Shown here: positions 1 to 64,000 of the stretch, one piece after another | Numbering within the stretch: the stretch's first letter is position 1 | How the letters are laid out: every line of letters starts with the position of its first letter | Source of the DNA: Nitrospirota bacterium | GTDB lineage: Bacteria; Nitrospirota; UBA9217 | Length of the DNA: 64,000 nucleotides | Assembly (NCBI GenBank): GCA_963663225.1 | Contig: OY760142.1 | Location: forward strand, 195,913-259,912 | Reading direction: 5' to 3' | Program-made: the position numbers and the translations under genes | Notes under the pieces: model-generated | Told to the model about the DNA's origin: nothing | The model's input: the letters and a program-made list of their open reading frames with translations, nothing else | Databases searched by the model: none

Positions 1-2
1 AC

Positions 3-1040
3 TTAAGTGCTGTTTTTATCGACCAACTCGTACAAATCAAGGATTTTCCGTGCATTCGATTTCCAGTTAAACTCGCGCTCTGCATACGCACGGGCTTTCT
101 CTCCCATGTCTTGTATATCCATGGAGAACAGTCGGTCAATTGCTTTTCTGAGTTCCTGAGTGTCCTTCGTCGGCACAAGGATGCCGGTATCGGAATTTAT
201 GATATCTTTTATTCCACCAATAGCGGTGCTGATCACGGGTTTTGAGAATGCATAAGCGAGCGGGATTACACCTGACGTGGTGATATCGGTATACGGAAGC
301 ACAACAATATCACAGGCATTGAAATAGTACTGTATTTCATCGTTGCCAATCCACTTGGCGAAAAGACGCAGCTGGGGCATGGTTTTCGCGTGCTCAGTAA
401 GCATTTTGCATACATTCGCATCTTGCAGTTTGCCAGCAACGATGACGATTGTGTTTTTTCTATCTTTTACGGCATCAAGCAGATATTCATATCCCCTGTT
501 TTCCCGTATAAAGCCAAAGCATAGTATCACGTTGATGTTCTCAGGTATCTTTAAGAAAGCACGGGCCTCTTGCTTCGTGACAGTATTTGGATATGACTCA
601 TTAAAATTGCCGTGAGGAATAACAATATGAGCTTTTTTTGTTTTTGTATCAAACGTATCTTCTGCGCGTTCGATATCATGTCGGCTGTGGAATATGATCG
701 CGTCAGACTTTTCATAAAACCATGCTGAAGATAATTTATCTCGTTCCGTATAACCATGCGGAAGAATATTATGCATTTCCCAGATGATTTTTATTCCGAG
801 GAGCTTGCAGAGATAATAAAAACCCTTCATGATGAAGCTGAATGGGAAAATATACAACCAATGGACATGGATGATTCTATAATCTTGCAGCCTGAAATAA
901 AGCATTTTAATAAGATTCGTGAAGGAGGAATAATGAAAGGGCTTTAAAACAACGACCTGCACACCTTCAGCTTCAAGATGATGCTTCAATTGGTTGATAT
1001 ATTCGTGATTTTTGGGAATGATAAAAATGTTTTTTTTCAT
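3..1040 (-). CDS. glycosyltransferase family 4 (GT-B fold)
   Basis: ORF 3..1163. Start placed at internal ATG (MKKNIFIIPKNHEY) 13 nt downstream of the preceding gene's stop; stop codon at 3-5. C-terminal GT4-like region (VLPYTDITTSGVIPLAYAFSKPVISTAIGGI). Confidence 0.8.
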   Translation of the reverse strand: MKKNIFIIPKNHEYINQLKHHLEAEGVQVVVLKPFHYSSFTNLIKMLYFRLQDYRIIHVHWLYIFPFSFIMKGFYYLCKLLGIKIIWEMHNILPHGYTERDKLSSAWFYEKSDAIIFHSRHDIERAEDTFDTKTKKAHIVIPHGNFNESYPNTVTKQEARAFLKIPENINVILCFGFIRENRGYEYLLDAVKDRKNTIVIVAGKLQDANVCKMLTEHAKTMPQLRLFAKWIGNDEIQYYFNACDIVVLPYTDITTSGVIPLAYAFSKPVISTAIGGIKDIINSDTGILVPTKDTQELRKAIDRLFSMDIQDMGEKARAYAEREFNWKSNARKILDLYELVDKNST

Positions 1041-1053
1041 TTGTTTTCCGGAA

Positions 1054-1848
1054 TCATGCTCTATATTTAAAAAACGCGGACCAGATGCGATAGTACAGTT
1101 TGCTTCCCAGTGCTTTTTTAGCAACTGCCTTCGCGCTATACACAAGTTTTTCCTTTGCAGCATAGGAGGAATCGGCGCCTACAATCTGCCGAAAGCAGCT
1201 TATCGGCATGGATCGTGTGATTACGAACCGGTTAAAAACGGTACTGCTTCCAGTACTTGTTGTTTTATTCAAACCAGGGCAGGATGTTGCCACTCCTTTA
1301 TAGCCGGCCTCCTGCGCCGCACGTAAAACGTTCCGGGAGCAAAACCCGCCTGGCAGAGAAATAAAATCAACAGGCAGAGAAAGTTCTTTTTGCAGCTGTT
1401 GCTTGGATTCCTGCAATTCATGCATCAAAGCTTTTTTGTCAAGGTCTGAAAGAAATACATGATTAAAGCTATGGGACTGAATCGACATGTTTTCTTTGGC
1501 CATTTCCCTGAGATGCGTCCAATCAACATAACCGGGGGAACCAACCCGACTTACCGTAATAAAGAAGGTTGCTTTCATACCATATCGTTTCAGAATTGGA
1601 AGGGCTGCTGCATAGTCGCTGTAATTGCCGTCATCAAAAGAAATGATGACGTACTTCCCATTTTGATCAAGCAACCGGCTATCCAGCAAGTTTCCTAAAT
1701 CAGCGCTGGAAAATCCATTCTTCGATAGATATTGAATATGCTGTTCAAAAATGTCAGTAGAAATAGCATAATTTTCCGTATTATCAGTTCCCTCAAACAG
1801 CGCATGATAAAGGAGTACAGGCACACGTAAAGTATTATTCGTCGGCAT
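1054..1848 (-). CDS. polysaccharide deacetylase (NodB-homology domain)
   Basis: 264 aa ORF with NodB motif VIISFDDGNYSDY and downstream His-containing motifs (SHSFNHVFL). Confidence 0.8.
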   Translation of the reverse strand: MPTNNTLRVPVLLYHALFEGTDNTENYAISTDIFEQHIQYLSKNGFSSADLGNLLDSRLLDQNGKYVIISFDDGNYSDYAAALPILKRYGMKATFFITVSRVGSPGYVDWTHLREMAKENMSIQSHSFNHVFLSDLDKKALMHELQESKQQLQKELSLPVDFISLPGGFCSRNVLRAAQEAGYKGVATSCPGLNKTTSTGSSTVFNRFVITRSMPISCFRQIVGADSSYAAKEKLVYSAKAVAKKALGSKLYYRIWSAFFKYRA

Positions 1849-1851
1849 GTT

Positions 1852-3003
1852 CTATACCATTACTTCCTTGTAAAGCGCAAGGTACCGGGCAGACATACGG
1901 TCAGACGAATAGTTTGCCCGGACTGTTTCATATCCACCTTCAGCATAACGTCTTCGCTTGCCGTCATCTGCAAGCAGTGAAGAAAGTGCATCTTCCAGCC
2001 CCTGAACATCTCCAGGAGCAACAAGAATGCCGTTTTCTTCCTGGATGATATTCGGAATAGCACCTACGCTCGTGGCTATGACCGGCTTCTGCGCCGCCAT
2101 GGCTTCCAGTAATACCATGGGAAGCCCTTCTTTAATTGAAGGAAGGACGAATATATCCATAATGGACAGGAGTTCCGGGATGTCCGTCCGGAAACCGGTG
2201 AAAATTACATTTTTATTCAAGCCGTACTGCTCAGTTTCCTGCTTCAAAAAATCGAGAAGAGGGCCTTCTCCCACGATAAGCATCTTGACAGCTCTGCCGG
2301 AGGCAAAAATATTTCTGGCGGCCTGCAAAAGATACGTATGTCCTTTTTCCACACCGAGATTCCCTATAGTGCCGACCACGAGCTCATTGAGCGAAATCCC
2401 CAGTTCACGTTTAAGTTTTTCCACCGGATGATGGTTCTGAAATCTTGTCAGATCAATCCCATTGTCTATAACACTGATCTTTTCCGCCGGTACGCCTGAA
2501 TTCAACATGTCACTTCTTACACCTTCCGATACGGCGACAATTTTATTAAAAAAACGAATCAGCAGACTGTCAATCCGTCGGTATATGCGTAGTTTCCAGT
2601 GAGACGTAAGCCAGTTATGGTTTGTCGCTACGAGCGGCATGCCTTTTTTTCTGGCCAGCAAGGCATAGAAATTTGACTTATATCCGTGGCAATGAATGAT
2701 ATCAATGTCTTTTTCGCGGACAAATGTCCGTATCGCTTCAACCGCTTTGCTGTCGAATTTTGCCTTGCATGAAAAAACAACCGCAGCAATAGAATTTTTT
2801 CCGGCTTCCTCCACGACTTCCTTGTGGGGATTATAGGTATTCATGATGACGCCGATAACAGGTTCGCACCGTTGCCGCTTCAGACTGCTGCATAGTTCGA
2901 TCGCAACCCGTTCTGCTCCATACAGTCCTCTGCTGCTGATCAAGTGCAAAACTTTCAGGGGTCGCGCAGTATTTGCTGGGTGAGAGGATGTCAACTCTTG
3001 CAC
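1852..3003 (-). CDS. glycosyltransferase family 4
   Basis: 383 aa ORF; C-terminal GT4 signature FVLPSIKEGLPMVLLEAMAAQKPVIATSVGAIP. Confidence 0.8.
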   Translation of the reverse strand: MQELTSSHPANTARPLKVLHLISSRGLYGAERVAIELCSSLKRQRCEPVIGVIMNTYNPHKEVVEEAGKNSIAAVVFSCKAKFDSKAVEAIRTFVREKDIDIIHCHGYKSNFYALLARKKGMPLVATNHNWLTSHWKLRIYRRIDSLLIRFFNKIVAVSEGVRSDMLNSGVPAEKISVIDNGIDLTRFQNHHPVEKLKRELGISLNELVVGTIGNLGVEKGHTYLLQAARNIFASGRAVKMLIVGEGPLLDFLKQETEQYGLNKNVIFTGFRTDIPELLSIMDIFVLPSIKEGLPMVLLEAMAAQKPVIATSVGAIPNIIQEENGILVAPGDVQGLEDALSSLLADDGKRRRYAEGGYETVRANYSSDRMSARYLALYKEVMV

Positions 3004-3648
3004 GTATCATCTCCGCACTTTTTGGCATTTGGCATAATGTCCTGTTTTTGCGCAGGGGCCAAAATCCGGTAGAAAGTCAGAAAAATTAGTTTCATATCAT
3101 AGAAAAATGAACGATGCAGTATGTATTCCTTTGCCATCCGCATTTTTTCCGGGAGAAGCACGGTCAGATAAAAATGTTCCGGGTTGTCCTGTCCTTTCAG
3201 AACGCTTTCTTCATCCCTGAATGTCAGAGATGAAATATCCGTAATGCCCGGGCGCACGCTCAGAATGGTTTCATATTCCTGTTTGTAATACTCGACGTAT
3301 TTCTTTACTTCCGGCCGTGGTCCCACTATGCTCATATCGCCTGTTACAACATTGATAAGCTGCGGCAGTTCATCAATTTTTGTTTTTCTCAATATCCGTC
3401 CAATCGCAGTAACACGTGCGTCGCCGCCCGCAGTAATCTGCAATCCGCTTTTCTGAGCATCACGCACCATGGTCCTGAATTTGTAAATAAAAAACGGTTT
3501 GAACCTCCGGCCCATCCGTTCCTGTTTGAAGAAAACAGGACCATCGCTGCCGAATCTGACTAGAAAAGCGACGACGATAAAGAGCGGCAATAGGACCAGA
3601 AGTCCGATCAAAGCACTGAAAAAATCAAAAAGGCGTTTTATCATCATA
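2991..3648 (-). CDS. polyprenyl-phosphate sugar-1-phosphate transferase (bacterial sugar transferase, short WbaP/PglC type); likely priming transferase
   Basis: N-terminal TM helix, then KIDELPQLINVVTGDMSIVGPRP and SVRPGITD motifs typical of bacterial sugar transferases. Start placed at the tandem ATG pair (MMIKRLFDFF). Confidence 0.75.
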
Positions 3649-3689
3649 GCATGTAAGCATAAATAGCGGTGCGGCGCGTGCACGCGTCG

Positions 3690-4913
3690 TTACTTCTTAT
3701 AGAGCGTGATAATTTCCGTGACAGTCCGAATCACCCGGTCGATATCACTCTCGGTCATTTTCGGATAGATTGGCAGGGAGATTATCCTCTTGTAGGTTTC
3801 GAATGCCACAGGATACTGTTCAGGTTTGTATCCGAAGGTATCCCGGTAATACGGATGGATATGCAACGGAATAAAGTGAACGGAGGTCCCGATTCCCCGC
3901 TGCCTCAGTTCCTCGATGAATCGGTTCCGGTCGATGTTTAGGGTCTCCAGATTCAGTTTGAGCACATACAGATGCCAGCCGTGCTTATATTGCTGGGCAC
4001 CACCCGTTAACTCCGAAGAATTGCTCCCGTCCATCTCCGGAAGTTCAACTGCCGAAAGCTTCGAAAATGCCTGGCTGTATCTTTCGGCGATATATTTTCT
4101 CCGCTTCCATAATTCATCGGCTTTTTTCAGCTGAACAATGCCCAGAGCAGCCGCTGTATCCGTGAGATTGTACTTATAACCCGGCGCTATAATTTCATAA
4201 TACCAGCTTCCTTCCGCCGTATATCTTTTCCAGGCATCCTTGCTGATTCCGTGCAGGCTCATAATCCTCATCCGATCGGCCCACTCGTCGTTGTTCGTTG
4301 TTATCATTCCGCCTTCACCGGTAGAAATATTTTTTGTTGCGTAAAAGCTAAAGCAGGTAATGTCGCCGATTGTTCCGATAATGTCCTTGCCATATACTGC
4401 AGGAAATGCATGCGCCGCATCCTCAATGACCATCAACCCGAATTTTCTGGCGATGGCCATGATCGCCTCCATGGCACAGGGACGACCGGCGTAATGAACG
4501 GGAATGATGGCTTTCGGCAGAGCAGAGCCGCGCTCAGCGCATGAAGACAGATACGCTTCTATGCCGGCGGGGGCAATGTTCATCGTCACCGGGTCAATAT
4601 CAACAAAAACCGGTACTGCTTTGAAGTAACGGATCACTTCGGCGGTGGCAGCAAACGTCATGGGGGTTGTAAGAACCGAATCGCCCTCCTTGATGCCGAT
4701 GGCCTCCAGCGCGAGGTGAAGGGCGGCTGTGCATGAGTTTACCGCGATAGCGTGCTTGCATCCGATGTATTTTGCGAAATCGCTTTCAAATTGTTTTGTA
4801 CGAGGACCGGTTGTTATCCACCCGCTTTTAAGGGTATCTACAACAGCCTGAATTTCCTCGTCTCCGATCAACGGAAGTGAGAAAGGAAGAAAATCATTTT
4901 TATTTGCACTCAT
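3690..4913 (-). CDS. DegT/DnrJ/EryC1/StrS-family PLP-dependent sugar aminotransferase
   Basis: Start at internal ATG (MSANKNDF) preceded by AAGGAG RBS. Family-typical N-terminal region LPLIGDEEIQAVVDTLKSGWITTGP and overall length about 407 aa. Confidence 0.85.
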   Translation of the reverse strand: MSANKNDFLPFSLPLIGDEEIQAVVDTLKSGWITTGPRTKQFESDFAKYIGCKHAIAVNSCTAALHLALEAIGIKEGDSVLTTPMTFAATAEVIRYFKAVPVFVDIDPVTMNIAPAGIEAYLSSCAERGSALPKAIIPVHYAGRPCAMEAIMAIARKFGLMVIEDAAHAFPAVYGKDIIGTIGDITCFSFYATKNISTGEGGMITTNNDEWADRMRIMSLHGISKDAWKRYTAEGSWYYEIIAPGYKYNLTDTAAALGIVQLKKADELWKRRKYIAERYSQAFSKLSAVELPEMDGSNSSELTGGAQQYKHGWHLYVLKLNLETLNIDRNRFIEELRQRGIGTSVHFIPLHIHPYYRDTFGYKPEQYPVAFETYKRIISLPIYPKMTESDIDRVIRTVTEIITLYKK

Positions 4914-4930
4914 CTGACGCTCCTTAACAG

Positions 4931-5710
4931 TTATCTGAATTTTCTGCCGCGGCTCAGGAAACGCTTCACATCTTCCCTGTCCGGCCAACCGTAGTAATTT
5001 CCCTTAGTCATATCGAGCGAACGGGTTGCAACATCGTTCCTGACAATTTTTTCTATGCCTTCAAGCACCATTTCCGCACCAATCTGTTTGGAATGCCGGA
5101 TAAAGGAATCCAGGGTGTCATGCTCACGGATTAGGAATTGCCTCTGGACCAGCACATCGCCCGCGTCGATTTTTTCGTTTACAAAAAACAGCGTGCTCCC
5201 CGCTTCCTTTTCGCCATTTGCAAGGACCCAAAACGACGGCATTACGCCCCGGTAATCAGGCAGCAGCGAACCGTGAAGGTTCAGGCAGCCTTTCGGTGCC
5301 AGCTGGATCAAGTCCTTTTTAAATATCTGCGGACATGATATGGATACGATAAGCTCCGTGTCCCAATCTTTTAAGAGTTGCCGGGTCTCCGGGCTGTTTA
5401 CATCAAGAGCCTGCACATAAGGAATACCGTACGCCGCCAGCACCGACTTAAGCGAATAATATTTTCCTGTTTTGCCGCCAAAACGATCCATCACCTTGTG
5501 TGACAGAACCTGAACGGAAAGCATCCCGGCTTCCCAGAAACCGAACGTTTTTGCATAGCGCAACGCAAGCCCCAGCGTTGTTGTTTTTTTGTAAAGCGGC
5601 GGAACAACGATAACTTTAACCTCATGCCGGCCTTTCAGATTTTCAAGAACAAACTGGTAGAATTCCGGCAAATACAGCGGTTCATCCGGCGTTAAAAAAA
5701 CAATGCGCAT
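4931..5710 (-). CDS. formyltransferase (Fmt/ArnA N-terminal-domain-like)
   Basis: 259 aa ORF with formyl-transferase core LNLHGSLLPDYRGVMPSFWVLANGEKEAGSTLFFVNEKIDAGDVL. Confidence 0.7.
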   Translation of the reverse strand: MRIVFLTPDEPLYLPEFYQFVLENLKGRHEVKVIVVPPLYKKTTTLGLALRYAKTFGFWEAGMLSVQVLSHKVMDRFGGKTGKYYSLKSVLAAYGIPYVQALDVNSPETRQLLKDWDTELIVSISCPQIFKKDLIQLAPKGCLNLHGSLLPDYRGVMPSFWVLANGEKEAGSTLFFVNEKIDAGDVLVQRQFLIREHDTLDSFIRHSKQIGAEMVLEGIEKIVRNDVATRSLDMTKGNYYGWPDREDVKRFLSRGRKFR

Positions 5711-5711
5711 G

Positions 5712-6572
5712 CTATATTCCTGCCTTTTCGCGGTGTTTTTGCAAAATGTCCGTTATTGTCCCGAACCTGCTCAACTGCAGAAGTCCGGCCACTTTTTCCT
5801 CAAATCCGGCACGTCCGATTCCCTGATGCAGTCTGCGAGTGACGGGAACATGCTTCATCATCTCTTGCCATTCCAGCGGGTTAAATTCATACGGATGGCA
5901 GTAAATAACAAAGGGCATATTTTCTTCTTCAATCCGTTTCAGACATCGCTTCAAAAACCAGGCCGGAAACAAACGAAAATATCCGCCTCCTCCTATCGGG
6001 ATACGAAGACCTGCGGGCCGCTTCAACTGGAGGACAGTGACCGGCAGTTCTTCCAGAGGTCCTTCCGGAGTCTCAATCCTGCTGTATCCCCGTGCAAAAC
6101 CTTCTATGCCGTAGCGAGGGGTTTTTAAAGGGAAAATGGACGAATCAAATTTAATACCGCACTCAACCATGACATCAAACGCCCAGAAGTTATCCTTGTC
6201 GATAGAAAAATCAGGAGCACGGAATCCGGTTACCGGTTTTCCGATAATGTCTTCAATCAGTTTGCCTGTCTCCGTTAATTCCTGTTTAAATGCTTTCGGC
6301 GTAAGACTGTAGACCGGTCGATGAGAATACCCGTGCGACTGGACTTCATGGCCGTTCGTACAAATCTCTTTGATCAACTCTGGATACTGTTTCGCAACCA
6401 TCCCCTGGACGAAAAATGTGCCCTTTACATTCAAACGTTCAAGAAAGCCAAGAACATGCCGTGTGTTCCGGACGCAAAGTTCACTGATGGGCGCGTCAAA
6501 GTTGTAAGAAGACTGGTACCAGTCTTCAACATCCACAGAAAAGGCGTGAATACTATTGTTTGCCATATTCAT
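5712..6572 (-). CDS. polysaccharide deacetylase-family protein (DVEDW-type, as in PEP-CTERM-locus deacetylases; possibly a deformylase)
   Basis: 286 aa ORF starting MNMANNSIHAFSVDVEDWYQS, with His-rich catalytic region (HEVQSHGYSHRP). Assignment to the PEP-CTERM-locus subfamily is from recalled motifs only. Confidence 0.7.
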   Translation of the reverse strand: MNMANNSIHAFSVDVEDWYQSSYNFDAPISELCVRNTRHVLGFLERLNVKGTFFVQGMVAKQYPELIKEICTNGHEVQSHGYSHRPVYSLTPKAFKQELTETGKLIEDIIGKPVTGFRAPDFSIDKDNFWAFDVMVECGIKFDSSIFPLKTPRYGIEGFARGYSRIETPEGPLEELPVTVLQLKRPAGLRIPIGGGGYFRLFPAWFLKRCLKRIEEENMPFVIYCHPYEFNPLEWQEMMKHVPVTRRLHQGIGRAGFEEKVAGLLQLSRFGTITDILQKHREKAGI

Positions 6573-7609
6573 TATCTGCTGAGTGATTCGAACCAGCTTG
6601 ATTTGAAATTGAGGAATCGGTTAGCCAACCCAAACAGAAAGCCTGTTCCGAAACCCGTATGAATGCAGAAGATGGAGGCGGCAATGCCGGACCAAAATTT
6701 CATCTCGTGTTTCAGGGCGATTCTCAGGGCTTCCGCTGCAAGTGCAACCAGATAACCGCCTGTGTACAGAAAAAAGCATGCGGCCGCATAGTTGCTGAAC
6801 AGTCCAACACACCCCAGTACGCCGAATCCGGCTACAAGCAGCGCTGGCATGTAATGGCGCCATGAGGCCTGCCGGGGATGCTTTTCCAACACAAATACTT
6901 TCCAATAACCGTATTGCAAAAACTGTTTGAACAGCTGTTTGAACGTTTTTCTAGGAAAATACTGGATCTTGATTCTGCCTGATTGAATGACTTTGCCTCC
7001 ATTCTTTCTCAAACGGAACGATAACTCATCATCCTGATTCCTGATCATGCGTTCGTCATACAAGCCGACTTCAATGAGGCGGCTTTTTTTGAAACAGCCG
7101 CCGTATACCGCATCGGTCTCGCCGATGAAATCTCCCCGATCACGCAAGGCGCCTCCCATGGCTATGGGACTTTTATATGCAAGCGCAATGCTTTGCTGCG
7201 TGTAGGTAACGCCTGCCGGCACCAGCACACCACCGGCATTATCGGCACCGGTCTGCTCCATGAGGCCAATCAGTTCCGTTAAATAGTTTTTCGGATGAAC
7301 GCACCGTACGTCTGCGCGCACAATATATTCCCCCCGAGCCTGCATGATTCCGAGATTCATGCCGTGTGGAACCGTTTTCTGCGGGTTGTCCAGAACGGTC
7401 AGCCCAGGGTATTTAGTCTGAAGCGTTGTATACATATCCCTGGTTCCATCCGTGCTCATGCCGTCAATGACAATAACTTCAAAACCGTCGGCTGGTGCGT
7501 CAAAACCATAAATGTTATCCAGACAGCTTTCAATATGTCCGGCTTCGTTCCTGCAGGGAATCAGGACTGAAGCTTTCAATTTTTGTCCGACGCTGTTTTT
7601 CATGTTCAT
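6572..7609 (-). CDS. glycosyltransferase family 2 with C-terminal transmembrane helices (polyisoprenyl-phosphate glycosyltransferase-like, ArnC/DPM1/GtrB type)
   Basis: 345 aa ORF; N-terminal GT2 region LIPCRNEAGHIE...VIVIDGMSTDGT and about two hydrophobic helices at the C-terminus. Confidence 0.75.
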   Translation of the reverse strand: MNMKNSVGQKLKASVLIPCRNEAGHIESCLDNIYGFDAPADGFEVIVIDGMSTDGTRDMYTTLQTKYPGLTVLDNPQKTVPHGMNLGIMQARGEYIVRADVRCVHPKNYLTELIGLMEQTGADNAGGVLVPAGVTYTQQSIALAYKSPIAMGGALRDRGDFIGETDAVYGGCFKKSRLIEVGLYDERMIRNQDDELSFRLRKNGGKVIQSGRIKIQYFPRKTFKQLFKQFLQYGYWKVFVLEKHPRQASWRHYMPALLVAGFGVLGCVGLFSNYAAACFFLYTGGYLVALAAEALRIALKHEMKFWSGIAASIFCIHTGFGTGFLFGLANRFLNFKSSWFESLSR

Positions 7610-7643
7610 AGCCTGTTCATTCGTCCGTGATACAGCTTGCCGC

Positions 7644-8945
7644 TTAATGGAACTCGTATGCTCCCATATCGAAACCAGTTCCTTGAGGCCGCTTCACGCC
7701 GTCTTTATCCGTCATAACATCCGGCAACGCTACACCTTTATTGATCGCTGCGGAATTCTGCTGAAGGTGGAAATTTTCCTGCCGCGGGTTTATAAACCGC
7801 GGATCGCCGGTCACCGGAGACGTATCCGTCAATTTCAGCAGTTTTACCGGCTTGGGCCAGTACAGGTTGTTCGCGATCCTGATAGTCGAATTTCCTTTTT
7901 CGTTTTTTACATGCTGCGTACTCGCTGTCGAGCCGTCAGCGTTCGACAAGTCGAATATATTATTCTGCACGACGACGTTGTTTATATCCCGTTCGGTTCC
8001 ATAAATCGACAGCGCCGCCCCTCCATTGCCGAAAATAGTATTATTGAAAATTTTTACGTTTGACACAACACCCGGAACATAGATGCCGCTGTGGGGATTG
8101 TTAAAAAGGATATTGTTTCTGATAATAACGTTTTCAATTCTTGCGTGATCATATGCCGCAAGGATGATTCCCGACCGCTGCAGAGAATTGGCGACAATAT
8201 TCCCTTCTATCACAACATCTTTTATCAGCCGCTCAAAACCCGGCTTGTCGCCACCGCGCCGCTGGTCAAAGACATGAATTCCATAGCCGCTCATTCCGCG
8301 AGCTGTGTTGTTTTTTATTTTAATGTTTGTACCGTGGCTGATATAGTAGCAATGACCCTGGGTTCCTACGCTGCTTGCTTTGATATCGCAGACATTCCCT
8401 TCAAGAAGAATATTATTGCCGCTCACACCGATCGCATCCCATGAATATCCGGCTCCTGAAAAATTATTATTTACCAGCTGTATCGTGGTACGGTTGATCC
8501 CGCCCGCACCGATTGACTTTCCGTTTTTAAAATGCAGCCCTTCAATACGGATATAGTCGCATTCGATGATAAAGGGCCTTTGACTGTTCACAAAAACAGG
8601 CGTCTCGTGCGGATACGCTTTTATCGTCACCAACTTTCCGGGTGCGCCGCAGTGGCCGTATTCCGCCCGAAGCCATACTTCACTTTCCTGATAGGTTCCG
8701 CCGCGAACAAGCACGGTGTCTCCCGGCCGCGCTTTTCGCGCCGCGTATTCCACGCTGCCCCAGGGACTGCTCTGAGACCCGCTGTTTCTGTCAGATCCGC
8801 TTGATGATACATAATAGGTGTCTCCCGCGCCGATTGCGGAGACAGGAATCATGGTCAGAATGAGTATAAAAAGAAAAAAACAATATAAGACGGGTTTATA
8901 CACGTTTCCTCCTTGGGATCTCAAGCATCGCTTTGCCGGTGACAA
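7644..8945 (-). CDS. right-handed parallel beta-helix repeat protein with N-terminal TM/signal segment; putative secreted glycanase or polysaccharide lyase
   Basis: 433 aa ORF with repeated PbH1-like turns (VVIEGNIVANS, VIIRNNILFNN, VKIFNNTIFGNGG, VVVQNNIFDLSN, IRIANNLYW). Start uncertain: the ORF overlaps the upstream gene by about 50 nt. Confidence 0.6.
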   Translation of the reverse strand: MSPAKRCLRSQGGNVYKPVLYCFFLFILILTMIPVSAIGAGDTYYVSSSGSDRNSGSQSSPWGSVEYAARKARPGDTVLVRGGTYQESEVWLRAEYGHCGAPGKLVTIKAYPHETPVFVNSQRPFIIECDYIRIEGLHFKNGKSIGAGGINRTTIQLVNNNFSGAGYSWDAIGVSGNNILLEGNVCDIKASSVGTQGHCYYISHGTNIKIKNNTARGMSGYGIHVFDQRRGGDKPGFERLIKDVVIEGNIVANSLQRSGIILAAYDHARIENVIIRNNILFNNPHSGIYVPGVVSNVKIFNNTIFGNGGAALSIYGTERDINNVVVQNNIFDLSNADGSTASTQHVKNEKGNSTIRIANNLYWPKPVKLLKLTDTSPVTGDPRFINPRQENFHLQQNSAAINKGVALPDVMTDKDGVKRPQGTGFDMGAYEFH

Positions 8946-10266
8946 CAGGAACTGAATTTTCGACCTGAGTGGCTTGCTGTTTCGCAGATTTCATTAACAG
9001 AATTCCTCTGTCGGTCAGTCCCCAAAAAACCCAAAAATACGTCCCCATTTCATAATAGGAAAAGCGATCGCCAAAAACATTTGTAATAGCATGCGCTATA
9101 GCGCACCCGATAAAACCGAGCCCGAGACCGCGTTGAAATTGGCTTGTGCCGCCTCTGAACAACTTCCAGCCGCTTCTGAGCGCACCCAAGAAAATGAGCA
9201 GCAATAAGAACGTGCCGATAAGGCCTTGCTCGCACAGAGTCTTTAAATAGAAGTTATGCGTGTCGGACCAGTGTTCGCTGATATGCGCCACGGTAAAGCC
9301 TTTGAACCCGCTCCCGAAAATCGGATATTCATGGAACATGTCCATTGCTGAGTTCCAGAGCATCAGACGTGCCGCTGCGGAAGACTCCAGCTCACCGGTT
9401 CCGCTTTCGGTCATCTGTATACGTTCAACGACTGAAGTCGGCAACACGACCTGCCACAGCAGAACAAGAATCACTACCGCGACTAAGAGACGCCTGTCCT
9501 TCAGAAGGCCATAAACCGCCAACACGCTAAAAGCAGCAAGGTATGCTCCTCGGGAAAACGTAAAAAAGAGCGGATGGAGTGAAAAAATCAATGCCGCCAG
9601 ATACAGCCATTTTCTTTTCCGATCCTTGTCCAGAAGGAAAAGGCCCAGAATAAATGAAAAACAATAGGCGATAAACGCGCCGTAGTGGTTCGAGCCGAGC
9701 CCGGCTACCCAGAAAGGACCCGCGTCCCTGCTTTCATCGACAAAAGACGCGCCTGCAGTAAAATTCCTGAAGCTTTTTACAGCGACGTACAAGACCACCA
9801 GGGTCATGATGACAACCAGTTGTTTCTGTTGTTTTTCGTCCTTGATTGCGCTCACGGTCAGAAAGTAGGTGAAGATCATTACGCAATAACTTTTCCAGAT
9901 CACGAGAACCTGGCTTTCCCGCGTTATGGGTGTGGGAAGGCCGAAATTCAGGCTGACATTCCATACCGAAATATAGCTGACGATAAGGAAAATCAGCACG
10001 ATAACGGAATTATCGGATTTTGAAAAACCTTTTTTATTCACGAAAATGCCGATAAATACTGCAATGATCAGCATGTCGATGAAATCCTTGCCGTACGGAA
10101 AGCTATACAGCTTGTGGTACACGTTCGGCTGCGGTATCAGGGCGACTGCCAGATACAGCGCCCATTCCGCTTTTTTTGCGATGCTGATAATCGCGGTGAT
10201 AATTCCGCCGAAATAAAGCGTGTTGACTAATATCCAACTGATGATTGGTCGTAAAAAAGCTATCAT
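8896..10266 (-). CDS. O-antigen ligase/polymerase-family membrane protein (Wzy_C-like); possibly the exosortase-associated O-glycosylation ligase type
   Basis: 456 aa polytopic membrane ORF with Wzy_C-like motif LHPLFFTFSRGAYLAAF and a large loop containing EHWSDTHNFYLKTLCEQG. Confidence 0.7.
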   Translation of the reverse strand: MIAFLRPIISWILVNTLYFGGIITAIISIAKKAEWALYLAVALIPQPNVYHKLYSFPYGKDFIDMLIIAVFIGIFVNKKGFSKSDNSVIVLIFLIVSYISVWNVSLNFGLPTPITRESQVLVIWKSYCVMIFTYFLTVSAIKDEKQQKQLVVIMTLVVLYVAVKSFRNFTAGASFVDESRDAGPFWVAGLGSNHYGAFIAYCFSFILGLFLLDKDRKRKWLYLAALIFSLHPLFFTFSRGAYLAAFSVLAVYGLLKDRRLLVAVVILVLLWQVVLPTSVVERIQMTESGTGELESSAAARLMLWNSAMDMFHEYPIFGSGFKGFTVAHISEHWSDTHNFYLKTLCEQGLIGTFLLLLIFLGALRSGWKLFRGGTSQFQRGLGLGFIGCAIAHAITNVFGDRFSYYEMGTYFWVFWGLTDRGILLMKSAKQQATQVENSVPVVTGKAMLEIPRRKRV

Positions 10267-10324
10267 ATATTATGCCTGTTGTTTGCCTTGAGCATATAGC
10301 ACCGGTAAATACCGATTGCCGGAA

Positions 10325-11785
10325 TCAAGCCCAGTTTAAACTTCTTTTCAATTTTTCTCTTAGTTCATTTTCTTTATACAACGTTCCGATGCAAATAATG
10401 ATGACTCCTGCAAGGACCTTGACGATAAGGCTTATCCAGACAGTTGCGATGTGGATTTGCAGAACGATAAGGAACATGACGCTTGACAGAGCGAGGTAAT
10501 AAATTAATTTATTAAACTCCAGATTGATGCGCAGATATTTCCTCGACTGAAATGCTCCGAGGAATGTCGCGAGCGAACATGCCGTCAAATTTGCAATAGC
10601 GGCGCCGGTGGTACCGTAGGAGGGAAGCAGCAGTATATTCATGGTAATATTGACGGCAACGGCAAACAGCATAATGCCGAGCATGGTCATTGTTCGTTTT
10701 GCCAAATAGAGGCCGGCGTTGAACAGGCTCCCCATCGCAAATATCATGTAGCCGACAAGGATAACCGGTGAAAAGAAAGCCGCAGCTGCGTATTTTTCAG
10801 AAGCCAGCGTGATAAACAGGTCTTTGGAAACCGCAATATATCCGAAGCAAATGGGTATAAAAGCTATCAGAAGATAATGCATGCTCTTCTGTAAAAAAAC
10901 CTCTGTCTTTTCCTTGCCCTCCTTATTGTAAACCTCCAGATAAATCGGGACAATCGCATAGGATATGGAAAACGTAATAATGTTTGCTATATACATGGCA
11001 AGATTATATCCAACGGCATACAGGCCGAGCATGGCCTCTCCGTGATAAGCAACAATAAGATAACGGTCGGCATAGGACAATGCCAGAAAAGCGCATTCGC
11101 TGAAGAGCAGCGGAAGTCCGAATTTTATCAATCTTTTTGCGAGGTCGCCGGATACCCTTCCCAACTGTACGGGAAACGTTCTAAAAAACCAGGTGAATAA
11201 GACAACGCCGGCCACAAACTCAGAGATTACCACACCGATGAAATATCCGTATAATTCATGAACGACGAACAACAAGAGAAAAAGCGAGAGACCTATGGAC
11301 AGCGCTTTTTCGCATACATTAAGCGCGTTCATGAAAATTGTCTTGCCTTTAACTCGCATGAAATTCATCGCTATAATGTTTAGCGGGCGGATAAACAGAT
11401 AAGCAGCCATAACGCCAAAACAGGTAAGATATGTGGTGTCAATATTGATAAAATGTCTAAGAACGGGAAGAGTCAGCAGATACAGCACGACTGTGACGAC
11501 TGCGAACACAAGGCCTCTGATAAGGACCGTCGTGGAGAATACCGTTAAAGTCTCGGTATCTGAGCTGTTTTCTCCATACAATCTGATAATCCCGTCTGAC
11601 AAGCCGGCTTTGCTGACGGCCACGGCAATAAGCATCGTTGTGGTCACCAATCCCAGAATCCCGTACTGTTCTTTCGTAAGCACCCTTGTTAATATAGGAA
11701 ACGAGATGAAACTGAGCAGCTGTGCCATGCCCATACCGGTAATAAAGTGACTGAATTGTGTAAAAAATTTTCTGACAGCTGACAT
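10325..11785 (-). CDS. oligosaccharide flippase (Wzx/MOP superfamily polysaccharide biosynthesis protein)
   Basis: 486 aa ORF, hydrophobic throughout with about 12-14 predicted helices; N-terminus typical of Wzx flippases. Confidence 0.75.
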   Translation of the reverse strand: MSAVRKFFTQFSHFITGMGMAQLLSFISFPILTRVLTKEQYGILGLVTTTMLIAVAVSKAGLSDGIIRLYGENSSDTETLTVFSTTVLIRGLVFAVVTVVLYLLTLPVLRHFINIDTTYLTCFGVMAAYLFIRPLNIIAMNFMRVKGKTIFMNALNVCEKALSIGLSLFLLLFVVHELYGYFIGVVISEFVAGVVLFTWFFRTFPVQLGRVSGDLAKRLIKFGLPLLFSECAFLALSYADRYLIVAYHGEAMLGLYAVGYNLAMYIANIITFSISYAIVPIYLEVYNKEGKEKTEVFLQKSMHYLLIAFIPICFGYIAVSKDLFITLASEKYAAAAFFSPVILVGYMIFAMGSLFNAGLYLAKRTMTMLGIMLFAVAVNITMNILLLPSYGTTGAAIANLTACSLATFLGAFQSRKYLRINLEFNKLIYYLALSSVMFLIVLQIHIATVWISLIVKVLAGVIIICIGTLYKENELREKLKRSLNWA

Positions 11786-11840
11786 AATAAAATAATGTTT
11801 TGCAGAGCCAATCAGGCAATTCTGCGTCGGAAGCCTGTAT

Positions 11841-12878
11841 TTAAAAACCGGTCAACTTTAGTGCAAAGTACCCTTTTGAGAATCCTCCATGAAGAGACAA
11901 GCTCGAGGCTTCCCACATATTAATCCTTTTTAATGAAAAAGTATCCGAAAGATCATTGACACCTATTTCCGTTGTAACGGCGTATTCATATCCTGCTTCC
12001 TGAACCGCCTTCTTGAGCGCAGAATCGATATTTCCGCATGGATACGAAAAGCTGTTTACCTGCTGCCGGGTGTTCTCTTCTATAATCTGTTTTGAATCAT
12101 ACAGTTCATGTTTCAACTGTATTTTGTCTATCATGGTCGGGTTGTCATGACTGCAGGTGTGAGAGCCGAATTGACCATGATCATGCATCGACGCGATCTG
12201 ATTCCAGCTCATTATAGGATTGCTACTTTTTAATTTTTCGTGGTCTGTCTGCAACTTTTCGTGGAGTATTTTGAGAAGTGAATCTACTTTTTTTGAATCC
12301 CACTCATTAACTCTGGCAAAGAAACCAGACGGGTTTTTCTCAAATTCCTCGAACAACATTGCTACTTCAGAGTTTGTCCGCTGTATAAGTGTCTCTTTGC
12401 TGCCCCATTGCTGCATCTGAATAAGGTAATAATACAATTGATCCCACCAGAACGGATTCTCATCTTTGCTACCGATTTTATCGGCAGTGAGAAAGAATGT
12501 CGCGGTCAAATCCAGTTTTTTAAGCACTGGGTAGGCATTCCGATAGTTATCTTCATAACCGTCGTCAAAGGTAATAATCAGCGAGTTGGAAGGTAACTTA
12601 TTGCCGGGATAATTTTTTTTTAAATCCTGGAACGAAAGAACAGTATACCATTTCTTAATAAAGCGTAGTTGATTCTCAAAACTCTCTACTGTTGTAAACA
12701 GATATGGCAGCGACGCGTCAAGTTTACTGAGCGATTGGCCAGTCACCCTGTGATAGGTTATGATGGTAAGCCGATTACCGGCAATATTGTTCAGAAAACG
12801 GACAAAATGAAATAATCCGGTGTATAGATATAGCAAACCAACGGCTCTTCGAACAGTTTGTTTTATTTTAGTAACCAC
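11841..12878 (-). CDS. membrane-anchored polysaccharide deacetylase (NodB domain)
   Basis: 345 aa ORF; N-terminal TM helix, NodB motif LIITFDDGYEDNY and His motifs (HTCSHDNP). Confidence 0.7.
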   Translation of the reverse strand: MVTKIKQTVRRAVGLLYLYTGLFHFVRFLNNIAGNRLTIITYHRVTGQSLSKLDASLPYLFTTVESFENQLRFIKKWYTVLSFQDLKKNYPGNKLPSNSLIITFDDGYEDNYRNAYPVLKKLDLTATFFLTADKIGSKDENPFWWDQLYYYLIQMQQWGSKETLIQRTNSEVAMLFEEFEKNPSGFFARVNEWDSKKVDSLLKILHEKLQTDHEKLKSSNPIMSWNQIASMHDHGQFGSHTCSHDNPTMIDKIQLKHELYDSKQIIEENTRQQVNSFSYPCGNIDSALKKAVQEAGYEYAVTTEIGVNDLSDTFSLKRINMWEASSLSLHGGFSKGYFALKLTGF

Positions 12879-12919
12879 GAATGCTTCCTTTTCCGTGATA
12901 AAACTGAGCGTATGACTAC

Positions 12920-13996
12920 TTAATGATTTCCCCAGGATAACAACATTCTTTTTAATGAGACAAGCATTTTTATCGCATTAAAAGGAAACACTGAGCACAA
13001 GCGGTAAAACCAGAAGGTGTTATCACAGTACGGATTGTTTATCGATTTAATCACCTTCCAGATTGCTTCCGCTTCATACCGCATGCCTTTTTTTAGATAC
13101 TCTTTGTATAAAAGCACAAGCAACCTTTTGTATTCTCTTTCAATCTCTTCTATTGCGGGTCTGTTCGGACTTTGCGATGGGAAATATATTTTTTTACAAA
13201 TATCGATATGATACCGCAATTTTGTAAGATATTCGACCTGCGTAAGACGATTACCGGCATGACTTCTGTTGCCCGCTGTGGCAATATCCATAAAAATAAG
13301 ATCACAATCCTGCGTCAAATGGGCCATAAGCCAGTAATCTTCCCATGTCAAATAACCTTCCGAAAATCGAATCTTCTTCTCAAAACATTCTCTTTTTGCC
13401 AGAAGTGTCCAAGCACTAATATAGTTATTTTTTAATTCTGCAGAAAATAGATTTCCTGCATATATGTCAAAAGAATCGTTATTATAGGTTATCCCAAAAT
13501 CCCTAGAGCTGTATTGTTTCGAATATACATCTGACCAAGTGCGAATACTTCCTTTTTCCCCCATACCCACCCAGGTATGCAAACCATTATTCGAAATAAT
13601 CCCCGTCTTATCAAATATGTAAAAATCTGAATGCACCGCTTTATAGGTAGGAAAAGCCCGCAACACGTTAAATTGCAATGACAGCTTAAATGGCATCCAT
13701 ATATCGTCAGAATCTAAAAAGGCGAGCCATTCGTTCTGCGCCTCCTGGATTCCACGGTTTCTTGCTGCGCCTGCACCGGCATTTTGCTGGCAAATATATT
13801 TTATTTTACTGCCGAAGCCCAGCACAACTTCCCGCGTATTGTCTGTTGATCCATCATCAACAACAATAATTTCAATATCGCAATTGTGGATATCCTGATC
13901 GAGCACGCTTCGGATTGACTCGGCGATTAAACCAGCACGATTAAAAGTAGGAATTATTACAGATACAGACGGGAACTCAGTCATATTATTAACCAT
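12920..13996 (-). CDS. glycosyltransferase family 2
   Basis: 358 aa ORF; GT2 N-terminus VSVIIPTFNRAGLIAESIRSVLDQ...IEIIVVDDGSTDNT. Confidence 0.75.
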   Translation of the reverse strand: MVNNMTEFPSVSVIIPTFNRAGLIAESIRSVLDQDIHNCDIEIIVVDDGSTDNTREVVLGFGSKIKYICQQNAGAGAARNRGIQEAQNEWLAFLDSDDIWMPFKLSLQFNVLRAFPTYKAVHSDFYIFDKTGIISNNGLHTWVGMGEKGSIRTWSDVYSKQYSSRDFGITYNNDSFDIYAGNLFSAELKNNYISAWTLLAKRECFEKKIRFSEGYLTWEDYWLMAHLTQDCDLIFMDIATAGNRSHAGNRLTQVEYLTKLRYHIDICKKIYFPSQSPNRPAIEEIEREYKRLLVLLYKEYLKKGMRYEAEAIWKVIKSINNPYCDNTFWFYRLCSVFPFNAIKMLVSLKRMLLSWGNH

Positions 13997-15116
13997 GGGT
14001 GGTCAACTTAAACAATTTTTTCGCGAAATCTTTTATACTGAAAATAGACTGTAATAATTGTCCTTTATAACTTTTATTAAATGCACATACTATGACATGT
14101 TTTCTCTCGTTTTCCTTCGCCCATATTCGCTTCCATGTCATGGAGGGTCCGAGAAAATCAAATTCAGTTATGTTACGCTTGAAGACGGCATCAAATTGCA
14201 TCCATTTAAGCGTGTTGCCTACTCCGAATTCATGGTATGTTTCGTCAAATTCAGTTTTTAAATCATACAAGGTGTTTTCATACAGCAGACAAAAGTCAAA
14301 AACAACGGGTGTATTTCCGGCATAAAGAATATAAAGCTCCAACCATGCTTCCCGTGCAGCGGTATACGCCAAGTCACGGTAAAAAGATTTTAGTAATGGT
14401 GTCGAAGAAAGAGCCGTGCCCTCCCTGGCTTTCCAGCTTTTTGCAGCAATTGTGAATACATCATCAAGTGCTTTATCCAACTCAGATGAGTCCTTATAGG
14501 AGATAAGTTTTACAGGACCGTTTTCCTCTAGTTTTTTAAACCTGCTGTTCAAACCTCTCTTAAATCGTGGCTGAAGGTTCTTAATATAGTCATCCCAGCA
14601 GTTCGTTATGGGTATATACGGCGTCGACATTTGAAAATACTGTTTGCAGGAAATGTCTTTTTTCTTCAAAGACGCTAAAAAGTGCTTTTTAGCAGGTGAA
14701 TCGTCGTAAAAATACTCAAGATTCAGTAAATCCCATGTTTCGCCATATTCATTCAGCAAGCATGAGACTATAACATCGCATGCTTGTTCTGGCTTATCAC
14801 TTAATATTAGATCTGCTCTGTTTGAATGAACATTTGCTATAAATTCAATTTTGTTTGCGTTCAGTGTTGTGTTTGTTTTGCCAATGACAGTATATGGTCC
14901 TTGGTTGAACATAAAAGGAGCTATCGCAATAAGTTCGTTTTTATCATATACAAGTATGATAAAGAGCTTATTTTCGGACCGGAAGGCTCTCCACCATGCA
15001 TCCATCCATTCGTGAGTTAGAAAAACAAAGGGGTGAAGACTTCGTTTTAGCAAGTTGTTCCAAGCATTCTTAATCTCCAAAAAATCTTCATATGTATTTA
15101 TGACGTGAACCTTCAT
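13989..15116 (-). CDS. FemAB-like / GNAT-fold acyltransferase (CelD/BioF2-like), paralog 1 of 3
   Basis: 375 aa ORF. Shares N-terminal W-rich motif (THEWMDAWWRAF) and C-terminal EFDFLGPS-type motif with the next two genes. Confidence 0.6.
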   Translation of the reverse strand: MKVHVINTYEDFLEIKNAWNNLLKRSLHPFVFLTHEWMDAWWRAFRSENKLFIILVYDKNELIAIAPFMFNQGPYTVIGKTNTTLNANKIEFIANVHSNRADLILSDKPEQACDVIVSCLLNEYGETWDLLNLEYFYDDSPAKKHFLASLKKKDISCKQYFQMSTPYIPITNCWDDYIKNLQPRFKRGLNSRFKKLEENGPVKLISYKDSSELDKALDDVFTIAAKSWKAREGTALSSTPLLKSFYRDLAYTAAREAWLELYILYAGNTPVVFDFCLLYENTLYDLKTEFDETYHEFGVGNTLKWMQFDAVFKRNITEFDFLGPSMTWKRIWAKENERKHVIVCAFNKSYKGQLLQSIFSIKDFAKKLFKLTTHG

Positions 15117-15127
15117 TTCATGGTATT

Positions 15128-16273
15128 TCAGGATTTTTTGGCGATATATGCAGTCTGGCTGGGCAAACCGGCACTTCTAAATAGTTTTTTTGCTGAGCAT
15201 TTTATACGATATAAAATATTCGAGAGCGTACCATTTATTGTTTTGTTATAAAGAGTAACCGTAAACAAAGGACGGCCATCTTTGGTCCAGCCGCTTTTAT
15301 ATTCCTCGCTTCCCTGTAAGAAGTTATACTCTGTATTGCCGTTTTGAAAGGCTTCTTTGATTGCCTCAAATACAATAGCTTTGCCCGGTCCAAACCGCTC
15401 CCATTTTACGTCCATTCCCTTCTGATAGGAAAATATGCGTCCTTGATAGTTAAAATTATAAGAAGCGGCAATGACGTCTTTTTTGTTTCGCAAAAACCTC
15501 ATGGAAATCCAACCGGAGTTGTTTATGCGTTTTGACAAAGCCTTGTGGAATTCGAGAATCGCGGCATCATTAAAGGTGCTGCGGATTTTTTTTCTACTGG
15601 ATCTGCTCGCATGAATAGCAAACAAGGTATCAAATGCTTCAGGTTCGGCCAGCGGGTCACACGATTCATATGAGAAGCCCTGCGCTTCCAGTTTCTTTTT
15701 TCTGCTTTTCAGGTTGTATCTTTGTTTGGAATCAAGGGTATTTACAAAATCTTCAAAGCTGCCGTGCAACGGAATAAAGTAAGCGTAGGAATCCTGCCGG
15801 ATATTGTAACAGAGGCCGTTCCTGTAATCAGCGCGGTCCTGTTTAGTCCATGAAATAAAGTTGCTGCCCTCAGCAAACAGTCGCAAATCAAGAACGTCCC
15901 ATTCTCTATATTCAGAATACAGGAAATTACAGAGTGCTTCGATGCATGCTTTCGCGTTTTCTTTTGATGCAATAACATCAAGATGGTCAGGATACAGCTC
16001 CCTGCAGCCGCAATAGGTTAATACACGGCCGACAGTACATTCTCTGTTCAAACAAATATTATACGAAGCAAGCGGGAGTATGCCTTTAAGTTCGGAATCC
16101 TCATACACAAATAAAATGAGAGGCATATAGCTTTCACCAAACTGTTCCCACCAGGTATATATCCATTCCCAGGTGCAGAAGATTGATGGAATCGGCATCG
16201 AAGCCGCCAAACAGTTCCAGGCGTCCCTGCTGTTTTCGAATTCCTTCTCAGTTGCGATCTTTACTGTATACAT
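15128..16273 (-). CDS. FemAB-like / GNAT-fold acyltransferase, paralog 2 of 3
   Basis: 381 aa ORF; CTWEWIYTWWEQF N-terminal motif and EYNFLQGSEEYKSGW C-terminal motif, collinear with paralogs 1 and 3. Confidence 0.6.
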   Translation of the reverse strand: MYTVKIATEKEFENSRDAWNCLAASMPIPSIFCTWEWIYTWWEQFGESYMPLILFVYEDSELKGILPLASYNICLNRECTVGRVLTYCGCRELYPDHLDVIASKENAKACIEALCNFLYSEYREWDVLDLRLFAEGSNFISWTKQDRADYRNGLCYNIRQDSYAYFIPLHGSFEDFVNTLDSKQRYNLKSRKKKLEAQGFSYESCDPLAEPEAFDTLFAIHASRSSRKKIRSTFNDAAILEFHKALSKRINNSGWISMRFLRNKKDVIAASYNFNYQGRIFSYQKGMDVKWERFGPGKAIVFEAIKEAFQNGNTEYNFLQGSEEYKSGWTKDGRPLFTVTLYNKTINGTLSNILYRIKCSAKKLFRSAGLPSQTAYIAKKS

Positions 16274-17414
16274 TTTTTATCAGTTTCTTGCCCGGTTTAA
16301 TGACCCGTTGTGACAGGTAATGTACCGCCCTATTGGAGACGTTATTTTTCTTAATAAAAAGCGAGAAATTAAACCGAGTATTGTTTGCCCAGAAGTATTT
16401 ATATTTTTCATCGCCCCGGAGAAAATCAAACTCAGAACATCTCTCGGAAAAAGCTTTTTCGATCATCAGGGATAACAGAACCGTGCCCGCACTTTTTTCT
16501 TCCCCGTGCGCGGACAGTCCTGTTTGGTAATAGTAGTATTTGTTGTTGTACTTTATACAATAATAAAAAGCCTGATAAACCGACTCCTTCAGGAGAAAGG
16601 CAATAATTATTTTGTTTTCATTCAGTAAGTAGCCAACCAAGGATTCGTGGAAACTATAGACCTTGTCTCCTCTGAAGGCAGTCGGATAATTTTTTCTTTT
16701 TGCACGTTCCGCATGAAGCAAGAATAAAGTCTTCAGGTAGTGCTGCAGATTACCGGATTGGCTGTCCAGAATGCGGCATTTCCAGTTTTCCTTTTCCAGC
16801 AGATTTTTTTTCTTGCGCAGAAGTGTATTGCGTGTTTTTCCTGAAAAAGAACCGAGAAAGTCCTCAAAAGTTTTATCGATAGTCAGATAGGGGCAACGAG
16901 AGTCCGCGTTGCATTCAATGAGTAATTTTAGGAGCCCGTTTCGATGATCCGAAAGATACTTTTTTATGCAGGAGTTTTCATGCACGCCTTCCAGTGTTAT
17001 TTCATCCCATTCCATCTCATGCGTCTGTAGATAATCAAATACCAGCTTCGGGAAAAGGTGTTCAACTCTTCTATCGCAAAGAATGTCGAGATGATCGGGA
17101 GCAGTCTCGGAAGAGGAGCAGAATTTGACTGTATTGCGTCGGACACCGAAATATCTTTTTTTCTCGATATAAAACGGCGCAATCCCGACTAGTTGCCCTT
17201 GTGTGTCATAACCACAGACAATAAGTAGTTCTTTCTTTTCGTTTTTAAACGTATTCCACCAGGAAAACATCCACTCCCAAGACAAAAAGAATTCATTCGT
17301 AACGCTTCTGTTCAGGAGTTCGTTCCATTGTTCCCGCAGAAAAGTAAAATCTTTTTCCGAGAGCCGTTTTATAAAAAGAGATTTCACTTCTATGTCTGAC
17401 TTCGTTGTTATCAT
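16248..17414 (-). CDS. FemAB-like / GNAT-fold acyltransferase, paralog 3 of 3
   Basis: 388 aa ORF; LSWEWMFSWWNTF and EFDFLRGDEKYKYFW motifs. Overlaps paralog 2 by 26 nt. Confidence 0.6.
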   Translation of the reverse strand: MITTKSDIEVKSLFIKRLSEKDFTFLREQWNELLNRSVTNEFFLSWEWMFSWWNTFKNEKKELLIVCGYDTQGQLVGIAPFYIEKKRYFGVRRNTVKFCSSSETAPDHLDILCDRRVEHLFPKLVFDYLQTHEMEWDEITLEGVHENSCIKKYLSDHRNGLLKLLIECNADSRCPYLTIDKTFEDFLGSFSGKTRNTLLRKKKNLLEKENWKCRILDSQSGNLQHYLKTLFLLHAERAKRKNYPTAFRGDKVYSFHESLVGYLLNENKIIIAFLLKESVYQAFYYCIKYNNKYYYYQTGLSAHGEEKSAGTVLLSLMIEKAFSERCSEFDFLRGDEKYKYFWANNTRFNFSLFIKKNNVSNRAVHYLSQRVIKPGKKLIKNVYSKDRN

Positions 17415-17454
17415 GAGAATATCGCTATCGCCGCCTCTTTTGCGCTGTTGACGG

Positions 17455-18609
17455 TCAGTTTTCTCTGGTGAGAATTACCTGTTTAAAGATTGTCTCATAA
17501 TTTTCTATCATATGTTCCAGGCTGAATTTTTCTTCCACCCTTTTTTTTGCGGCCGTGCTGAACTGTTGCGCCGTTATCGGATCATCCAAGATGGACCAGA
17601 TGGCTTCCGCCAGCGCGTGGGAATCTCCGGGCGGGACCAAAAAACCCGTCTCACCCTGGACAACTGCTTCGGCATTGCCGCCGACCGTTGTTGCCACTAC
17701 CGGCTTGGAAGAAGCCATGTATTCCAAAATCGTGTTTGAAAAACCTTCACTTAATGAAGCCACAACGGCAACATCGAATATGGAAATTATTTCCGGAACA
17801 TCTCTGCGCCTTCCCAGAAAATGCACATTCCGGGAAACACCAAGTTTTTCGGCCATTGTCTGCATACTGCTGATTGAATAACCCATGTCAGTTGTATCAC
17901 TGCCGGCGATGAGAAACTCAACATCGGATCTTCTTTTGCAAATACGCGAAGCGGCCTCAATGAGATACGTAATGCCTTTTATGCGGCGAAGATTTGCGAC
18001 GAGTCCCACTACCGGATGAGCAGGGTCAATACCGATTTCTTTTTTAATATCTGAGCACGTTCTGCGGCACGTATTGTATTCCCGCAAATCAACTCCATTG
18101 TAAATCGAAACTATCCGTTTTTCAGGAAACCAGCCTTGTTTAACTATCTCCTGTTTGACTGCATCGCATACGGTTATCTCCCGATCAAAAAAACCACCGA
18201 TAAGTTTGTACGCCATCTTATGATGCGAGCGCGTTTTGAAGCCCATGTCTCTTCTGCTTGAAATAACCGGAATATTGCATGCTTTAGCAAGGATTAAGCC
18301 GTAAAAATCTGAAGTTTCGTGATACGTTACGATGAGCGAAATATTCTTATTTTTAATCAACCTGCGCAGAAAAAAGATATTTTTTATCCCATTGACAGTA
18401 TAGATCCCACCCCGCAAAAGGTCAAAGACTGAGTGGCCTTCTTCGCGCATTTCCTGAGCAAGCTGGCCGGAATAGATGCAAGCCATGTAAAGATTAAATT
18501 TCTCTTTATCAATACCTTTTAGCAGCTGTGTAATATTGCGTTCAGATCCCGCCATTCCCATGAACGTGTCAGTCAGGATCAGCACATTATATTTATTTGT
18601 CATTTCCAT
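17455..18609 (-). CDS. glycosyltransferase family 4
   Basis: 384 aa ORF; VVASLSEGFSNTILEYMASSKPVVATTVGGNAEAV GT4 signature. Confidence 0.8.
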   Translation of the reverse strand: MEMTNKYNVLILTDTFMGMAGSERNITQLLKGIDKEKFNLYMACIYSGQLAQEMREEGHSVFDLLRGGIYTVNGIKNIFFLRRLIKNKNISLIVTYHETSDFYGLILAKACNIPVISSRRDMGFKTRSHHKMAYKLIGGFFDREITVCDAVKQEIVKQGWFPEKRIVSIYNGVDLREYNTCRRTCSDIKKEIGIDPAHPVVGLVANLRRIKGITYLIEAASRICKRRSDVEFLIAGSDTTDMGYSISSMQTMAEKLGVSRNVHFLGRRRDVPEIISIFDVAVVASLSEGFSNTILEYMASSKPVVATTVGGNAEAVVQGETGFLVPPGDSHALAEAIWSILDDPITAQQFSTAAKKRVEEKFSLEHMIENYETIFKQVILTREN

Positions 18610-18633
18610 AATTTCAACACATTTTTAGCAAAA

Positions 18634-19332
18634 TTACTTTTCTTCTTGTTTTTTGTCTATGGTGTCTGGTTTTGTGCCAGATGATTCTTGGTTCGGTTTC
18701 GAGAAATCGACGGAAAGCAAATGACATTTTAAATCTTTTCTGAATGTTTTCGAGGCCATGATATCCTGCACTTCGAATTTATTCTTACCTTTAAATAAAT
18801 AGTCAAACTTCGTCAGGCCCTGTCGCTCCCATTCCATGAGGCATTTTTGCTTATATTTTTCTACTGTTGAAACACGTATTGCGGGATTTCCTATCATGAT
18901 ACTGCCCGGTTTTACATCGTTGATAACCGTAGCATAGGGGCCGATGATTGAATTTTTTCCAATTCTAACTCCGGCGGATATAGTAGCATGAGCTCCTATA
19001 AAGCAATTATCTTCTATGATGACTTTTCCAAAAAAACGTAAATGCGGGAGCTCGTCTCTGAAAATTACGCTCGCGCCGTCATGCGTCATGAGATCCACGC
19101 CATACGCTATGGAAACACTATCGCCGATTTCAACCAGATAAGGTTCTGAACTCAAGCTTCTAATTTGAAGAAAACAATTTTTCCCGACTATTGCGCCCTG
19201 TTTTCTGAATTTTTCTGCAATCGTAACGTCATTGTAGCGGAATCGTTCGTAAATTCTGTGAAGAATGTAAGCAACCATGTACAAGGGTGCGAGCAAAATT
19301 CTTAGCTTTTTACAGTACATAGACACCTGCAA
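18634..19332 (-). CDS. hexapeptide-repeat (left-handed beta-helix) acyl/acetyltransferase, paralog A
   Basis: 232 aa ORF; N-terminal hydrophobic helix; conserved block AEKFRKQGAIVGKNC...EPYLVEIGDSV...MTHDGASVIF...GKVIIEDNCFIGAHATI shared with 25990..26589 and 28749..29378. Confidence 0.7.
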   Translation of the reverse strand: MQVSMYCKKLRILLAPLYMVAYILHRIYERFRYNDVTIAEKFRKQGAIVGKNCFLQIRSLSSEPYLVEIGDSVSIAYGVDLMTHDGASVIFRDELPHLRFFGKVIIEDNCFIGAHATISAGVRIGKNSIIGPYATVINDVKPGSIMIGNPAIRVSTVEKYKQKCLMEWERQGLTKFDYLFKGKNKFEVQDIMASKTFRKDLKCHLLSVDFSKPNQESSGTKPDTIDKKQEEK

Positions 19333-19361
19333 TATCCATTAAATTTTTTACCGCAAACGCA

Positions 19362-20459
19362 CTATTTAACGTCGCAACGGAAATTTCCCGAATAATCCAC
19401 GCTACCATTTTTGGCGAGTACCACGAGGTTCATTTTTCTAAAACTCGGCACTAAACCCAGCGGTGCATAATCTTCAAAATTCAGATATGTTGCATTTTCA
19501 AATACTACTCCCTTCGCGTTCATCTCTTCCGCACGTTTTACGGCTTCATACAGGAGTGCTGCTATATGCGGCATGCTGCATTCTTTAAAAGGATTTACAA
19601 TCAGGAAGTCGACAACAATAAAAAATTGTGTTTTGCTTTCCTTGATCGTTTCTAACGGATAAAAATTTATAAAAGCGTTTATTTCACCATCGCGTTCTAC
19701 TACAAAAGTTCTGTGCGTGGGATGGCCAAAACAGTAGTGTTTGAGCTGATCTTCCGCCATGGTCAGCATAAAATGCGGTGCATCGGGAATTTTATTAAAC
19801 AATTGCGTCAACTGTCCGGCATCAGCTTCTTCTGCAATTCTTATTCTGGCAGAACCGGGCAACGGAGAATTGTCTTGCAGGTATTTTTTCAAACGTGCGG
19901 GCATGACTACACACTGGTTGAATGTTGAATAAGTTTTTCGCTTCACCTGAAAATATTTTGCCGACAGTTTATCACCTATGCTTTTTAATGGCTTTCCTTC
20001 TTCAATATAGGCAAATGTCGCGCTGCAGTCGGGCTCATAGAAATCTGCATCAGGGTGAAATAAATGAGTATGTTCGGCCAACTGCATTACACAATCCATC
20101 CTGTGGCGTAAATCAAGCCGGGGAGAAACTGCAAGGTGGGTGTTTAAATATGAATTCATTACATTCCCATTACAGATCATTTTTCTAGGGAGAAAACTCT
20201 GAAAGGCCACTAATTCATCATCAAGGAACGCTCCAAGAAGTATGTTTTTGTCAGTATTGGGTCCTCCATACAACCACAGTAAATAGTCCTGGGGAAATAC
20301 CGGGCTTCCTGTTTTGCCGTACAATTGGCTCCAGATAGAATTCAAAAATGTGCCTATTTTCTGCATTTCTTGCAATGAAAGACGCGAAAATTTCAGCAAT
20401 CGTTCATGCCGCAGCAATTTTATAAAAGAAGTAAGTGGTTGTCCGTTTTTAATTTGCAT
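19362..20459 (-). CDS. hypothetical protein (possible GNAT-like acyltransferase fold; function unknown)
   Basis: 365 aa ORF in operon context with no overlap conflicts. I recognise no diagnostic motif; the segment LLGAFLDDELVAFQSF is only weakly GNAT-like. Confidence 0.45.
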   Translation of the reverse strand: MQIKNGQPLTSFIKLLRHERLLKFSRLSLQEMQKIGTFLNSIWSQLYGKTGSPVFPQDYLLWLYGGPNTDKNILLGAFLDDELVAFQSFLPRKMICNGNVMNSYLNTHLAVSPRLDLRHRMDCVMQLAEHTHLFHPDADFYEPDCSATFAYIEEGKPLKSIGDKLSAKYFQVKRKTYSTFNQCVVMPARLKKYLQDNSPLPGSARIRIAEEADAGQLTQLFNKIPDAPHFMLTMAEDQLKHYCFGHPTHRTFVVERDGEINAFINFYPLETIKESKTQFFIVVDFLIVNPFKECSMPHIAALLYEAVKRAEEMNAKGVVFENATYLNFEDYAPLGLVPSFRKMNLVVLAKNGSVDYSGNFRCDVK

Positions 20460-20509
20460 GTATTATGTCCAAGATGTCGCCATGGTCGCTCAAGGTGAAT
20501 TATTTCGGT

Positions 20510-22138
20510 CTATTTGTCCGACGTTCCGTAAACGCTGCTGAGCAGCGCTCTGTCTATTTTCTTGCTTTTATTTTTGGGAAGCTGTTCGAGTCTGACAAGA
20601 TGCTGCGGGATCATATATCGGGGCAGGCTCTTTTTCAGGTTGTGGTGAATCTCTTCATGGCAGTCCGCGGCCGCCTCGTAAACAAGTTTGAGTGACTTAA
20701 TTTCACCGTTTTCCCGGACCGGGATGACAACATTACCCGTCACTGAATCAACTTTTGAAACAACTCTCTCGATTTCCTGCAAATTGATTCGATATCCGAA
20801 AAATTTGATCTGACTGTCCTTGCGGCCATGGATGCAGTAGCCGACCCCGGGAATAAAAGACGCGACATCCCCGGTCCTGTAAAACGGCACCCCGTGCTCA
20901 TCCCTTCCAAAAACCTTGTTCGTTTTGTCAGGATCATTCCAATATCCGATAGACAAATGAGGAGAATGGACGATGAGCTCTCCTCGCTCTTCATTTTCCG
21001 GGAAGTCGGTTTTGTCAAGCGTGAAACGGATTCCCATGATCGGGAAACCGATGGGAACGGCGCCTCCGTCCTCGCCCTTGTAATCGTTCAGCGAGAAAAC
21101 AGCCATCAGTGACGATTCAGTAGATCCATAGCCGTTGATAAACTTTGCGTTGGGCAGCATGGCCATCACAGTTGCCAAAATATTCCGGTTGGCGGGTTCT
21201 CCGCCGAGCAAAACAGTTTTTAGCCCCTGAAGATGCTCCGGCTTGATCAGACCGCTGTTTACGAGAGCGTTCAGCGTCGAGGTGACCAGCAGCGTTCTGG
21301 TGACTTTGTACGTATATGTAAGGTCCAGAATGTCCTTCGGAAAAATTACTTCTTCTGGGTAAACAGCAAGTGTTCCACCTGAACACAGCGGTGGAAATAT
21401 GTCAGCGGTTGAGGCGGAGAATGCGGTTGCATTCAGCCCACTGGTCACGTCATCCACGTTATAACCCAGGGTATCGATCACCCACTGGACATTCTTGAAA
21501 ATATTGCCGTGGGGAATCATGACGCCTTTCGGCTCGCCGGTGGAGCCTGACGTGAAATAAATCATCGCCAGATCATTCGGCAAAAGGTCTACTTTTTGTG
21601 GATCATCCCGCCGCGCGCTTCCGAACGGCAATTTGACGAAATCGCGTTCTTCGCCATCGTCAAGCAGAACGGCCTGAAAACGCCCTGGAGATAGTTCCGC
21701 ACATTTTCTGAACAGGTCAGCTGAAAAGCGGTCGGCAAAAACGCGAAGCGGCGATATTTCAATCAATAAATCAGTCAGTCTGGCCGGCGGTGTTTTGGTG
21801 TCCAGAGGAACAACGACTCCTCCCGCTCTTATGATGCCGATCATGGCGGCATACAGATAGATTGACCTGTTCATCATGAGTGCGACACGATCGCCTTTTT
21901 TCAGACCACTCTCCTGCAGATACTGTGAAACATCGAGAGTCAGTTCGCGCAGTTCATGATAGGTCCATGCTTTGTCATACAGCCGTATCGCGGCTTTTGA
22001 TGCGTGCAAAGCAAACATCTTATCGAGCAGATCCATGATGGTAGAAACGGCTGATTGATTTTCTGCTTGTTTCTGGTTTATCGCGGTGTTTTTTTCCATG
22101 GGATTCTTTTTGACAATTGCATTGTCCTGAAGTTCCAT
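20510..22138 (-). CDS. adenylate-forming enzyme (AMP-dependent synthetase/ligase, acyl- or aminoacyl-activating), ligase 1
   Basis: Start placed at internal ATG (MELQDNAIV) 2 nt after the upstream stop. AMP-binding motifs YFTSGSTGEPKGV, GYGSTE and YRTGD are present. Confidence 0.8.
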   Translation of the reverse strand: MELQDNAIVKKNPMEKNTAINQKQAENQSAVSTIMDLLDKMFALHASKAAIRLYDKAWTYHELRELTLDVSQYLQESGLKKGDRVALMMNRSIYLYAAMIGIIRAGGVVVPLDTKTPPARLTDLLIEISPLRVFADRFSADLFRKCAELSPGRFQAVLLDDGEERDFVKLPFGSARRDDPQKVDLLPNDLAMIYFTSGSTGEPKGVMIPHGNIFKNVQWVIDTLGYNVDDVTSGLNATAFSASTADIFPPLCSGGTLAVYPEEVIFPKDILDLTYTYKVTRTLLVTSTLNALVNSGLIKPEHLQGLKTVLLGGEPANRNILATVMAMLPNAKFINGYGSTESSLMAVFSLNDYKGEDGGAVPIGFPIMGIRFTLDKTDFPENEERGELIVHSPHLSIGYWNDPDKTNKVFGRDEHGVPFYRTGDVASFIPGVGYCIHGRKDSQIKFFGYRINLQEIERVVSKVDSVTGNVVIPVRENGEIKSLKLVYEAAADCHEEIHHNLKKSLPRYMIPQHLVRLEQLPKNKSKKIDRALLSSVYGTSDK

Positions 22139-22142
22139 CGCT

Positions 22143-23354
22143 TTACACGACAATTTCAGCAGGCAGCGCGTGACTGAGAAAATGAAGCGGGCTTGCTGAA
22201 AAACCATATGCTCCTGAATTAAAGAAGAGGAGAACGTCGCCTTCCTCGATGTCGGCAGCCAGTTCAATATCAGTTGCCAATACATCGTCGGGAATGCAAA
22301 GGCTGCCGGTTATTGTGTACCTGATTTCAGCACCGGATTTTTCCTCTCCTGACAGTGTATCAATCTCGTAGTTACGCCGTATTACCTGTCCAATACCGCC
22401 GGCCGCCGCATAGTGTTGATGCATACCGCCGTCAACGACAAGAAATTCACGAGCGTAGCCCTTCTTGCGATACAACACGTGAACCGCGTAAAGCCCGCAT
22501 TCCGCCACCAGAAAGCGGCCTGGCTCGATGATGAACGTGGTGTTTCTGAGCGGAGCCGTAAGCTCTTCATCGGCAAAAAGTCTGGAGAGACCTTCCCTAA
22601 GCGCCGCAAGATCGAGCGGGGGTTTTTTCCCGAACATATCTATCCCCCAGCCGCCGCCAAAGTTTATTTTTTCGATGACAATTCCGTATTTGTTCGCAAT
22701 TTCGACGCTTTTTTCGAGAATAAAGCGATAATTGCTCAAAATCTTGTCTGATTCCTGATATTGTGAACCAAGATGCAGGTGCAGGCCCCGGAAGCGGAGC
22801 ATCTCCGGGTGGGATTTGATTACGGCAATGGCTTCCTCCAACTGGTCTTCAGGAATGCCGAACTGGGTATCTCCTCCCATCTTCATGGCTGAGGCCGCAG
22901 GACGCGTTTTGGGGTTTACCCTGATGCCCACGTTTCCGGCTTTCTTTTTTGCGCGGCAAAGTTTCGCTATCGTGTGTATTTCTGAAACGCTTTCAGCATT
23001 TATGCAGGAAACACCGGCATCGATCGCCTGCGATAATTCATCAAGGGTTTTTCCGGGACCGGTGAATTCTATGCTATCTGACGAAAATCCGGCAATCAGT
23101 GCCGCCGCGAGTTCCCCCCCCGAGGCCACGTCGGCACCCATGCCAAGTGCGTTCATTGTTCTTAAGATGTCATTATTGGGATTGGCCTTGAACGCATAAT
23201 GGATTTTGAAATGCTCTGGCAGACAATCTGACAGGTCACGATACTTTTTTTCAATGACCTTTTTAAAATAACAAAAAACCGGAAGCTTTCTCCCATCAAG
23301 AAAAGCGAGAAGTTCCGATTTTGGTATCAGCTTGTAAAATTCTTGCTTGTTCAT
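22143..23354 (-). CDS. PLP-dependent decarboxylase, Orn/DAP/Arg decarboxylase fold (diaminopimelate-decarboxylase-like)
   Basis: 403 aa ORF; HYAFKANPNNDILRTMNALGMGADVASGGEL and GLHLHLGSQ motifs. Confidence 0.8.
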   Translation of the reverse strand: MNKQEFYKLIPKSELLAFLDGRKLPVFCYFKKVIEKKYRDLSDCLPEHFKIHYAFKANPNNDILRTMNALGMGADVASGGELAAALIAGFSSDSIEFTGPGKTLDELSQAIDAGVSCINAESVSEIHTIAKLCRAKKKAGNVGIRVNPKTRPAASAMKMGGDTQFGIPEDQLEEAIAVIKSHPEMLRFRGLHLHLGSQYQESDKILSNYRFILEKSVEIANKYGIVIEKINFGGGWGIDMFGKKPPLDLAALREGLSRLFADEELTAPLRNTTFIIEPGRFLVAECGLYAVHVLYRKKGYAREFLVVDGGMHQHYAAAGGIGQVIRRNYEIDTLSGEEKSGAEIRYTITGSLCIPDDVLATDIELAADIEEGDVLLFFNSGAYGFSASPLHFLSHALPAEIVV

Positions 23355-24951
23355 ATTTGTTTTTTATTTCCGCGTATCGAACTTTGCCGTTTTCAGCCAG
23401 GGGCAGACTTTTCACAATGTTGATGTTGTCAGGCACCATATACGACGGCAGGCGTTCCTTCATATGTTTGATAAGGTCTTCTTTTTTTAGACCGTCACAG
23501 GAAATGATTTCCGCTATTATGTTGTGGCCTTTCCGATCATCCGGAATTCCCACTACCGCGCAGTGTGTCACTCCAGGATGTTCCAGAATGCAGCTTTCCA
23601 CTTCTTTGGGATAAATTCTGAATCCTGAGCTCTTGATCATTCCATCTTCACGTCCCAAAACATACAGAAAACCATCGCGGTCGATTTTTCCACGGTCACC
23701 GGTAAAAACCACCTTGCCCGCAGAGATCGTTGGCTTTAAACACGCGGGTATCTCTGCAAGTTTTTTCTGCGAACCAGCAACTTCATTGATATACCCAAGC
23801 ATGGTGCCAGCACCGTAATGAATTATTTCTCCTTCTTCGTCCGGGGATGCGATTTGGGTATTGTCTTTCAAAATAAAAATGCGAGTCCCCTTAACCGGAC
23901 GGCCTACCGATGTCATTTTACCATCATAGTCGTTCGCTTTTAATATGCCGCTTCTGAACGTTTCACTCTGCCCGTATGTTTTTATTATTTTCGTCCTCGG
24001 GAAATAATGCTTCAACTGTTCCAAATATTTTCGTGCGAGGTCTCCTCCGGAAACAGTGATGTATCGCAATGTTTTCGTATCTTCCGGGAAGCCGTCTTCT
24101 CGGGGAACAGAAAGCATATCGGCCCAGATGGTAGGCACTGCGGAAATCCCTGAGATATTAAATCGTTTGATTGCCGTTGCAATATCCCGTGGAAACCAGG
24201 AATTCAAAATAATAAGATGGGCGCCCGATAAAATGCTCGAAAAGAGCTGATTCAGTCCGACATCAAACGAAAAAGGCAGCAGGCTGAGCAAACAATCTTC
24301 CCTGTTAATTTCAAAATCTTCAATTTCTGTGGTGACTCTGACGTACAGATCGTCGCGATCGATTAACACACCCTTTTGCTCACCTGTCGATCCTGAAGTA
24401 AATAAGCAGTATCCGCGTTTTTTCTGGGAATTTGAGAATGGAGCATGTATCCGGGGATCGCCCATGCCGTCAATTGCTGCAGAAGCGCCGGATTGTTGAG
24501 ATTCCTGGACCCTGCGAGCCGGGATAAAATTCAAAAACTCGATTCCATCGCTACAAAGAGCAAACCGCATATTCGATGTAATAGCATCTTCAGACGACAT
24601 AATCTGCTTTACCGTGCTTCTGTTGAGAATGATAAATTTAGGTTTGGCAACTCTCGCCAATCTTATTACGTGAGGTGGCTTCAGCCTCGAATTCAATGAA
24701 CAGGCGGCGCCGCCGGCCAAAATGGCACCAAGAATGGTTACTGCTGCATCGATGGACTTGTTCATGTAACTAGCAACCAGATCATTCGGCTGCATCCCCT
24801 CTCTGGTAAAGAAGTCTGCAACTTCTTTTACTTTTCGAGCCAGCATGCCATAGGTCAGGGTTTGGAGTGTTCCCCCGGGCAAACAGTGGGAAATCGCAGC
24901 TTTGTCATTGTGTCGCGCAAATGCCTGCTCTATGCGTCGGGAAAGAATCAA
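23296..24951 (-). CDS. adenylate-forming enzyme (AMP-dependent synthetase/ligase), ligase 2
   Basis: 551 aa ORF; LFTSGSTGEQKGV, YGQSE and FTGDRG motifs. The first codon appears to be TTG, overlapping the stop of the upstream carrier-protein gene. Confidence 0.75.
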   Translation of the reverse strand: MILSRRIEQAFARHNDKAAISHCLPGGTLQTLTYGMLARKVKEVADFFTREGMQPNDLVASYMNKSIDAAVTILGAILAGGAACSLNSRLKPPHVIRLARVAKPKFIILNRSTVKQIMSSEDAITSNMRFALCSDGIEFLNFIPARRVQESQQSGASAAIDGMGDPRIHAPFSNSQKKRGYCLFTSGSTGEQKGVLIDRDDLYVRVTTEIEDFEINREDCLLSLLPFSFDVGLNQLFSSILSGAHLIILNSWFPRDIATAIKRFNISGISAVPTIWADMLSVPREDGFPEDTKTLRYITVSGGDLARKYLEQLKHYFPRTKIIKTYGQSETFRSGILKANDYDGKMTSVGRPVKGTRIFILKDNTQIASPDEEGEIIHYGAGTMLGYINEVAGSQKKLAEIPACLKPTISAGKVVFTGDRGKIDRDGFLYVLGREDGMIKSSGFRIYPKEVESCILEHPGVTHCAVVGIPDDRKGHNIIAEIISCDGLKKEDLIKHMKERLPSYMVPDNINIVKSLPLAENGKVRYAEIKNKYEQARILQADTKIGTSRFS

Positions 24952-25220
24952 GCTTCATCTCCCGCCAATTTCTTTTCAATAAAATACGATATTTTGCTTA
25001 TGGAGTCGAAATTGTCCAAAGAAAGTTCCGCCGGATAAAAAATAACGTCAAATTTCTCTGAAAAAGCCTCAATAATCTGGATTGCTCCGAGAGAGTCGAT
25101 TAGCCCGCTGTCGATCAGCGAATCCTCTTCACCAATACTAGTACCACTCCCATTGCCATCCTTTGCGGCAATCTCTGTTATTATTTGTTTAACCGCTCCT
25201 TTTATTTCTGCTAACTCCAT
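24948..25220 (-). CDS. acyl/peptidyl carrier protein (phosphopantetheine-binding)
   Basis: 90 aa ORF; carrier-protein serine motif GLIDSLGAIQIIE; GGGGGG RBS-like run 8-13 nt upstream of the ATG. Confidence 0.75.
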   Translation of the reverse strand: MELAEIKGAVKQIITEIAAKDGNGSGTSIGEEDSLIDSGLIDSLGAIQIIEAFSEKFDVIFYPAELSLDNFDSISKISYFIEKKLAGDEA

Positions 25221-25282
25221 GCTGAATGCCCCCCATTCAACGATTATTTTTATAATGATGCAGCAATGTATATTTTTTTGAC

Positions 25283-25993
25283 TTACCTTTGCAGGAGATC
25301 CCGCAAGAGGTTATCCAGTATCTCATACGCTTTTTGGTTTAAGTGTGTTCCGTCTCCACTGTTTAACTCATCACGAAGAGAACGCTCGCGGTCGCTTTTC
25401 CGTAATGCAGCCTCGAGGTCAATCAGCGTGATTTTCTCTTTTTTGGCGTAATCCCGAATCCAGTCATTGTAGGCCAAAATGCCTTCTATTTTGCCTTGCA
25501 CAGCCTCCGCGCGTGCGCGTGTAACAGGGACAACGGTCGCCAATATCACCTCTACGCGCGCGTCACGAATCCGCTTGACCCATTTTTGCACCAGTTCCTG
25601 CTGAAGGGCGATGTCGCCTGGAAAATAGGACGAACATTCTTTAATAACAATAATGTTCGGCAACACGGGTGACGGCCGGAAAAAACCCTTTATGTATGAC
25701 AGCGTAAAGTGAAACTTTCTTTTCGGACGCATCAGGATTTCATCGATTGCTTCCGTTTTATCAAACTGATACACCGCTATAAATTCGACGCTATGAGCGC
25801 GGTCACCCGTCCGCTGGGAATACTCTGCAAGTTTCCATGCCTTCCCGATGGAAGCCCCGACAAACATCACGTTTTTTTTGGAGGCATCCGCTTTACCCTG
25901 ATCCTGGATTTGCGTACAACCGGTCAGCACAAGCAAGCCTGCCGCTACAACGAAGAATATTTTTTTTACGGCCTTAATCATAGAGAACCTCAC
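25283..25993 (-). CDS. lipoprotein, putative SGNH/GDSL-type hydrolase
   Basis: 236 aa ORF; signal peptide with lipobox (LVLTGCTQ); C-terminal SGDGTHLNQKAYEIL resembles the SGNH block V (DGxH). Block I is not canonical. Confidence 0.5.
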   Translation of the reverse strand: MRFSMIKAVKKIFFVVAAGLLVLTGCTQIQDQGKADASKKNVMFVGASIGKAWKLAEYSQRTGDRAHSVEFIAVYQFDKTEAIDEILMRPKRKFHFTLSYIKGFFRPSPVLPNIIVIKECSSYFPGDIALQQELVQKWVKRIRDARVEVILATVVPVTRARAEAVQGKIEGILAYNDWIRDYAKKEKITLIDLEAALRKSDRERSLRDELNSGDGTHLNQKAYEILDNLLRDLLQR

Positions 25994-26589
25994 GCAAGGT
26001 CATCCTTGAACAATTTCAGCAAATGTTGTTTTAAATGTTGGCTATTTTGGCGTGCATATTTTGTGGACCACCAATTTTCGTCATTTTCCAGCTGTATGTC
26101 GGGTGGCTTTTGCATCTTCCATCGCTCAAGACATTTTTCCTTGTATTTCAATACAGAACCGAACGGCCGCGCAGGCACTCCCATAACAATAGTATCAGGG
26201 GGAACATCCGCGATCACAACTGAACCGGCACCGACAATCGAATTTTTTCCGATTCTGATACCCGGAAACAGGATGGCGTTCTGACCGATGATGCAATTAT
26301 CTTCTATTACGATGGGACCGAATATCTGAAGGTCCGGCACCTCATGCCTGAAAACCCAGGCGCCTCCATCGTGAGTCATGAATTTCACTCCCTGAGCAAT
26401 ACCGACGTGATTTCCGATTTTAATGAGATACGGTTCAGTGCCGAGCTGGGTTGGAATTATTCTGCAATGCTCTCCTATCTGGACCCCTTGTTTTCTGAAA
26501 TATTCCGCGATAGTATCCGCATTATACTTTCGAAGTTCATACGCTTGCAGCAACCGGGCTACAACTTTTTTAAGCACCTTAAAAATCAT
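25990..26589 (-). CDS. hexapeptide-repeat acyl/acetyltransferase, paralog B
   Basis: 199 aa ORF; [15 protein letters not shown]...EPYLIKIGNHV...MTHDGGAWVF...GPIVIEDNCIIGQNAIL, collinear with paralogs A and C. Confidence 0.7.
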   Translation of the reverse strand: MIFKVLKKVVARLLQAYELRKYNADTIAEYFRKQGVQIGEHCRIIPTQLGTEPYLIKIGNHVGIAQGVKFMTHDGGAWVFRHEVPDLQIFGPIVIEDNCIIGQNAILFPGIRIGKNSIVGAGSVVIADVPPDTIVMGVPARPFGSVLKYKEKCLERWKMQKPPDIQLENDENWWSTKYARQNSQHLKQHLLKLFKDDLA

Positions 26590-26615
26590 TGACCTGACTC
26601 CTTTTGTATTCCCGC

Positions 26616-28700
26616 CTAGTTTACAGCGTGTGCGTGAGCACGGTCGCTTTCGTCTGCCGTTAAAATGAGATCAACCAGCTCTTTTCTGGTTTCCTCAAAA
26701 AAATCTGGAGTCCATTCCGATTCTCCATCCTGACGACAGACTGGTTCTCCGGATTTGCCTCGGATTCTTGAGAAAAAGTCTTCATAACGGGAAGTGTCTA
26801 TTCCTTTCCGCTTCAATACAGAAACCCGCTTTACAAGCTGATACAGCAGCTTATGGTCATTAATCCCCTCGCGGATTGCTTCCCATTTGAGCGTCGGCAC
26901 CGGACCGGACGGAGCTGGATAGGCCAGATACAGATCGTGCCCCGGTGTATCCGCCTTTTCCGGGAGGCCGCTTGCATTCTGCGTATTCTGAAATGTCCAG
27001 GATGACATTCCGTCAATGTTCTTCATCCACGTGTAATATCCGTACACATACCGTGCATAGGCGGGATTATCACATTGAGTAGTTATATTATTATTGTATA
27101 TCCAGTAACGTGAACCATTTTGATGGGCGGCCTGCATCTCGTGTTCATTCATTTCCGCAGAGCACAGATAATCAACCGGCGAGAACTGATCGTATCGAAG
27201 AGACGTAAGCATTGTTTTTCCACCCGACTCTTTTACGGCCTTAAGCAGCACGGGCGTTACAGCATATCGTTTCTTCTGTAAATCCTGCTGTGAATCATCC
27301 GGTTCATCGATAGGTAAAAATATGACCGGTGGGCAGTGATTTTCTTTTGCAAATTCCGTAACTGTTCTGACAAGATGACGTAGACGCTCCTCGTGTACTT
27401 TTTGATCAAAACCTTTTATGTTTCCCGGATGCTTCGGTTTGGCAGTTTGGATAAGATGTCCCATATACCAGATGACAGGCTTTGTAAATCCGGTGTCTCG
27501 TGCCGCGAGAAGAGCGGCGAAAACATCGTCCAGAACCAGGGTGCCGTCATCCCGGGTAAGAGCGACGAAGGGAGAATGGATTGAAAGCGTAGTCATGCCA
27601 TGCTCTCTATAGTTTTTCAAAACTGCTCGCGCCGAGCGCCGGAGTTCGTTCTTCTCTTTCTCATTCCATGGAAAGACAAGCTCCGTAAATTCGTACGTCA
27701 TGAGCATGAAATAGTCTTTATCCGGGATATCTTCTGTAATAATGGGGAGAACCATAATCTGGAGCGGTATTGTTTTACTCTTCCCATATTGCGGCAAAAC
27801 CGTTATTGTTCCCGTGTACTTGCCCGGCAGAACGGATTGATCAATTTTTGCTGTTAGCCAGAAACGGCAATGACCTCCTTTTTTAACGGAAGTCTTGCTC
27901 TTAGATCTGATCAGGGCAGGGAGCCGCCTGAATTCTCCTGGCGGGAGGCCTGTCGAATCCTCTACTGATTCGACAACCCCGATTTTAATTTTTTCTTTTG
28001 CGATGGTCCCCTGCGGGCCGTTCAAATCTTCAATTGCTAATTTTACCGTTCCGAGGTTCCTGCTAGAAAATAAGGAAATACTGATTGGAAGATATATATT
28101 TCGTGCCGTCCGTATTGATATTTCGCGAATGCTTTCCGCCGCTTCCGGCACCGTCCCCGGATATTCATAGAGTAGCGGAGACCGCAAAAAAACAACATAG
28201 CCGTCGGGGAAATCGACATCATTCGTTTTTATCTTCGCGGATTCATTCCGTAACGGCATCTCACGGTAGGCGATGGGAGTATGTATCCGTTCGGAATCGT
28301 TATAGTTCCTCAGCTCGGATTGCAATACAGACTGGGTAATAAAAACCGTGAAGATCCGTTGATCGTCTGCGGCCTCCAGCTGAATGTCGTATTTCCCTTC
28401 AGACAACGGGGATGGAAGATCGAAAAGAAGATTGCCGTTTTTCTCCCGTACCAGTATGGTCTGTGCCTGTGCAATAATATTGCCGTCCCGACAAAGAGTT
28501 CCTTTGACCTTCAGCCGGTCAATATGCTCCGCACCGCCAGAAACAGTAAACGCAGCATAAAGCGCTTTCTTCAGCTGAACTTGGTCAAGCACCGCTACTC
28601 TATCCCGAAGAATTAGAGAATCTATATGGATTGATTTTGTTTTGCAGGCTGGGCAAAGAACAGCAACGACAAGAGCAAATATCCCAAGAAGTCTTTTCAC
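26616..28700 (-). CDS. large secreted lipoprotein, function unknown (possibly a glycan-active enzyme)
   Basis: 694 aa ORF with signal peptide and lipobox (ALVVAVLCPACK); aromatic-rich; no motif I can assign. Confidence 0.55.
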   Translation of the reverse strand: MKRLLGIFALVVAVLCPACKTKSIHIDSLILRDRVAVLDQVQLKKALYAAFTVSGGAEHIDRLKVKGTLCRDGNIIAQAQTILVREKNGNLLFDLPSPLSEGKYDIQLEAADDQRIFTVFITQSVLQSELRNYNDSERIHTPIAYREMPLRNESAKIKTNDVDFPDGYVVFLRSPLLYEYPGTVPEAAESIREISIRTARNIYLPISISLFSSRNLGTVKLAIEDLNGPQGTIAKEKIKIGVVESVEDSTGLPPGEFRRLPALIRSKSKTSVKKGGHCRFWLTAKIDQSVLPGKYTGTITVLPQYGKSKTIPLQIMVLPIITEDIPDKDYFMLMTYEFTELVFPWNEKEKNELRRSARAVLKNYREHGMTTLSIHSPFVALTRDDGTLVLDDVFAALLAARDTGFTKPVIWYMGHLIQTAKPKHPGNIKGFDQKVHEERLRHLVRTVTEFAKENHCPPVIFLPIDEPDDSQQDLQKKRYAVTPVLLKAVKESGGKTMLTSLRYDQFSPVDYLCSAEMNEHEMQAAHQNGSRYWIYNNNITTQCDNPAYARYVYGYYTWMKNIDGMSSWTFQNTQNASGLPEKADTPGHDLYLAYPAPSGPVPTLKWEAIREGINDHKLLYQLVKRVSVLKRKGIDTSRYEDFFSRIRGKSGEPVCRQDGESEWTPDFFEETRKELVDLILTADESDRAHAHAVN

Positions 28701-28748
28701 AATCGTTCAGTCATCTATGATAAAGAGATGCAGAGGGTGAAATAAAGA

Positions 28749-29378
28749 TCACTTTTTATCCCGGTAGAGGCTGATAAGATGCTCCTGCAGTAACCTGCAA
28801 TCACGGTTTTTCAGCTGCTGAATCCGTTCCGGCGACCGGGATTCGCTCTGCTGAATGCCTGCAAAATATGCCGAGGGACACTGTTTTTTCCATAATGCCA
28901 ATACTTTCTCTTTATATTTGTCGGTCGTTGAAACAATTCTTGCAGGATTTCCGGCCACGATTGCTCCTTCAGGGACATCCTTGGTCACAACTGCACCCGC
29001 CCCTACAATTGCATTCGGTCCGATTTTAACATTTCCCAGAATGATTGCGTTAAGGCCGATAAAACAATTATCGGCTATCTCAATGGGGCCGAACCGTTGC
29101 ACGCTGGGGTGTTCGTCGGTAAAGATCCAAGGCGACCCGTCATGGCTCAGAAAAATCACGTTCGGTGCTATCGTGCAATGGCTGCCGATTCTGATTAAAT
29201 ACGGCTCCTGTCCTAGCGAGCTTACGTATATTCTGTTGCGGTCGCCGATGATCGCTCCCTGCTTCCTAAAATATTCCGCAATGGTGAATTCGTTGTACCG
29301 GTTCAGTTCAATACTATGCTGAATGCGCCGTTTTACGCTTTGTACAATTTTAATCAGTGCGTTTACCATCACAACCAC
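28749..29378 (-). CDS. hexapeptide-repeat acyl/acetyltransferase, paralog C
   Basis: 209 aa ORF; [15 protein letters not shown]...[11 protein letters not shown]...[10 protein letters not shown]...[17 protein letters not shown]. Confidence 0.7.
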
Positions 29379-29423
29379 CGAACCTCACTTGCTTTTCTTG
29401 CGATAAGAACATCACCAACAGAT

Positions 29424-30443
29424 CTATAATCCCAGTTTCTTTTTTGCGTTATTTATAAACGCCAACTCCGGATCGGAGTATATTTTTTGATACCCGTCTT
29501 CCCTTGTCATTACTCCGTCCCGGACCATGTTGGCGATTTCCCACACGTACGGGTGAAAACCATGGCGTTTCAGATGGACATCATTCCCGAAGGCATTGAG
29601 AAGACAGTTCGTGGAATTGCTGTCCGTGTCCTGAGGCGCCGTCCACCCGAATTCTCCGATCTGTTCAACCAGTGTTCCTTCGTGGTAAAACTCCCAGGCC
29701 ATGGGGTGAACGTTATAGGGGAACCGTTCCTGCATGGCGAAATGCTTCTCATTCAGAAAATATGATTCGATATCGGTTCCAGCCACTTCGCGCAGCGGAT
29801 TCAGGACCGCTTCCTGCGACATTTTGACGAGTGACGGATTCGTTCTCATAATCGAGGACTGCACCGGCGCCTGTCCAGGCGACCACCCGTATCCGATCAT
29901 GGGTATTTCCTGTTCAATGGCTGTTTTCAAACAGTATGACTTCACAATAGCCATACACGAGGTACAGATGGTACTTGCTCGTTCAAGCGTTTTTTTCGAA
30001 TATAGATCGCGGTCTGCTGCAACTGCAAAAATTTTTTTCAAAATGTCCCAGCGCGGTTTGAAAAAAATATGGTCCACATTCAACCGATCAGTCACCCGCC
30101 GAATGTTCGCCACGGCCGTCTCGGACACGAACCCGTTGTCCAGACTGACTGCCAGCACCCGCAGTCGGTATTTGTTTTTGAGCAGACTCATGGTGTAGGT
30201 CGAGTCTTTCCCGCCGCTATATGCCATCAAAATATCATAGGATCGGCGCCGGGCTGCCGGTCCTCCTGTCTGCTCCAGTAAATCCAGGAACTTCCGTTCA
30301 TATCTTTTTTTGTCTTCGGCGTGTTTTTTTTCCTTTCCGGCGGCCTGCTGGCAGTGCACGCAAACACCGGCTTCATCAAAACTGATGCCGGGAAAGGTTC
30401 CCGGCAATATGCAGCGCGTACAAACGGTTATATTAGATGACAT
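29424..30443 (-). CDS. N-acetyl sugar amidotransferase-like PP-loop ATPase (WbuX/PseA-like)
   Basis: Start at internal ATG (MSSNITVCTRC). N-terminal zinc-ribbon cysteines CTRC...CVHC followed by PP-loop motif YSGGKDS. Confidence 0.65.
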   Translation of the reverse strand: MSSNITVCTRCILPGTFPGISFDEAGVCVHCQQAAGKEKKHAEDKKRYERKFLDLLEQTGGPAARRRSYDILMAYSGGKDSTYTMSLLKNKYRLRVLAVSLDNGFVSETAVANIRRVTDRLNVDHIFFKPRWDILKKIFAVAADRDLYSKKTLERASTICTSCMAIVKSYCLKTAIEQEIPMIGYGWSPGQAPVQSSIMRTNPSLVKMSQEAVLNPLREVAGTDIESYFLNEKHFAMQERFPYNVHPMAWEFYHEGTLVEQIGEFGWTAPQDTDSNSTNCLLNAFGNDVHLKRHGFHPYVWEIANMVRDGVMTREDGYQKIYSDPELAFINNAKKKLGL

Positions 30444-31305
30444 GGTTTGCAGTCCTTTTCTTCGTGGCCCGTATTGCTCGTATTTTGTCTCCATCTTTGA
30501 AATACTCGATATTCTGATAACCGCCGCTTTTTTCGATTACTCGGGTGACCAGGGTCTCCTGCCGTTCACCGATTTCAAAGAGCAGGACTCCGTCCGGCTT
30601 CAGCAACGGCTGCGCATCTGTGATCAGCCGGCGGTAGATGTTAATCCCGTATGGCCCGCCGTCAAGCGCGACGAGCGGCTCATGGTCAATAATTTCGGCA
30701 GACAGTTTGCTGAGTGAGCTTGTCGGTATATAAGGCGGATTACATACGATGCAGTCTATATTTTCTTCGTATTCCACTCCTGCATAAGGCGCGAACAGGT
30801 CTCCGACCGCGAGAGAAATCCTGTCCTCGAGCTTGAACTTTGCCACGTTCCGGCGGGCTATCTCCACCGCGGCAGAACTGATGTCACTGGCCAGAACCGA
30901 TACCTGTTGTGCCTGCAGGGCAATGGATACTGCGATGTTTCCGCAGCCGGTTCCTACTTCGATCAGCGTGAGGGTCTTGCCGGCAGATTCTTTTTTACAC
31001 AGCGATTCAAGAACTGCGTTCACTAATACTCTGGTTTCATCGGTCGGAATCAGCGTATCCGGAGTGCAGAAAAACATGCGTCCCATAAAATGCGCTTTAC
31101 CGAGAATATACTCCCAGGGCATTCCTTTTTTCCTTTTTTGAATCGCAAGTTCAAGATTGATCTGTTCCCCCTCCGCATGCGTTAAGGTCGCTCCCCGCAG
31201 CGCGCCGCTCGACAGCAGGTCAAAAAGGCGCAAAGTCTCGTAAAGAGAGTTTTCCGTGCCGGCTTGTTCAATCAAAGTATAACTGCGTAAAAAATCATGG
31301 AACAT
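30433..31305 (-). CDS. HemK/PrmC-family SAM-dependent methyltransferase (NPPY-type)
   Basis: 290 aa ORF; SAM-binding LIEVGTGCGNIAV and catalytic CNPPYIP motif. Confidence 0.7.
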   Translation of the reverse strand: MFHDFLRSYTLIEQAGTENSLYETLRLFDLLSSGALRGATLTHAEGEQINLELAIQKRKKGMPWEYILGKAHFMGRMFFCTPDTLIPTDETRVLVNAVLESLCKKESAGKTLTLIEVGTGCGNIAVSIALQAQQVSVLASDISSAAVEIARRNVAKFKLEDRISLAVGDLFAPYAGVEYEENIDCIVCNPPYIPTSSLSKLSAEIIDHEPLVALDGGPYGINIYRRLITDAQPLLKPDGVLLFEIGERQETLVTRVIEKSGGYQNIEYFKDGDKIRAIRATKKRTANHVI

Positions 31306-31319
31306 GAATAATAACCTCG

Positions 31320-32870
31320 TTATTCGTTTACGGCCATCAAGAGTGTTTTGCTGATTTTACCCGTTGTAGTCTTTGGAAGAGTTTCCAGAATTTCTACATA
31401 CTTGGGAACCATAAAGTTTTCGAGATGGTCCGCGCAATATTTCAAAATATCCTTTTCCGTCAGGCGCGCACCGTTCTCCAGCGCGACATACGCTTTAATT
31501 GCCTGGCCGAAAATTTCATCCGGAACACCAACGACTGCCGCCTCCACAATGCCGTCGAGCGCATACAGTACATTTTCCACTTCCTTCGGACTGACTTTTT
31601 CACCCTTGCATTTTATGATATCGTCTTTTCTTGCAACAAAATAAAAATATCCGTCCTCGTCCGTTCTGAAAAGATCACCGGTGTATAAGAGCCGCTCTCC
31701 TGGATACGTGCCCGGCTTCAGACGTTTTGCCGTTTCTTCGGGCAGATCCCAATATCCAAGCATTACATTGGAACCTCTCACCACCAATTCTCCCACCTCT
31801 CCGGGTGGCATCCGTCGGCCTTTTTCATCGACGATGAAAATTTCTTCATTCGGCATGCCTTTTCCCACGGAAGTGGGTTTTTTCTCAAGATCTGCCGGAG
31901 GCAGATAGGAAACCCGTTTGCATTCCGTCAAGCCGTACATCGAGTAGAGCTTTGCCTGGGGGAAAAGCTCACGCAATCTTTTTATATGGCTGACCGGCAG
32001 TGCCGCAGCGGTATTGGTAATGTACCGCAGAGTACTGAAGTCATATTTCTGAATATCTTTCATTTGCAGCAGAAGAGAAAAAATCGTCGGAACGCCGGGA
32101 AAACCCGTAACCTTTTCTTCAGTCATTACTTTAAGGACTTGAGCAGGGTAGGCAAAGGATTTTTCCAGCACGACGGTAGCGCCGACTCTGAATCCCATAA
32201 GAATCTGGTAAAGGCCGTAATCGAAGGTGAGCGGCAGCACATTGATAATGATATCCTGATCGGTATTGTCAAGATATGTCGTTATTGAATGCGCAGCCGA
32301 AACCATGTTCAGGTGAGAGAGCATGACCCCTTTCGGATTTCCCGTTGATCCAGAAGTATAAACGATGGAAGCCAGATCGAGATCAATGCATGTTTTTTTT
32401 ATGGAGCCGTTTATCGCATTGTTGCACGTAATTTTCTCAAAGGACAGAGGGGAGGACGCCAGACCGCTCCATATAACCGTTTGGAGATGGGGGGAAGTCG
32501 TGGACGCCACGACGTCCTTCCGGGCGTTCTGGGTAATCATTACCTTTGCCCTGCTGTTGTTCAGAATATACTCAAGTTTTCCGGACTTGGTCGTGTGATT
32601 GATCATCATGAATGCCGCGTTTGCCTTGAGTATTCCGAAAAGCGCAATGACTGCTTCGACCGAGTTGTCCATGAATACGGCGACCCGGTCGCCGCGCTCA
32701 ACTCCGGACGCCGCAAGAGCATGGGCAAGACGTTCTGAACGGGAATCTATATCAGCATACGTAAAACGCTTTCCCTGATAAATCAGCGCTGTTTTTTCCG
32801 GAAATTTTTGTGCGCTGGTTTCGAGAAAATGATTGACAAGTGTATGTCTGAACATGGCGGTGTCCATCAT
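31320..32870 (-). CDS. adenylate-forming enzyme (AMP-dependent synthetase/ligase), ligase 3
   Basis: 516 aa ORF; YTSGSTGNPKGV, YGLTE and YTGDL motifs. Confidence 0.8.
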   Translation of the reverse strand: MMDTAMFRHTLVNHFLETSAQKFPEKTALIYQGKRFTYADIDSRSERLAHALAASGVERGDRVAVFMDNSVEAVIALFGILKANAAFMMINHTTKSGKLEYILNNSRAKVMITQNARKDVVASTTSPHLQTVIWSGLASSPLSFEKITCNNAINGSIKKTCIDLDLASIVYTSGSTGNPKGVMLSHLNMVSAAHSITTYLDNTDQDIIINVLPLTFDYGLYQILMGFRVGATVVLEKSFAYPAQVLKVMTEEKVTGFPGVPTIFSLLLQMKDIQKYDFSTLRYITNTAAALPVSHIKRLRELFPQAKLYSMYGLTECKRVSYLPPADLEKKPTSVGKGMPNEEIFIVDEKGRRMPPGEVGELVVRGSNVMLGYWDLPEETAKRLKPGTYPGERLLYTGDLFRTDEDGYFYFVARKDDIIKCKGEKVSPKEVENVLYALDGIVEAAVVGVPDEIFGQAIKAYVALENGARLTEKDILKYCADHLENFMVPKYVEILETLPKTTTGKISKTLLMAVNE

Positions 32871-33142
32871 CAGGCGTTTTGGACCGCAACCGGTCCCGTA
32901 CTTGCTTTTTTGGCGACAAAATCGGCGAGCTTGCCGATGGAATCAAAGTTATCGGGTATTATTTCATCATCGGTTACGGCGAACCCGAATTTCTCTTCGA
33001 CAAAGGACACTAGTTCGAGCACGCCGGTTGAGTCGATAATGCCTTTTTCCAGAAAAGAGACCTCGTCGGTCAGTGTATGGTCATCCTGACCATATAAAAA
33101 GTTTTCTATGACAAAGGCTCTGATTACATCTTTCTGTTGCAT
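32870..33142 (-). CDS. acyl/peptidyl carrier protein (phosphopantetheine-binding), second copy
   Basis: Start at internal ATG (MQQKDVIRAF) with GGGGGAG RBS 7 nt upstream; carrier serine motif GIIDSTGVLELVSF. The longer ORF-track start at 33232 lacks this support. Confidence 0.7.
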   Translation of the reverse strand: MQQKDVIRAFVIENFLYGQDDHTLTDEVSFLEKGIIDSTGVLELVSFVEEKFGFAVTDDEIIPDNFDSIGKLADFVAKKASTGPVAVQNA

Positions 33143-33251
33143 AGTGGTGCTCCCCCTTTTGCTGGTTAATCGTATCTCTGTACACGTATATGTATATGTT
33201 AAAATGCCCGATAGAGCTGAGTTGATATGCATCCAGACGATCGCGGGATAA

Positions 33252-35192
33252 TCAACGAATGCTCCGTTTTTTTACCTGAAATTGTTTTATAAACTGGTCA
33301 TACAGCAGCATCGTAGAAACAATACCGACAATGGCCATATTGTCCTTGAATCCCAAAACAGGGCTTTGTCTGCATTTTTTTACCAGGGTGGACACTGACC
33401 TGGGGTTGAAAAAACCGACTTCCTGCAGTTGCTTTTCTGAAAGGATTTCCTCAATATAGTCGGGTGACTCCTTTGCAAAAAAGCTTTTCGCGTCAGGGGC
33501 CATATAGGGCTGCTTAGTTCTCTTCACCACCGCCGGAGGCAGTAAGTTCCTCATGCTTTTCTTGAGAATATACTTTTCCGTAAGGGCGCACATTCTGATT
33601 GTGGGGGGCAGTTTGCAGGAAAACTCCACAAGCCGGTGATCAAGAAACGGGAACCTTCCTTCTATCGAATGCGCCATGGCAACCCGGTCACCCTGCGATG
33701 AGAGCAGATAGCCAGAAAGCAAAGTCTTGATTTCCATGTACTGCGCCTGTGAAATGTCGTCAAATGCACTGAAATCATCCGACAATAAATCCGTCAAATC
33801 ATACAGATTGTTATACCCGCGCAGCGTGTCTTTCAGTGCATCGGAAAAGAATGATTTTATTTTCGCAGTCGTGTTCCAGCGCGGAACATGAGAAAAGTAT
33901 TGGGGAGGATATTTGTCCGCATCCGTGTTAAAGAATGCTTCCGCGTATTTGACTGACCGCACCGGAGAATGCGCGAGATATGGATACAGACGTTTTAGAA
34001 TCAGCTGCCTGAAACGGGAATCAGGATTTTTTTCCAAAAATCTTCGTACTTTGGTTTCCTTAAAAATATCATAACCGGCTAATATTTCATCCGATCCTTC
34101 CCCCGTCAAAACAACCTTATATCCGCTTTCCCTGACCAGTTTTGACAAAAGAAAAAGTGGCGCCGGTGCAGTGCGCACAATGGGCTTCTCCGTATGCCAG
34201 ACAACGTCCGGGAACACATTTCCGATATCGGCATAGGAACACTTGATATCGCTGTGGTCGGTCCCCAGATAGTCGATCATCTGCTTCTGATAGGAGCTTT
34301 CATCATAAACTTCATCGGCAAAGGTGACTGAAAATGTCCTTAAGGGCGTATCAGTGTATTTTTTTATAAGCGTCGTAATGACTGAAGAGTCTATTCCTCC
34401 GCTGAGGTATGCGCCCACCGGGACGTCAGCCCTCAGTTGGAGCCTTGTAGAGTCGATCAAAAGACTGCGCAATTCTTCGGCATACTGAGTTTCCGTTTTT
34501 GAACATGCATCGGGAGTAAAATCAGGATCCCAATACCGTTTCTGGACCAGTACACCGCGGGTAATGGTAATAGAATGTCCGGCGGGAAGTTCGAAAATAT
34601 CTTTGAAGGCAGTCCTTGGCGGAATGGTCATCCAGAAGGTGAATATCTGGTCCAGAGCGCACGGATCTATTTCCCTCTTTACGCGGGAATCGGCAAACAG
34701 GGATTTTATCTCCGATGCAAACAGCAGCGAATCTTCGATCCGGGTATAGAAAAGCGGACGAATACCCAGCCGGTCTCGCGCTATGAAGAAGACATCACCG
34801 GTTTTGTCCCAGATGGCAAATGCAAACTGGCCGTTCAGATAACCAAGGCATTCCGTACCGTATTCTTCATAAAGATGTACAATTACCTCGGTATCGGATT
34901 TTGTATAAAAAACGTGGCCTTTCTTCTGGAGAAATTCCCGCAGTTCGATGTAATTGAATATTTCACCGTTGAAAATGATTGCAATGGTTCTGTCTTCATT
35001 GTAAATCGGCTGGTTTCCACCCGCAAGGTCGATAATACTCAACCTGGCGTGCGCCAGTCCCGCCCGCAGATCACGATGGAATCCGTATCCATCCGGACCG
35101 CGATGCTGCACCATCTCAATCATGTCCTTCAGGACATCCAGGGATATTTCCCTGTCGCGATGGAGGTTAAAAATGCCTGCTATGCCGCACAT
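33252..35192 (-). CDS. asparagine synthase (glutamine-hydrolysing)-family amidotransferase
   Basis: 646 aa ORF; N-terminal nucleophile MCGIAGIF; synthetase-domain PP-loop SGGIDSS. Confidence 0.85.
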   Translation of the reverse strand: MCGIAGIFNLHRDREISLDVLKDMIEMVQHRGPDGYGFHRDLRAGLAHARLSIIDLAGGNQPIYNEDRTIAIIFNGEIFNYIELREFLQKKGHVFYTKSDTEVIVHLYEEYGTECLGYLNGQFAFAIWDKTGDVFFIARDRLGIRPLFYTRIEDSLLFASEIKSLFADSRVKREIDPCALDQIFTFWMTIPPRTAFKDIFELPAGHSITITRGVLVQKRYWDPDFTPDACSKTETQYAEELRSLLIDSTRLQLRADVPVGAYLSGGIDSSVITTLIKKYTDTPLRTFSVTFADEVYDESSYQKQMIDYLGTDHSDIKCSYADIGNVFPDVVWHTEKPIVRTAPAPLFLLSKLVRESGYKVVLTGEGSDEILAGYDIFKETKVRRFLEKNPDSRFRQLILKRLYPYLAHSPVRSVKYAEAFFNTDADKYPPQYFSHVPRWNTTAKIKSFFSDALKDTLRGYNNLYDLTDLLSDDFSAFDDISQAQYMEIKTLLSGYLLSSQGDRVAMAHSIEGRFPFLDHRLVEFSCKLPPTIRMCALTEKYILKKSMRNLLPPAVVKRTKQPYMAPDAKSFFAKESPDYIEEILSEKQLQEVGFFNPRSVSTLVKKCRQSPVLGFKDNMAIVGIVSTMLLYDQFIKQFQVKKRSIR

Positions 35193-36145
35193 CGCTTCCC
35201 TGAATGGTCGCGGTACCAGTTGATTGTTTCAACAAGACCGCGGTTGATGGGATATTGGGGGTTATATGCAAGTTGTTTGCGCGCGAGATCCACATCAGCG
35301 AGGGAATCCCTTACATCACCGGAACGTTTCGGACGGTAGATGATTTCCGAGCTTGACGATGTCTCCTTCTGAATCAATTGAGCAAGATCAAGGACGGTTA
35401 TCCGCTGACCATATGCGATGTTAAAAACTCTGCCCGGTATCTGGTCAATGGTCAAAGCGTTCAAATTTGCGGAAACGACATCATCGATATAGCTGAAGTC
35501 CCGCGTTTGCAGGCCGTCGCCTTCTATCGGAAGAGGTTCGTTCTGGAGCGCTTTTGTAATAAATTTCGGGATAACCGCCGCATAGTCTGAGGCAGGGTTT
35601 TGTCTGCGGCCATACACGTTAAAATATCTCAGGCCGATAATCTGCATGCCGTAAAGATTGGAAAAAACCGAGGCGAGCATCTCCTTCGAAGCTTTAGAAA
35701 CAGCATACGGCGACTTCGGGTTGAGCGGCATGCTCTCACGCTTCGGTAATTCCGGCGTATCACCGTAGACGGAGGAAGAACTGGCGAACACTATCCGTTT
35801 GCAGCCGTACTCCGCAGCGATATGAAACAGATTTGTCGTACCGGTGATATTTACATCAATGGTCTTTATCGGATCTTTGACGCTTTTGGAGACGCTCGGT
35901 ACCGCCGCCTGATGGGATATCAGCGAAATATTTTCGGACTTTATTATGGATCTCAACAGTCCGCCGTCAAGAATGCTTCCATGAATAAATTTCATATTGT
36001 CGCTTTCCTGTATATCGAGGACATTCTCCATTTTCCCCGTGCTCAAATCATCCAGGACAACGACACGGTATCCGCGCAACAGCAATGCCTCGGCTATGTT
36101 GCTCCCGATAAATCCTGCTCCGCCCGTTACTAATACTGACTCCAT
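35180..36145 (-). CDS. NAD-dependent epimerase/dehydratase (extended SDR; UDP-sugar 4-epimerase-like, WbpP/TviC type)
   Basis: 321 aa ORF; Rossmann motif VTGGAGFIGSNI and catalytic YxxxK (PYAVSKASK). Confidence 0.8.
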   Translation of the reverse strand: MESVLVTGGAGFIGSNIAEALLLRGYRVVVLDDLSTGKMENVLDIQESDNMKFIHGSILDGGLLRSIIKSENISLISHQAAVPSVSKSVKDPIKTIDVNITGTTNLFHIAAEYGCKRIVFASSSSVYGDTPELPKRESMPLNPKSPYAVSKASKEMLASVFSNLYGMQIIGLRYFNVYGRRQNPASDYAAVIPKFITKALQNEPLPIEGDGLQTRDFSYIDDVVSANLNALTIDQIPGRVFNIAYGQRITVLDLAQLIQKETSSSSEIIYRPKRSGDVRDSLADVDLARKQLAYNPQYPINRGLVETINWYRDHSGKRCAA

Positions 36146-36174
36146 AATTCCTCCTTGGAATAAAACAATGCTTC

Positions 36175-37485
36175 TTAAAATATCTGTCTGAATTCGAGAA
36201 TGAACCGATTGTTCGAGTAATTGTTCGCCATAATGTCATACGAATGGCTGTTTGCAAACCGATATTCAAAAGACAGGGTCGCCTTCTCAGATAATTGTTG
36301 GTCAAGTCGAAGTGTTGAAAGAACGATTTTCGTTACGCCGCCGGTAGCGGTTGTATCGTTTACATCCTGATAGCCGGCCCCCAGTGTACCGGTTGTAAGT
36401 GTAGCAAAACGGTATAGTGCCGACCCCTGTACTTGCTGGGTTCTGGACAACCGCTGATTCGACAGAGCGTCACGATATTCATTCCATCCTCCTGAAAGGG
36501 TGACAACGGCCCTCGGCCAGGTATTTGAAATGCTGGCAGTATACTGGTCATCCAGCGTAACAAGACGCACCGGATCCTGAACAACATACCTGCGCGCACC
36601 CAAAGCGAATGTCAGGGTTGATATCCGATGGTTCAGACCTCCGTCCCAGAACCAGTAATCCTTTCTTGGATGATTTTGGTTGGGGTCCGCTTTCGGCTCA
36701 AAATCGAACCAGGTTTTGCCGCCCCGGGCGAAAATATAGGCATTTTCTGCGTACGCATACTGTGGTCCGGCGTATACGTCAACCTGGGTATAATTTGAAA
36801 TGTGGTTGAAATCATGCGTATATCGCGCTCCTGCGGTAAATGTCATGCGTGAAGAAAGATTGATCCCCAGGTCGCCGTATGCAATATGTTCCAGGTGGTT
36901 GACGGTTTCAGCCTGGCTTGCGACGCTGCCGTTGAGGTAGCGAACATCCTGGAAAATGTATCCGAATACAGTCCGCGAGTTCGTAGAGGGTCGGAGAATG
37001 AGATACGGATTAACCGCAAATATGTTTTGATCAACCTGGTTGGCGGTGGGACTCTGCTGCGTGTAATCGATGCTGACGTTTTGAGATACCCTGCTGTAGT
37101 CGTCCCGCACTTCAACATACAGATAGTCCTGAATAAGTTCAGTCCGGTTTCTCAGAAAAAGCAGATGAGAATAGTCGTTCTGGATACGGTGCCGGGTATA
37201 ATAGTAATAGCTGTACGTATAGTTCAGGTCCCAGTCCCAGAAGGAAGTTGTATATTTTAATCGAATTGACGGGGATAGTCTGGTGATAAAGGACTCGATT
37301 TTATTTTCATCGCGTTGCAGAAAAACGTTGTCATTATACTCTTCACTCACCATAATAGAAGGCTCAATCCTGAACACGGCGCCTTCTGTTTCCAGCGCAA
37401 AGCAGGTAAGCATAAAAACAATGGCCGCAGCAACAAGTCCTGATATTCGCAAGGAAGCCCCCCTTCGGGAAAGTATATGGATCAT
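36175..37485 (-). CDS. outer-membrane beta-barrel protein (PEP-CTERM/EPS-locus-associated type)
   Basis: 436 aa ORF; N-terminal signal peptide; alternating-hydrophobic, Tyr/Asn-rich body; C-terminal residues FRQIF ending in Phe, as in OM beta-barrels. Confidence 0.65.
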   Translation of the reverse strand: MIHILSRRGASLRISGLVAAAIVFMLTCFALETEGAVFRIEPSIMVSEEYNDNVFLQRDENKIESFITRLSPSIRLKYTTSFWDWDLNYTYSYYYYTRHRIQNDYSHLLFLRNRTELIQDYLYVEVRDDYSRVSQNVSIDYTQQSPTANQVDQNIFAVNPYLILRPSTNSRTVFGYIFQDVRYLNGSVASQAETVNHLEHIAYGDLGINLSSRMTFTAGARYTHDFNHISNYTQVDVYAGPQYAYAENAYIFARGGKTWFDFEPKADPNQNHPRKDYWFWDGGLNHRISTLTFALGARRYVVQDPVRLVTLDDQYTASISNTWPRAVVTLSGGWNEYRDALSNQRLSRTQQVQGSALYRFATLTTGTLGAGYQDVNDTTATGGVTKIVLSTLRLDQQLSEKATLSFEYRFANSHSYDIMANNYSNNRFILEFRQIF

Positions 37486-38432
37486 TTTTTTCCTGTCCTA
37501 TTCAAAATAGTATCCAGCCAGGTCTTAATCTTTTGAATTGCCGTATTAATCGTTTTTTCCGTCTGATCCATCAGTTTAGCAGCTTTGAGCGCTCCGGCCT
37601 GTTCCACTGCCGAAGAGCGGTCATAGTACGGCATCCCCTGCGATGAAAGATAGTGTGGAACATTATTGAAGACTGTCCCGAATACATGGGTGTCATTCAG
37701 GAGTGCCAGCGCCTGCCCTGCTGATTTCACCGGCGTCCGGCCGGCTTGAACCACGAAAATAGCTCCATCTATGTACTCCTTTAAATACAGGGCTTCAGCG
37801 GTGGTCAGAAGCGGAGAAGAGTCAAAGATAATATACCGGTCACGGTATCGGTATTTCATTTCCCGCACAAGGTCTTTCATTTTTTCGGATGCGAGAAGCT
37901 CGGACGGATTGCTCGGCGGATTGCCGGCAGGCAGCAATACCAGTTTGCCGATTCCCGTTTTGATAAGGATATCGGAAAGCTGCACCTTTGCCTGCAGATA
38001 ATCGCTCAGACCGTACTGCGGGGTTATGCCGAGATAGGTATGAATCGACGGCTGGCGAAGGTCCGTATCGATCAGGAGGACGGTATGATCGATTTCCTGC
38101 GCCATCGTAATAGCCAGATTGATCGCGGTGACTGTTTTCCCTTCTCCCGCAAGTGCGCTGGTAACAAGGAGACTGTTCAGAAAATCTTTTTCCGTGCTTT
38201 TAAAAATTCTTGCCCGCAGCTTTTTGTATTCCTCCGCGGAAGGGGCGGTCGGATCGGTTATGCAAACGATATGTTTATTAACGGCAGTGGGGTCGATTAT
38301 GGATTCTCCCACCTCGAAAACCGGCGTCGAGCTCTGCCGCTCTCGTGCCACACTTATCGTCGATGATGATTCTCTTCCGCCCTGCCTCAACTGCGCAGCT
38401 TTTTCCAATGCTTTCTCTATTCTGCTCATCAC
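37482..38432 (-). CDS. BY-kinase catalytic protein (Wzc C-terminal-domain-like tyrosine autokinase, CpsD type)
   Basis: 316 aa ORF; Walker A SALAGEGKTV, Walker A' VLLIDTDLRQP, Walker B YIIFDSSP; Tyr pair near the C-terminus (PYYDRSS). Confidence 0.8.
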   Translation of the reverse strand: MMSRIEKALEKAAQLRQGGRESSSTISVARERQSSTPVFEVGESIIDPTAVNKHIVCITDPTAPSAEEYKKLRARIFKSTEKDFLNSLLVTSALAGEGKTVTAINLAITMAQEIDHTVLLIDTDLRQPSIHTYLGITPQYGLSDYLQAKVQLSDILIKTGIGKLVLLPAGNPPSNPSELLASEKMKDLVREMKYRYRDRYIIFDSSPLLTTAEALYLKEYIDGAIFVVQAGRTPVKSAGQALALLNDTHVFGTVFNNVPHYLSSQGMPYYDRSSAVEQAGALKAAKLMDQTEKTINTAIQKIKTWLDTILNRTGKK

Positions 38433-38449
38433 AGGTCTCCCGTGTATGG

Positions 38450-40012
38450 TTATAGGATCCGTACTCCTAAGATCTGACTAATAACTTCCTCAAGCAAAAC
38501 CAAACCGACAATGCCGAGATAGATGGCAGCGGCTTTATAATATTTTCTGTCGAGCAGCCGCGATGCCGCCCGGTCCTCTTCCGTTTCAATTTGCGGCACA
38601 GTCGCCAAAAGGGGAAGCTTGAGGCCGTTTTCAAGCAAATCTTCATTTTTAAAGGTTGGATCTAAATAATCGAGCGCAACCACCGAAGCAATACCCGCGA
38701 TTATTCCCAAAAACAGTCCAACCAGGATCATTTTTACCCTATTCGGGAAAATTGGTAGATGCGGTTCGACAGGCGGATCCATAATCTTGAAGGTAGAATT
38801 TTGCCCCAGTTCCAGATCTCTTGATACCCTCGCGCTTTCCAACTTGATCAAAAGATCGTCATAAATTCTCTGATAAACAGCTCGATTGCGTTGCAGTTTC
38901 GTCCATTCCTCCTGCTCTTTCGGCATCTTTCTGAGAAGTGACTGCCCCTCCTGCTGCTGTTTCGTCAGTTCTCCCTGGCGCGCGCGCAGTGTCTCAATTT
39001 CCGTCTCGGTCCTGGCCAACTCTTCCCGCAACTGCTGGTAAACCGGATTGACAGCCGCAGTCTCTGTTCCGGCACCTTCATGTCGCTGTGTAGAAGCCAT
39101 TGCAATCTGTTTTTTCAACTCCTCAATTTCATTCTTAACTTTTATTACTTCCGGATAATCCTCGGTATATTTCGTCGTCAAGAGGATGAGTTGATTGTTC
39201 AACTGGCTTAACCGTGCCTGCGGTGATCCTTCTCGGGTAACAAAGGCAACGGTCAGCTCTTTTTCACCCGAAAGCTGTTTTTTGAGGCTTTCCCGTTTCT
39301 TTTCCAGTTCACGAAGTTTGATTTCCGCATCGATTTTTCCGGATTGGAAGGTTTCGATTCTGCTGACTACCGTATTTTCGCTCTGCGGCACCAGCGTCGG
39401 ATGCTGCTCCCTGAACTCCCGTATAAGCTTATCGGAGGCATCAAGTTTCTCCCGGTATTCATTCAATTCTTTTTCGATAAAACTGAATGCTCCGTAAACA
39501 TCCTGCGTCCGGGAGCTTTCGTTTATCGCTATGCATTCGCTGATGTGGGTATTCACCAGGCTGGTCACTTTTTTCGGATCACCGCCGCGATACGCAATTG
39601 AAAAATAGAGGTCAGATGCTGTAGCTCCACCGCTCCGGACGGTAACCGTAAGGCTTTTTCGCATTCCTTCAATCAGGCTTTCGTATTGAGTCGGATTGCT
39701 GATTTTGTCGTCGAGATTGAGCTTTTTAATGACGCGTTCAATAAGGCTTCTGCTGGTTAAAATATTTCTCAGGTTTCTCAGCCGCTCTTCCAGGCTTACC
39801 GTGACACCCACGCCCTGCATCAGGGGGTTGATCAGAGATGTGCCCTGGATGTACACCGTGGCGTTTGCTTCGTATGTCTTGGGCATAAGGAAACCGCCCC
39901 AGGTAAAGACGGATATCACGATAAGCGCCACAGCAATCGCCAGATATCTTCTTTTGTACAGGATGCCGAGATAATACTTAAAATCAATTTTAAAGGCGCC
40001 GTTTTCTTCCAT
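38450..40012 (-). CDS. polysaccharide co-polymerase / chain-length determinant protein (Wzz/GumC-like)
   Basis: 520 aa ORF; TM helix near the N-terminus, long charged coiled-coil periplasmic region, C-terminal TM helix. Confidence 0.75.
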   Translation of the reverse strand: MEENGAFKIDFKYYLGILYKRRYLAIAVALIVISVFTWGGFLMPKTYEANATVYIQGTSLINPLMQGVGVTVSLEERLRNLRNILTSRSLIERVIKKLNLDDKISNPTQYESLIEGMRKSLTVTVRSGGATASDLYFSIAYRGGDPKKVTSLVNTHISECIAINESSRTQDVYGAFSFIEKELNEYREKLDASDKLIREFREQHPTLVPQSENTVVSRIETFQSGKIDAEIKLRELEKKRESLKKQLSGEKELTVAFVTREGSPQARLSQLNNQLILLTTKYTEDYPEVIKVKNEIEELKKQIAMASTQRHEGAGTETAAVNPVYQQLREELARTETEIETLRARQGELTKQQQEGQSLLRKMPKEQEEWTKLQRNRAVYQRIYDDLLIKLESARVSRDLELGQNSTFKIMDPPVEPHLPIFPNRVKMILVGLFLGIIAGIASVVALDYLDPTFKNEDLLENGLKLPLLATVPQIETEEDRAASRLLDRKYYKAAAIYLGIVGLVLLEEVISQILGVRIL

Positions 40013-40021
40013 GCAACCCTC

Positions 40022-40918
40022 CTAAAACCAGCTTGTCTTGACCGTAACCACATCACCAGGCCGTAAGGTGAAATTTTTGCCTATGTCTCCGTTCATGACA
40101 TCTTTTATTTTTACTTTATGATTCTGAACCGCATCGCCTTCCTTTCGGGAGACAAGAACGTTGTTTTTGCTTGCGAACTCGGTAAAACCTCCCGCAGCCA
40201 GTATAGCGTCAAGAGCCGTCATGCCTTCGCTATAAGGGATAATGCCCGGCGTCCTGACCGCACCGGTCACTCGAATGCGGTTGCTGAACCCTCCTGGGAG
40301 ATAAATGATATCATTCGGTTCAAGCTTTACATCCTGGGAGTAATCGCCTTTTCCCACCAGTTGCTCAAAACTGACGGCAACTTTTTTCCCGGCTCTCAGC
40401 AAATAGGCATTGGGTAAATCAATGTTGCTGACTGATCCCAACTGTGCAAGAAGCTGCAGCAGCGTTGTATTTCTTCTGAGTGTAATCTGTCCGGAAGCTG
40501 CTCCACCGGCTCCGGCAGCGGCGCTGGCTGTTTGTCCGGCTGTGTCTGACAGCAACGCATTTGATCGGGAGACGCCGTCTCCGAAAACATACACTTTAAA
40601 ACTATTAATTGCCGTCACCGTGATGCTGACGACCGGCGCTTTTACATACCGCAGGAGCTCTTTTTCAATGACTTTTTTCAATTCAAGGGGGGTTTTGCCT
40701 TCCGCCTTGATGTCGCCGACAAGAGGCATTGAGACCATTCCATCCGGTCTTACCGGAACATGAACACTCAATTCATTGTTTCCCCATACTGATATCTGCA
40801 GCATGTCTTCCGCACCGATGACGTATCCTTCCGCATGAGCTGTTTTCATGTTCAGAGACAGCAGCGTCATTAAAAAAACCGATAAAACGGCCAAGACCAT
40901 CTTGTACGTTGATCTCAT
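40022..40918 (-). CDS. polysaccharide export protein (Wza-like)
   Basis: Start at internal ATG (MRSTYKMVLAVL) preceded by GGGGGG RBS; signal peptide; Poly_export-like region PVRPDGMVSMPLVGDIKAEGKTPLEL. Confidence 0.75.
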   Translation of the reverse strand: MRSTYKMVLAVLSVFLMTLLSLNMKTAHAEGYVIGAEDMLQISVWGNNELSVHVPVRPDGMVSMPLVGDIKAEGKTPLELKKVIEKELLRYVKAPVVSITVTAINSFKVYVFGDGVSRSNALLSDTAGQTASAAAGAGGAASGQITLRRNTTLLQLLAQLGSVSNIDLPNAYLLRAGKKVAVSFEQLVGKGDYSQDVKLEPNDIIYLPGGFSNRIRVTGAVRTPGIIPYSEGMTALDAILAAGGFTEFASKNNVLVSRKEGDAVQNHKVKIKDVMNGDIGKNFTLRPGDVVTVKTSWF

Positions 40919-41113
40919 AATTTCCCCCCGCAATTTTTTCGCAGAATAGCACCGCATTTTTGCAATGCTCCGCCCTCTCAGTCACAGACACGTGCCGGAG
41001 GGATAAAAAACCATTGTTTACATCCACTTCTTGCACAGCATCAGCTCCAAAAAACATTGTTCCGTGTTTGGTCGCTGATTTTTACGATCGAACGGCGAGC
41101 ATTCAATTGTTTG

Positions 41114-41767
41114 TCAACACAATGATTCTACTTCCTGGGCTGCCACTCGTATGGAAACGCTTCTGCCGAGCAGTTCTACAGTAACCTGGAACAGATATTC
41201 GTTTTCTTTCCGGATCAGAATGCCTTCTGCATTTTTGAGCGGGCCGTTTTTAATCCGGATCCGGGTCCCCTGTTTCAAGTGCGGATAGACATCCAGCTCT
41301 TTGCCGCTCTCGACGAGAAGCCGTAAGGAATCTATCTCTTCGGGAGCAACCGGTGTCGGCTTGCCGGGTTCCAGCGAGATGAAAGTCACAACCCCTCGTG
41401 TCCTCAGCACGTCTAGGAACGCCTCAGGTCCGGGACTAATTTTCACGAAAAGGTATCCTGGAAACAGTGGATATTTGACGATCTTTTTTCTGTCTTTCCA
41501 CTGGCTGACCCGCTTTGCAGCAGGCAGAAATGCTTCCAGATTTTTTTCAGTCAGTTCATCCAGAACAACGAATTCATGCCGCGATTTTACATGAACGGCA
41601 TACCAGCATACCGTCTGCTCTGCCGGCGATTGTCGACTAAAATGAGATTCCGAAAACACTATAGACCGTGCCAGTTCACATTGATTCATGAGTTCCACGT
41701 TTCCTTTTATTTCCGTATTCCCGATTTTCCAGTCCATGCAGGCGACAGGAAAGGACTTACCGATCAC
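41114..41767 (-). CDS. NusG-paralog transcription antiterminator (UpxY/LoaP/RfaH-like)
   Basis: NGN-domain motif CWYAVHVKSRHEFVV...YPLFPGYLFVK and C-terminal KOW-like GTRIRIKNGPLKNAEGIL. True start uncertain; candidate Met codons at 41767, 41737 and 41689. Confidence 0.7.
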   Translation of the reverse strand: MIGKSFPVACMDWKIGNTEIKGNVELMNQCELARSIVFSESHFSRQSPAEQTVCWYAVHVKSRHEFVVLDELTEKNLEAFLPAAKRVSQWKDRKKIVKYPLFPGYLFVKISPGPEAFLDVLRTRGVVTFISLEPGKPTPVAPEEIDSLRLLVESGKELDVYPHLKQGTRIRIKNGPLKNAEGILIRKENEYLFQVTVELLGRSVSIRVAAQEVESLC

Positions 41768-41791
41768 CGTTTAGGCAAAACATGCATAATT

Positions 41792-42688
41792 TTATTCCGG
41801 ATCCTGTATCCCCAGAGCATGAAGAAGAGCGGAATAATCGATACTTTTTCTCACACCCTGATCATGAGAACCCCAATAGAGCGTTTCAAAGTCGAGGTCC
41901 TTTACGATATCCCGGACCATAGCGGGGTCAACCTCTTTCGTTTCTTCAATAAAAGCGGTCAACAGCAGGAAGTCACACATGATGTTTACCAGCCGTGGGA
42001 CTCCCTTTGTGTACTGGTAAATAAGATCAATGCTCCCATCGGAAAACGTTACGGCGTCTCTGTTGCCAGCCACTTCATGACGGTGCAGAATATACTCTAG
42101 CGTCTCTTCTTTTGTCAGCGGGCTGATCCGGCAATTGATGCTGATGCGCTGACGAAGTTGACGCAGCTGCGGTAGGGCAAGAACATCCCTCAGTTCAGGC
42201 TGGCCGACGAGAACAATTTGCAGCAGTTTCGAGGTGCTGGTCTCCAGATTTGACAGCATCCTGATTTCTTCCAGCAGATCAGGCTTTAGGTTCTGCGCCT
42301 CATCAATAATAAGAACCGGATTAAAGCGCCTCGCATGCTGTTCTATCAGAAAATCATTCAGGTCTTTGAACAGCGTGACTTTGTCCTTTCCTTGCACTGC
42401 AAGCCCGAAATCATCATTGATCATAGCGATCAACTGTTCGGAAGTAACTTTTGTGTTAAAAATCTTAGCGAGAGTGACATTGCCTGCCAGTCTTTTAATA
42501 AGATCGCTGATAAGCGTCGTTTTACCTGAGCCGACTTCTCCCGTCAGGAGTATAAAGCCCGCCTTTTCCCGTATTCCATATTGCAGATAGTGAATCGCCC
42601 GTTTATGGGTTCTGCTCATGTACAGGAAATCAGGGTTCGGTATAAGCTCAAACGGTTTTGTTTTAAAATTAAAAAATGCTTCATACAT
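41792..42688 (-). CDS. ExeA-like AAA ATPase (secretion-ATPase type found in PEP-CTERM/EPS loci)
   Basis: 298 aa ORF; Walker A LLTGEVGSGKTTL and Walker B LIIDEAQNL. Confidence 0.75.
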   Translation of the reverse strand: MYEAFFNFKTKPFELIPNPDFLYMSRTHKRAIHYLQYGIREKAGFILLTGEVGSGKTTLISDLIKRLAGNVTLAKIFNTKVTSEQLIAMINDDFGLAVQGKDKVTLFKDLNDFLIEQHARRFNPVLIIDEAQNLKPDLLEEIRMLSNLETSTSKLLQIVLVGQPELRDVLALPQLRQLRQRISINCRISPLTKEETLEYILHRHEVAGNRDAVTFSDGSIDLIYQYTKGVPRLVNIMCDFLLLTAFIEETKEVDPAMVRDIVKDLDFETLYWGSHDQGVRKSIDYSALLHALGIQDPE

Positions 42689-42777
42689 AGAATTGCTGTC
42701 CTTCCTGCACAGGTTTCTAGGGAACCGCTGCCGTAGTGCCTCCTGCCGGTAGCGCTCTAACTAACCTGTTGCCTGCT

Positions 42778-43200
42778 TCATATTTCTACTCTTATTTCCG
42801 GCTTCGCTGCATTGCTGACCAGAGCTGATTCAGCACCGCTTTTACAGTTTTCCATGATTTGATTTACGAGATCCCGGAATTTCGTATAATCAAGCGGCTT
42901 TATCATACAATGCAGCAGTGATTTGTCCACGTTATCGAGCATGATTGCCAAATCTCGGTTCAGCCGGTCAGAAAGGATGATGACCGGAAGTTTTGTTTTA
43001 ACAAGCTCTGCCAGTACGACTGCCCCATATGGATAGCTTGTTATGACGAGACCGAAATCTTCGCAGTTCAGTATTGATGTGATGCTTTGAAGATCGCTGG
43101 TAACAATAGTGGAATACTTTTCTTTTTCCAGTATTGCCGAGCAGATACGTGCAAATCTTGCTTCATCAATTATTAATATCTTCTTTGTTTGGATTTCCAT
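42778..43200 (-). CDS. stand-alone receiver-like domain protein lacking the canonical phospho-acceptor Asp (atypical or pseudo-receiver)
   Basis: 140 aa ORF; beta1 KILIIDEA, conserved Ser/Thr (PVIILSD) and Lys (IKPLD) positions present, but the expected Asp after beta3 is Thr/Ser (GLVITSYP). Confidence 0.55.
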   Translation of the reverse strand: MEIQTKKILIIDEARFARICSAILEKEKYSTIVTSDLQSITSILNCEDFGLVITSYPYGAVVLAELVKTKLPVIILSDRLNRDLAIMLDNVDKSLLHCMIKPLDYTKFRDLVNQIMENCKSGAESALVSNAAKPEIRVEI

Positions 43201-43333
43201 GGCAATAATACTAATAGCAAATTCAATGCCTGAGATAAAAGTCCAATTATTAAGGCAGTTTCAATTTAAAAAATCAGCTTTCCAGAAATTTGTTTCTCAA
43301 GTATACACATTTCAAAAAAAGTCGTTGTTTTCG

Positions 43334-43352
43334 GTTGTATCCAATGGATACA
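43334..43352. promoter_or_regulatory. perfect 19-bp palindrome in the divergent EPS/glmS promoter region; candidate dimeric regulator binding site
   Basis: TTGTATCCA-A-TGGATACAA read directly from the sequence, within the 498-bp AT-rich intergenic region 43201-43698. Confidence 0.35.
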
Positions 43353-43698
43353 AAATTGACAACGTATTGGAAACTAACAATTTATATTTTATAACTGTTT
43401 CTTTTAGAAACACATTTTGGTGTGCGGTTATCTCGTTTTCCTATTATTTTATTGCCGACAGCATTTTTTTTGGGCATTTTTTTACACAGGTGGCTATGAA
43501 AACATCCTTTTTTTCACGGTCCTTCAGCAGAACCATTCTTGCAATCCTTTATAAAACAATGAATTTCTCCATCCATTTTCGTTAAGAAAGAAACTGATTT
43601 TTTGAGCATGTTTTTTGCTAGTTACTATTCTCAAAAAGTACGCATTTCTGCAGGGCAAAGACTCAAAGCAAGTTTTTATCAAGAGGAGGCTTTGGTTT

Positions 43699-45528
43699 AT
43701 GTGTGGTATTGTCGGATACGTTGGTAAAACTGGTTCTCTCCAGGTGCTCGTTGACGGACTTAAGCGACTTGAATACCGGGGATATGATTCAGCAGGCATA
43801 GCTTTTGTCAACGGGAATGGCCTTGAAGTGTGCAAAACCAAGGGGAAACTCAAGGATCTTCAGCGTATGCTCCCCGATCCTGCTCCTGCAGTACGAATGG
43901 GGCTTGGCCATACACGCTGGGCCACCCACGGTGGTCCTTCATCGGTCAATGCACATCCACACCGTGTTGAAGGCATTGCCGTAGTGCATAATGGAATTAT
44001 AGAAAACTACAGGGAATTGAAGACAACTTTGGAAAGCGAAGGGCATACTTTTCTCTCTGAAACAGACACTGAGGTTGTGCCGCAACTGATTGCAAAATAT
44101 ATGAACAAAGGCCTTCCGATCAGGGAAGCAATTCGGTCAGCCGTTGCTCAGCTGCACGGTTCTTATGCGCTTGGTATCATCAGCGAGCAGCATCCCAATA
44201 CCCTTTTTGCAGTAAGAAAAGGAAGCCCGCTCGTTCTTGGAATCGGCACGGATGATTTTTACTTCGCTTCCGACATTCCGGCAATCCTTCCTTACACCCG
44301 CAAATTCATATTCATGGAAGACGGACAGCTGTGCACCCTCACCGGGGAAGGAATGGATATTCGACTTGTTGAATCCGATGCCGTTGTCTCCAATTTAGGC
44401 AAGGTAATAGAGATCGACTGGACGTCCGATATGGCCGAAAAAGACGGCTATGATCACTTCATGCACAAGGAAATATACGAGCAACCCCGTGCAATCACTG
44501 CGACAATCAGCGAACGCCTACAAAGTCCTCTTAACTTTCTTTCCGAGCTTGGAATCTACGTCCAAAGAAAATCGGATGTAAAAAAGCTGCACATCGTTTC
44601 CTGCGGCACGTCGTATCACGCGGCGCTCGTCGGGAAATATATGATTGAAAATATTGTTCGCATTCCGGTAAGCGTTGATATCGCCTCGGAATATCGCTAT
44701 CGGCAGCCCATCATTGAGAAGGGTACGCTTTTTGTTGCAATCACTCAATCGGGGGAAACAGCTGATACGCTTGCGGCTCAGCGCGAAGCGAAACGTCTTG
44801 GAGCATTGACGCTCACCATCTGCAATGTCGTGGGAAGCACATCAACACGCGAAGCTGATTCGGTTCTTTACACCCGATCAGGGCCGGAAATCGGTGTCGC
44901 ATCTACGAAAACATTTACTTCGCAGATGGCGGCATTATGTGTTTTGGCTCTTGCCATGGGGTTCAAAAAATCCACGATTTCTCAGGCAGAATATGACGCG
45001 CTGAAGTCTCATCTTATTGAAATTCCCGCGCTCATAGAGAAGACATTGCAATCGGATGCAAAAATCAAGGAGCTTGCAAAAACCCTCGCGCAGGCAAAGG
45101 ATTTTTTGTATCTCGCGCGGGGAATAAACTATCCACTTGCTCTCGAAGGGGCCTTAAAATTAAAGGAAATTTCTTATATACACGCCGAGGGGTATCCGGC
45201 AGGCGAAATGAAACATGGTCCCATAGCTCTCATCGACCAGAATCTGCCGGTTGTTGTGGTCGCCTCCTCAAATGATCTTTTTGAAAAGATATTCTCCAAC
45301 ATAGAAGAAGTGAAAGCCCGGGGAGGACGGGTTGTTGCAATAACTGATATCCCCGAGGCGATGAAGGGAAAGGCTGATGATGTCATAACCGTACCATCAA
45401 CCCATCCGCTGCTTACTCCCTTTGTTAACGTAATCCCTCTCCAGCTCCTTGCATACCATATCGGCGTGCTGAGAAACTGCGATGTGGATCAGCCACGAAA
45501 CCTTGCGAAAAGCGTGACGGTTGAATAA
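43699..45528 (+). CDS. glmS: glutamine--fructose-6-phosphate aminotransferase (isomerising)
   Basis: Start ATG at 43699 preceded by AGAGGAGG RBS; N-terminal MCGIVGYVG nucleophile; two SIS domains; characteristic C-terminus AKSVTVE. Confidence 0.95.
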   Translation: MCGIVGYVGKTGSLQVLVDGLKRLEYRGYDSAGIAFVNGNGLEVCKTKGKLKDLQRMLPDPAPAVRMGLGHTRWATHGGPSSVNAHPHRVEGIAVVHNGIIENYRELKTTLESEGHTFLSETDTEVVPQLIAKYMNKGLPIREAIRSAVAQLHGSYALGIISEQHPNTLFAVRKGSPLVLGIGTDDFYFASDIPAILPYTRKFIFMEDGQLCTLTGEGMDIRLVESDAVVSNLGKVIEIDWTSDMAEKDGYDHFMHKEIYEQPRAITATISERLQSPLNFLSELGIYVQRKSDVKKLHIVSCGTSYHAALVGKYMIENIVRIPVSVDIASEYRYRQPIIEKGTLFVAITQSGETADTLAAQREAKRLGALTLTICNVVGSTSTREADSVLYTRSGPEIGVASTKTFTSQMAALCVLALAMGFKKSTISQAEYDALKSHLIEIPALIEKTLQSDAKIKELAKTLAQAKDFLYLARGINYPLALEGALKLKEISYIHAEGYPAGEMKHGPIALIDQNLPVVVVASSNDLFEKIFSNIEEVKARGGRVVAITDIPEAMKGKADDVITVPSTHPLLTPFVNVIPLQLLAYHIGVLRNCDVDQPRNLAKSVTVE

Positions 45529-45633
45529 ACAGGGTTTTCTCGGCGCAGCACGAAGAGGTCGGAGGACCTTATCCGCCCGGATGGAATGGGACACTCCGCA
45601 TGCTTCAACAAACAGCTGTGGCCGTCCGGTCCT

Positions 45634-45669
45634 AAAAAAAGGCGTTGCAGGATTAGTCCTGCAACGCCT
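45634..45669 (-). terminator. intrinsic terminator between convergent glmS and the iron-sulfur flavoprotein operon (strongest in the minus direction)
   Basis: Perfect 13-bp stem AGGCGTTGCAGGA / TCCTGCAACGCCT with 4-nt loop. The A7 run on the plus strand gives a U-run after the hairpin for the minus-strand transcript. Confidence 0.7.
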
Positions 45670-45697
45670 CTCTCAACACACAATCTTTATCTAGGAA

Positions 45698-48600
45698 TCA
45701 ATAATCATATTTTGGTTTTTTGCAGAAAAGCCCCTTGTCTCTTGCTGCATTGATAAGGGAAAATGACTCGACAGCATTGTCGGCAATCCCTTTATAGTGC
45801 GGCATCTTTTCAGCAATCAATCCTCTGACATGATCCATGCTATACGATTTCCCCGTTGCCTCCTGCAGTATCATGTTCAGGACCTCGAAGTTTGATACGC
45901 CCTGAAGCGGATCGAAAGCCTTTTTGAATTTCACGACTTTTCCATCAAAGGAAACAATCGATCCTTCCGATTCGATATTCGGAGCATACGGAAGAACAAC
46001 CTCGGCGCTGGCGGTTATATCATTCTCGAAAGACGAGAGCGCAGCAACAAAGTCGACCCCTTTCGGAGAAAGATCAGAGATACTTATATTTTCATTCAGC
46101 GAAAGTATCGCCTTGATTTTCCCTTTCTGCAAGGATTCCTTAATCGCTTTGAGTTTGTCAGCCGAGGAGAACCCGGTCGAGCCGTCGAACACGATATCCC
46201 GGTACCCCTGGCTGTTGCTGTTTTTGTGGATAACGGCGATGCCGTTATTCGCCTTGTTCATGCGGCCCGTGCTGAGCAACAGGTTAACGGCTGCCTTGAT
46301 ATCCTTGAGGTTTGCGCCATCAACCGTATCATTATAAAGAACAATGGCGTTCTTTGCGCCGTCAAGCAGGGCTGCCGCGACAGTCTCAACTTTATCCAGG
46401 TTTTTGGGATACGTTTCCTTGAGGACTCCCGACTTGAATTTTTCAAATCCCTCAATGGCAGCTGCCGCTTTGGCGTCGAATGCCTTGTTGCTGATCACAC
46501 TCTTGAGAATGGCATTGATTATCTGCCCTTCCTCACCGGTCTTGCAATCAATATGGACGGACACGTATTTCTCAAGTTCAGAATTGAGCGGTCCTATCTG
46601 GACAAGCTGTGCGCCCTTTGCAACTGCCCTTTTTACCTGGAAACCGAACACAGGGCTGTTCAGCGTCAGTCCGGAGCCGATATTGATAATCACGTTTGCC
46701 TTTGCCACATCTTCGCGCGTGGCGGAAGAAATATTCATACCCGTCATCTCGCTGATATCGGGTATCTCCGCACGCACGATATCTTCTGCAGAGGCTATAT
46801 TGGAAGAACCGTAATGCTTTGCTATCGACGAAAGAAGGAATACTTCCTCATTCGTCGCGGACGGAGAAACAAGGAACAGCAGGGAGTCGCCGCCCTGTTT
46901 GCTTTTGATATCATTGAGCCGCGCCGTTAATTTAGCGATCGCCGTCCGGATGGGAACGGCCCCCTTCCCATTCTCATAGCTTTCAGCAATTCTGCCGTCC
47001 TGCTTCAAATAGGTGCTCTCGAATCTGCCTTTCTTGCACAGTTCTCCTTCAACATATTTTTCATAGGGTTTCGCGGTCAGATAGAAAATATCCCGGTCGT
47101 ATGCGTTGATGTCGATTTCGCAAGCAACGCTGCAGTCGGAACAAACCGACCGTTTCGCCGTGGTTTTAAACGGCGCCTGTCTCTTGAAGGGGTAGTTGAA
47201 CTCGATTGCCCCTGTGGGACAGACTTCGATGCAGTTGCCGCAGGAAATGCATGAGGTTTCCGCAAGCGGTCTATCCATTGACGGCTTCACCACGGTTGAG
47301 TAGCCGCGGTTTATAAACCCGAGGGCATGAATGCCGATCAGGTCTCCGCAATACCGTACGCACCTTCCACAGAGCACGCATTTGTTCGGATCGAGTGAAA
47401 TATAGGGGTGCTGATCGTCAACCTTGGATTTTTTAAATTTGCCAGTATATGCCTTCTGCACCGCACCGACTGCGGTGGAGTAATCCTTGAGGTCGCAGTC
47501 ATAAATGGTGACGCAACCGCAGGCAAGGCACCGGTTTGCTTCGTGGGAAACGATTTCAGGAGTGACCCCGAGATCAACTTCATCGAACGTCTTGATTCTT
47601 TCCGCGGGATCCAGCTTTTTGCTATGGCTGCGTTCGACCTGTTCGATATGCGCAAAGGACGCCTTGTCGAGTTTTTCAAGCGCCGCCTTGTCGCTGACGA
47701 ATTCATCGTGAATCGGAACGATTTTGCCAGTCGAAATATATTTGTCGATGACCGTCGCGGCCTTTCTTCCCATGCCGATGGCATCAATGGCCGCCATGGG
47801 CCCGCTCGCAACGTCGCCGCCGGCAAAAATCCCCGAAATATTCGTAGCTGTCGACTTCGGATCGAAATCAATTGTTTTCCATTTGGTTGTTTTTATTTCA
47901 CCAAACGTCTTGTTTGCCAGCGAGGAGAGATCGGCTTCCTGGCCAATCGCGGAAACGATCATATCGCACTTGAATACAAACTCGGAATTTTCCTTCTGGA
48001 TCGGCTTTCTTCTGCCGCTCGCATCCGGCTCTCCCAGATACATCTCAAAGCACTCGAGACCGATCAGTTTTCCATTCTCGGCAACCACTCTCTTGGGAGC
48101 CGTAAGCATCTTAAACTCGATGCCCTCTTCGACCGAATCATGGATCTCTTCCTTATCGGCAGGCATTTCATCCAGCGTACGGCGGTACAAGAGCGCCACT
48201 TTGTCTGCTCCGCACCGGACTGCCGTTCTCGCCACGTCGATCGCCGTGTTGCCGCCGCCGACAACCGCCACGGTTCCGCTCAAGCGCGGCAGAACAGCCG
48301 CCTTTTTGACATCTTCAAGGAATTTGATGCCGGTCTGAACAAAGGGAGAATTTTCTCCATCAATGCCCATGGGTTTTCCGACCCAGGAACCGATGGCAAG
48401 ATAAACGGCGCTGTATCCCTTTGCCTTTAATTCATCAAGAGTGATGTCTTTTCCGAGCTTCACTCCTGTCTCGACATTTATGCCGTGGGAAATAATGAAG
48501 TTGACTTCCTTATCGAGCACTTTTGCAGGCAAGCGATATTCGGGGATTCCGTAGCGCACCATACCGCCGAGCTTCGGCTGAGCTTCGAAAATGGTGACTT

Positions 48601-49249
48601 CATATCCCTTCTTGGCAAGAAAATACGCGCAGGTCAGACCCGAAGGGCCACCGCCGACAACCGCGACTTTTTTGCCGTTCTTCGGAGCAAGGACGGGTTT
48701 CTCAAGCCTGTCATATTCAAGGTCGGCCACATAGCGTTTTACGAAGTTCAAAGCGGCCGGAGTATCCGTATAGTTTCTTCTGCAATTCCCCTCGCAATAC
48801 TTCACGCAAACCCTGCCGCACATGAGAGGCATCGGGTTGGTCTCCCTGATCAGTTCGAGAGCCTCTTTATATTTGCCTGCGCCTGCAAGAGCAAGATATC
48901 CCTGGATATCCACTGAAGCCGGGCATCTTGTGTTGCACGGCCCCCTGCAGTCGGCATAGTGGGTTGAAAGAATAAGCTCAAGAGCCGATTTTCTCGACGC
49001 CACCGCTGCGGGGCTGTCCGTCTCTATCTCCATACCGTCTGCAGCAGGCACGGCACAGGAGACGAGTATTTTTTTCGATTTCATTTCCTCGACTGAACAT
49101 ACAAGGCAGGAACGATGGGGCTCAAGCCGCGGCTCATAACACATGGCCGGGATATCGAAACCATTGTCCCTTGCCACCTGCAGTATGGTCTTGCCAGGTT
49201 CGGTAACTATGCTTTTTCCGTTGATTTTTATTGTAATGGTATTTGCCAT
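45698..49249 (-). CDS. multidomain iron-sulfur flavoprotein: NuoG/HydA-like N-terminus fused to GltD/NfnB-like FAD/NAD(P)H domain, with a NuoG-like C-terminal region (Stn/Nfn-type large subunit candidate)
   Basis: 1183 aa ORF; N-terminal 2Fe-2S ferredoxin cysteines (MCYEPRLEPHRSCLVCSVEE); dinucleotide motifs VAVVGGGPSGLTCAYFL and VAVVGGGNTAIDVA; several CxxCxxCxxxCP ferredoxin motifs. I could not find [FeFe]-hydrogenase H-cluster motifs. Confidence 0.7.
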   Translation of the reverse strand: MANTITIKINGKSIVTEPGKTILQVARDNGFDIPAMCYEPRLEPHRSCLVCSVEEMKSKKILVSCAVPAADGMEIETDSPAAVASRKSALELILSTHYADCRGPCNTRCPASVDIQGYLALAGAGKYKEALELIRETNPMPLMCGRVCVKYCEGNCRRNYTDTPAALNFVKRYVADLEYDRLEKPVLAPKNGKKVAVVGGGPSGLTCAYFLAKKGYEVTIFEAQPKLGGMVRYGIPEYRLPAKVLDKEVNFIISHGINVETGVKLGKDITLDELKAKGYSAVYLAIGSWVGKPMGIDGENSPFVQTGIKFLEDVKKAAVLPRLSGTVAVVGGGNTAIDVARTAVRCGADKVALLYRRTLDEMPADKEEIHDSVEEGIEFKMLTAPKRVVAENGKLIGLECFEMYLGEPDASGRRKPIQKENSEFVFKCDMIVSAIGQEADLSSLANKTFGEIKTTKWKTIDFDPKSTATNISGIFAGGDVASGPMAAIDAIGMGRKAATVIDKYISTGKIVPIHDEFVSDKAALEKLDKASFAHIEQVERSHSKKLDPAERIKTFDEVDLGVTPEIVSHEANRCLACGCVTIYDCDLKDYSTAVGAVQKAYTGKFKKSKVDDQHPYISLDPNKCVLCGRCVRYCGDLIGIHALGFINRGYSTVVKPSMDRPLAETSCISCGNCIEVCPTGAIEFNYPFKRQAPFKTTAKRSVCSDCSVACEIDINAYDRDIFYLTAKPYEKYVEGELCKKGRFESTYLKQDGRIAESYENGKGAVPIRTAIAKLTARLNDIKSKQGGDSLLFLVSPSATNEEVFLLSSIAKHYGSSNIASAEDIVRAEIPDISEMTGMNISSATREDVAKANVIINIGSGLTLNSPVFGFQVKRAVAKGAQLVQIGPLNSELEKYVSVHIDCKTGEEGQIINAILKSVISNKAFDAKAAAAIEGFEKFKSGVLKETYPKNLDKVETVAAALLDGAKNAIVLYNDTVDGANLKDIKAAVNLLLSTGRMNKANNGIAVIHKNSNSQGYRDIVFDGSTGFSSADKLKAIKESLQKGKIKAILSLNENISISDLSPKGVDFVAALSSFENDITASAEVVLPYAPNIESEGSIVSFDGKVVKFKKAFDPLQGVSNFEVLNMILQEATGKSYSMDHVRGLIAEKMPHYKGIADNAVESFSLINAARDKGLFCKKPKYDY

Positions 49250-49260
49250 GGTTTTCAGCC

Positions 49261-51030
49261 CTAATCCTTATAGATAGCGTTGAAATTGCACACCGTAAAG
49301 CATTTGCCGCACTTAACGCACTGTTCCTGGTTGACGGTATGAGGTTTCTTCCGTTCTCCCGTGATCGCCTTTGTGGGGCAATCGCGCGCGCAGAGAGTAC
49401 ACCCTGTGCACTTCTCCGGCTTAATGACGAACTTCACCAGTGCCGCGCAGGAATGCGCCGGACAAACATGGTCTCTGATATGCGCAAGATATTCATCCTT
49501 GAAGTATTTGAGCGTCGTGAGCACGGGGTTCGGCGCGGTGACTCCCAGGCCGCAGGAGGAAGACTTCCCGATATAATCAGCAAGTTCCTGAAGCTTCGCA
49601 ATGTCCTCTTCCTTGCCCTTCCCGGCAACAATGCGTTCGAGAATCTCCAGCATGCGGAGCGTTCCGATCCTGCAGGACGTGCATTTGCCGCAAGATTCGT
49701 TCTGGGTAAACTCAAGGAAGAACCGGGCCAGCTCAACCATGCAGGTATCTTCGTCCACGACGATCATGCCGCCGGAACCCATAATGGCGCCGAGCTTGGT
49801 TATTTCCTCGTAATCGATTTTCGTATTCGCGAGAGATGCCGGGATGCAGCCTCCGGAAGGGCCGCCCATCTGAACGCCCTTGAACTTTTTGCCGTTCCTG
49901 ATCCCGCCGCACACTTCATTCACAATTTCGTTAATGGTGATGCCCATCGGAACTTCAACAAGTCCGGCTTTGCTTGCCTTGCCGGCTATCGCAAACACCT
50001 TGGTGCCTTTGCTTTTCTCCGTCCCATACGCTGCATATTTTGCCGCACCGTTCAGAACAATCCACGGCACGTTGGCAAACGTCTCCACGTTGTTGATATT
50101 GGTGGGTTTGCCCCACAAACCTTTTGCCGCAGGATAGGGAGGCCGAACTTTCGGCGTGCCCCGTTTTCCCTCAATGGATGACATCAGGGCAGTCTCTTCA
50201 CCGCAGACAAAAGCACCGGCCCCTTCTTTCACCTTCAGCTTGAAGGAGAACTTGCTGCCGAAAATATTGCTGCCGAGCATGCCTTTCTTTTCGAGGATCG
50301 CAATGGACCGCTGAAGACGCCGCACTGCCATGGGATACTCTGCTCTGCAGTAGATATATCCCTCGGAAGCGCCGATGGCATATCCGCAGATCATCATGCC
50401 TTCGAGAACAGAGTGGGGATCGCCCTCCAACACGCTTCTGTCCATAAAAGCCCCGGGGTCGCCCTCGTCAGCATTGCAAATAACGTATTTTTTATCGTTC
50501 TTGGACTGGCTTGCGAATTTCCATTTCATTCCGGTGGAGAATCCTCCGCCGCCCCTTCCCCGCAGTCCCGACGCGATCATCATTTCAATAACCTGATCCG
50601 GTGTCATTTCCGTCAGGACCTTTTTAATTGCCTTGTATCCGTCCTTGCCAAAATACTCATCCAGGGAATCAGGATCAATGGTACCGCAATTGCGGAGAAC
50701 AATTTTCACCTGTTTCTTCAGGTAGTCATACTCCTGGCCTTCTTTCTTGTCCCGTATGATCACCCATTCCTCGACCGGTTTCTGGTCGGTAACGTGGCTA
50801 TCAAATATCTTTTTTGCCTTTTCCTCGGTGACGTCACCGTAAAGAAATGTCTGAGCCCCCGTACTTACTTCGACCAAAGGCTCCCGATAGCACATGCCGA
50901 CGCAGCCGGTTGCAGAGACCGCAACTGATGATTTAGGAGCATTCCCCGACAAATTCGTTAAAGCATCAAAAACCTTTTGCGCTCCTGCCGAGACGCCGCA
51001 GGTAGCCATTCCAACAGTAATATTTATCAC
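49261..51030 (-). CDS. NuoF/HndC/HydB-like NADH-binding FMN iron-sulfur subunit
   Basis: 589 aa ORF; N-terminal thioredoxin-like 2Fe-2S region; GLRGRGGGGFSTGMKW (NADH/FMN site); ESCGKCTSCR (4Fe-4S); C-terminal two ferredoxin motifs (CTGCTLCARDCP, CVKCGKCFTVC). Confidence 0.85.
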   Translation of the reverse strand: MINITVGMATCGVSAGAQKVFDALTNLSGNAPKSSVAVSATGCVGMCYREPLVEVSTGAQTFLYGDVTEEKAKKIFDSHVTDQKPVEEWVIIRDKKEGQEYDYLKKQVKIVLRNCGTIDPDSLDEYFGKDGYKAIKKVLTEMTPDQVIEMMIASGLRGRGGGGFSTGMKWKFASQSKNDKKYVICNADEGDPGAFMDRSVLEGDPHSVLEGMMICGYAIGASEGYIYCRAEYPMAVRRLQRSIAILEKKGMLGSNIFGSKFSFKLKVKEGAGAFVCGEETALMSSIEGKRGTPKVRPPYPAAKGLWGKPTNINNVETFANVPWIVLNGAAKYAAYGTEKSKGTKVFAIAGKASKAGLVEVPMGITINEIVNEVCGGIRNGKKFKGVQMGGPSGGCIPASLANTKIDYEEITKLGAIMGSGGMIVVDEDTCMVELARFFLEFTQNESCGKCTSCRIGTLRMLEILERIVAGKGKEEDIAKLQELADYIGKSSSCGLGVTAPNPVLTTLKYFKDEYLAHIRDHVCPAHSCAALVKFVIKPEKCTGCTLCARDCPTKAITGERKKPHTVNQEQCVKCGKCFTVCNFNAIYKD

Positions 51031-51043
51031 GGTTAACCTCGCC

Positions 51044-51601
51044 TCAATTCCGCGCTTTGCGCTGATATTCCTTCAACAGCTTCCGTACACTCTGGGCTGT
51101 CAGCTTTCCATGCACATCCTCGTTGATGAAAATAACCGGCCCGATACTGCAGCAACCGAGACATGCGACCGTCTCAACGGTAAACAAACCGTCATTTGAC
51201 GTATCAGAGGAGTCGTCCAGCTTGAGTTCTTCTTTAATAACATTAAGAAGCATGGTCGAATCGTTAACATGACAGGCCGTTCCATCACAAACCTTGAGAA
51301 GATTTTTTCCCGGCGGCTTCAGCCGGAACTGCTTATAAAATGTCACGACGCTGTAAATGTCGCTTTCAGCAGCGCCAGTCAACTGGCTGATTTCATGGAT
51401 AGATTCTTCAGGAACGTATCCGTTCTCCACCTGCACCTTCTGCAGAAGTGGAATAACGTCACTTTTGCTTGCCCCTTTTGCAGCAACTTCAGGGGGGAAA
51501 AACTTAAACGTCGCGTTCTTGAGCACCCTCTGCCTCCTTAAACTCTGCGATTTCGTACCCGAACGATCACGATAGTGCATTTCGTGACGTTGCAAACTCA
51601 T
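51044..51601 (-). CDS. NuoE/HndA/HydC-like thioredoxin-fold [2Fe-2S] subunit
   Basis: 185 aa ORF; cluster-binding cysteines in CDGTACHV and CLGCCSIGPV. Start may be later than the ORF-track start. Confidence 0.8.
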   Translation of the reverse strand: MSLQRHEMHYRDRSGTKSQSLRRQRVLKNATFKFFPPEVAAKGASKSDVIPLLQKVQVENGYVPEESIHEISQLTGAAESDIYSVVTFYKQFRLKPPGKNLLKVCDGTACHVNDSTMLLNVIKEELKLDDSSDTSNDGLFTVETVACLGCCSIGPVIFINEDVHGKLTAQSVRKLLKEYQRKARN

Positions 51602-51776
51602 TATTTTAACCTTTTTATACCCTTTTTACAAGAAAACTTTTCGGATAAGAGCAAACGGAAAATGCACCGATAAGAATTATATAATGAAAAACCCTGCTGC
51701 AGTGCTGTCTTCCTGGTAAAAACACTTATGCAATTTCCGCTGTTGCTTACAACAAGCAAAATGCAGAAAACAATTC

Positions 51777-51823
51777 AAAAAAAAGGAGCGCCCCCCGGCT
51801 AAATTCCGCAGGGGTAGCGCTCC
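51777..51823 (-). terminator. putative intrinsic terminator downstream of the malic enzyme gene
   Basis: Imperfect GC-rich hairpin (GGAGCGCCCC ... GGGGTAGCGCTCC). An A8 run on the plus strand gives a U-run after the hairpin on the minus strand, about 100 nt past the stop at 51922. Confidence 0.5.
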
Positions 51824-51921
51824 CGGTCTATAGTCGCTACTCACAACAGTGCATGTTTGTTAACCAGCTGTAAAGAACATATCCACGCAATCGCGAATAG
51901 ATCGGATGTGGCGCAGGTTCC

Positions 51922-53241
51922 TTAGAGCTGATGTTTGTAGGATTTCACGAACGCACTCATACGATCGCGAGCGTCGAATACGCGTTTGCGCAGGTCTTTT
52001 GCATACTGATCCAAGTCAAGTTTAACCGTGGCAACGCCTTCATCCATGGCTGCCTTGGCAACCGCAACCGGCTCGAGGTCGATCAGACGGGTATCAAGCG
52101 CCTTCGGGATGATGTAGTCCAGACCATAGGTCAGCGACTTCACATTATACGCATCACAAACTTCCTGCGGTACCGGCTTTTTGGCCAGGTCAGCGATAGC
52201 TTGCGCTGCAGCTTTCTTCATATTTTCGGTGATTGCAGTTGCGCCGCAGTCCAGAGCTCCGCGGAAGATATAGGGGAACCCGGAAACGTTGTTCACCTGG
52301 TTCGGGAAGTCAGAACGGCCCGTTCCCATGATCAGGTCCGGACGAGCTGCCTTTGCATCGGGATACGGAATTTCCGGATCAGGGTTCGCCATGGCGAACA
52401 TGATCGGATTTTTGGCCATGCTCTTAACCATTGCAGGAGATACAAGGTTCGCCTGCGAAAGGCCGAGGAACATGTCTGCGCCCTTGAATGCTTCTTCAAG
52501 CGATGAGAAAGCCTTTTTCTGGGCAAACAGCTTTTTGTACTCGTTGAGGTCGGTACGACCCGCATGAATATGGCCTTTGGTGTCGAACAGGGAGATGTTT
52601 TCCTGAGGAACACCGAGCAAAACATAGAATTTGCAGCAGGCAATACCGGCAGCACCGGCGCCCGAGCAGACCACTCTCATGTCAGAGGCTTTCTTGCCTG
52701 AAATATCGATGGCATTGATCAAGCCTGCACCGGAGATGATCGCCGTACCATGCTGGTCATCATGGAATACCGGTATTTTCATGATCTTTTTCAGTTTTTC
52801 TTCAATATAGAAGCAATCGGGTGCGCCGATGTCTTCGAGATTGATGCCGCCAAAAGTCGGCTCTAATGCCTTCACAATTTCAATGATTTTATCCGGATCC
52901 TTGACATCAAGATTGATATCATAGGAATCAATGTCCGAGAAAATCTTGAACAAGATTCCCTTGCCTTCCATGACCGGCTTTGCAGCTGCTGGGCCGAGGT
53001 TTCCAAGTCCCAGGATGGCGGTACCGTTGGTGACAATTGCCACCAGGTTGCCCTTACCTGTGTACTTGTAAACATCTGCGGGATTTGCCGCAATTGCGCG
53101 GCAAGCGTCAGCAACACCTGGCGAGTAGGCCGTTGCCAGATCCTTCTGGGTAAAGTAGGGCTTTGTCGGAATGACTGTGCATTTCCCCGGAGGAAACACA
53201 TTATGATACTTCAATGCTTCTTCTTTCGTTACCAGTGCCAT
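51922..53241 (-). CDS. malic enzyme (NAD(P)-dependent malate dehydrogenase, decarboxylating; short type without PTA domain)
   Basis: 439 aa ORF; AAGGAGG RBS; malic-enzyme N-terminus [13 protein letters not shown] and dinucleotide-binding [12 protein letters not shown]. Confidence 0.9.
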
Positions 53242-53364
53242 TTTACTACCTCCTTTTGTCTATAAAGTTATTTCCCGGCATTTTTACTTCAAATTCTATC
53301 ACGGCATATTGTTTTTAGGGATACAACTGGATCCTGCAACTGTACAAATACTCATGCTGCAAAA

Positions 53365-53380
53365 AGCAAGGAACATGCCA
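53365..53380 (-). promoter_or_regulatory. sigma-54 (-24/-12) promoter upstream of the malic enzyme gene
   Basis: Minus-strand reading TGGCATG-TTCC-TTGCT versus consensus TGGCACG-N4-TTGCW (11 of 12 positions, correct GG-N10-GC spacing), about 124 nt upstream of the ATG and adjacent to a sigma-54 activator gene. Confidence 0.5.
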
Positions 53381-53673
53381 ATTATTATAATGGTATATAG
53401 GACTTATTTTACAGAGGATTAGCTGTTTTTAGAATAACTTCACGCTTGTTTCTGAATATAACGAAACTCATGGATGTGATTCGAAAAAAACTATAATTTT
53501 ATTATTTACAGCAAGATATGAACTATAATAAAAATTATAGGCCATAACTTTTTATACTGATTATTTATTATATATTTTTTACCTGCCCCACAGGGATGTG
53601 TTTCACCTTTATAAAGCGGCCTATCATAGCACAAATCACTTTTTTAGCAATAAAAAAAGCAGAGAGCCTGACA

Positions 53674-55098
53674 TTATTCTTCGCTCGAAGTTTCCTGCTG
53701 CTGTTTAAGGCGCTTGCTCAGCGCTGGCTGCGATATGCCCAAAAATCGGCTTGCCACAGACTGATTCCCTCTCGCACGCTTCATGGCTTCCGCAATGAGA
53801 AGCCCCACGGTCTGCTGAATGGAAGGCAGAGTTTCCACACTTTCGAAGATATTCGCGGAATCAGCATGAAAACGCGAAGGGGTCCGGTCATGTGAAGCAC
53901 TTATCTTTTTAAATTGTTTGGTTGAAACAGTGCCCGAGGCGGACTGAGCAACGGCGTCGAACACCATCGAACGCAGTTCCCGGATATTGCCCGGGAAATT
54001 ATACTGTTCAAGAAGCGGGACCAGATCAAAGGCATAATTCAGCTTGTCCTTTCCGAGAGAACGGGCCGCTTCCTCCAGAAAATAATCGAGCAGCAGCGGG
54101 ATGTCTTCCTTTCGATCGCGAAGCGGAGGCAGGTGTATATGGTGCGTGTGCAAACGGAAAAAAAGGTCCTTTCGCAATTCTCCCCGCGCCTGTTTTTCAG
54201 TAAGGTTCTGGTTCGTGGAAGCGATAACGCGCGCATTCAACCGTTTCGGCCTGTCGCTGCCTAAGGGAAAGTAATCTCCCTCCTGAAGAAGACGCAGAAG
54301 CTTCACCTGCGATGCATTGTTCAGGTCGCCTATTTCGTCCAAAAAAAGAGTCCCCAGGGCCGCCTGTTCCACCATGCCGCTTCTCGGCTGGTCCGCGCCG
54401 GTAAAGGCGCCTTTTACGTGTCCAAACAAGGTATCGGTAAACATGGCATCATCAAGTCCTCCCACATTCACCGATACCAGCGAACCCTTGCAGCCGCTTA
54501 AGGTATGGACTGCATTGACGATGAGCCCTTTTCCCACGCCGCTTTCACCCGTAACCAGCAGCGGCTGGCTGCTTTTGGCTACCGCTTCCACGTATTGGAA
54601 AATCGTTTTCATCGTTTTATTCAGCGTAATGATGCCTTCAAACGCGTGGGGATCCCGGAGTGAATCCGACAGAAAACTCCTGGTCATCTCGCGGTTCTCC
54701 GAACGCATTTCTATGATTTTTATCGCATGCTGGATTGCGGTAATAATCCGGCATTCTTCGGCAGTCTTGACCATATAATCGAAAGCGCCGTGTTTCATGC
54801 AGGTGACCGCGGTCTCGAGCTGGCTTATGCCGCTGCAGACAATCACTATTATCTCGGGGAACTGTTCGTTTATCAGTTTCAGAAGTTCTTCTCCCGAGAG
54901 GTTGGGCATCGTGAGATCCAGCAGCACAATGCCGATCTCCTGCTGGGCCAGTATCTCTAAAACATCACGGCTGTCCTGGCAGGACATCACATTGGTGATG
55001 CCTGCATGCCTCTCAAGGGACATGCGCATGGATCGGATCCATGCCTGCTCATCATCCACGATCAGGATGCGAAATGACGGATACCCTGCTGCACTCAT
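53674..55098 (-). CDS. sigma-54-dependent response regulator (NtrC family: receiver + AAA+ sigma-54 activation domain + HTH)
   Basis: Start placed at ATG forming an ATGA overlap with the kinase stop; receiver ILIVDDE...LLDLTMP; Walker A GESGVGKG; GAFTGA motif; C-terminal HTH (RARGNQSVASRFLGISQPALSKRLK). Confidence 0.85.
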   Translation of the reverse strand: MSAAGYPSFRILIVDDEQAWIRSMRMSLERHAGITNVMSCQDSRDVLEILAQQEIGIVLLDLTMPNLSGEELLKLINEQFPEIIVIVCSGISQLETAVTCMKHGAFDYMVKTAEECRIITAIQHAIKIIEMRSENREMTRSFLSDSLRDPHAFEGIITLNKTMKTIFQYVEAVAKSSQPLLVTGESGVGKGLIVNAVHTLSGCKGSLVSVNVGGLDDAMFTDTLFGHVKGAFTGADQPRSGMVEQAALGTLFLDEIGDLNNASQVKLLRLLQEGDYFPLGSDRPKRLNARVIASTNQNLTEKQARGELRKDLFFRLHTHHIHLPPLRDRKEDIPLLLDYFLEEAARSLGKDKLNYAFDLVPLLEQYNFPGNIRELRSMVFDAVAQSASGTVSTKQFKKISASHDRTPSRFHADSANIFESVETLPSIQQTVGLLIAEAMKRARGNQSVASRFLGISQPALSKRLKQQQETSSEE

Positions 55099-56906
55099 GC
55101 CTGAACCTCCCATTCTGCCACAGGCAGTTTGATAATTACGGTTGCTCCCTCGCCGGGCTTGGAATTAAAACTGAGCGTTCCCCCATGCTCCTTCACAATT
55201 CCCGCGGAGATCGCAAGCCCGAGACCCGTTCCGCCGCTGTCCCTCTTGGTGGTAAAAAAGGGATCGGTCACGCGGTTCAGATGTTCCGGCGGAATGCCGA
55301 TTCCATCGTCGTGCACCCTGATGATAATCGTCCCGACTTCACGCTCATATGAGGTCATGACAAATATCCCTTTGTCGACAAACGGCAAGCCGGGAAACGA
55401 GCTCATAATATCTACCGAAGGCTGTGGCGTGCGCTCCGGCTTCTGCCGGTTGGCGCTCTCAACGGCCTGCGCCGCATTCAACACAAGGTTTACAATCACC
55501 TGTTCGAGCCGGTGCGGATTGCCCTTGATCAAAGGAAGCGGTTCCGTGCAATAAACAGCGCAGTGGATGGCCGAGCTTTTCAACGAGTGTTCCAGCAGCC
55601 GGACGGAAGTCCGCACCACATTGTTCACGTCGAACAGCTCCTTGGAATTGGAATCGTTTTTCCGCGAAAAGTGCTTGAGATCGTCGACAATGCGCTTGAT
55701 GCGCTTTACCGCAACCTGCATCTCGTCAAGAAGCTGGGGAAGTTCCTTGCGCATCCGTGAATACGGCAGACCACCCATTAAAAATTCCCCGTGTTCACGG
55801 TAATAAGCATCAAGAATCGGGTCGGCATCTTTGATGACCTCGCTGACCAGCGGCAAATTAAAAAGAAGCAGACCGTTCGGATTGTTGATTTCATGGGCCA
55901 CGCTCGAGACAAGAACACCCAGGGCAGCCATCTTATCGGCCTGGATCAACCGCTGGTGCTGAAGCCTCAGCTCTTCATCCATGCGTTTGCGTTCTTCCAC
56001 CTCGCGGTTCAGGGCAGCGGTCCTGGCGGCAACCCGCATCTTCAGCAGTCTGGACCAAATAATGGACGCAAGAAGGCCGAAAATAAGCGCGGAAACAATG
56101 TACATGTTGTATTTTTTCAGCCATTTCCAGGAAGCATACTCTGTATCCACATTTCCCAGCCATTTTTCCTGCAGTTCCTGATACCGGCCCGTCTCTTTGA
56201 GAAATGCCAGCCCTTCATTGAATTTTTCCAATGTAGCCAGGTTCCCTTTTCTGAAGGCAAAGCAGTACTTGCTGGTATCGATATTCTTGGCAACCAGTTC
56301 TACGTTTGTGATCTTTAAATCGGTAATCAGATATGTTGCCTGAAGCGTTTCCAGCACGGCATAGTCATGTTTAGCCGAGGCAAGCATCTTCACTGCCTCC
56401 GCAATGGACGAAACAGTGACTATCTGAATTTGGCTCCATGCCGCCCGGGAGTAATCGTGTTTTCCATCCAGGCTCACAAGAACGACTTTCTTTCCGCGGA
56501 GATCATCAAGGGATGAAACCGGAGATGCGTCTGTTCTGGCGAAGATGGAATGAGAAATTGCGGAATGCGGCGAAGAAAGGTCCAGGATATGCGCCCGTTC
56601 TTCCGAAAAGGGAAGGCCTTCGATAACATCAATACGGCCGGTTTCCACATCCCTGAATATCGTGGACCATGATTTTTCCAGCTTAAACGTGACTTCAACG
56701 TCCATGGTCTCGGCTATGGCTTTTGTCAACTCCACAATGAAACCGGCGGGCTTGCCATCTCTGTCAATGAACTCATACGGTGGATGGGCGCTGTTGCCGC
56801 CTACAACGATCATGTGTTTGGAGTTATCGGTGTTCTCCGCGGCCAGAGTCTGAGCATGGAGAGCTGGTAATAACAGCAGCAGACAGATGAAGGCTCTCAC
56901 CATCAT
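55095..56906 (-). CDS. sensor histidine kinase with N-terminal periplasmic solute-binding (SBP type 3-like) domain
   Basis: 603 aa ORF; signal peptide; periplasmic domain about 230 aa; one TM helix; HisKA H-box (LVSSVAHEINNP); HATPase motifs (HDDGIGIP, GGTGLGLAI). Confidence 0.8.
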   Translation of the reverse strand: MMVRAFICLLLLLPALHAQTLAAENTDNSKHMIVVGGNSAHPPYEFIDRDGKPAGFIVELTKAIAETMDVEVTFKLEKSWSTIFRDVETGRIDVIEGLPFSEERAHILDLSSPHSAISHSIFARTDASPVSSLDDLRGKKVVLVSLDGKHDYSRAAWSQIQIVTVSSIAEAVKMLASAKHDYAVLETLQATYLITDLKITNVELVAKNIDTSKYCFAFRKGNLATLEKFNEGLAFLKETGRYQELQEKWLGNVDTEYASWKWLKKYNMYIVSALIFGLLASIIWSRLLKMRVAARTAALNREVEERKRMDEELRLQHQRLIQADKMAALGVLVSSVAHEINNPNGLLLFNLPLVSEVIKDADPILDAYYREHGEFLMGGLPYSRMRKELPQLLDEMQVAVKRIKRIVDDLKHFSRKNDSNSKELFDVNNVVRTSVRLLEHSLKSSAIHCAVYCTEPLPLIKGNPHRLEQVIVNLVLNAAQAVESANRQKPERTPQPSVDIMSSFPGLPFVDKGIFVMTSYEREVGTIIIRVHDDGIGIPPEHLNRVTDPFFTTKRDSGGTGLGLAISAGIVKEHGGTLSFNSKPGEGATVIIKLPVAEWEVQA

Positions 56907-57394
56907 AGTGATTTAGCTTGCCTCTGGGATTGGTGGGGTTTTACGAATAACATAATTTGTGTAACTTACTGCATTATAAGGAGAAAGTCAAGCAACATAT
57001 GAGTTTTTGCCTGTTAAGAACAAAAAAACCGCTGCCTTCATCTTTGTATTGACAAACCCGGCCCGTTGAGAGCAAATTCTTCATACGATTTGACATAATA
57101 CAGGTGTGCAATTGTAAAAAAAGGGCTGCCGTAACCAGCAGGGTAACCATCCCTAAAGGGCTCCACGCTCGCCTCATCAAAGACGCCACACAACTGCGTT
57201 TCTCCTAAAAAAGCTATTCCATACATTGCATATTAGCCGTAGCATGACGACTATTCCGAATTTTGAATATTAGTCATTTAAATATGCTTTTAAATTCAGT
57301 CGGATACAGCAAATTCTTTCTTAAATTCATTGGCCATCATTTCAATTATATGCTATATTTCCCGAAGAACTAATATCTGGTTAGTCTAACTGAA

Positions 57395-58072
57395 ATGGCG
57401 AAAAACGATTTATACATATCCCCTTTTGAAGGCAAAACACCCGAAGAACGTTTTGTAGCCTATATTGATATTCTTGGCTTTGGTAAAGAAGTAAACGATA
57501 ACTTAGAAGCTGCCATAGACGTTTATGAAGATTTGATTGGTCATTGTCATTTATTAGGTCGCCTAGTAAATCTGTCAATCTATTCCGATTCAATTATTCT
57601 GCAATCTGCAAAATTGATTGACGTCGCATATGTAGCGACAATGGTTCAATTTATTGCTCTTACACGAAATTATCTGGTACGAGGAGGCATCGCGGTCGGG
57701 AAGCATCTTGAATCGAGGCAAAATGGAAATTTATTCGTGGTCAGCAAAGCATTAGTAAAAGCTGTAAAACAGGAGAAGCTAAATCAAACCCAAGAGACAC
57801 CGTGTATTACCCTTCATCATGAAATAAATCCAGTTCCGTCGGTCGTATTAAATGATCCTGCACGCATTGTTGTTGAATACAAGGGACAAAACATTGTTAA
57901 TCCTTTCAATCCCCACATGGAATCAAGCCAAAGAGATGGAATACATTCTCAACTAATTGAACTACGTGACAGATGTCCCGAGAAGGACCAACCGAAATAC
58001 ACTTGGTATATAGAATTGATGGATTTCATTCTAAGAACATATGGGGAAAGTGGACGACAGCGGCCAAATTAG
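57395..58072 (+). CDS. hypothetical protein with minimal nucleotide-cyclase-like palm domain (class III cyclase / GGDEF / Cas10-palm superfamily-like)
   Basis: 225 aa ORF in a low-GC stretch. FVAYIDILGFGK resembles the cyclase metal-binding motif FADIVGFT, with a second Asp about 40 residues later (SIYSDSIIL) and RGGIAVGKH resembling RIGIHTG. Assignment rests on motif resemblance only. Confidence 0.45.
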   Translation: MAKNDLYISPFEGKTPEERFVAYIDILGFGKEVNDNLEAAIDVYEDLIGHCHLLGRLVNLSIYSDSIILQSAKLIDVAYVATMVQFIALTRNYLVRGGIAVGKHLESRQNGNLFVVSKALVKAVKQEKLNQTQETPCITLHHEINPVPSVVLNDPARIVVEYKGQNIVNPFNPHMESSQRDGIHSQLIELRDRCPEKDQPKYTWYIELMDFILRTYGESGRQRPN

Positions 58073-58156
58073 ATATACCAACAACACCGGCGAGAGGGAC
58101 AGAGAATCACGCCCTCCTCATGGCGGCGTTAGCGGAATATTCTGGTAATCAATCGC

Positions 58157-58975
58157 ATGACTATACCATACATAAAACAATATGAAACCCAATTACATTC
58201 GCGACATTATATTCGAAATGCGACTGCTGCAAATTATTGGTATGATTTTTCTGCAAATCGTGTATCCACTTATGTTAATAATTACCATGACGATTTCTGC
58301 ATGGTTATCAATGGCTCAGAAACTGAGAACGACGCCTATGTCTTGCCATATAAAGTCTTTAAAGGTTTTTTTACTGAAGATTACCTTGATCACCGAAACC
58401 GTTGGAATGGTACCATCAAAGACAATATCATCAAACTCACATTGACAGCGAATAACAAGCCAAACAAATATCTATCCGTTGGTGCTTTTTATAATGCCTT
58501 TTCATTTCTCGTCTCAAACCTGCCCGATGAGAATGAAATTCATGTAGTAACGACAGATAGCTTAGAAATCAATCTTTCAAATCTGCAGAAACTGATTCAG
58601 GAGTTTAACGAGCATTACTCAAGTATTGCTCCGGAAAAGCGGATTACCGTATCGGAACGAATCGCGAGACCCAATGCAATCACAGATTATATTAAGAAAA
58701 TTCAAAAATTTACTTGCCAGATATGCAAGCTTCCCGGCTTTCAACAAAAAAACGGTTCCAAATATATCGAAGCCCATCACATCATAGAACTGCATGACTT
58801 AATTCCAGGATCATACTGCTCTGACAACATCATTACAGCCTGCCCAACTTGTCATAGGAAGCTACATTACGCATCTGTATTGTACCAGACTCAAAACGAG
58901 CAAATAGTATCTGTCATTATTAATGGCCAAGCTTATTCTTTTCAAAGAAATGTTATTTCTGAAAAAGTAAAGTAG
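58157..58975 (+). CDS. HNH-endonuclease-domain protein with N-terminal domain of unknown function
   Basis: 272 aa ORF; C-terminal HNH/zinc-finger motif CQICKLPGF...YIEAHHIIELHDL...CPTCHRKLHY; the N-terminal 190 aa have no motif I can assign. Confidence 0.6.
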   Translation: MTIPYIKQYETQLHSRHYIRNATAANYWYDFSANRVSTYVNNYHDDFCMVINGSETENDAYVLPYKVFKGFFTEDYLDHRNRWNGTIKDNIIKLTLTANNKPNKYLSVGAFYNAFSFLVSNLPDENEIHVVTTDSLEINLSNLQKLIQEFNEHYSSIAPEKRITVSERIARPNAITDYIKKIQKFTCQICKLPGFQQKNGSKYIEAHHIIELHDLIPGSYCSDNIITACPTCHRKLHYASVLYQTQNEQIVSVIINGQAYSFQRNVISEKVK

Positions 58976-58992
58976 GGCCTAACGTGTCGTTC

Positions 58993-59159
58993 GAGTCCCG
59001 CGCTCAAGCAGCGCGGGGCTCAACTCGTCGTTCTCCCCTCGCTTCGCAAACGAGGGGAGAATCCCGGGGCTGAGCCTAAGCCCCATCCCCTTGCAAAAAC
59101 GCTCGGGGAGAACCAGGGGCTCGAAACCTACCGCTAACGCGGAGGCTCAGCCCCGGGAT
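58993..59159. repeat. GC-rich cluster of nested hairpins / inverted repeats downstream of the HNH gene
   Basis: Hairpin 58993-59021 (GAGTCCCGCGC/GCGCGGGGCTC, one mismatch); perfect 10-bp hairpin 59032-59060 (TCTCCCCTCG/CGAGGGGAGA); 16-bp inverted repeat pair ATCCCGGGGCTGAGCC (59061-59076) and GGCTCAGCCCCGGGAT (59144-59159). Confidence 0.6.
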
Positions 59160-59205
59160 TAGTCCATGACAGAAGCTATTCACACCCGTAAGGAGACTTT
59201 TCACA

Positions 59206-59952
59206 GTGGACATCCCACGGATATTCAACATTACTGAAAGTGCTCACCGCATCCACAACCCGTTCACAGCCGAAAAGCTCGCCACTCTCGGCGCGGCGCT
59301 GCGTCTGGAATCGGGAGCCCGAGTGCTCGACCTCGGCAGCGGTTCTGGAGAGATGCTGTGTACCTGGGCACGCGATCACGGCGTCATCGGCACCGGCATC
59401 GACATGAGCAAGTTATTCACCGAGCAAGCGAAACTCCGTGCTGAAGAACTCGGCGTCGCCCATCAAGTCAAGTTCATCCATGGCGATGCTGCCGGCTATG
59501 TCTCTGACGAGAAGGTCGATGTGGCAGCCTGTCTCGGTGCCACTTGGATCGCCGGGGGATTCACGGGCACTATCGAACTTCTGGCGCGGAGCCTGCGCAC
59601 CGGAGGGATCATCCTCATCGGCGAGCCCTACTGGCGGCAGTTACCGCCGACGGAAGATGTTGCCAAGGGGTGTCTTGCCAACTCAATCTCCGACTTTCTC
59701 ATGCTTCCAGAACTTCTCGCGTCTTTCGGCCACCTTGGCTACGATGTCGTTGAAATGGTTCTGGCTGACCAAGACGGCTGGGACAGATACGAGGCGGCCA
59801 AATGGCTCACCATGCGCCGATGGCTTGAAGCCAATCCCGACGACGAGTTAGCGAAAGATGTTCGAGCCAAACTGACCTCGGAACCCGAGCGCTACGCCGC
59901 TTACACGCGTGAATACCTGGGCTGGGGTGTGTTCGCGCTGATGCCGCGGTGA
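59206..59952 (+). CDS. class I SAM-dependent methyltransferase
   Basis: 248 aa ORF with GTG start preceded by AAGGAGA RBS; motif I VLDLGSGSGEM. GC-rich coding sequence (by eye). Confidence 0.75.
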   Translation: MDIPRIFNITESAHRIHNPFTAEKLATLGAALRLESGARVLDLGSGSGEMLCTWARDHGVIGTGIDMSKLFTEQAKLRAEELGVAHQVKFIHGDAAGYVSDEKVDVAACLGATWIAGGFTGTIELLARSLRTGGIILIGEPYWRQLPPTEDVAKGCLANSISDFLMLPELLASFGHLGYDVVEMVLADQDGWDRYEAAKWLTMRRWLEANPDDELAKDVRAKLTSEPERYAAYTREYLGWGVFALMPR

Positions 59953-60077
59953 TGCGGGGATTACCGGGCGACTCAAAAAGTGGAGAAAATCCAATCATGC
60001 CTACCAAGTCATTTAAGCCTATACCGCTGCGCGGAGAGGTTTAATTCAGGCATTAAATATCGAGGTGTATTGAAATT

Positions 60078-61292
60078 ATGGCTCATATCTCGCTGCAAGA
60101 ACTCCAATCCCGCTGGGACCGCTGTCGAAAGCTGCTGAAGGAGCATGTCCCTGCTGCAGAAGGTCTGTTCGTCTTTTCCCGACTGAACATCTATTACTTC
60201 ACCGGCACCTTCGGGAATGGCGTGTTCTATCTTCCGCTCCAGGGCGAACCTGTGCTGCTCTGCAGGCGCGGCTATGATCGCGCATCCATCGAATCGCCCG
60301 TGAAAAGGATCGTTCCGTTTTACAGTTACAAGGACGTGGAAGGTGTGCTCCGGGATGCGGGAGCGCCGATGGGCAAAACCGTTGCCGTGGAGATGAATGG
60401 GCTTTCATGGATGCTGGGAAACAGCTTCTCCAAGTATCTGCCTGGCAGCTCGTTCCTGTCCGATGACAAGGTGATCTCGATGACGCGGAGCCGGAAGTCC
60501 GCGTGGGAATTGGAGCGGATTCGGACCGCAGGGGCAAAGCATAAGACCTGCCTGGTTGACCTGCTTCCGCGGCTCCTGCAGAAAGGCATGTCCGAACTCG
60601 AGATGGCGCATACCATTTCTCACCTTTTCTTCTCCCAAGGCCATCAGGGCATCCTGCGCACGGAGAATTACGGGGAAGAGGTCTACCTCGGCTATATCTC
60701 CATCGGCGAGAGTGGGAATTATCCCAGTGTGTTCAACGGACCCCTCGGCCTGCGCGGTGTCCATCCGGCGATACCTCACATGGGTTCCCAGCAGGTGCTC
60801 TGGGAAGAAGGAATGCCGTTGACCATCGATAACGGATTCATGCATGAAGGCTATCAGACGGACAAGACCCAGGTCTACTGGCTTGGAGAGAGGAACACGA
60901 TCCCCTCTCAGGTCCAGGCAGCGTTCGACTGCTGCGTCGAGATCCAGGCGCGGACCGCGGAGCAACTGAAACCCGGCGTCCGGCCGTCGGACCTTTGGGA
61001 GCAGAGCCTGCAATATGCGGAGAAAAAGGGCTTCGAAGACGGGTTCATGGGCCTGGACCGGAACAAGGTGCCCTTTTTGGGCCACGGCATCGGTCTCGCC
61101 ATTGATGAGTATCCGGCAATTGCGAAAGAGTTTGATCTACCTCTTGAAGAGAGCTGTGTGCTGGCCATCGAGCCGAAGATAGGAATTCCCTGCGTGGGCA
61201 TGGTCGGCGTGGAGAACACCTTCGAAGTCACGGCCAAGGGCGGGAGGTGCCTCACCGGAGAGAAACACGAGATCATTTGCGTGGCATCGTAG
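60078..61292 (+). CDS. M24-family metallopeptidase (Xaa-Pro aminopeptidase/creatinase-like)
   Basis: 404 aa ORF; N-terminal creatinase-like domain; M24 metal-binding region FLGHGIGLAIDEYP and C-terminal LAIEPKIG...GVENTF. Confidence 0.8.
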   Translation: MAHISLQELQSRWDRCRKLLKEHVPAAEGLFVFSRLNIYYFTGTFGNGVFYLPLQGEPVLLCRRGYDRASIESPVKRIVPFYSYKDVEGVLRDAGAPMGKTVAVEMNGLSWMLGNSFSKYLPGSSFLSDDKVISMTRSRKSAWELERIRTAGAKHKTCLVDLLPRLLQKGMSELEMAHTISHLFFSQGHQGILRTENYGEEVYLGYISIGESGNYPSVFNGPLGLRGVHPAIPHMGSQQVLWEEGMPLTIDNGFMHEGYQTDKTQVYWLGERNTIPSQVQAAFDCCVEIQARTAEQLKPGVRPSDLWEQSLQYAEKKGFEDGFMGLDRNKVPFLGHGIGLAIDEYPAIAKEFDLPLEESCVLAIEPKIGIPCVGMVGVENTFEVTAKGGRCLTGEKHEIICVAS

Positions 61293-61535
61293 AATCTGAA
61301 CAGACATCGAGGGACACGACAGATTATCGATGGCGACTATTTCTATCACATGAAATCTCCGACTCCTCCATTATCCTTCCCCTTCTAAACCCGCGTAAAC
61401 CGTGCACTAAAATTTGCTAAAAACATTCTCAGTACAGAAATTCTGCTCATACAATATGTAAGAACATCCAGCTTAATTTCGTTTGCATTACCTCCTGCTC
61501 AATGAGATAATGCAGTTAAATTTTCTGGAGATTTT

Positions 61536-62363
61536 ATGTCATTTATTCCCGGCCTTGTGCCAGTAAAAAACTCCACCAAAGACGACTGGTGGTTTATCAT
61601 CTGTGGTTCCAGCCTTCTGGTTACCCTGTCAGAAACCGACGCAGCTGTTCCCCGCTCACCCCAAATAGCGTTTCTGAAAGAAAAGCTCTCGAAAATATCA
61701 TATCTGGGAAGGTTGGACGACGCAGGATGTTTTGTTGCCGAACTGCAGGAACGCGGAGAAGAACTTCAAGGGATGCGCTTGCAGGAATTACGTCCTCTTC
61801 TCGGGTTGCTGAGCGATGAAATGTTTTCCATTGCCGGCCGCGCTTTTCAGCTCCTGCACTGGGACCAAACGCACCAGTTCTGCAGCAGATGCGGGTCGCG
61901 CACAGGACCAAAGAAGGATGAACGGGCAAAATTGTGCCCTCAGTGCGGCCTGGTCGATTACCCGGCCATCTCTCCGGCAATCATCGTGGCTGTCGTTAAA
62001 GACCGTGAAATACTTCTGGCACAGGCCCGGCGGTTCGTCACCCGGTTCTACAGCGTGCTCGCCGGTTTTGTTGAGCCCGGAGAAACCTTTGAGGAATGTG
62101 TACAACGAGAAGTCAAGGAGGAAGTGGGCCTCGACGTGGACCGCATCGAATATTTCGGCAGCCAGCCATGGCCCTTCCCCAATTCCCTGATGGTCGCCTT
62201 TACGGCGGTACATGCAGGCGGTGAAATCAAGATCGACGGGACAGAAATCGTCGACGCGCAATGGTTTGCAGCGAACGCCCTTCCCGAAATACCCAAAAAA
62301 GGAGCAATTGCCCGGCGATTGATCGACTGGTTTGTGGAGAATCAAAAAAGCACTACTGCCTGA
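61536..62363 (+). CDS. nudC: NAD+ diphosphatase (NADH pyrophosphatase, Nudix family)
   Basis: 275 aa ORF; zinc ribbon CSRCGSRT...CPQCG; Nudix box GFVEPGETFEECVQREVKEEVGL; NudC-specific SQPWPFPNS. Confidence 0.9.
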   Translation: MSFIPGLVPVKNSTKDDWWFIICGSSLLVTLSETDAAVPRSPQIAFLKEKLSKISYLGRLDDAGCFVAELQERGEELQGMRLQELRPLLGLLSDEMFSIAGRAFQLLHWDQTHQFCSRCGSRTGPKKDERAKLCPQCGLVDYPAISPAIIVAVVKDREILLAQARRFVTRFYSVLAGFVEPGETFEECVQREVKEEVGLDVDRIEYFGSQPWPFPNSLMVAFTAVHAGGEIKIDGTEIVDAQWFAANALPEIPKKGAIARRLIDWFVENQKSTTA

Positions 62364-62504
62364 CGGGCGACGGGCAGATGCCGGAAAAACGCTGCGGGAA
62401 CCAAAAACATGTGCCTCCGCTCTATAAAACAAAAGGCAGAGTGCTCTGCATACTGCACTTCGCACCCTGCCTCATAACGAGTTTCAAATATATTGCAATA
62501 GTAT

Positions 62505-63077
62505 TTATTTTCTCGATGTATCGATGATGTATCCTGCTATGAGACCGCCTACTTGCAAAGGTAACATTTTATCCGTAGCACCGGCAGAATACGCTCCTGC
62601 AAATGGGTTTGTATCCTCTCTGATATCTCGTTCACTCACAAGGTTTCCCGAAGCAGCATCGATCAGCTTCACATGAACAGTCATCTCTGATCTTCCTGCC
62701 ATGTCACCGAGCCAGATTCGTGCCCCAGTACCCACAATCCTCATTTGAGTCAATTCCCCTTGCACGATCAGCGTCGAATCCGACCGCTCTGCAGTCGAAA
62801 CATATTTTACATTTTCAAACAAATTTGATTTCATCAACTCTGCGGCACAACTTGATTGAGCATCCGCTAACACTCCCTTCGGATTATCAGTTTCCTGGAC
62901 GCCCCTCGGAGTTATGAAAAAATTTACCAGTTGGACATTTTTATATTTCATATCAGCTTTAGATAGTCTTTCATACGGATTTGTTTTGACTTCTTCGTTA
63001 CGATGACACGCTGATACAACCAACAGCACGCTTAAGATACCTACCACAACCATTGATAACCTTGCAGAATTCCTCAT
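62505..63077 (-). CDS. lipoprotein, function unknown
   Basis: 190 aa ORF with signal peptide and lipobox (LLVVSACH). Confidence 0.6.
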   Translation of the reverse strand: MRNSARLSMVVVGILSVLLVVSACHRNEEVKTNPYERLSKADMKYKNVQLVNFFITPRGVQETDNPKGVLADAQSSCAAELMKSNLFENVKYVSTAERSDSTLIVQGELTQMRIVGTGARIWLGDMAGRSEMTVHVKLIDAASGNLVSERDIREDTNPFAGAYSAGATDKMLPLQVGGLIAGYIIDTSRK

Positions 63078-63249
63078 TATCTTCCTCTCCTTTTGCGAAC
63101 TGCCTCTAAAATAAATTTTATTTGCCTATTATTTTATGTAATTTAGTGCAATTTTATGCAATTCTACGCTTTTCTTTGCATTAAATCAAATTTATTTCCT
63201 ATCTCACCAGAGACGTTTGACTATTTATATAAAACCAATTTATTTGTTG

Positions 63250-63278
63250 TTGACATATTTAAATTGTTATTGTATGTT
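63250..63278 (+). promoter_or_regulatory. putative sigma-70-type promoter for the downstream response-regulator gene
   Basis: TTGACA, 17-nt spacer, TATGTT, about 90 nt upstream of the ATG at 63369, in an AT-rich intergenic region. Confidence 0.3.
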
Positions 63279-63368
63279 TTATTTTACGCATATTTATATT
63301 TATTTCGGATTCTAACTATTTTCCGTTTGGATCAATGAAGGCAGGTCGTTTGAGGAGCATTTATTTTG

Positions 63369-64000
63369 ATGACAGAGCAGTCTTTAAATAGGAACCACGT
63401 AATACTAGTTGTTGATGATGATCATCCGGTACTTGAAGCAATAAGCGCGCAGCTTGACGCATGTGGATATACCGTAGTAACGTGCCTCAATGCACAGGAA
63501 GCCATTGACAAGTATCAATCCACCGACATTGATGTTATTCTTACGGACATCAAGATGCCCGGGCTTTCCGGCATCGAGCTTGCTGAAAGAATCCACGCAT
63601 TAAACGCCGATGTTCCGATTATTCTCATCACTGCATACGCAGATATAAAAACCGCTGTTGACGCGATCCATGGGGGCGCTTTTGATTTTATAACCAAACC
63701 GTATAAATTCGATTATCTGAAGGAATCAGTGAAAAAGGCAATACGATTTACTGAAATGGTTCGGCATGAGAAGGACTATAAGCGCATCCTTGAAGAAGAG
63801 GTCAGACAAAAGACCAAATCTCTTTCTGATATGAGCAGGGAGTTTATCGTACGTTTGACAACGGTTGCGGAATTCAGGGACGAAGATACAGGCGCGCATA
63901 TTTCGAGGATAGGATTGTATGCGAAGGAGATCTCCGAAACTCTCGGCATGCCTTTCGATTTTATCGACCGAATAAGTCTTGCAGGCTCACTCCACGATAT
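63369..64000 (+). CDS. response regulator with receiver domain and HD-GYP-type phosphodiesterase domain (RpfG-like); 3' end truncated by the window edge
   Basis: ATG at 63369 preceded by GAGGAG RBS; receiver LVVDDDHP...ILTDIKMPGLSG...KP; start of HD-GYP domain EFRDEDTGAHISRIGLYA...LAGSLHDI. Not in the ORF track because no stop lies within the window. Confidence 0.75.
   Translation, partial: MTEQSLNRNHVILVVDDDHPVLEAISAQLDACGYTVVTCLNAQEAIDKYQSTDIDVILTDIKMPGLSGIELAERIHALNADVPIILITAYADIKTAVDAIHGGAFDFITKPYKFDYLKESVKKAIRFTEMVRHEKDYKRILEEEVRQKTKSLSDMSREFIVRLTTVAEFRDEDTGAHISRIGLYAKEISETLGMPFDFIDRISLAGSLHD

What the first reader, a model, noticed from the sequence alone, without database searches (positions are those of the whole stretch)
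57395..58975. Low-GC two-gene islet: minimal nucleotide-cyclase-like protein plus HNH-nuclease protein, a candidate uncharacterised signalling/defence module
Two plus-strand genes sit in a markedly AT-rich stretch (by eye; roughly 57230-58975) between a two-component system and GC-rich housekeeping genes. That contrast suggests horizontal acquisition, though I see no integrase or transposase. The first protein (225 aa) carries the spaced Asp motifs of a nucleotidyl-cyclase palm in a very short frame (FVAYIDILGFGK, second Asp about 40 residues later, RGGIAVGKH), reminiscent of minimal Cas10-like or class III cyclase-like signal synthases. The second (272 aa) has an unassignable N-terminal domain fused to a clear C-terminal HNH motif (CxxC...HH...CxxCH). 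A signal-synthase plus nuclease-effector pairing is the logic of CBASS, Pycsar and type III CRISPR signalling, but this exact pairing and size class is not one I can match to a named system.
Basis: partly seen in the sequence, partly recalled or inferred. Interest (0 to 1): 0.8.

Follow-up and report, generated by a model that had tools for sequence, protein, structure and literature searches.

The report
Orphan cyclase-fold gene beside McrA-like nuclease
A small, foreign-looking DNA islet holds two unrelated single-gene cassettes: a McrA-type restriction nuclease of a known kind, and a member of a large unnamed protein family with an adenylyl-cyclase-like fold, and the two do not form a conserved signalling pair.

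Summary
Two plus-strand genes (57395-58072, 225 aa; 58157-58975, 272 aa) lie in the lowest-GC 1.7 kb of the window. GC is 0.377 against a window mean of 0.467, and GC3 is 0.31/0.36 against 0.60-0.72 in the neighbouring genes. All quoted motifs are present.

The proposed synthase-plus-effector module is not supported:
- 59 other non-redundant loci encode ORF1 relatives, and none has an ORF2-type or McrA-type HNH gene nearby.
- None of five independent ORF2-homologue loci encodes an ORF1 relative.
- The 81%-identical ORF1 homologue sits alone, beside a Type ISP restriction enzyme.

ORF2 belongs to a widespread family of about 270 aa that stands alone.

ORF1 belongs to a large family (4370 clusters at 50% identity) with no Pfam, NCBIfam or PADLOC model. 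Members are orphans, are coupled to a ParA-like ATPase, or are embedded in Type I R-M operons.

The best reading is two independent defence-type cassettes. The function of ORF1 is unknown, and it is the interesting part.

The parts
57230..57394 (+). AT-rich leader upstream of ORF1, with the only promoter-like site on the + strand ahead of the genes (57330-57359).
   Evidence: GC 0.33 in 57200-57599. The promoter scan is a consensus match only; the number of sites found is not above the shuffled expectation.
57395..58072 (+). ORF1, 225 aa. It is an orphan member of an unnamed family with a class III nucleotidyl-cyclase (CHD/palm) fold. The core is aa ~17-135 (nt 57443-57799) and carries D25, S64-D65 and R96-G97-G98-I-A-x-G102. 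A family-specific C-terminal extension (aa 136-225) has a helical hairpin at 177-220 carrying K201/Y202/W204.
58073..58156 (+). 84-nt spacer between the two genes. The scan found no terminator-like or promoter-like site in it, so co-transcription in this genome is possible but untested.
58157..58975 (+). ORF2, 272 aa, a McrA-like HNH endonuclease. Its parts are: an N-terminal alpha/beta domain specific to the family (aa 1-~120, nt 58157-58516), a helical linker (aa 140-182), a beta-beta-alpha-Me HNH domain with two CxxC pairs (aa 183-240, nt 58703-58876), and a small C-terminal beta sheet (aa 241-263).
58976..59205 (.). GC-rich structured spacer that marks the right-hand compositional boundary. 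It has a perfect 18-nt inverted repeat (59060-59077 / 59143-59160) and a 14-nt hairpin (59031-59061). It is unique in the window and has no Rfam match.

Best explanation
The islet is a small, horizontally acquired patch that carries two independent single-gene cassettes placed side by side. It is not a two-component system.

ORF2. It is a stand-alone McrA-type (Type IV-like) HNH endonuclease. By analogy with EcoKMcrA, TagI and ScoMcrA, its family-specific N-terminal domain would recognise a feature of foreign DNA, most probably a base or backbone modification. The C-terminal zinc-stabilised HNH site would then cut. That mechanism is inferred.

ORF1. It is a member of a large, uncatalogued family built on the class III nucleotidyl-cyclase catalytic fold.
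- It keeps the two metal-binding aspartates (D25, D65).
- By the profile mapping, it has lost the canonical transition-state Asn/Arg pair and the base-specifying Lys.
- It adds an invariant R96-G97 and a C-terminal helical hairpin.

My inference is that ORF1 is an active, probably dimeric, two-metal nucleotidyl-transfer enzyme acting on an NTP, with non-canonical chemistry or specificity. I also infer that it works without ORF2: either as a self-contained defence or abortive-infection enzyme, or by feeding a partner encoded elsewhere in the genome.

Shown: the fold, the conserved residues, the lack of a conserved partner in its subfamily, the defence-type neighbourhoods of several relatives, and the foreign composition.
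Inferred: catalysis, substrate, product and a role in defence.
For: Independence of the two genes:
- The ORF2-family HMM (A2) hits next to an ORF1-family gene only in the window, out of 60 non-redundant loci. A scan with an HMM of the ORF2 HNH domain plus a CxxC...HH...N...CxxC[HN] regex (McrA-type sites only) finds none within 4 kb in the other 59.
- The ORF1-family HMM (A1) finds nothing in five independent ORF2-homologue loci, including the closest ones at 48-54% identity.
- The 81%-identical ORF1 homologue lies at a non-syntenic site, alone, beside a Type ISP R-M gene.
- Thirteen genome loci of the close subfamily share no recurrent neighbour.

ORF2:
- Pfam HNH 9e-9; PADLOC mREase_IV 1.4e-9; PDB 6GHC (EcoKMcrA) 2.5e-9.
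- 91 homologues at E<=1e-3, most full-length (about 250-305 aa), with invariant C187, C190, E205, H208, H213, D223, N224, C229 and C232.
- Homologues lie next to Type ISP, NgoFVII-like and SIR2_2 genes, or in a prophage-like region.

ORF1:
- hhalign of the family against an alignment of real PF00211 cyclases gives E 2.7e-4 over 134 columns, with D25 and D65 on the two metal Asp residues.
- D65, R96 and G97 are invariant, and D25 nearly so, across 100 diverse members.
- 4370 clusters at 50% identity match at E<=1e-3.
- Relatives are embedded in Type I R-M operons, or lie beside TIR plus caspase genes and AbiU2/Abi_C genes.

Foreign origin: GC3 0.31/0.36 against 0.60-0.72 in the flanking genes.
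Against: - No experiment and no sequence-level family assignment supports catalysis by ORF1. Pfam, NCBIfam, PADLOC and PDB sequence searches are all negative.
- hhalign probability is only 42%.
- By that mapping the canonical Asn is Val121, and the canonical Arg position (K125 here) is variable. ORF1 could therefore be a binding protein rather than an enzyme.
- Many loci of the close subfamily are flanked by ordinary metabolic or regulatory genes, so the defence context is suggestive but not systematic.
- The N-terminal domain of ORF2 matched no known modification reader, so modification dependence is by analogy only.
- The two genes are 84 nt apart on the same strand with no terminator detected between them, so local co-expression, and even local cooperation, is not excluded.
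- One ORF2-homologue locus (P0068) could not be read as DNA. It has an unexamined 234-aa gene upstream.
Confidence: 0.6

Rival explanations
1. ORF1 makes a (cyclic) nucleotide signal on infection. The N-terminal domain of ORF2 binds it and unleashes the HNH nuclease, in the manner of Pycsar, CBASS-Cap5 or type III CRISPR.
For: - Same strand, 84 nt apart, shared low GC, and no terminator detected between the genes.
- ORF1 has a cyclase fold with the metal dyad.
- The ORF2 N-terminal domain is unassigned.
Against: - The pairing is seen in 1 of 60 ORF1-family loci and in none of 5 ORF2-family loci.
- The closest ORF1 homologue has no HNH partner.
- The ORF2 family stands alone in several distant lineages (records name Pyrinomonadaceae, Anaerolineae and Rubrobacteraceae), and its best sequence and fold matches are Type IV enzymes.
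- The Cap5 match covers only the HNH part (67-72 residues). No SAVED, CARF, CNB or other sensor fold was matched.
- No PADLOC Pycsar, CBASS or Cas10 model hits ORF1 or any of 37 relatives.
Confidence: 0.06
2. ORF1 is not a defence gene. It is a mobile-element maintenance or regulatory protein, or a nucleotide-binding pseudo-enzyme with a cyclase fold, comparable to the class III cyclase-like ATP-binding domain of 6YII. It happens to lie next to a restriction gene.
For: - A sister subfamily is translationally coupled to a ParA/MinD-type ATPase in 10 loci, which recalls partition or positioning modules.
- Most neighbours of the close subfamily are housekeeping or regulatory genes.
- The canonical Asn/Arg and the specificity Lys are not conserved.
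- A distant relative lies on a Thauera plasmid.
Against: - D65 is invariant and D25 nearly so, with R96-G97 invariant, across 100 diverse members. That argues for chemistry and not mere binding.
- Six loci place relatives inside or beside Type I R-M operons; others lie beside Type ISP, TIR-caspase and Abi genes.
- The foreign GC and the sporadic, non-syntenic distribution are typical of defence cargo.
Confidence: 0.25
3. ORF1 is a signal synthase whose effector is encoded elsewhere in the genome. Alternatively it is a constitutive 'decoy' producer in the Panoptes manner, and ORF2 is irrelevant to it.
For: - Cyclase fold with an intact metal dyad.
- No linked partner in its subfamily.
- The precedent of inverse or decoy signalling by minimal palm enzymes (PMC12657218, PMC12657230).
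Against: - Known signalling defence systems keep synthase and effector adjacent.
- There is no hit to mCpol or Pycsar models.
- Nothing in the data identifies any receptor.
Confidence: 0.09

Closest known systems
EcoKMcrA / TagI / ScoMcrA (Type IV modification-dependent HNH restriction endonucleases), for ORF2
   Same: - The two-part architecture: an N-terminal recognition domain, a helical linker and a C-terminal beta-beta-alpha-Me HNH domain with CxxC...CxxC zinc ligands.
- The best sequence match in the PDB is 6GHC (2.5e-9), and the PADLOC model mREase_IV scores 1.4e-9.
- Stand-alone gene.
   Different: - The specificity for modification is therefore unknown.
- There is an extra small C-terminal beta sheet (aa 241-263).
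Class III nucleotidyl cyclases (Pfam PF00211), including the Pycsar cyclases PycC, for ORF1
   Same: - Both metal-binding Asp residues are in register, with xDIxGF and the second Asp 40 residues later.
- Motifs resembling GIxxG and AxxxE are present.
   Different: - Members get no PF00211, NCBIfam or PADLOC hit.
- By the profile mapping, the transition-state Asn is Val, the Arg position is variable, and the specificity Lys is Ser/Arg/Thr.
- It has its own invariant R96-G97 and a C-terminal helical hairpin.
- There is no adjacent TM or TIR effector as in Pycsar.
mCpol / Panoptes and Cas10 palm domains
   Same: A minimal palm enzyme with a two-Asp metal site; small size; occurrence in defence neighbourhoods.
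   Different: - There is no match to any Pfam model, which to my knowledge includes an mCpol family, even at E<=10 in 38 members.
- No 2TM-beta or CARF-TM partner gene is present.
Accessory defence genes embedded in Type I R-M operons (for example PrrC in the EcoprrI locus; from general knowledge)
   Same: Relatives of ORF1 sit between hsdS and hsdR, with overlapping reading frames in L061, or close to hsd genes in six loci.
   Different: ORF1 itself is not inside an R-M operon. It lies next to a Type IV-like gene. It has no relation to PrrC in fold or sequence.

Membership tests
Class III nucleotidyl cyclase (PF00211) | Catalytic-domain (CHD, beta-alpha-beta-beta-alpha-beta palm) fold | tested here: met
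   [not shown]
Class III nucleotidyl cyclase (PF00211) | Two metal-binding aspartates (beta1 F-x-D-I-x-G-F and the beta-hairpin G-D) | tested here: met
   hhalign of A4 against A5 places D25 and D65 on the two Asp residues. D65 is invariant and D25 is conserved in at least 90% of 100 members.
Class III nucleotidyl cyclase (PF00211) | Transition-state Asn and Arg (G-D-x-V-N-x-A-x-R) and substrate-specifying Lys/Asp or Glu/Cys | tested here: not met
   By the hhalign mapping, Asn corresponds to V121, Arg to position 125 (K here; K/R/H/Y/A/N in relatives), and the specificity Lys to S61. The mapping rests on a 42%-probability alignment, so it is provisional.
Class III nucleotidyl cyclase (PF00211) | Recognition by the curated family model | tested here: not met
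   No Pfam or NCBIfam hit at E<=1 for ORF1, or at E<=10 for 38 members. PDB profile searches found nothing significant.
Class III nucleotidyl cyclase (PF00211) | Head-to-tail dimer forming the active sites; NTP turned into cNMP plus PPi | not testable with these tools
   No multimer prediction or biochemistry was available.
Pycsar | PycC cyclase adjacent to a PycTM or PycTIR effector | tested here: not met
   No PADLOC Pycsar hit. The neighbour is an HNH gene. The close subfamily has no conserved neighbour.
Panoptes (mCpol) | mCpol domain plus a 2TM-beta or CARF-TM effector gene | tested here: not met
   [not shown]
CBASS / type III CRISPR signalling with an HNH effector (Cap5-like) | Effector with a SAVED or CARF sensor fused to HNH, next to a CD-NTase or Cas10 | tested here: not met
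   [not shown]
Type IV (McrA-like) modification-dependent HNH endonuclease | Intact HNH beta-beta-alpha-Me site with zinc-binding Cys pairs | tested here: met
   Pfam HNH 9e-9. C187, C190, H208, H213, D223, N224, C229 and C232 are invariant, and H207 and H233 nearly invariant, in 43 sequences.
Type IV (McrA-like) modification-dependent HNH endonuclease | Similarity to characterised members | tested here: met
   [not shown]
Type IV (McrA-like) modification-dependent HNH endonuclease | N-terminal domain that reads modified DNA; no cognate methyltransferase | tested here: inconclusive
   The N-terminal domain is confidently folded and rich in conserved aromatic residues (H17, Y18, W28, F31, F47, Y61, W83, F115), but it matches no known reader. 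The downstream methyltransferase-like ORF (59206-59952) has host-like GC and was not examined further.
Type IV (McrA-like) modification-dependent HNH endonuclease | Cleavage restricted to modified DNA | not testable with these tools
   This needs biochemistry.

The most novel reading that the evidence does not exclude
ORF1 represents a widespread, so far unnamed anti-phage family: a minimal class III-cyclase-fold enzyme with non-canonical active-site residues. It would act without a dedicated adjacent effector. It might make an unusual nucleotide product that is itself toxic to phage replication, drain an NTP pool, or nucleotidylate a target. The family would have diversified into orphan, ParA-ATPase-coupled and Type I R-M-embedded forms.
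Probability: 0.25. Interest if true: 0.75.

Novelty: new variant of a known kind. Interest (0 to 1): 0.42.

Why it matters
If the two-gene module had been real, it would have been a new signalling defence system. The data say it is not.

What remains has some value.
- ORF1 flags a large protein family: 4370 clusters at 50% identity, with no Pfam, NCBIfam or PADLOC model. Only structure prediction reveals it as a cyclase-fold enzyme. It recurs in restriction and defence neighbourhoods in three different genomic arrangements. It is therefore a cheap, well-defined candidate for phage-challenge screens and for a search for nucleotide products.
- ORF2 adds a stand-alone McrA-like family whose N-terminal recognition domain has an unmatched fold. 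That could mean a new modification specificity.

Tried and rejected
- Sequence-profile assignment of ORF1 against Pfam, NCBIfam, PADLOC and PDB, with the single sequence and with 38- and 100-member profiles. Nothing significant came back. The marginal PDB hits mixed MTA nucleosidases (E ~0.1) with cyclases (E 0.26-0.57), so I treated them as noise.
This gave only short, non-significant local matches in the expected motifs. I replaced it with an alignment of real PF00211 proteins.
- A 63-nt blastn match between ORF2 and the Type ISP gene of L001. There is no protein-level similarity, so it is chance.
- The HNH gene about 1 kb upstream of a distant ORF1 relative on Thauera plasmid pTha01. It is unrelated to ORF2 (E 2.8) and separated from it by another ORF, so it is not evidence for the pair.
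- tblastn of ORF1 against phage genomes found nothing, although phrog_23933 (function unknown) matches the palm region at 3.9e-8.
- Fused-domain clues. Ten longer relatives (306-465 aa) had no Pfam domain. One 358-aa relative carries an N-terminal DUF433.
- Mobile-element hallmarks around the islet. No tRNA, no flanking direct repeats and no Rfam match were found.
- A possible link to 'Liu-DS6' (Pycsar clade F plus type IV Thoeris, PMC13069673), because one ORF1 homologue lies convergent to a TIR-caspase pair. No sequences were available to compare.
- The look-up of the window's own ORF1 in the contig index failed, so the source organism stays unidentified.

Full report
**1. Observation**

All quoted motifs are present:
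- ORF1: FVAYIDILGFGK (D25), YSDSII (D65, 40 residues later) and RGGIAVGKH (aa 96-104).
- ORF2: C187xxC190, H207-H208 and C229xxC232-H233.

The compositional contrast is real.
- 57230-58975 has GC 0.377. The window mean is 0.467 (sd 0.038 for equal-sized windows). It is the lowest such window in the 64 kb.
- GC3 is 0.31 and 0.36. The flanking histidine kinase, response regulator, methyltransferase-like and M24-peptidase-like genes have 0.60-0.72.
- The dip is not unique. A polysaccharide-biosynthesis cluster at about 10.3-20.5 kb is nearly as AT-rich.

I found no integrase, transposase, tRNA or flanking direct repeats.

The right-hand boundary is a GC-rich spacer with a perfect 18-nt inverted repeat. 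It is unique in the window and has no Rfam match.

**2. ORF2**

- It matches Pfam HNH (9e-9), the PADLOC model for Type IV methyl-directed restriction enzymes (1.4e-9) and the solved EcoKMcrA structure 6GHC (2.5e-9 over aa 107-240).
- The 5.8-billion-protein search returned 91 homologues at E<=1e-3. Most are full-length (about 250-305 aa) at 42-54% identity. Records for some of them name Pyrinomonadaceae, Anaerolineae and Rubrobacteraceae, and several are named McrA by their sources.
- These homologues align from residue 3 of ORF2, so the public 224-aa gene call is too short.
- The zinc ligands and the HNH catalytic residues are invariant or nearly so.

ORF2 is therefore a new member of the McrA-like, stand-alone HNH restriction class, with an unassigned recognition domain.

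**3. ORF1**

No sequence library recognises it. Pfam, NCBIfam, PADLOC and PDB are all negative, also for 38 relatives and for profiles. The only match is phrog_23933, function unknown, at 3.9e-8.

The fold evidence is strong.
- With 38 homologues the AF2 model is confident (pLDDT 89, pTM 0.87).
- Foldseek gives 55 hits at E<=1e-3, and all 50 listed are class III cyclases.

As an independent sequence test I retrieved real PF00211 proteins, aligned 42 short ones, and compared that profile with a 100-member ORF1-family profile. The result was E 2.7e-4 and probability 42% over 134 columns spanning the whole core. The mapping is:

| ORF1 position | Class III cyclase equivalent |
|---|---|
| D25 | first metal-binding Asp |
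| D65 | second metal-binding Asp |
| E127 | conserved Glu |
| V121 | canonical transition-state Asn |
| K125 (variable in relatives) | canonical transition-state Arg |
| S61 | substrate-specifying Lys |

Across the 100 members, D65, R96 and G97 are invariant. D25, L27-G28-F29, S64, G102, A123, E127, P136, K201 and W204 are nearly so.

So ORF1 has the cyclase fold and metal site, but a remodelled active site and its own C-terminal helical hairpin.

The family is large. At 50% identity, 4370 clusters match at E<=1e-3 and 493 at E<=1e-10.

**4. Is the pair a system?**

This was the decisive test, and the answer is no.
- A scan of 100,044 species genomes gave 57 loci with ORF1 relatives. With the other loci fetched, that makes 60 non-redundant loci.
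- An HMM of the ORF2 family hits next to an ORF1-family gene only in the window.
- A scan with an HMM of the ORF2 HNH domain plus a CxxC...HH...N...CxxC[HN] regex finds no other such HNH gene within 4 kb.
- Conversely, five independent ORF2-homologue loci contain no ORF1 relative at E<=1. These include the closest homologues at 48-54% identity.
- A sixth locus had no DNA available.
- The 81%-identical ORF1 homologue lies at a non-syntenic site, with similarity confined to the gene itself. It is alone and next to a Type ISP enzyme and a DUF4062/TPR pair.
- Thirteen genome loci of the close subfamily share no recurrent neighbour.

**5. Context of the wider ORF1 family**

There are three arrangements:
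- (a) Orphans, which is the subfamily of the window. They sometimes lie beside defence genes: Type ISP; ThsB-TIR plus caspase; HEPN-AbiU2 and Abi_C; PD-T4-6-like kinases. They often lie beside ordinary genes.
- (b) Ten loci have a ParA/MinD-type ATPase of about 350 aa immediately upstream, with overlapping stop and start codons.
- (c) Six loci are inside or next to Type I R-M operons. In L061 the ORF1 relative sits in hsdM-hsdS-[extra ORF]-[ORF1 relative]-hsdR and overlaps the start of hsdR.

Arrangement (c) is a classic position for accessory defence genes; PrrC is a textbook example (from general knowledge).

**6. Interpretation**

The best-supported reading is two independent defence-type cassettes in one small acquired islet.

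*ORF2.* It most likely acts as a Type IV-like enzyme: recognition by the N-terminal domain, then cleavage by the HNH domain. This is inferred by analogy.

*ORF1.* It is probably a two-metal nucleotidyl-transfer enzyme with non-canonical chemistry that works without ORF2. Catalysis, product and a role in defence are all inferred.

Rivals:

| Rival | Confidence |
|---|---|
| Non-defence or pseudo-enzyme role for ORF1 | ~0.25 |
| Signal synthase with an unlinked receptor | ~0.09 |

**7. Comparison with known systems, and novelty**

- ORF2 is a new member of a known kind.
- ORF1 shares the fold and metal dyad of class III cyclases, including Pycsar PycC. It fails the family model and, provisionally, the Asn/Arg and specificity residues. 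It lacks the partner genes that define Pycsar, Panoptes, CBASS and type III CRISPR signalling (see the membership table).
- I found no paper describing this family. The nearest literature concerns mCpol/Panoptes (PMC12657218, PMC12657230) and a new Pycsar clade (PMC13069673).

**8. Verdict**

- Overall novelty is a new variant of a known kind.
- Interest is moderate, because the uncatalogued cyclase-fold family is a real and testable unknown.

Noticed in passing
L026, L027, L030, L033, L035, L036, L040, L041, L042, L056 (about 4900-6700 in each locus): A distant subfamily of ORF1 relatives always follows a ParA/MinD-type ATPase of about 350 aa (Pfam AAA_31 up to 6e-32), with overlapping stop and start codons. 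This conserved two-gene operon occurs in Pseudomonas, Buttiauxella, Paenibacillus, Thauera, Herbaspirillum and others. PADLOC gives only weak P-loop hits (PDC-M28B).
   Followed up: partly
L061 2448-10138; L032 2199-11117; also L064, L059, L037, L031: ORF1 relatives are embedded in or adjacent to Type I R-M operons. In L061 the order is hsdM, hsdS, an extra ORF (5123-5908), the ORF1 relative, then hsdR, whose start it overlaps. In L032 a DUF559 endonuclease-like gene is inserted as well.
   Followed up: partly
window 10325-20459, minus strand: This is a second long low-GC region (0.375-0.41). It looks like a polysaccharide-biosynthesis cluster: a flippase-like membrane protein, a polysaccharide deacetylase-like protein, glycosyltransferases, and three paralogous proteins of ~375-390 aa that resemble acyltransferases. 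I judged this from the translations only.
   Followed up: no
window 58976-59205: A GC-rich, highly structured spacer between ORF2 and the next gene. It has a perfect 18-nt inverted repeat (59060-59077 / 59143-59160) plus a 14-nt hairpin. It is unique in the window and has no Rfam match. Its function is unknown; it may be a terminator or an insertion scar.
   Followed up: partly
window 58157-58300: The public gene call for ORF2 (P0043, 224 aa) starts at Met49. Homologues align from residue 3, so the deposited annotation is truncated by 48 codons.
   Followed up: yes
L004 7001-10036: An ORF1 homologue (P0017, Burkholderiales MAG) lies convergent to a ThsB-TIR plus caspase-like pair (type IV Thoeris-like) and an unannotated 170-aa gene. 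A 2026 paper (PMC13069673) reports type IV Thoeris operons joined to a new Pycsar clade and an unknown fifth gene. Any relation could not be checked because no sequences were available.
   Followed up: partly
L001 4347-7814 and L073 1389-4643: The closest ORF1 homologue and an ORF2 homologue each lie next to a Type ISP restriction-modification enzyme, in unrelated contigs. This suggests that both cassettes travel through the same kind of defence hotspot.
   Followed up: no
window 53200-53600 and 62800-63400: Two further short, sharp GC dips (0.31-0.35). The first coincides with the region just downstream of the response-regulator gene. Neither was examined.
   Followed up: no
L029 5767-6843: One ORF1 relative (358 aa, Armatimonadota MAG) carries an N-terminal DUF433 domain (4e-16). 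To my knowledge this domain is usually seen in antitoxin-like proteins. It is the only domain fusion found.
   Followed up: no

Follow-up and report, generated by a model that had tools for sequence, protein, structure and literature searches.

What is the dense cluster of hairpins that separates an HNH endonuclease gene from a methyltransferase gene in the 64,000-nucleotide stretch of DNA analyzed here (the window)? The cluster is the densest of its type across the 64-kb window. A preliminary description had offered three options for it, i.e., a structured non-coding RNA, a MITE/REP-like element, or a recombination site, and had also pointed to a possible tRNA remnant. Our analysis indicates that the cluster is very probably the junction of three integron gene cassettes, comprising an attC site, a cargo-free mini-cassette (hereafter X), and the start of a methyltransferase cassette. 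The corresponding features are listed in Table 1.

Table 1. Features of the cassette array and of element X (window coordinates)
Feature	Position	Strand	Basis or remarks
Upstream part of the low-GC islet, with ORF225 (57395-58072, no known family)	56930..58128	+	tentative
HNH endonuclease ORF, McrA-like	58157..58975	+	Pfam HNH E 9e-9; PADLOC type IV REase-like E 1.4e-9
Canonical attC closing the HNH cassette	58977..59032	+	R2 covariance model, bottom-strand fold
X, 128-nt ORF-less, cargo-free mini-cassette, TTCTCCCC...CCCCGGGA	59031..59158	+	homology limits, model R3, end joining
Hairpin H2 of X	59031..59061	+	inverted repeat; family covariation
Outer stem of X, 18 bp, perfect	arms 59060-59077 / 59143-59160	+	inverted-repeat scan; family alignment
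Inner hairpin H3 of X, box GGAGAACCAGG at 59107-59117	59080..59120	+	folds; conserved window versus L047
Small hairpin H4 of X, CCGC-TAAC-GCGG	59131..59142	+	folds, covariation
Methyltransferase cassette 5′ end, TTAGTCC...	59159..59205	+	homology boundary; RBS AAGGAG 59190-95, GTG start 59206
Class I SAM-dependent methyltransferase ORF, 248 aa	59206..59952	+	Pfam Methyltransf_31/25/11
Decayed methyltransferase attC, right end of the array	59999..60054	+	R2 29.4 bits, E 2.7e-5; R'' GCCTACC; junction A60052|TT60053

Structure of the hairpin cluster

An inverted-repeat scan recovered both hairpins of the preliminary description where it had placed them. Hairpin 1 has arms at 58993-59004 and 59010-59021 (12 nt, 92% complementary), and hairpin 2 has arms at 59031-59044 and 59048-59061 (14 nt, 93% complementary). 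The inverted repeat reported as 16 bp is indeed perfect and actually reaches 18 nt, with 65 nt between its arms. The recurring words were found again as well, GGGGCTC at 59014 and 59116 and GGGGAGAA at 59054 and 59105. The proposed comparison with shuffled controls bore out the strength of the fold: a 241-nt segment had a minimum free energy of -120 kcal/mol against -83.3 ± 4.6 kcal/mol for 200 dinucleotide shuffles (z = -7.9), and 0 shuffles reached the native value. The minus-strand fold of the segment gave z = -6.0. Furthermore, the boundary in base composition is genuine, the GC content stepping from ~0.38 to ~0.59 at the cluster.

Nested GC-rich hairpins in an intergenic position could also constitute a REP/BIME-like or MITE-like host repeat, or a compound terminator between the HNH and methyltransferase genes. 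The claim that the segment holds more structure than a terminator needs was right, and no hairpin has a T-run behind it; neither terminator-like sites nor promoter-like sites on the + strand were found in 58976-59205. With regard to a host repeat, the proposed word search at up to three mismatches detected no second copy of the 16-nt arm in the 64-kb window, and the family covariance model of X (R3) detected no further copy of X there. Arm and element are thus single copy in the window, and no target-site duplication flanks X. Copies related to X occur in cassette arrays of many unrelated organisms instead of being dispersed in one genome, and the sister contig L206 is without the element at the same junction. 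We regard a host repeat or a compound terminator as extremely unlikely.

The remaining suggestion was that the segment represents a tRNA 3′ half, marking the attachment site of an island, and the word GTTCGAGTCCCGC (58989-59001) does resemble a T-arm. However, ARAGORN reported 0 tRNA or tmRNA genes in the window. The covariance-model search, performed with Rfam 15 at gathering thresholds, returned 0 matches over the whole window; at E ≤ 10, the region 58700-59500 yielded no tRNA and only chance-level matches to miRNA hairpins (E 0.8-8). Chance alone would give 1.1 matches per window to this 13-mer at up to two mismatches, and no other copy of the T-loop-like word was found within the window. 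Moreover, GTTCGAG...CTCAAC corresponds to the L'' and L' boxes of attC sites in unrelated contigs. The suggestion of a tRNA remnant was accordingly dropped, its probability being practically negligible.

The cassettes on either side of X

For the detection of attC sites, we used a home-made covariance model (R2) built from 20 attC sites that came from other contigs only, the window being excluded; its E-values are roughly calibrated, and the training sites were delimited partly by hand. It superseded an earlier, weak model (R1) of 13 mixed-length attC sites, which gave nothing significant. The top match of R2 on both strands of the 64-kb window was a full-length one at 58977-59032 (33.7 bits, E 1.7e-6), directly behind the TAG stop codon of the HNH ORF (58973-58975). 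The second-best match was the methyltransferase attC of Table 1, and the third-best had an E of only 0.25. Since R2 matches there, hairpin 1, together with the 'T-loop-like' GTTCGAGTCCC, is to be taken as the attC of the HNH cassette.

The boxes of this site can be read in order. R'' is GCCTAAC (58977-83), followed by the spacer GTGTC, L'' GTT[C]GAG (58989-95), a stem-loop at 58996-59018 (9-bp stem, 5-nt loop), L' CTCAAC (59019-24), and the spacer TCGTC. The next bases are GTT (59030-32), with the crossover point between G59030 and T59031. Thus, the site has the attC features that we used for comparison (PMC4889954), namely an R'' of the form RYYYAAC, G|TT, L''/L' boxes with an extrahelical base, spacers, a stem-loop, and a length within 57-141 nt. 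The RRRY part of its R' box is now supplied by X (CTCC). With TTAGGC, the start of the methyltransferase cassette elsewhere, R' would exactly complement R''. Folded as the bottom strand, 58977-59030 plus TTAGGC gives an R box of 8 bp and an L box from which a G is extrahelical, with 4x4 unpaired spacers between the two; the dot-bracket of these 60 nt is ((((((((....((((((.((((((((.....)))))))).))).)))....)))))))). Near-identical attC sites were found in two other loci (L191 and L096), and the L'' box GTTCGAG is identical to that of unrelated attC sites, e.g., in L023 and L200. Judged by sequence and predicted fold, 58977-59032 is a canonical integron attC site. We also tried a single giant attC of 188 nt (58977-59164) and rejected it; its extreme ends are unpaired beyond the R box, and the homology to the X family begins at 59031.

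Homologues of the HNH protein, 42-54% identical, were found in many non-integron contexts. Upstream of the HNH ORF, the islet part with ORF225 (56930-58128) is tentatively either a separate cassette or a part of the HNH cassette. A candidate left junction, A|TTGGTG, is located at 56929|56930, and the drop in GC begins near 56950. Between ORF225 and HNH, 58076-58134 is a candidate degraded attC with 9.7 bits and E 7.4 by the weak R1 model; R2 found no match at 58076-58134, and shuffled sequences fold as well as the hairpin there (z = -0.1).

On the cluster's opposite side, the methyltransferase has ~8000 homologues, the best of them >90% identical across Ignavibacteriota, Acidobacteriota, Desulfobacterota, and Planctomycetota. 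Copies of its coding sequence were detected in at least 586 species, with one genome scanned per species, and one copy was in a Bathyarchaeota MAG. At the DNA level, the identity to the window is 85-95% over 80 loci, our summary figure being >90% across at least 586 species. In more than 30 of these 80 loci the homology starts sharply at 59159. Most of those loci have G|TTAGGC at the boundary, preceded by unrelated sequences of attC layout (RYYYAAC ... G|TT), and one class of methyltransferase loci has a classical 60-nt attC (GCCTAACAACTCATTCAAGCCGACGCCGCTTCGCGGCGCGGCTTAATTCAGGCGTTAGGC) 3′ of the ORF. Because of the sharp boundary, the G|TTAGGC after unrelated attC sites, and the attC downstream, the methyltransferase is an integron gene cassette whose first base is 59159. 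Its attC, which reads GCCTAAC...GGCGTTAGGC when intact in other genomes, has decayed in the window from AAC to ACC and from GTT to ATT.

Clusters of attC sites lacking an integron-integrase are termed CALINs (Cury et al. 2016, PMC4889954). The window holds two significant attC sites, ~1 kb apart on the + strand, and ends 4 kb to their right. A tblastn search with IntI1 as the query (E 1e-5) found no IntI in the window; the same query found IntI in 15 loci. The array therefore qualifies as a CALIN, as no IntI is encoded in the window.

The array is flanked by genes for a histidine kinase and for an M24 peptidase, on a chromosome that is Desulfobacterota-like by the annotations of homologues of this peptidase. 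In the closest relative among the loci examined (L206, M24 peptidase 95% identical), the same methyltransferase cassette with the decayed attC ends at the same right junction GGCA|TTAAATA before the peptidase gene; upstream it reads attC-G|TTAGTCC, without X and without HNH. The more distantly related L207 (86%) is free of cassettes, and G|TTTAATATCGAGG stands where the homology begins, plausibly representing a secondary GTT site. The array thus appears to occupy a secondary GTT site before a housekeeping gene, and a housekeeping region would have taken in integron cassettes there. Since L206 shares the right part and differs upstream, the methyltransferase cassette was probably fixed first and the upstream content changed later. 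Such a later change would imply that integrase activity was supplied in trans.

Limits, structure, and family of X

By homology to family members (BLAST of the islet against the loci), X starts at 59029-59031 and ends at 59155-59160. It lies exactly between the G of the HNH attC and the TT of the methyltransferase cassette, i.e., G59030|TT...A59158|TT. Like a cassette, it is bounded by crossovers and runs from the TT after a G to the base before the next TT. The + strand of 59031-59158 is free of ORFs of at least 40 aa. The model R3 scored X at 104 bits (E 1e-17) in the window.

When the two ends of X are joined (59158 to 59031), the 18-bp inverted repeat lengthens to 27 bp and is still perfect, one arm being CGAGGGGAGAATCCCGGGGCTGAGCCT and the other its complement. 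This observation explains hairpin 2: it would comprise the 11 outermost base pairs of a long stem, which integration opened by a cut at A|TT, just as integron cassettes are split within their own recombination site when they integrate. The final TT of the outer stem (59159-60) already belongs to the next cassette, and the crossover is marked by AAT/ATT triplets at 59060-62 and 59158-60. Within H2, TTCTCCCCTCG is the distal half of the R' box of X and CGAGGGGAGAA its R''-like box, so that the sole possible 'cargo' is the loop of 8-11 nt within the H2 boxes, CTTCGCAAA in the window. In H3, GGAGAACCAGG is a second GAGAAC (L'-like) box opposite a degenerate 5′ arm.

In contrast to canonical attC sites, the site of X is a perfect stem that has neither an unpaired central spacer nor extrahelical bases near the R box. 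Its R-like and L-like GAGAAC boxes are ~22 nt apart, as against ~5 nt in a canonical attC. The crossover triplet is AAT/ATT in the window copy and in one third of the family, whereas it is invariably AAC/GTT in the attC sites studied. R2 found no match to the site of X in 59054-59165 at E ≤ 10. A canonical 3′ attC is thus not what X has, although a hairpin with AAC/GTT-type boxes at the crossover exists. On these sequence features, the site of X would be attC-like in function, yet is non-canonical.

X is not confined to this locus. At least 120 metagenome contigs matched a pattern derived from the blocks common to the window and the Bathyarchaeota locus L047. The pattern fixes GCTGAGC, GGAGAACCAGG, and GCTCAGC, and the conservation of these blocks is therefore partly imposed by the search; diverged members with other arm sequences, detected with the covariance model, also keep the inner GAGAAC box (L091, L092, L082, L140, and L179). 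Among the matches listed, 96 copies were fully delimited, with lengths of 115-134 nt. In the same listed matches, the base before X is G in 88 of 95 copies, and the sequence after X is TTRRRY-like (TTAGGC, TTGGGC, TTAGCC, and similar). The contexts of the 96 listed copies are nearly all distinct, both upstream (95/96) and downstream (93/96). For the perfect repeat, the median in these listed copies is 23 bp when X is circular and 15 bp when it is linear. In 77 of the listed copies, AAC...GTT or AAT...ATT forms the exact end of the palindrome. Their crossover triplets are AAC/GTT in 52, AAT/ATT in 32, and mixed in 12, while the 3′ triplet of X, again among the 96 listed, is GTT in 56 and ATT in 40. 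The window copy is a member of an AAT-CCCGGG subfamily, which stands beside varied neighbours in other contigs.

A consensus of 25 diverse members has four helices with 36 pairs, and compensatory changes were observed in 18 of the 36 in the alignment of these members, including the switch from AAC/GTT to AAT/ATT at the crossover. The H2 stem covaries between CG and UA (alignment columns 4-9 with 26-31), five pairs of the outer stem have compensatory changes in the family alignment, and in H4 (columns 121-123 with 137-139) each pair is backed by 9-11 compensatory sequences. The alignment thus supports selection on the structure of X.

The copy in L047 is 69% identical to that of the window, with compensatory changes, and lies behind an acyltransferase gene and before the same methyltransferase cassette. 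A fused mobile unit of X and methyltransferase, as the window and L047 might suggest, was considered and rejected; the two copies belong to different subfamilies, and X has >90 other neighbours. A linkage of X to HNH was ruled out as well, no X contig encoding a homologue of HNH or ORF225. Over 0.97 Mb of loci, the X model matched a single copy each in the window and in L047, and weakly a further one in L021; metagenome contigs have up to three copies per array. Among the loci examined, there was no pair of occupied and empty alleles for X.

The surroundings of X are those of integrons. Canonical attC sites lie on the strand of X in 105 of the 110 R2 matches in X contigs. An attC match stands directly before X in 32 of 80 copies, half of them in loci outside the training set, and at least 10 copies directly follow an attI-like motif, TAATAACTGG|TT. 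IntI homologues are encoded nearby, divergent to X, in six loci (L085, L093, L168, L130, L146, and L123), and the integrases of L168 and L130 pass TIGR02249, the integron-integrase model of NCBI (cutoff 265 bits), with 372 bits. X therefore behaves as a cassette integrated at attI and attC in one orientation, as seen from its adjacency to both kinds of site, the strand bias, and the nearby integrases. It sits behind varied attC sites or at attI, in array orientation; with its varied neighbours and with attI positions near intI, it has the marks of a mobile unit. Regarding the three options of the preliminary description, the recombination site thus held, the MITE/REP-like element fell away, and the idea of a repeated mobile non-coding element proved true in spirit, X being a widespread family, but one of integron cassettes.

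The same fold could primarily serve at the RNA level. X would then act on the downstream methyltransferase gene as, e.g., an sRNA, an insulator, or an element for RNA stability, and would be what an ORF-less cassette carries as its cargo. Its strong fold is conserved, with compensatory changes; a distance of 47 nt separates X from the methyltransferase start downstream, X often comes first after attI in other arrays, and G-U-type pairs occur at some top-strand positions, e.g., columns 72/95. ORF-less cassettes with regulatory roles, such as promoters and sRNAs, are documented (PMC8876359, PMC6557892, and PMC11014356), which favors such a function. However, the palindrome that is split around the crossover accounts for nearly all of X, leaving the loop of 8-11 nt. 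There was no Rfam match, the X of the window has no sigma-70-like promoter, and no T-run follows any hairpin of X. C-A mismatches and G-U pairs are similarly common, so the pairing of X has no clear strand bias. We consider it unlikely that X is primarily an RNA element. An RNA-level function is compatible with the mobility of X as a cassette, and may exist as an added function.

Another alternative is that X is a miniature non-autonomous derivative or a footprint of an IS1111-attC element or of a group IIC-attC intron. In that case a DEDD transposase with a seekRNA, or a reverse transcriptase, would move it in place of the integron integrase. Insertion sequences of the IS1111-attC group that target attC were reportedly described by Tetu & Holmes in 2008. 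Both types of element insert specifically into attC sites, and footprints of IS1111-attC have been reported in arrays (PMC11187229); in addition, the repeats of X look subterminal, and a circular form is implied. However, the subterminal repeats of IS1111 members measure 11-13 bp, and their terminal extensions 7 and 3 bp (PMC11187229), whereas the left arm of X is 29 nt from its end and the right arm runs past its end, and this is not the IS1111 geometry. For a group II intron ribozyme, 128 nt is far too short. Neither a transposase nor a reverse transcriptase adjoins any examined copy of X. Furthermore, the ends of X are TT...G/A exactly at G|TT, as in cassettes, and X is also found at attI-like sites. 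This origin is very unlikely, and we retain the interpretation of X as an integron cassette.

Possible movement of X and comparison with known systems

A mechanism for X can start from what was observed, namely the attC identity of the preceding site, the exact insertion point, the circular-permutation signature, the family, its varied neighbours, its fixed orientation, and its covariation. As a circle, X would be a dumbbell with a 27-bp perfect stem bearing the box pair GAGAA(C/T) / (G/A)TTCTC, capped at one end by a loop of 8-9 nt; two small hairpins would close the opposite end, and one of these carries the second GAGAAC box. An integron integrase acting in trans may have opened the stem at (G/A)|TT and recombined it with the HNH attC at its G|TT. 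A cut of the stem at (G/A)|TT would explain why 11 stem nucleotides are found at the left end of X (hairpin 2) and the rest at its right end (18-bp repeat). We infer that X is moved as a folded single strand by the integron integrase, and the asymmetric inner hairpin would set the choice of strand. X would be mainly a selfish minimal cassette, and its hairpins may also alter read-through into the methyltransferase gene.

More broadly, we tentatively propose, as a serious possibility, an undescribed class of 'naked' cassettes: cargo-free selfish sites of ~125 nt that parasitize integrons, use a non-canonical attC tolerating AAT/ATT, are widespread, pile up at attI with several copies per array, and maybe reshape expression or shuffling. 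At the present locus, ordinary integron biology turns an odd hairpin cluster into a precisely parsed cassette junction; the mini-cassette family is the unexpected part, and a recombination site alone might act as a successful mobile element within integrons. If integrases move X, the rules for attC would be relaxed (no unpaired spacer, distant boxes, AAT/ATT crossover), and X would offer a ready natural substrate for studies of strand choice. X would also matter for annotation, since attC models are likely to miss it, as R2 did, and neighbouring cassettes would then be mis-delimited. Its frequent place right after attI could separate the first real gene of an array from the cassette promoter.

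The array compares well with the attC sites and CALINs described previously (PMC4889954). It shares with them the order R''(RYYYAAC)-spacer-L''...L'-spacer-G|TT, a length of ~60 nt, and the extrahelical base of the L box; at least two sites lie directly 3′ of ORFs in the same orientation, with no integrase near. It differs in that the methyltransferase attC is decayed and X, instead of a TTRRRY, completes the R' box of the HNH site.

IS1111-attC elements and group IIC-attC introns resemble X in occupying cassette sites, spreading between arrays, and implying a circle; unlike them, X encodes nothing, and its ends obey the G|TT rule at both attC and attI. A further candidate for comparison is OTH-22-1, a widespread structured DNA motif of Bacteria, Archaea, and environmental DNA that has been proposed as an attC variant (Breaker lab, PMC8632094). 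OTH-22-1 starts with RYYYAAC (PMC8632094), whereas X starts with TTCYCCC; the two are set apart here by description only, and OTH-22-1 could overlap with X or with the H1-type attC.

ORF-less cassettes have been reported from a Treponema oral metagenome (PMC6557892) and from Vibrio superintegrons (PMC11014356), and have been reviewed as an accepted subclass (PMC8876359). X resembles them in having no ORF, being cassette-bounded, lying in the normal orientation of the array, and often being first. The literature searched held no description of a ~125-nt cassette family made solely of a non-canonical recombination site. Where the described ORF-less cassettes combine non-coding cargo with a classical attC, X is 115-134 nt long and essentially cargo-free, and its site, missed by the attC model, is a long stem that pairs perfectly and bears two GAGAAC boxes. 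Thus, attC sites, CALINs, and ORF-less cassettes are already established, and the cargo-free mini-cassette with a non-canonical attC looks new.

Cassette content and spread

The SAM-methyltransferase cassette is extraordinarily widespread. DNA copies with 85-95% identity occur in at least 586 species-level genomes, and the carriers belong to many bacterial phyla and include one Bathyarchaeota MAG. About 8000 homologues were found for its protein, the nearest being more than 90% identical. Copies of the cassette differ in their 3′ regions/attC types (attC, the cassette recombination site), of which there are at least two. No specific match to the methyltransferase was obtained in NCBIfam, and PADLOC gave only a weak one, to mad2. 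For the 225-aa ORF of the low-GC islet, Pfam, NCBIfam and PADLOC returned no match, and no attC was confirmed between this ORF and the McrA-like HNH gene. The two may constitute a two-gene defence-type cassette.

Location of the features and the loci compared
Feature	Location	Context or comparison
225-aa ORF	window 57395-58072	within the low-GC islet
SAM-methyltransferase cassette	window 59159-60052 (ORF 59206-59952)	compared with loci L001-L080
Array right end, A60052 followed by TTAAATATCG	window 60040-60075	compared with L206 1900-1935 and L207 6270-6300
Crossover triplet examples	L082, L083, L089, window 59060-62 / 59158-60	X family copies
attI-like motif	L085, L093, L100, L125, L129, L135, L155, L168, L170, L188, L192	immediately upstream of X

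Right end of the array and other attC-like candidates

In the window, an M24 peptidase gene lies directly downstream of the right end of the array. Since the more distant, cassette-free relative (L207) has G followed by TTTAATATCGAGG at the corresponding point, the sequence suggests that an integrase used a secondary GTT site for insertion here and that the last attC decayed afterwards.

In the sister contig (L206, 860-960), hairpins of the GTTGGGC...GCCCAAC type separate the methyltransferase cassette from a gene for an outer-membrane beta-barrel. These were not called by our home-made attC covariance model and may be further degraded attC sites from different array content. A weak match to the same model at window 9209-9259 (minus strand; 15 bits, E 0.25), far away from the array, is probably a chance hit.

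The X family and its integron setting

Just 5′ of the ORF-less mini-cassette X, at least 10 unrelated contigs share a conserved attI-like motif (...CCGTTCAGATAATAACTGG and, beyond the crossover, TT), and in several of the contigs with this motif before X an integron integrase gene is found 0.1-0.7 kb away. The motif looks like the attI, i.e., the primary insertion site, of one widespread environmental integron class. Certain X copies contain an internal tandem duplication or stand as X-X in tandem (L129, 1687-1795; L082, 1625-1872); such arrangements are consistent with recombination of outer with inner GAGAAC boxes.

The crossover triplet of the X family covaries, being AAC/GTT in 52 copies, AAT/ATT in 32 and mixed in 12. 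To our knowledge, AAC is regarded as invariant among the attC sites studied so far. Therefore, either the AAT/ATT copies of X are immobile, or the change is tolerated by their cognate integrases.
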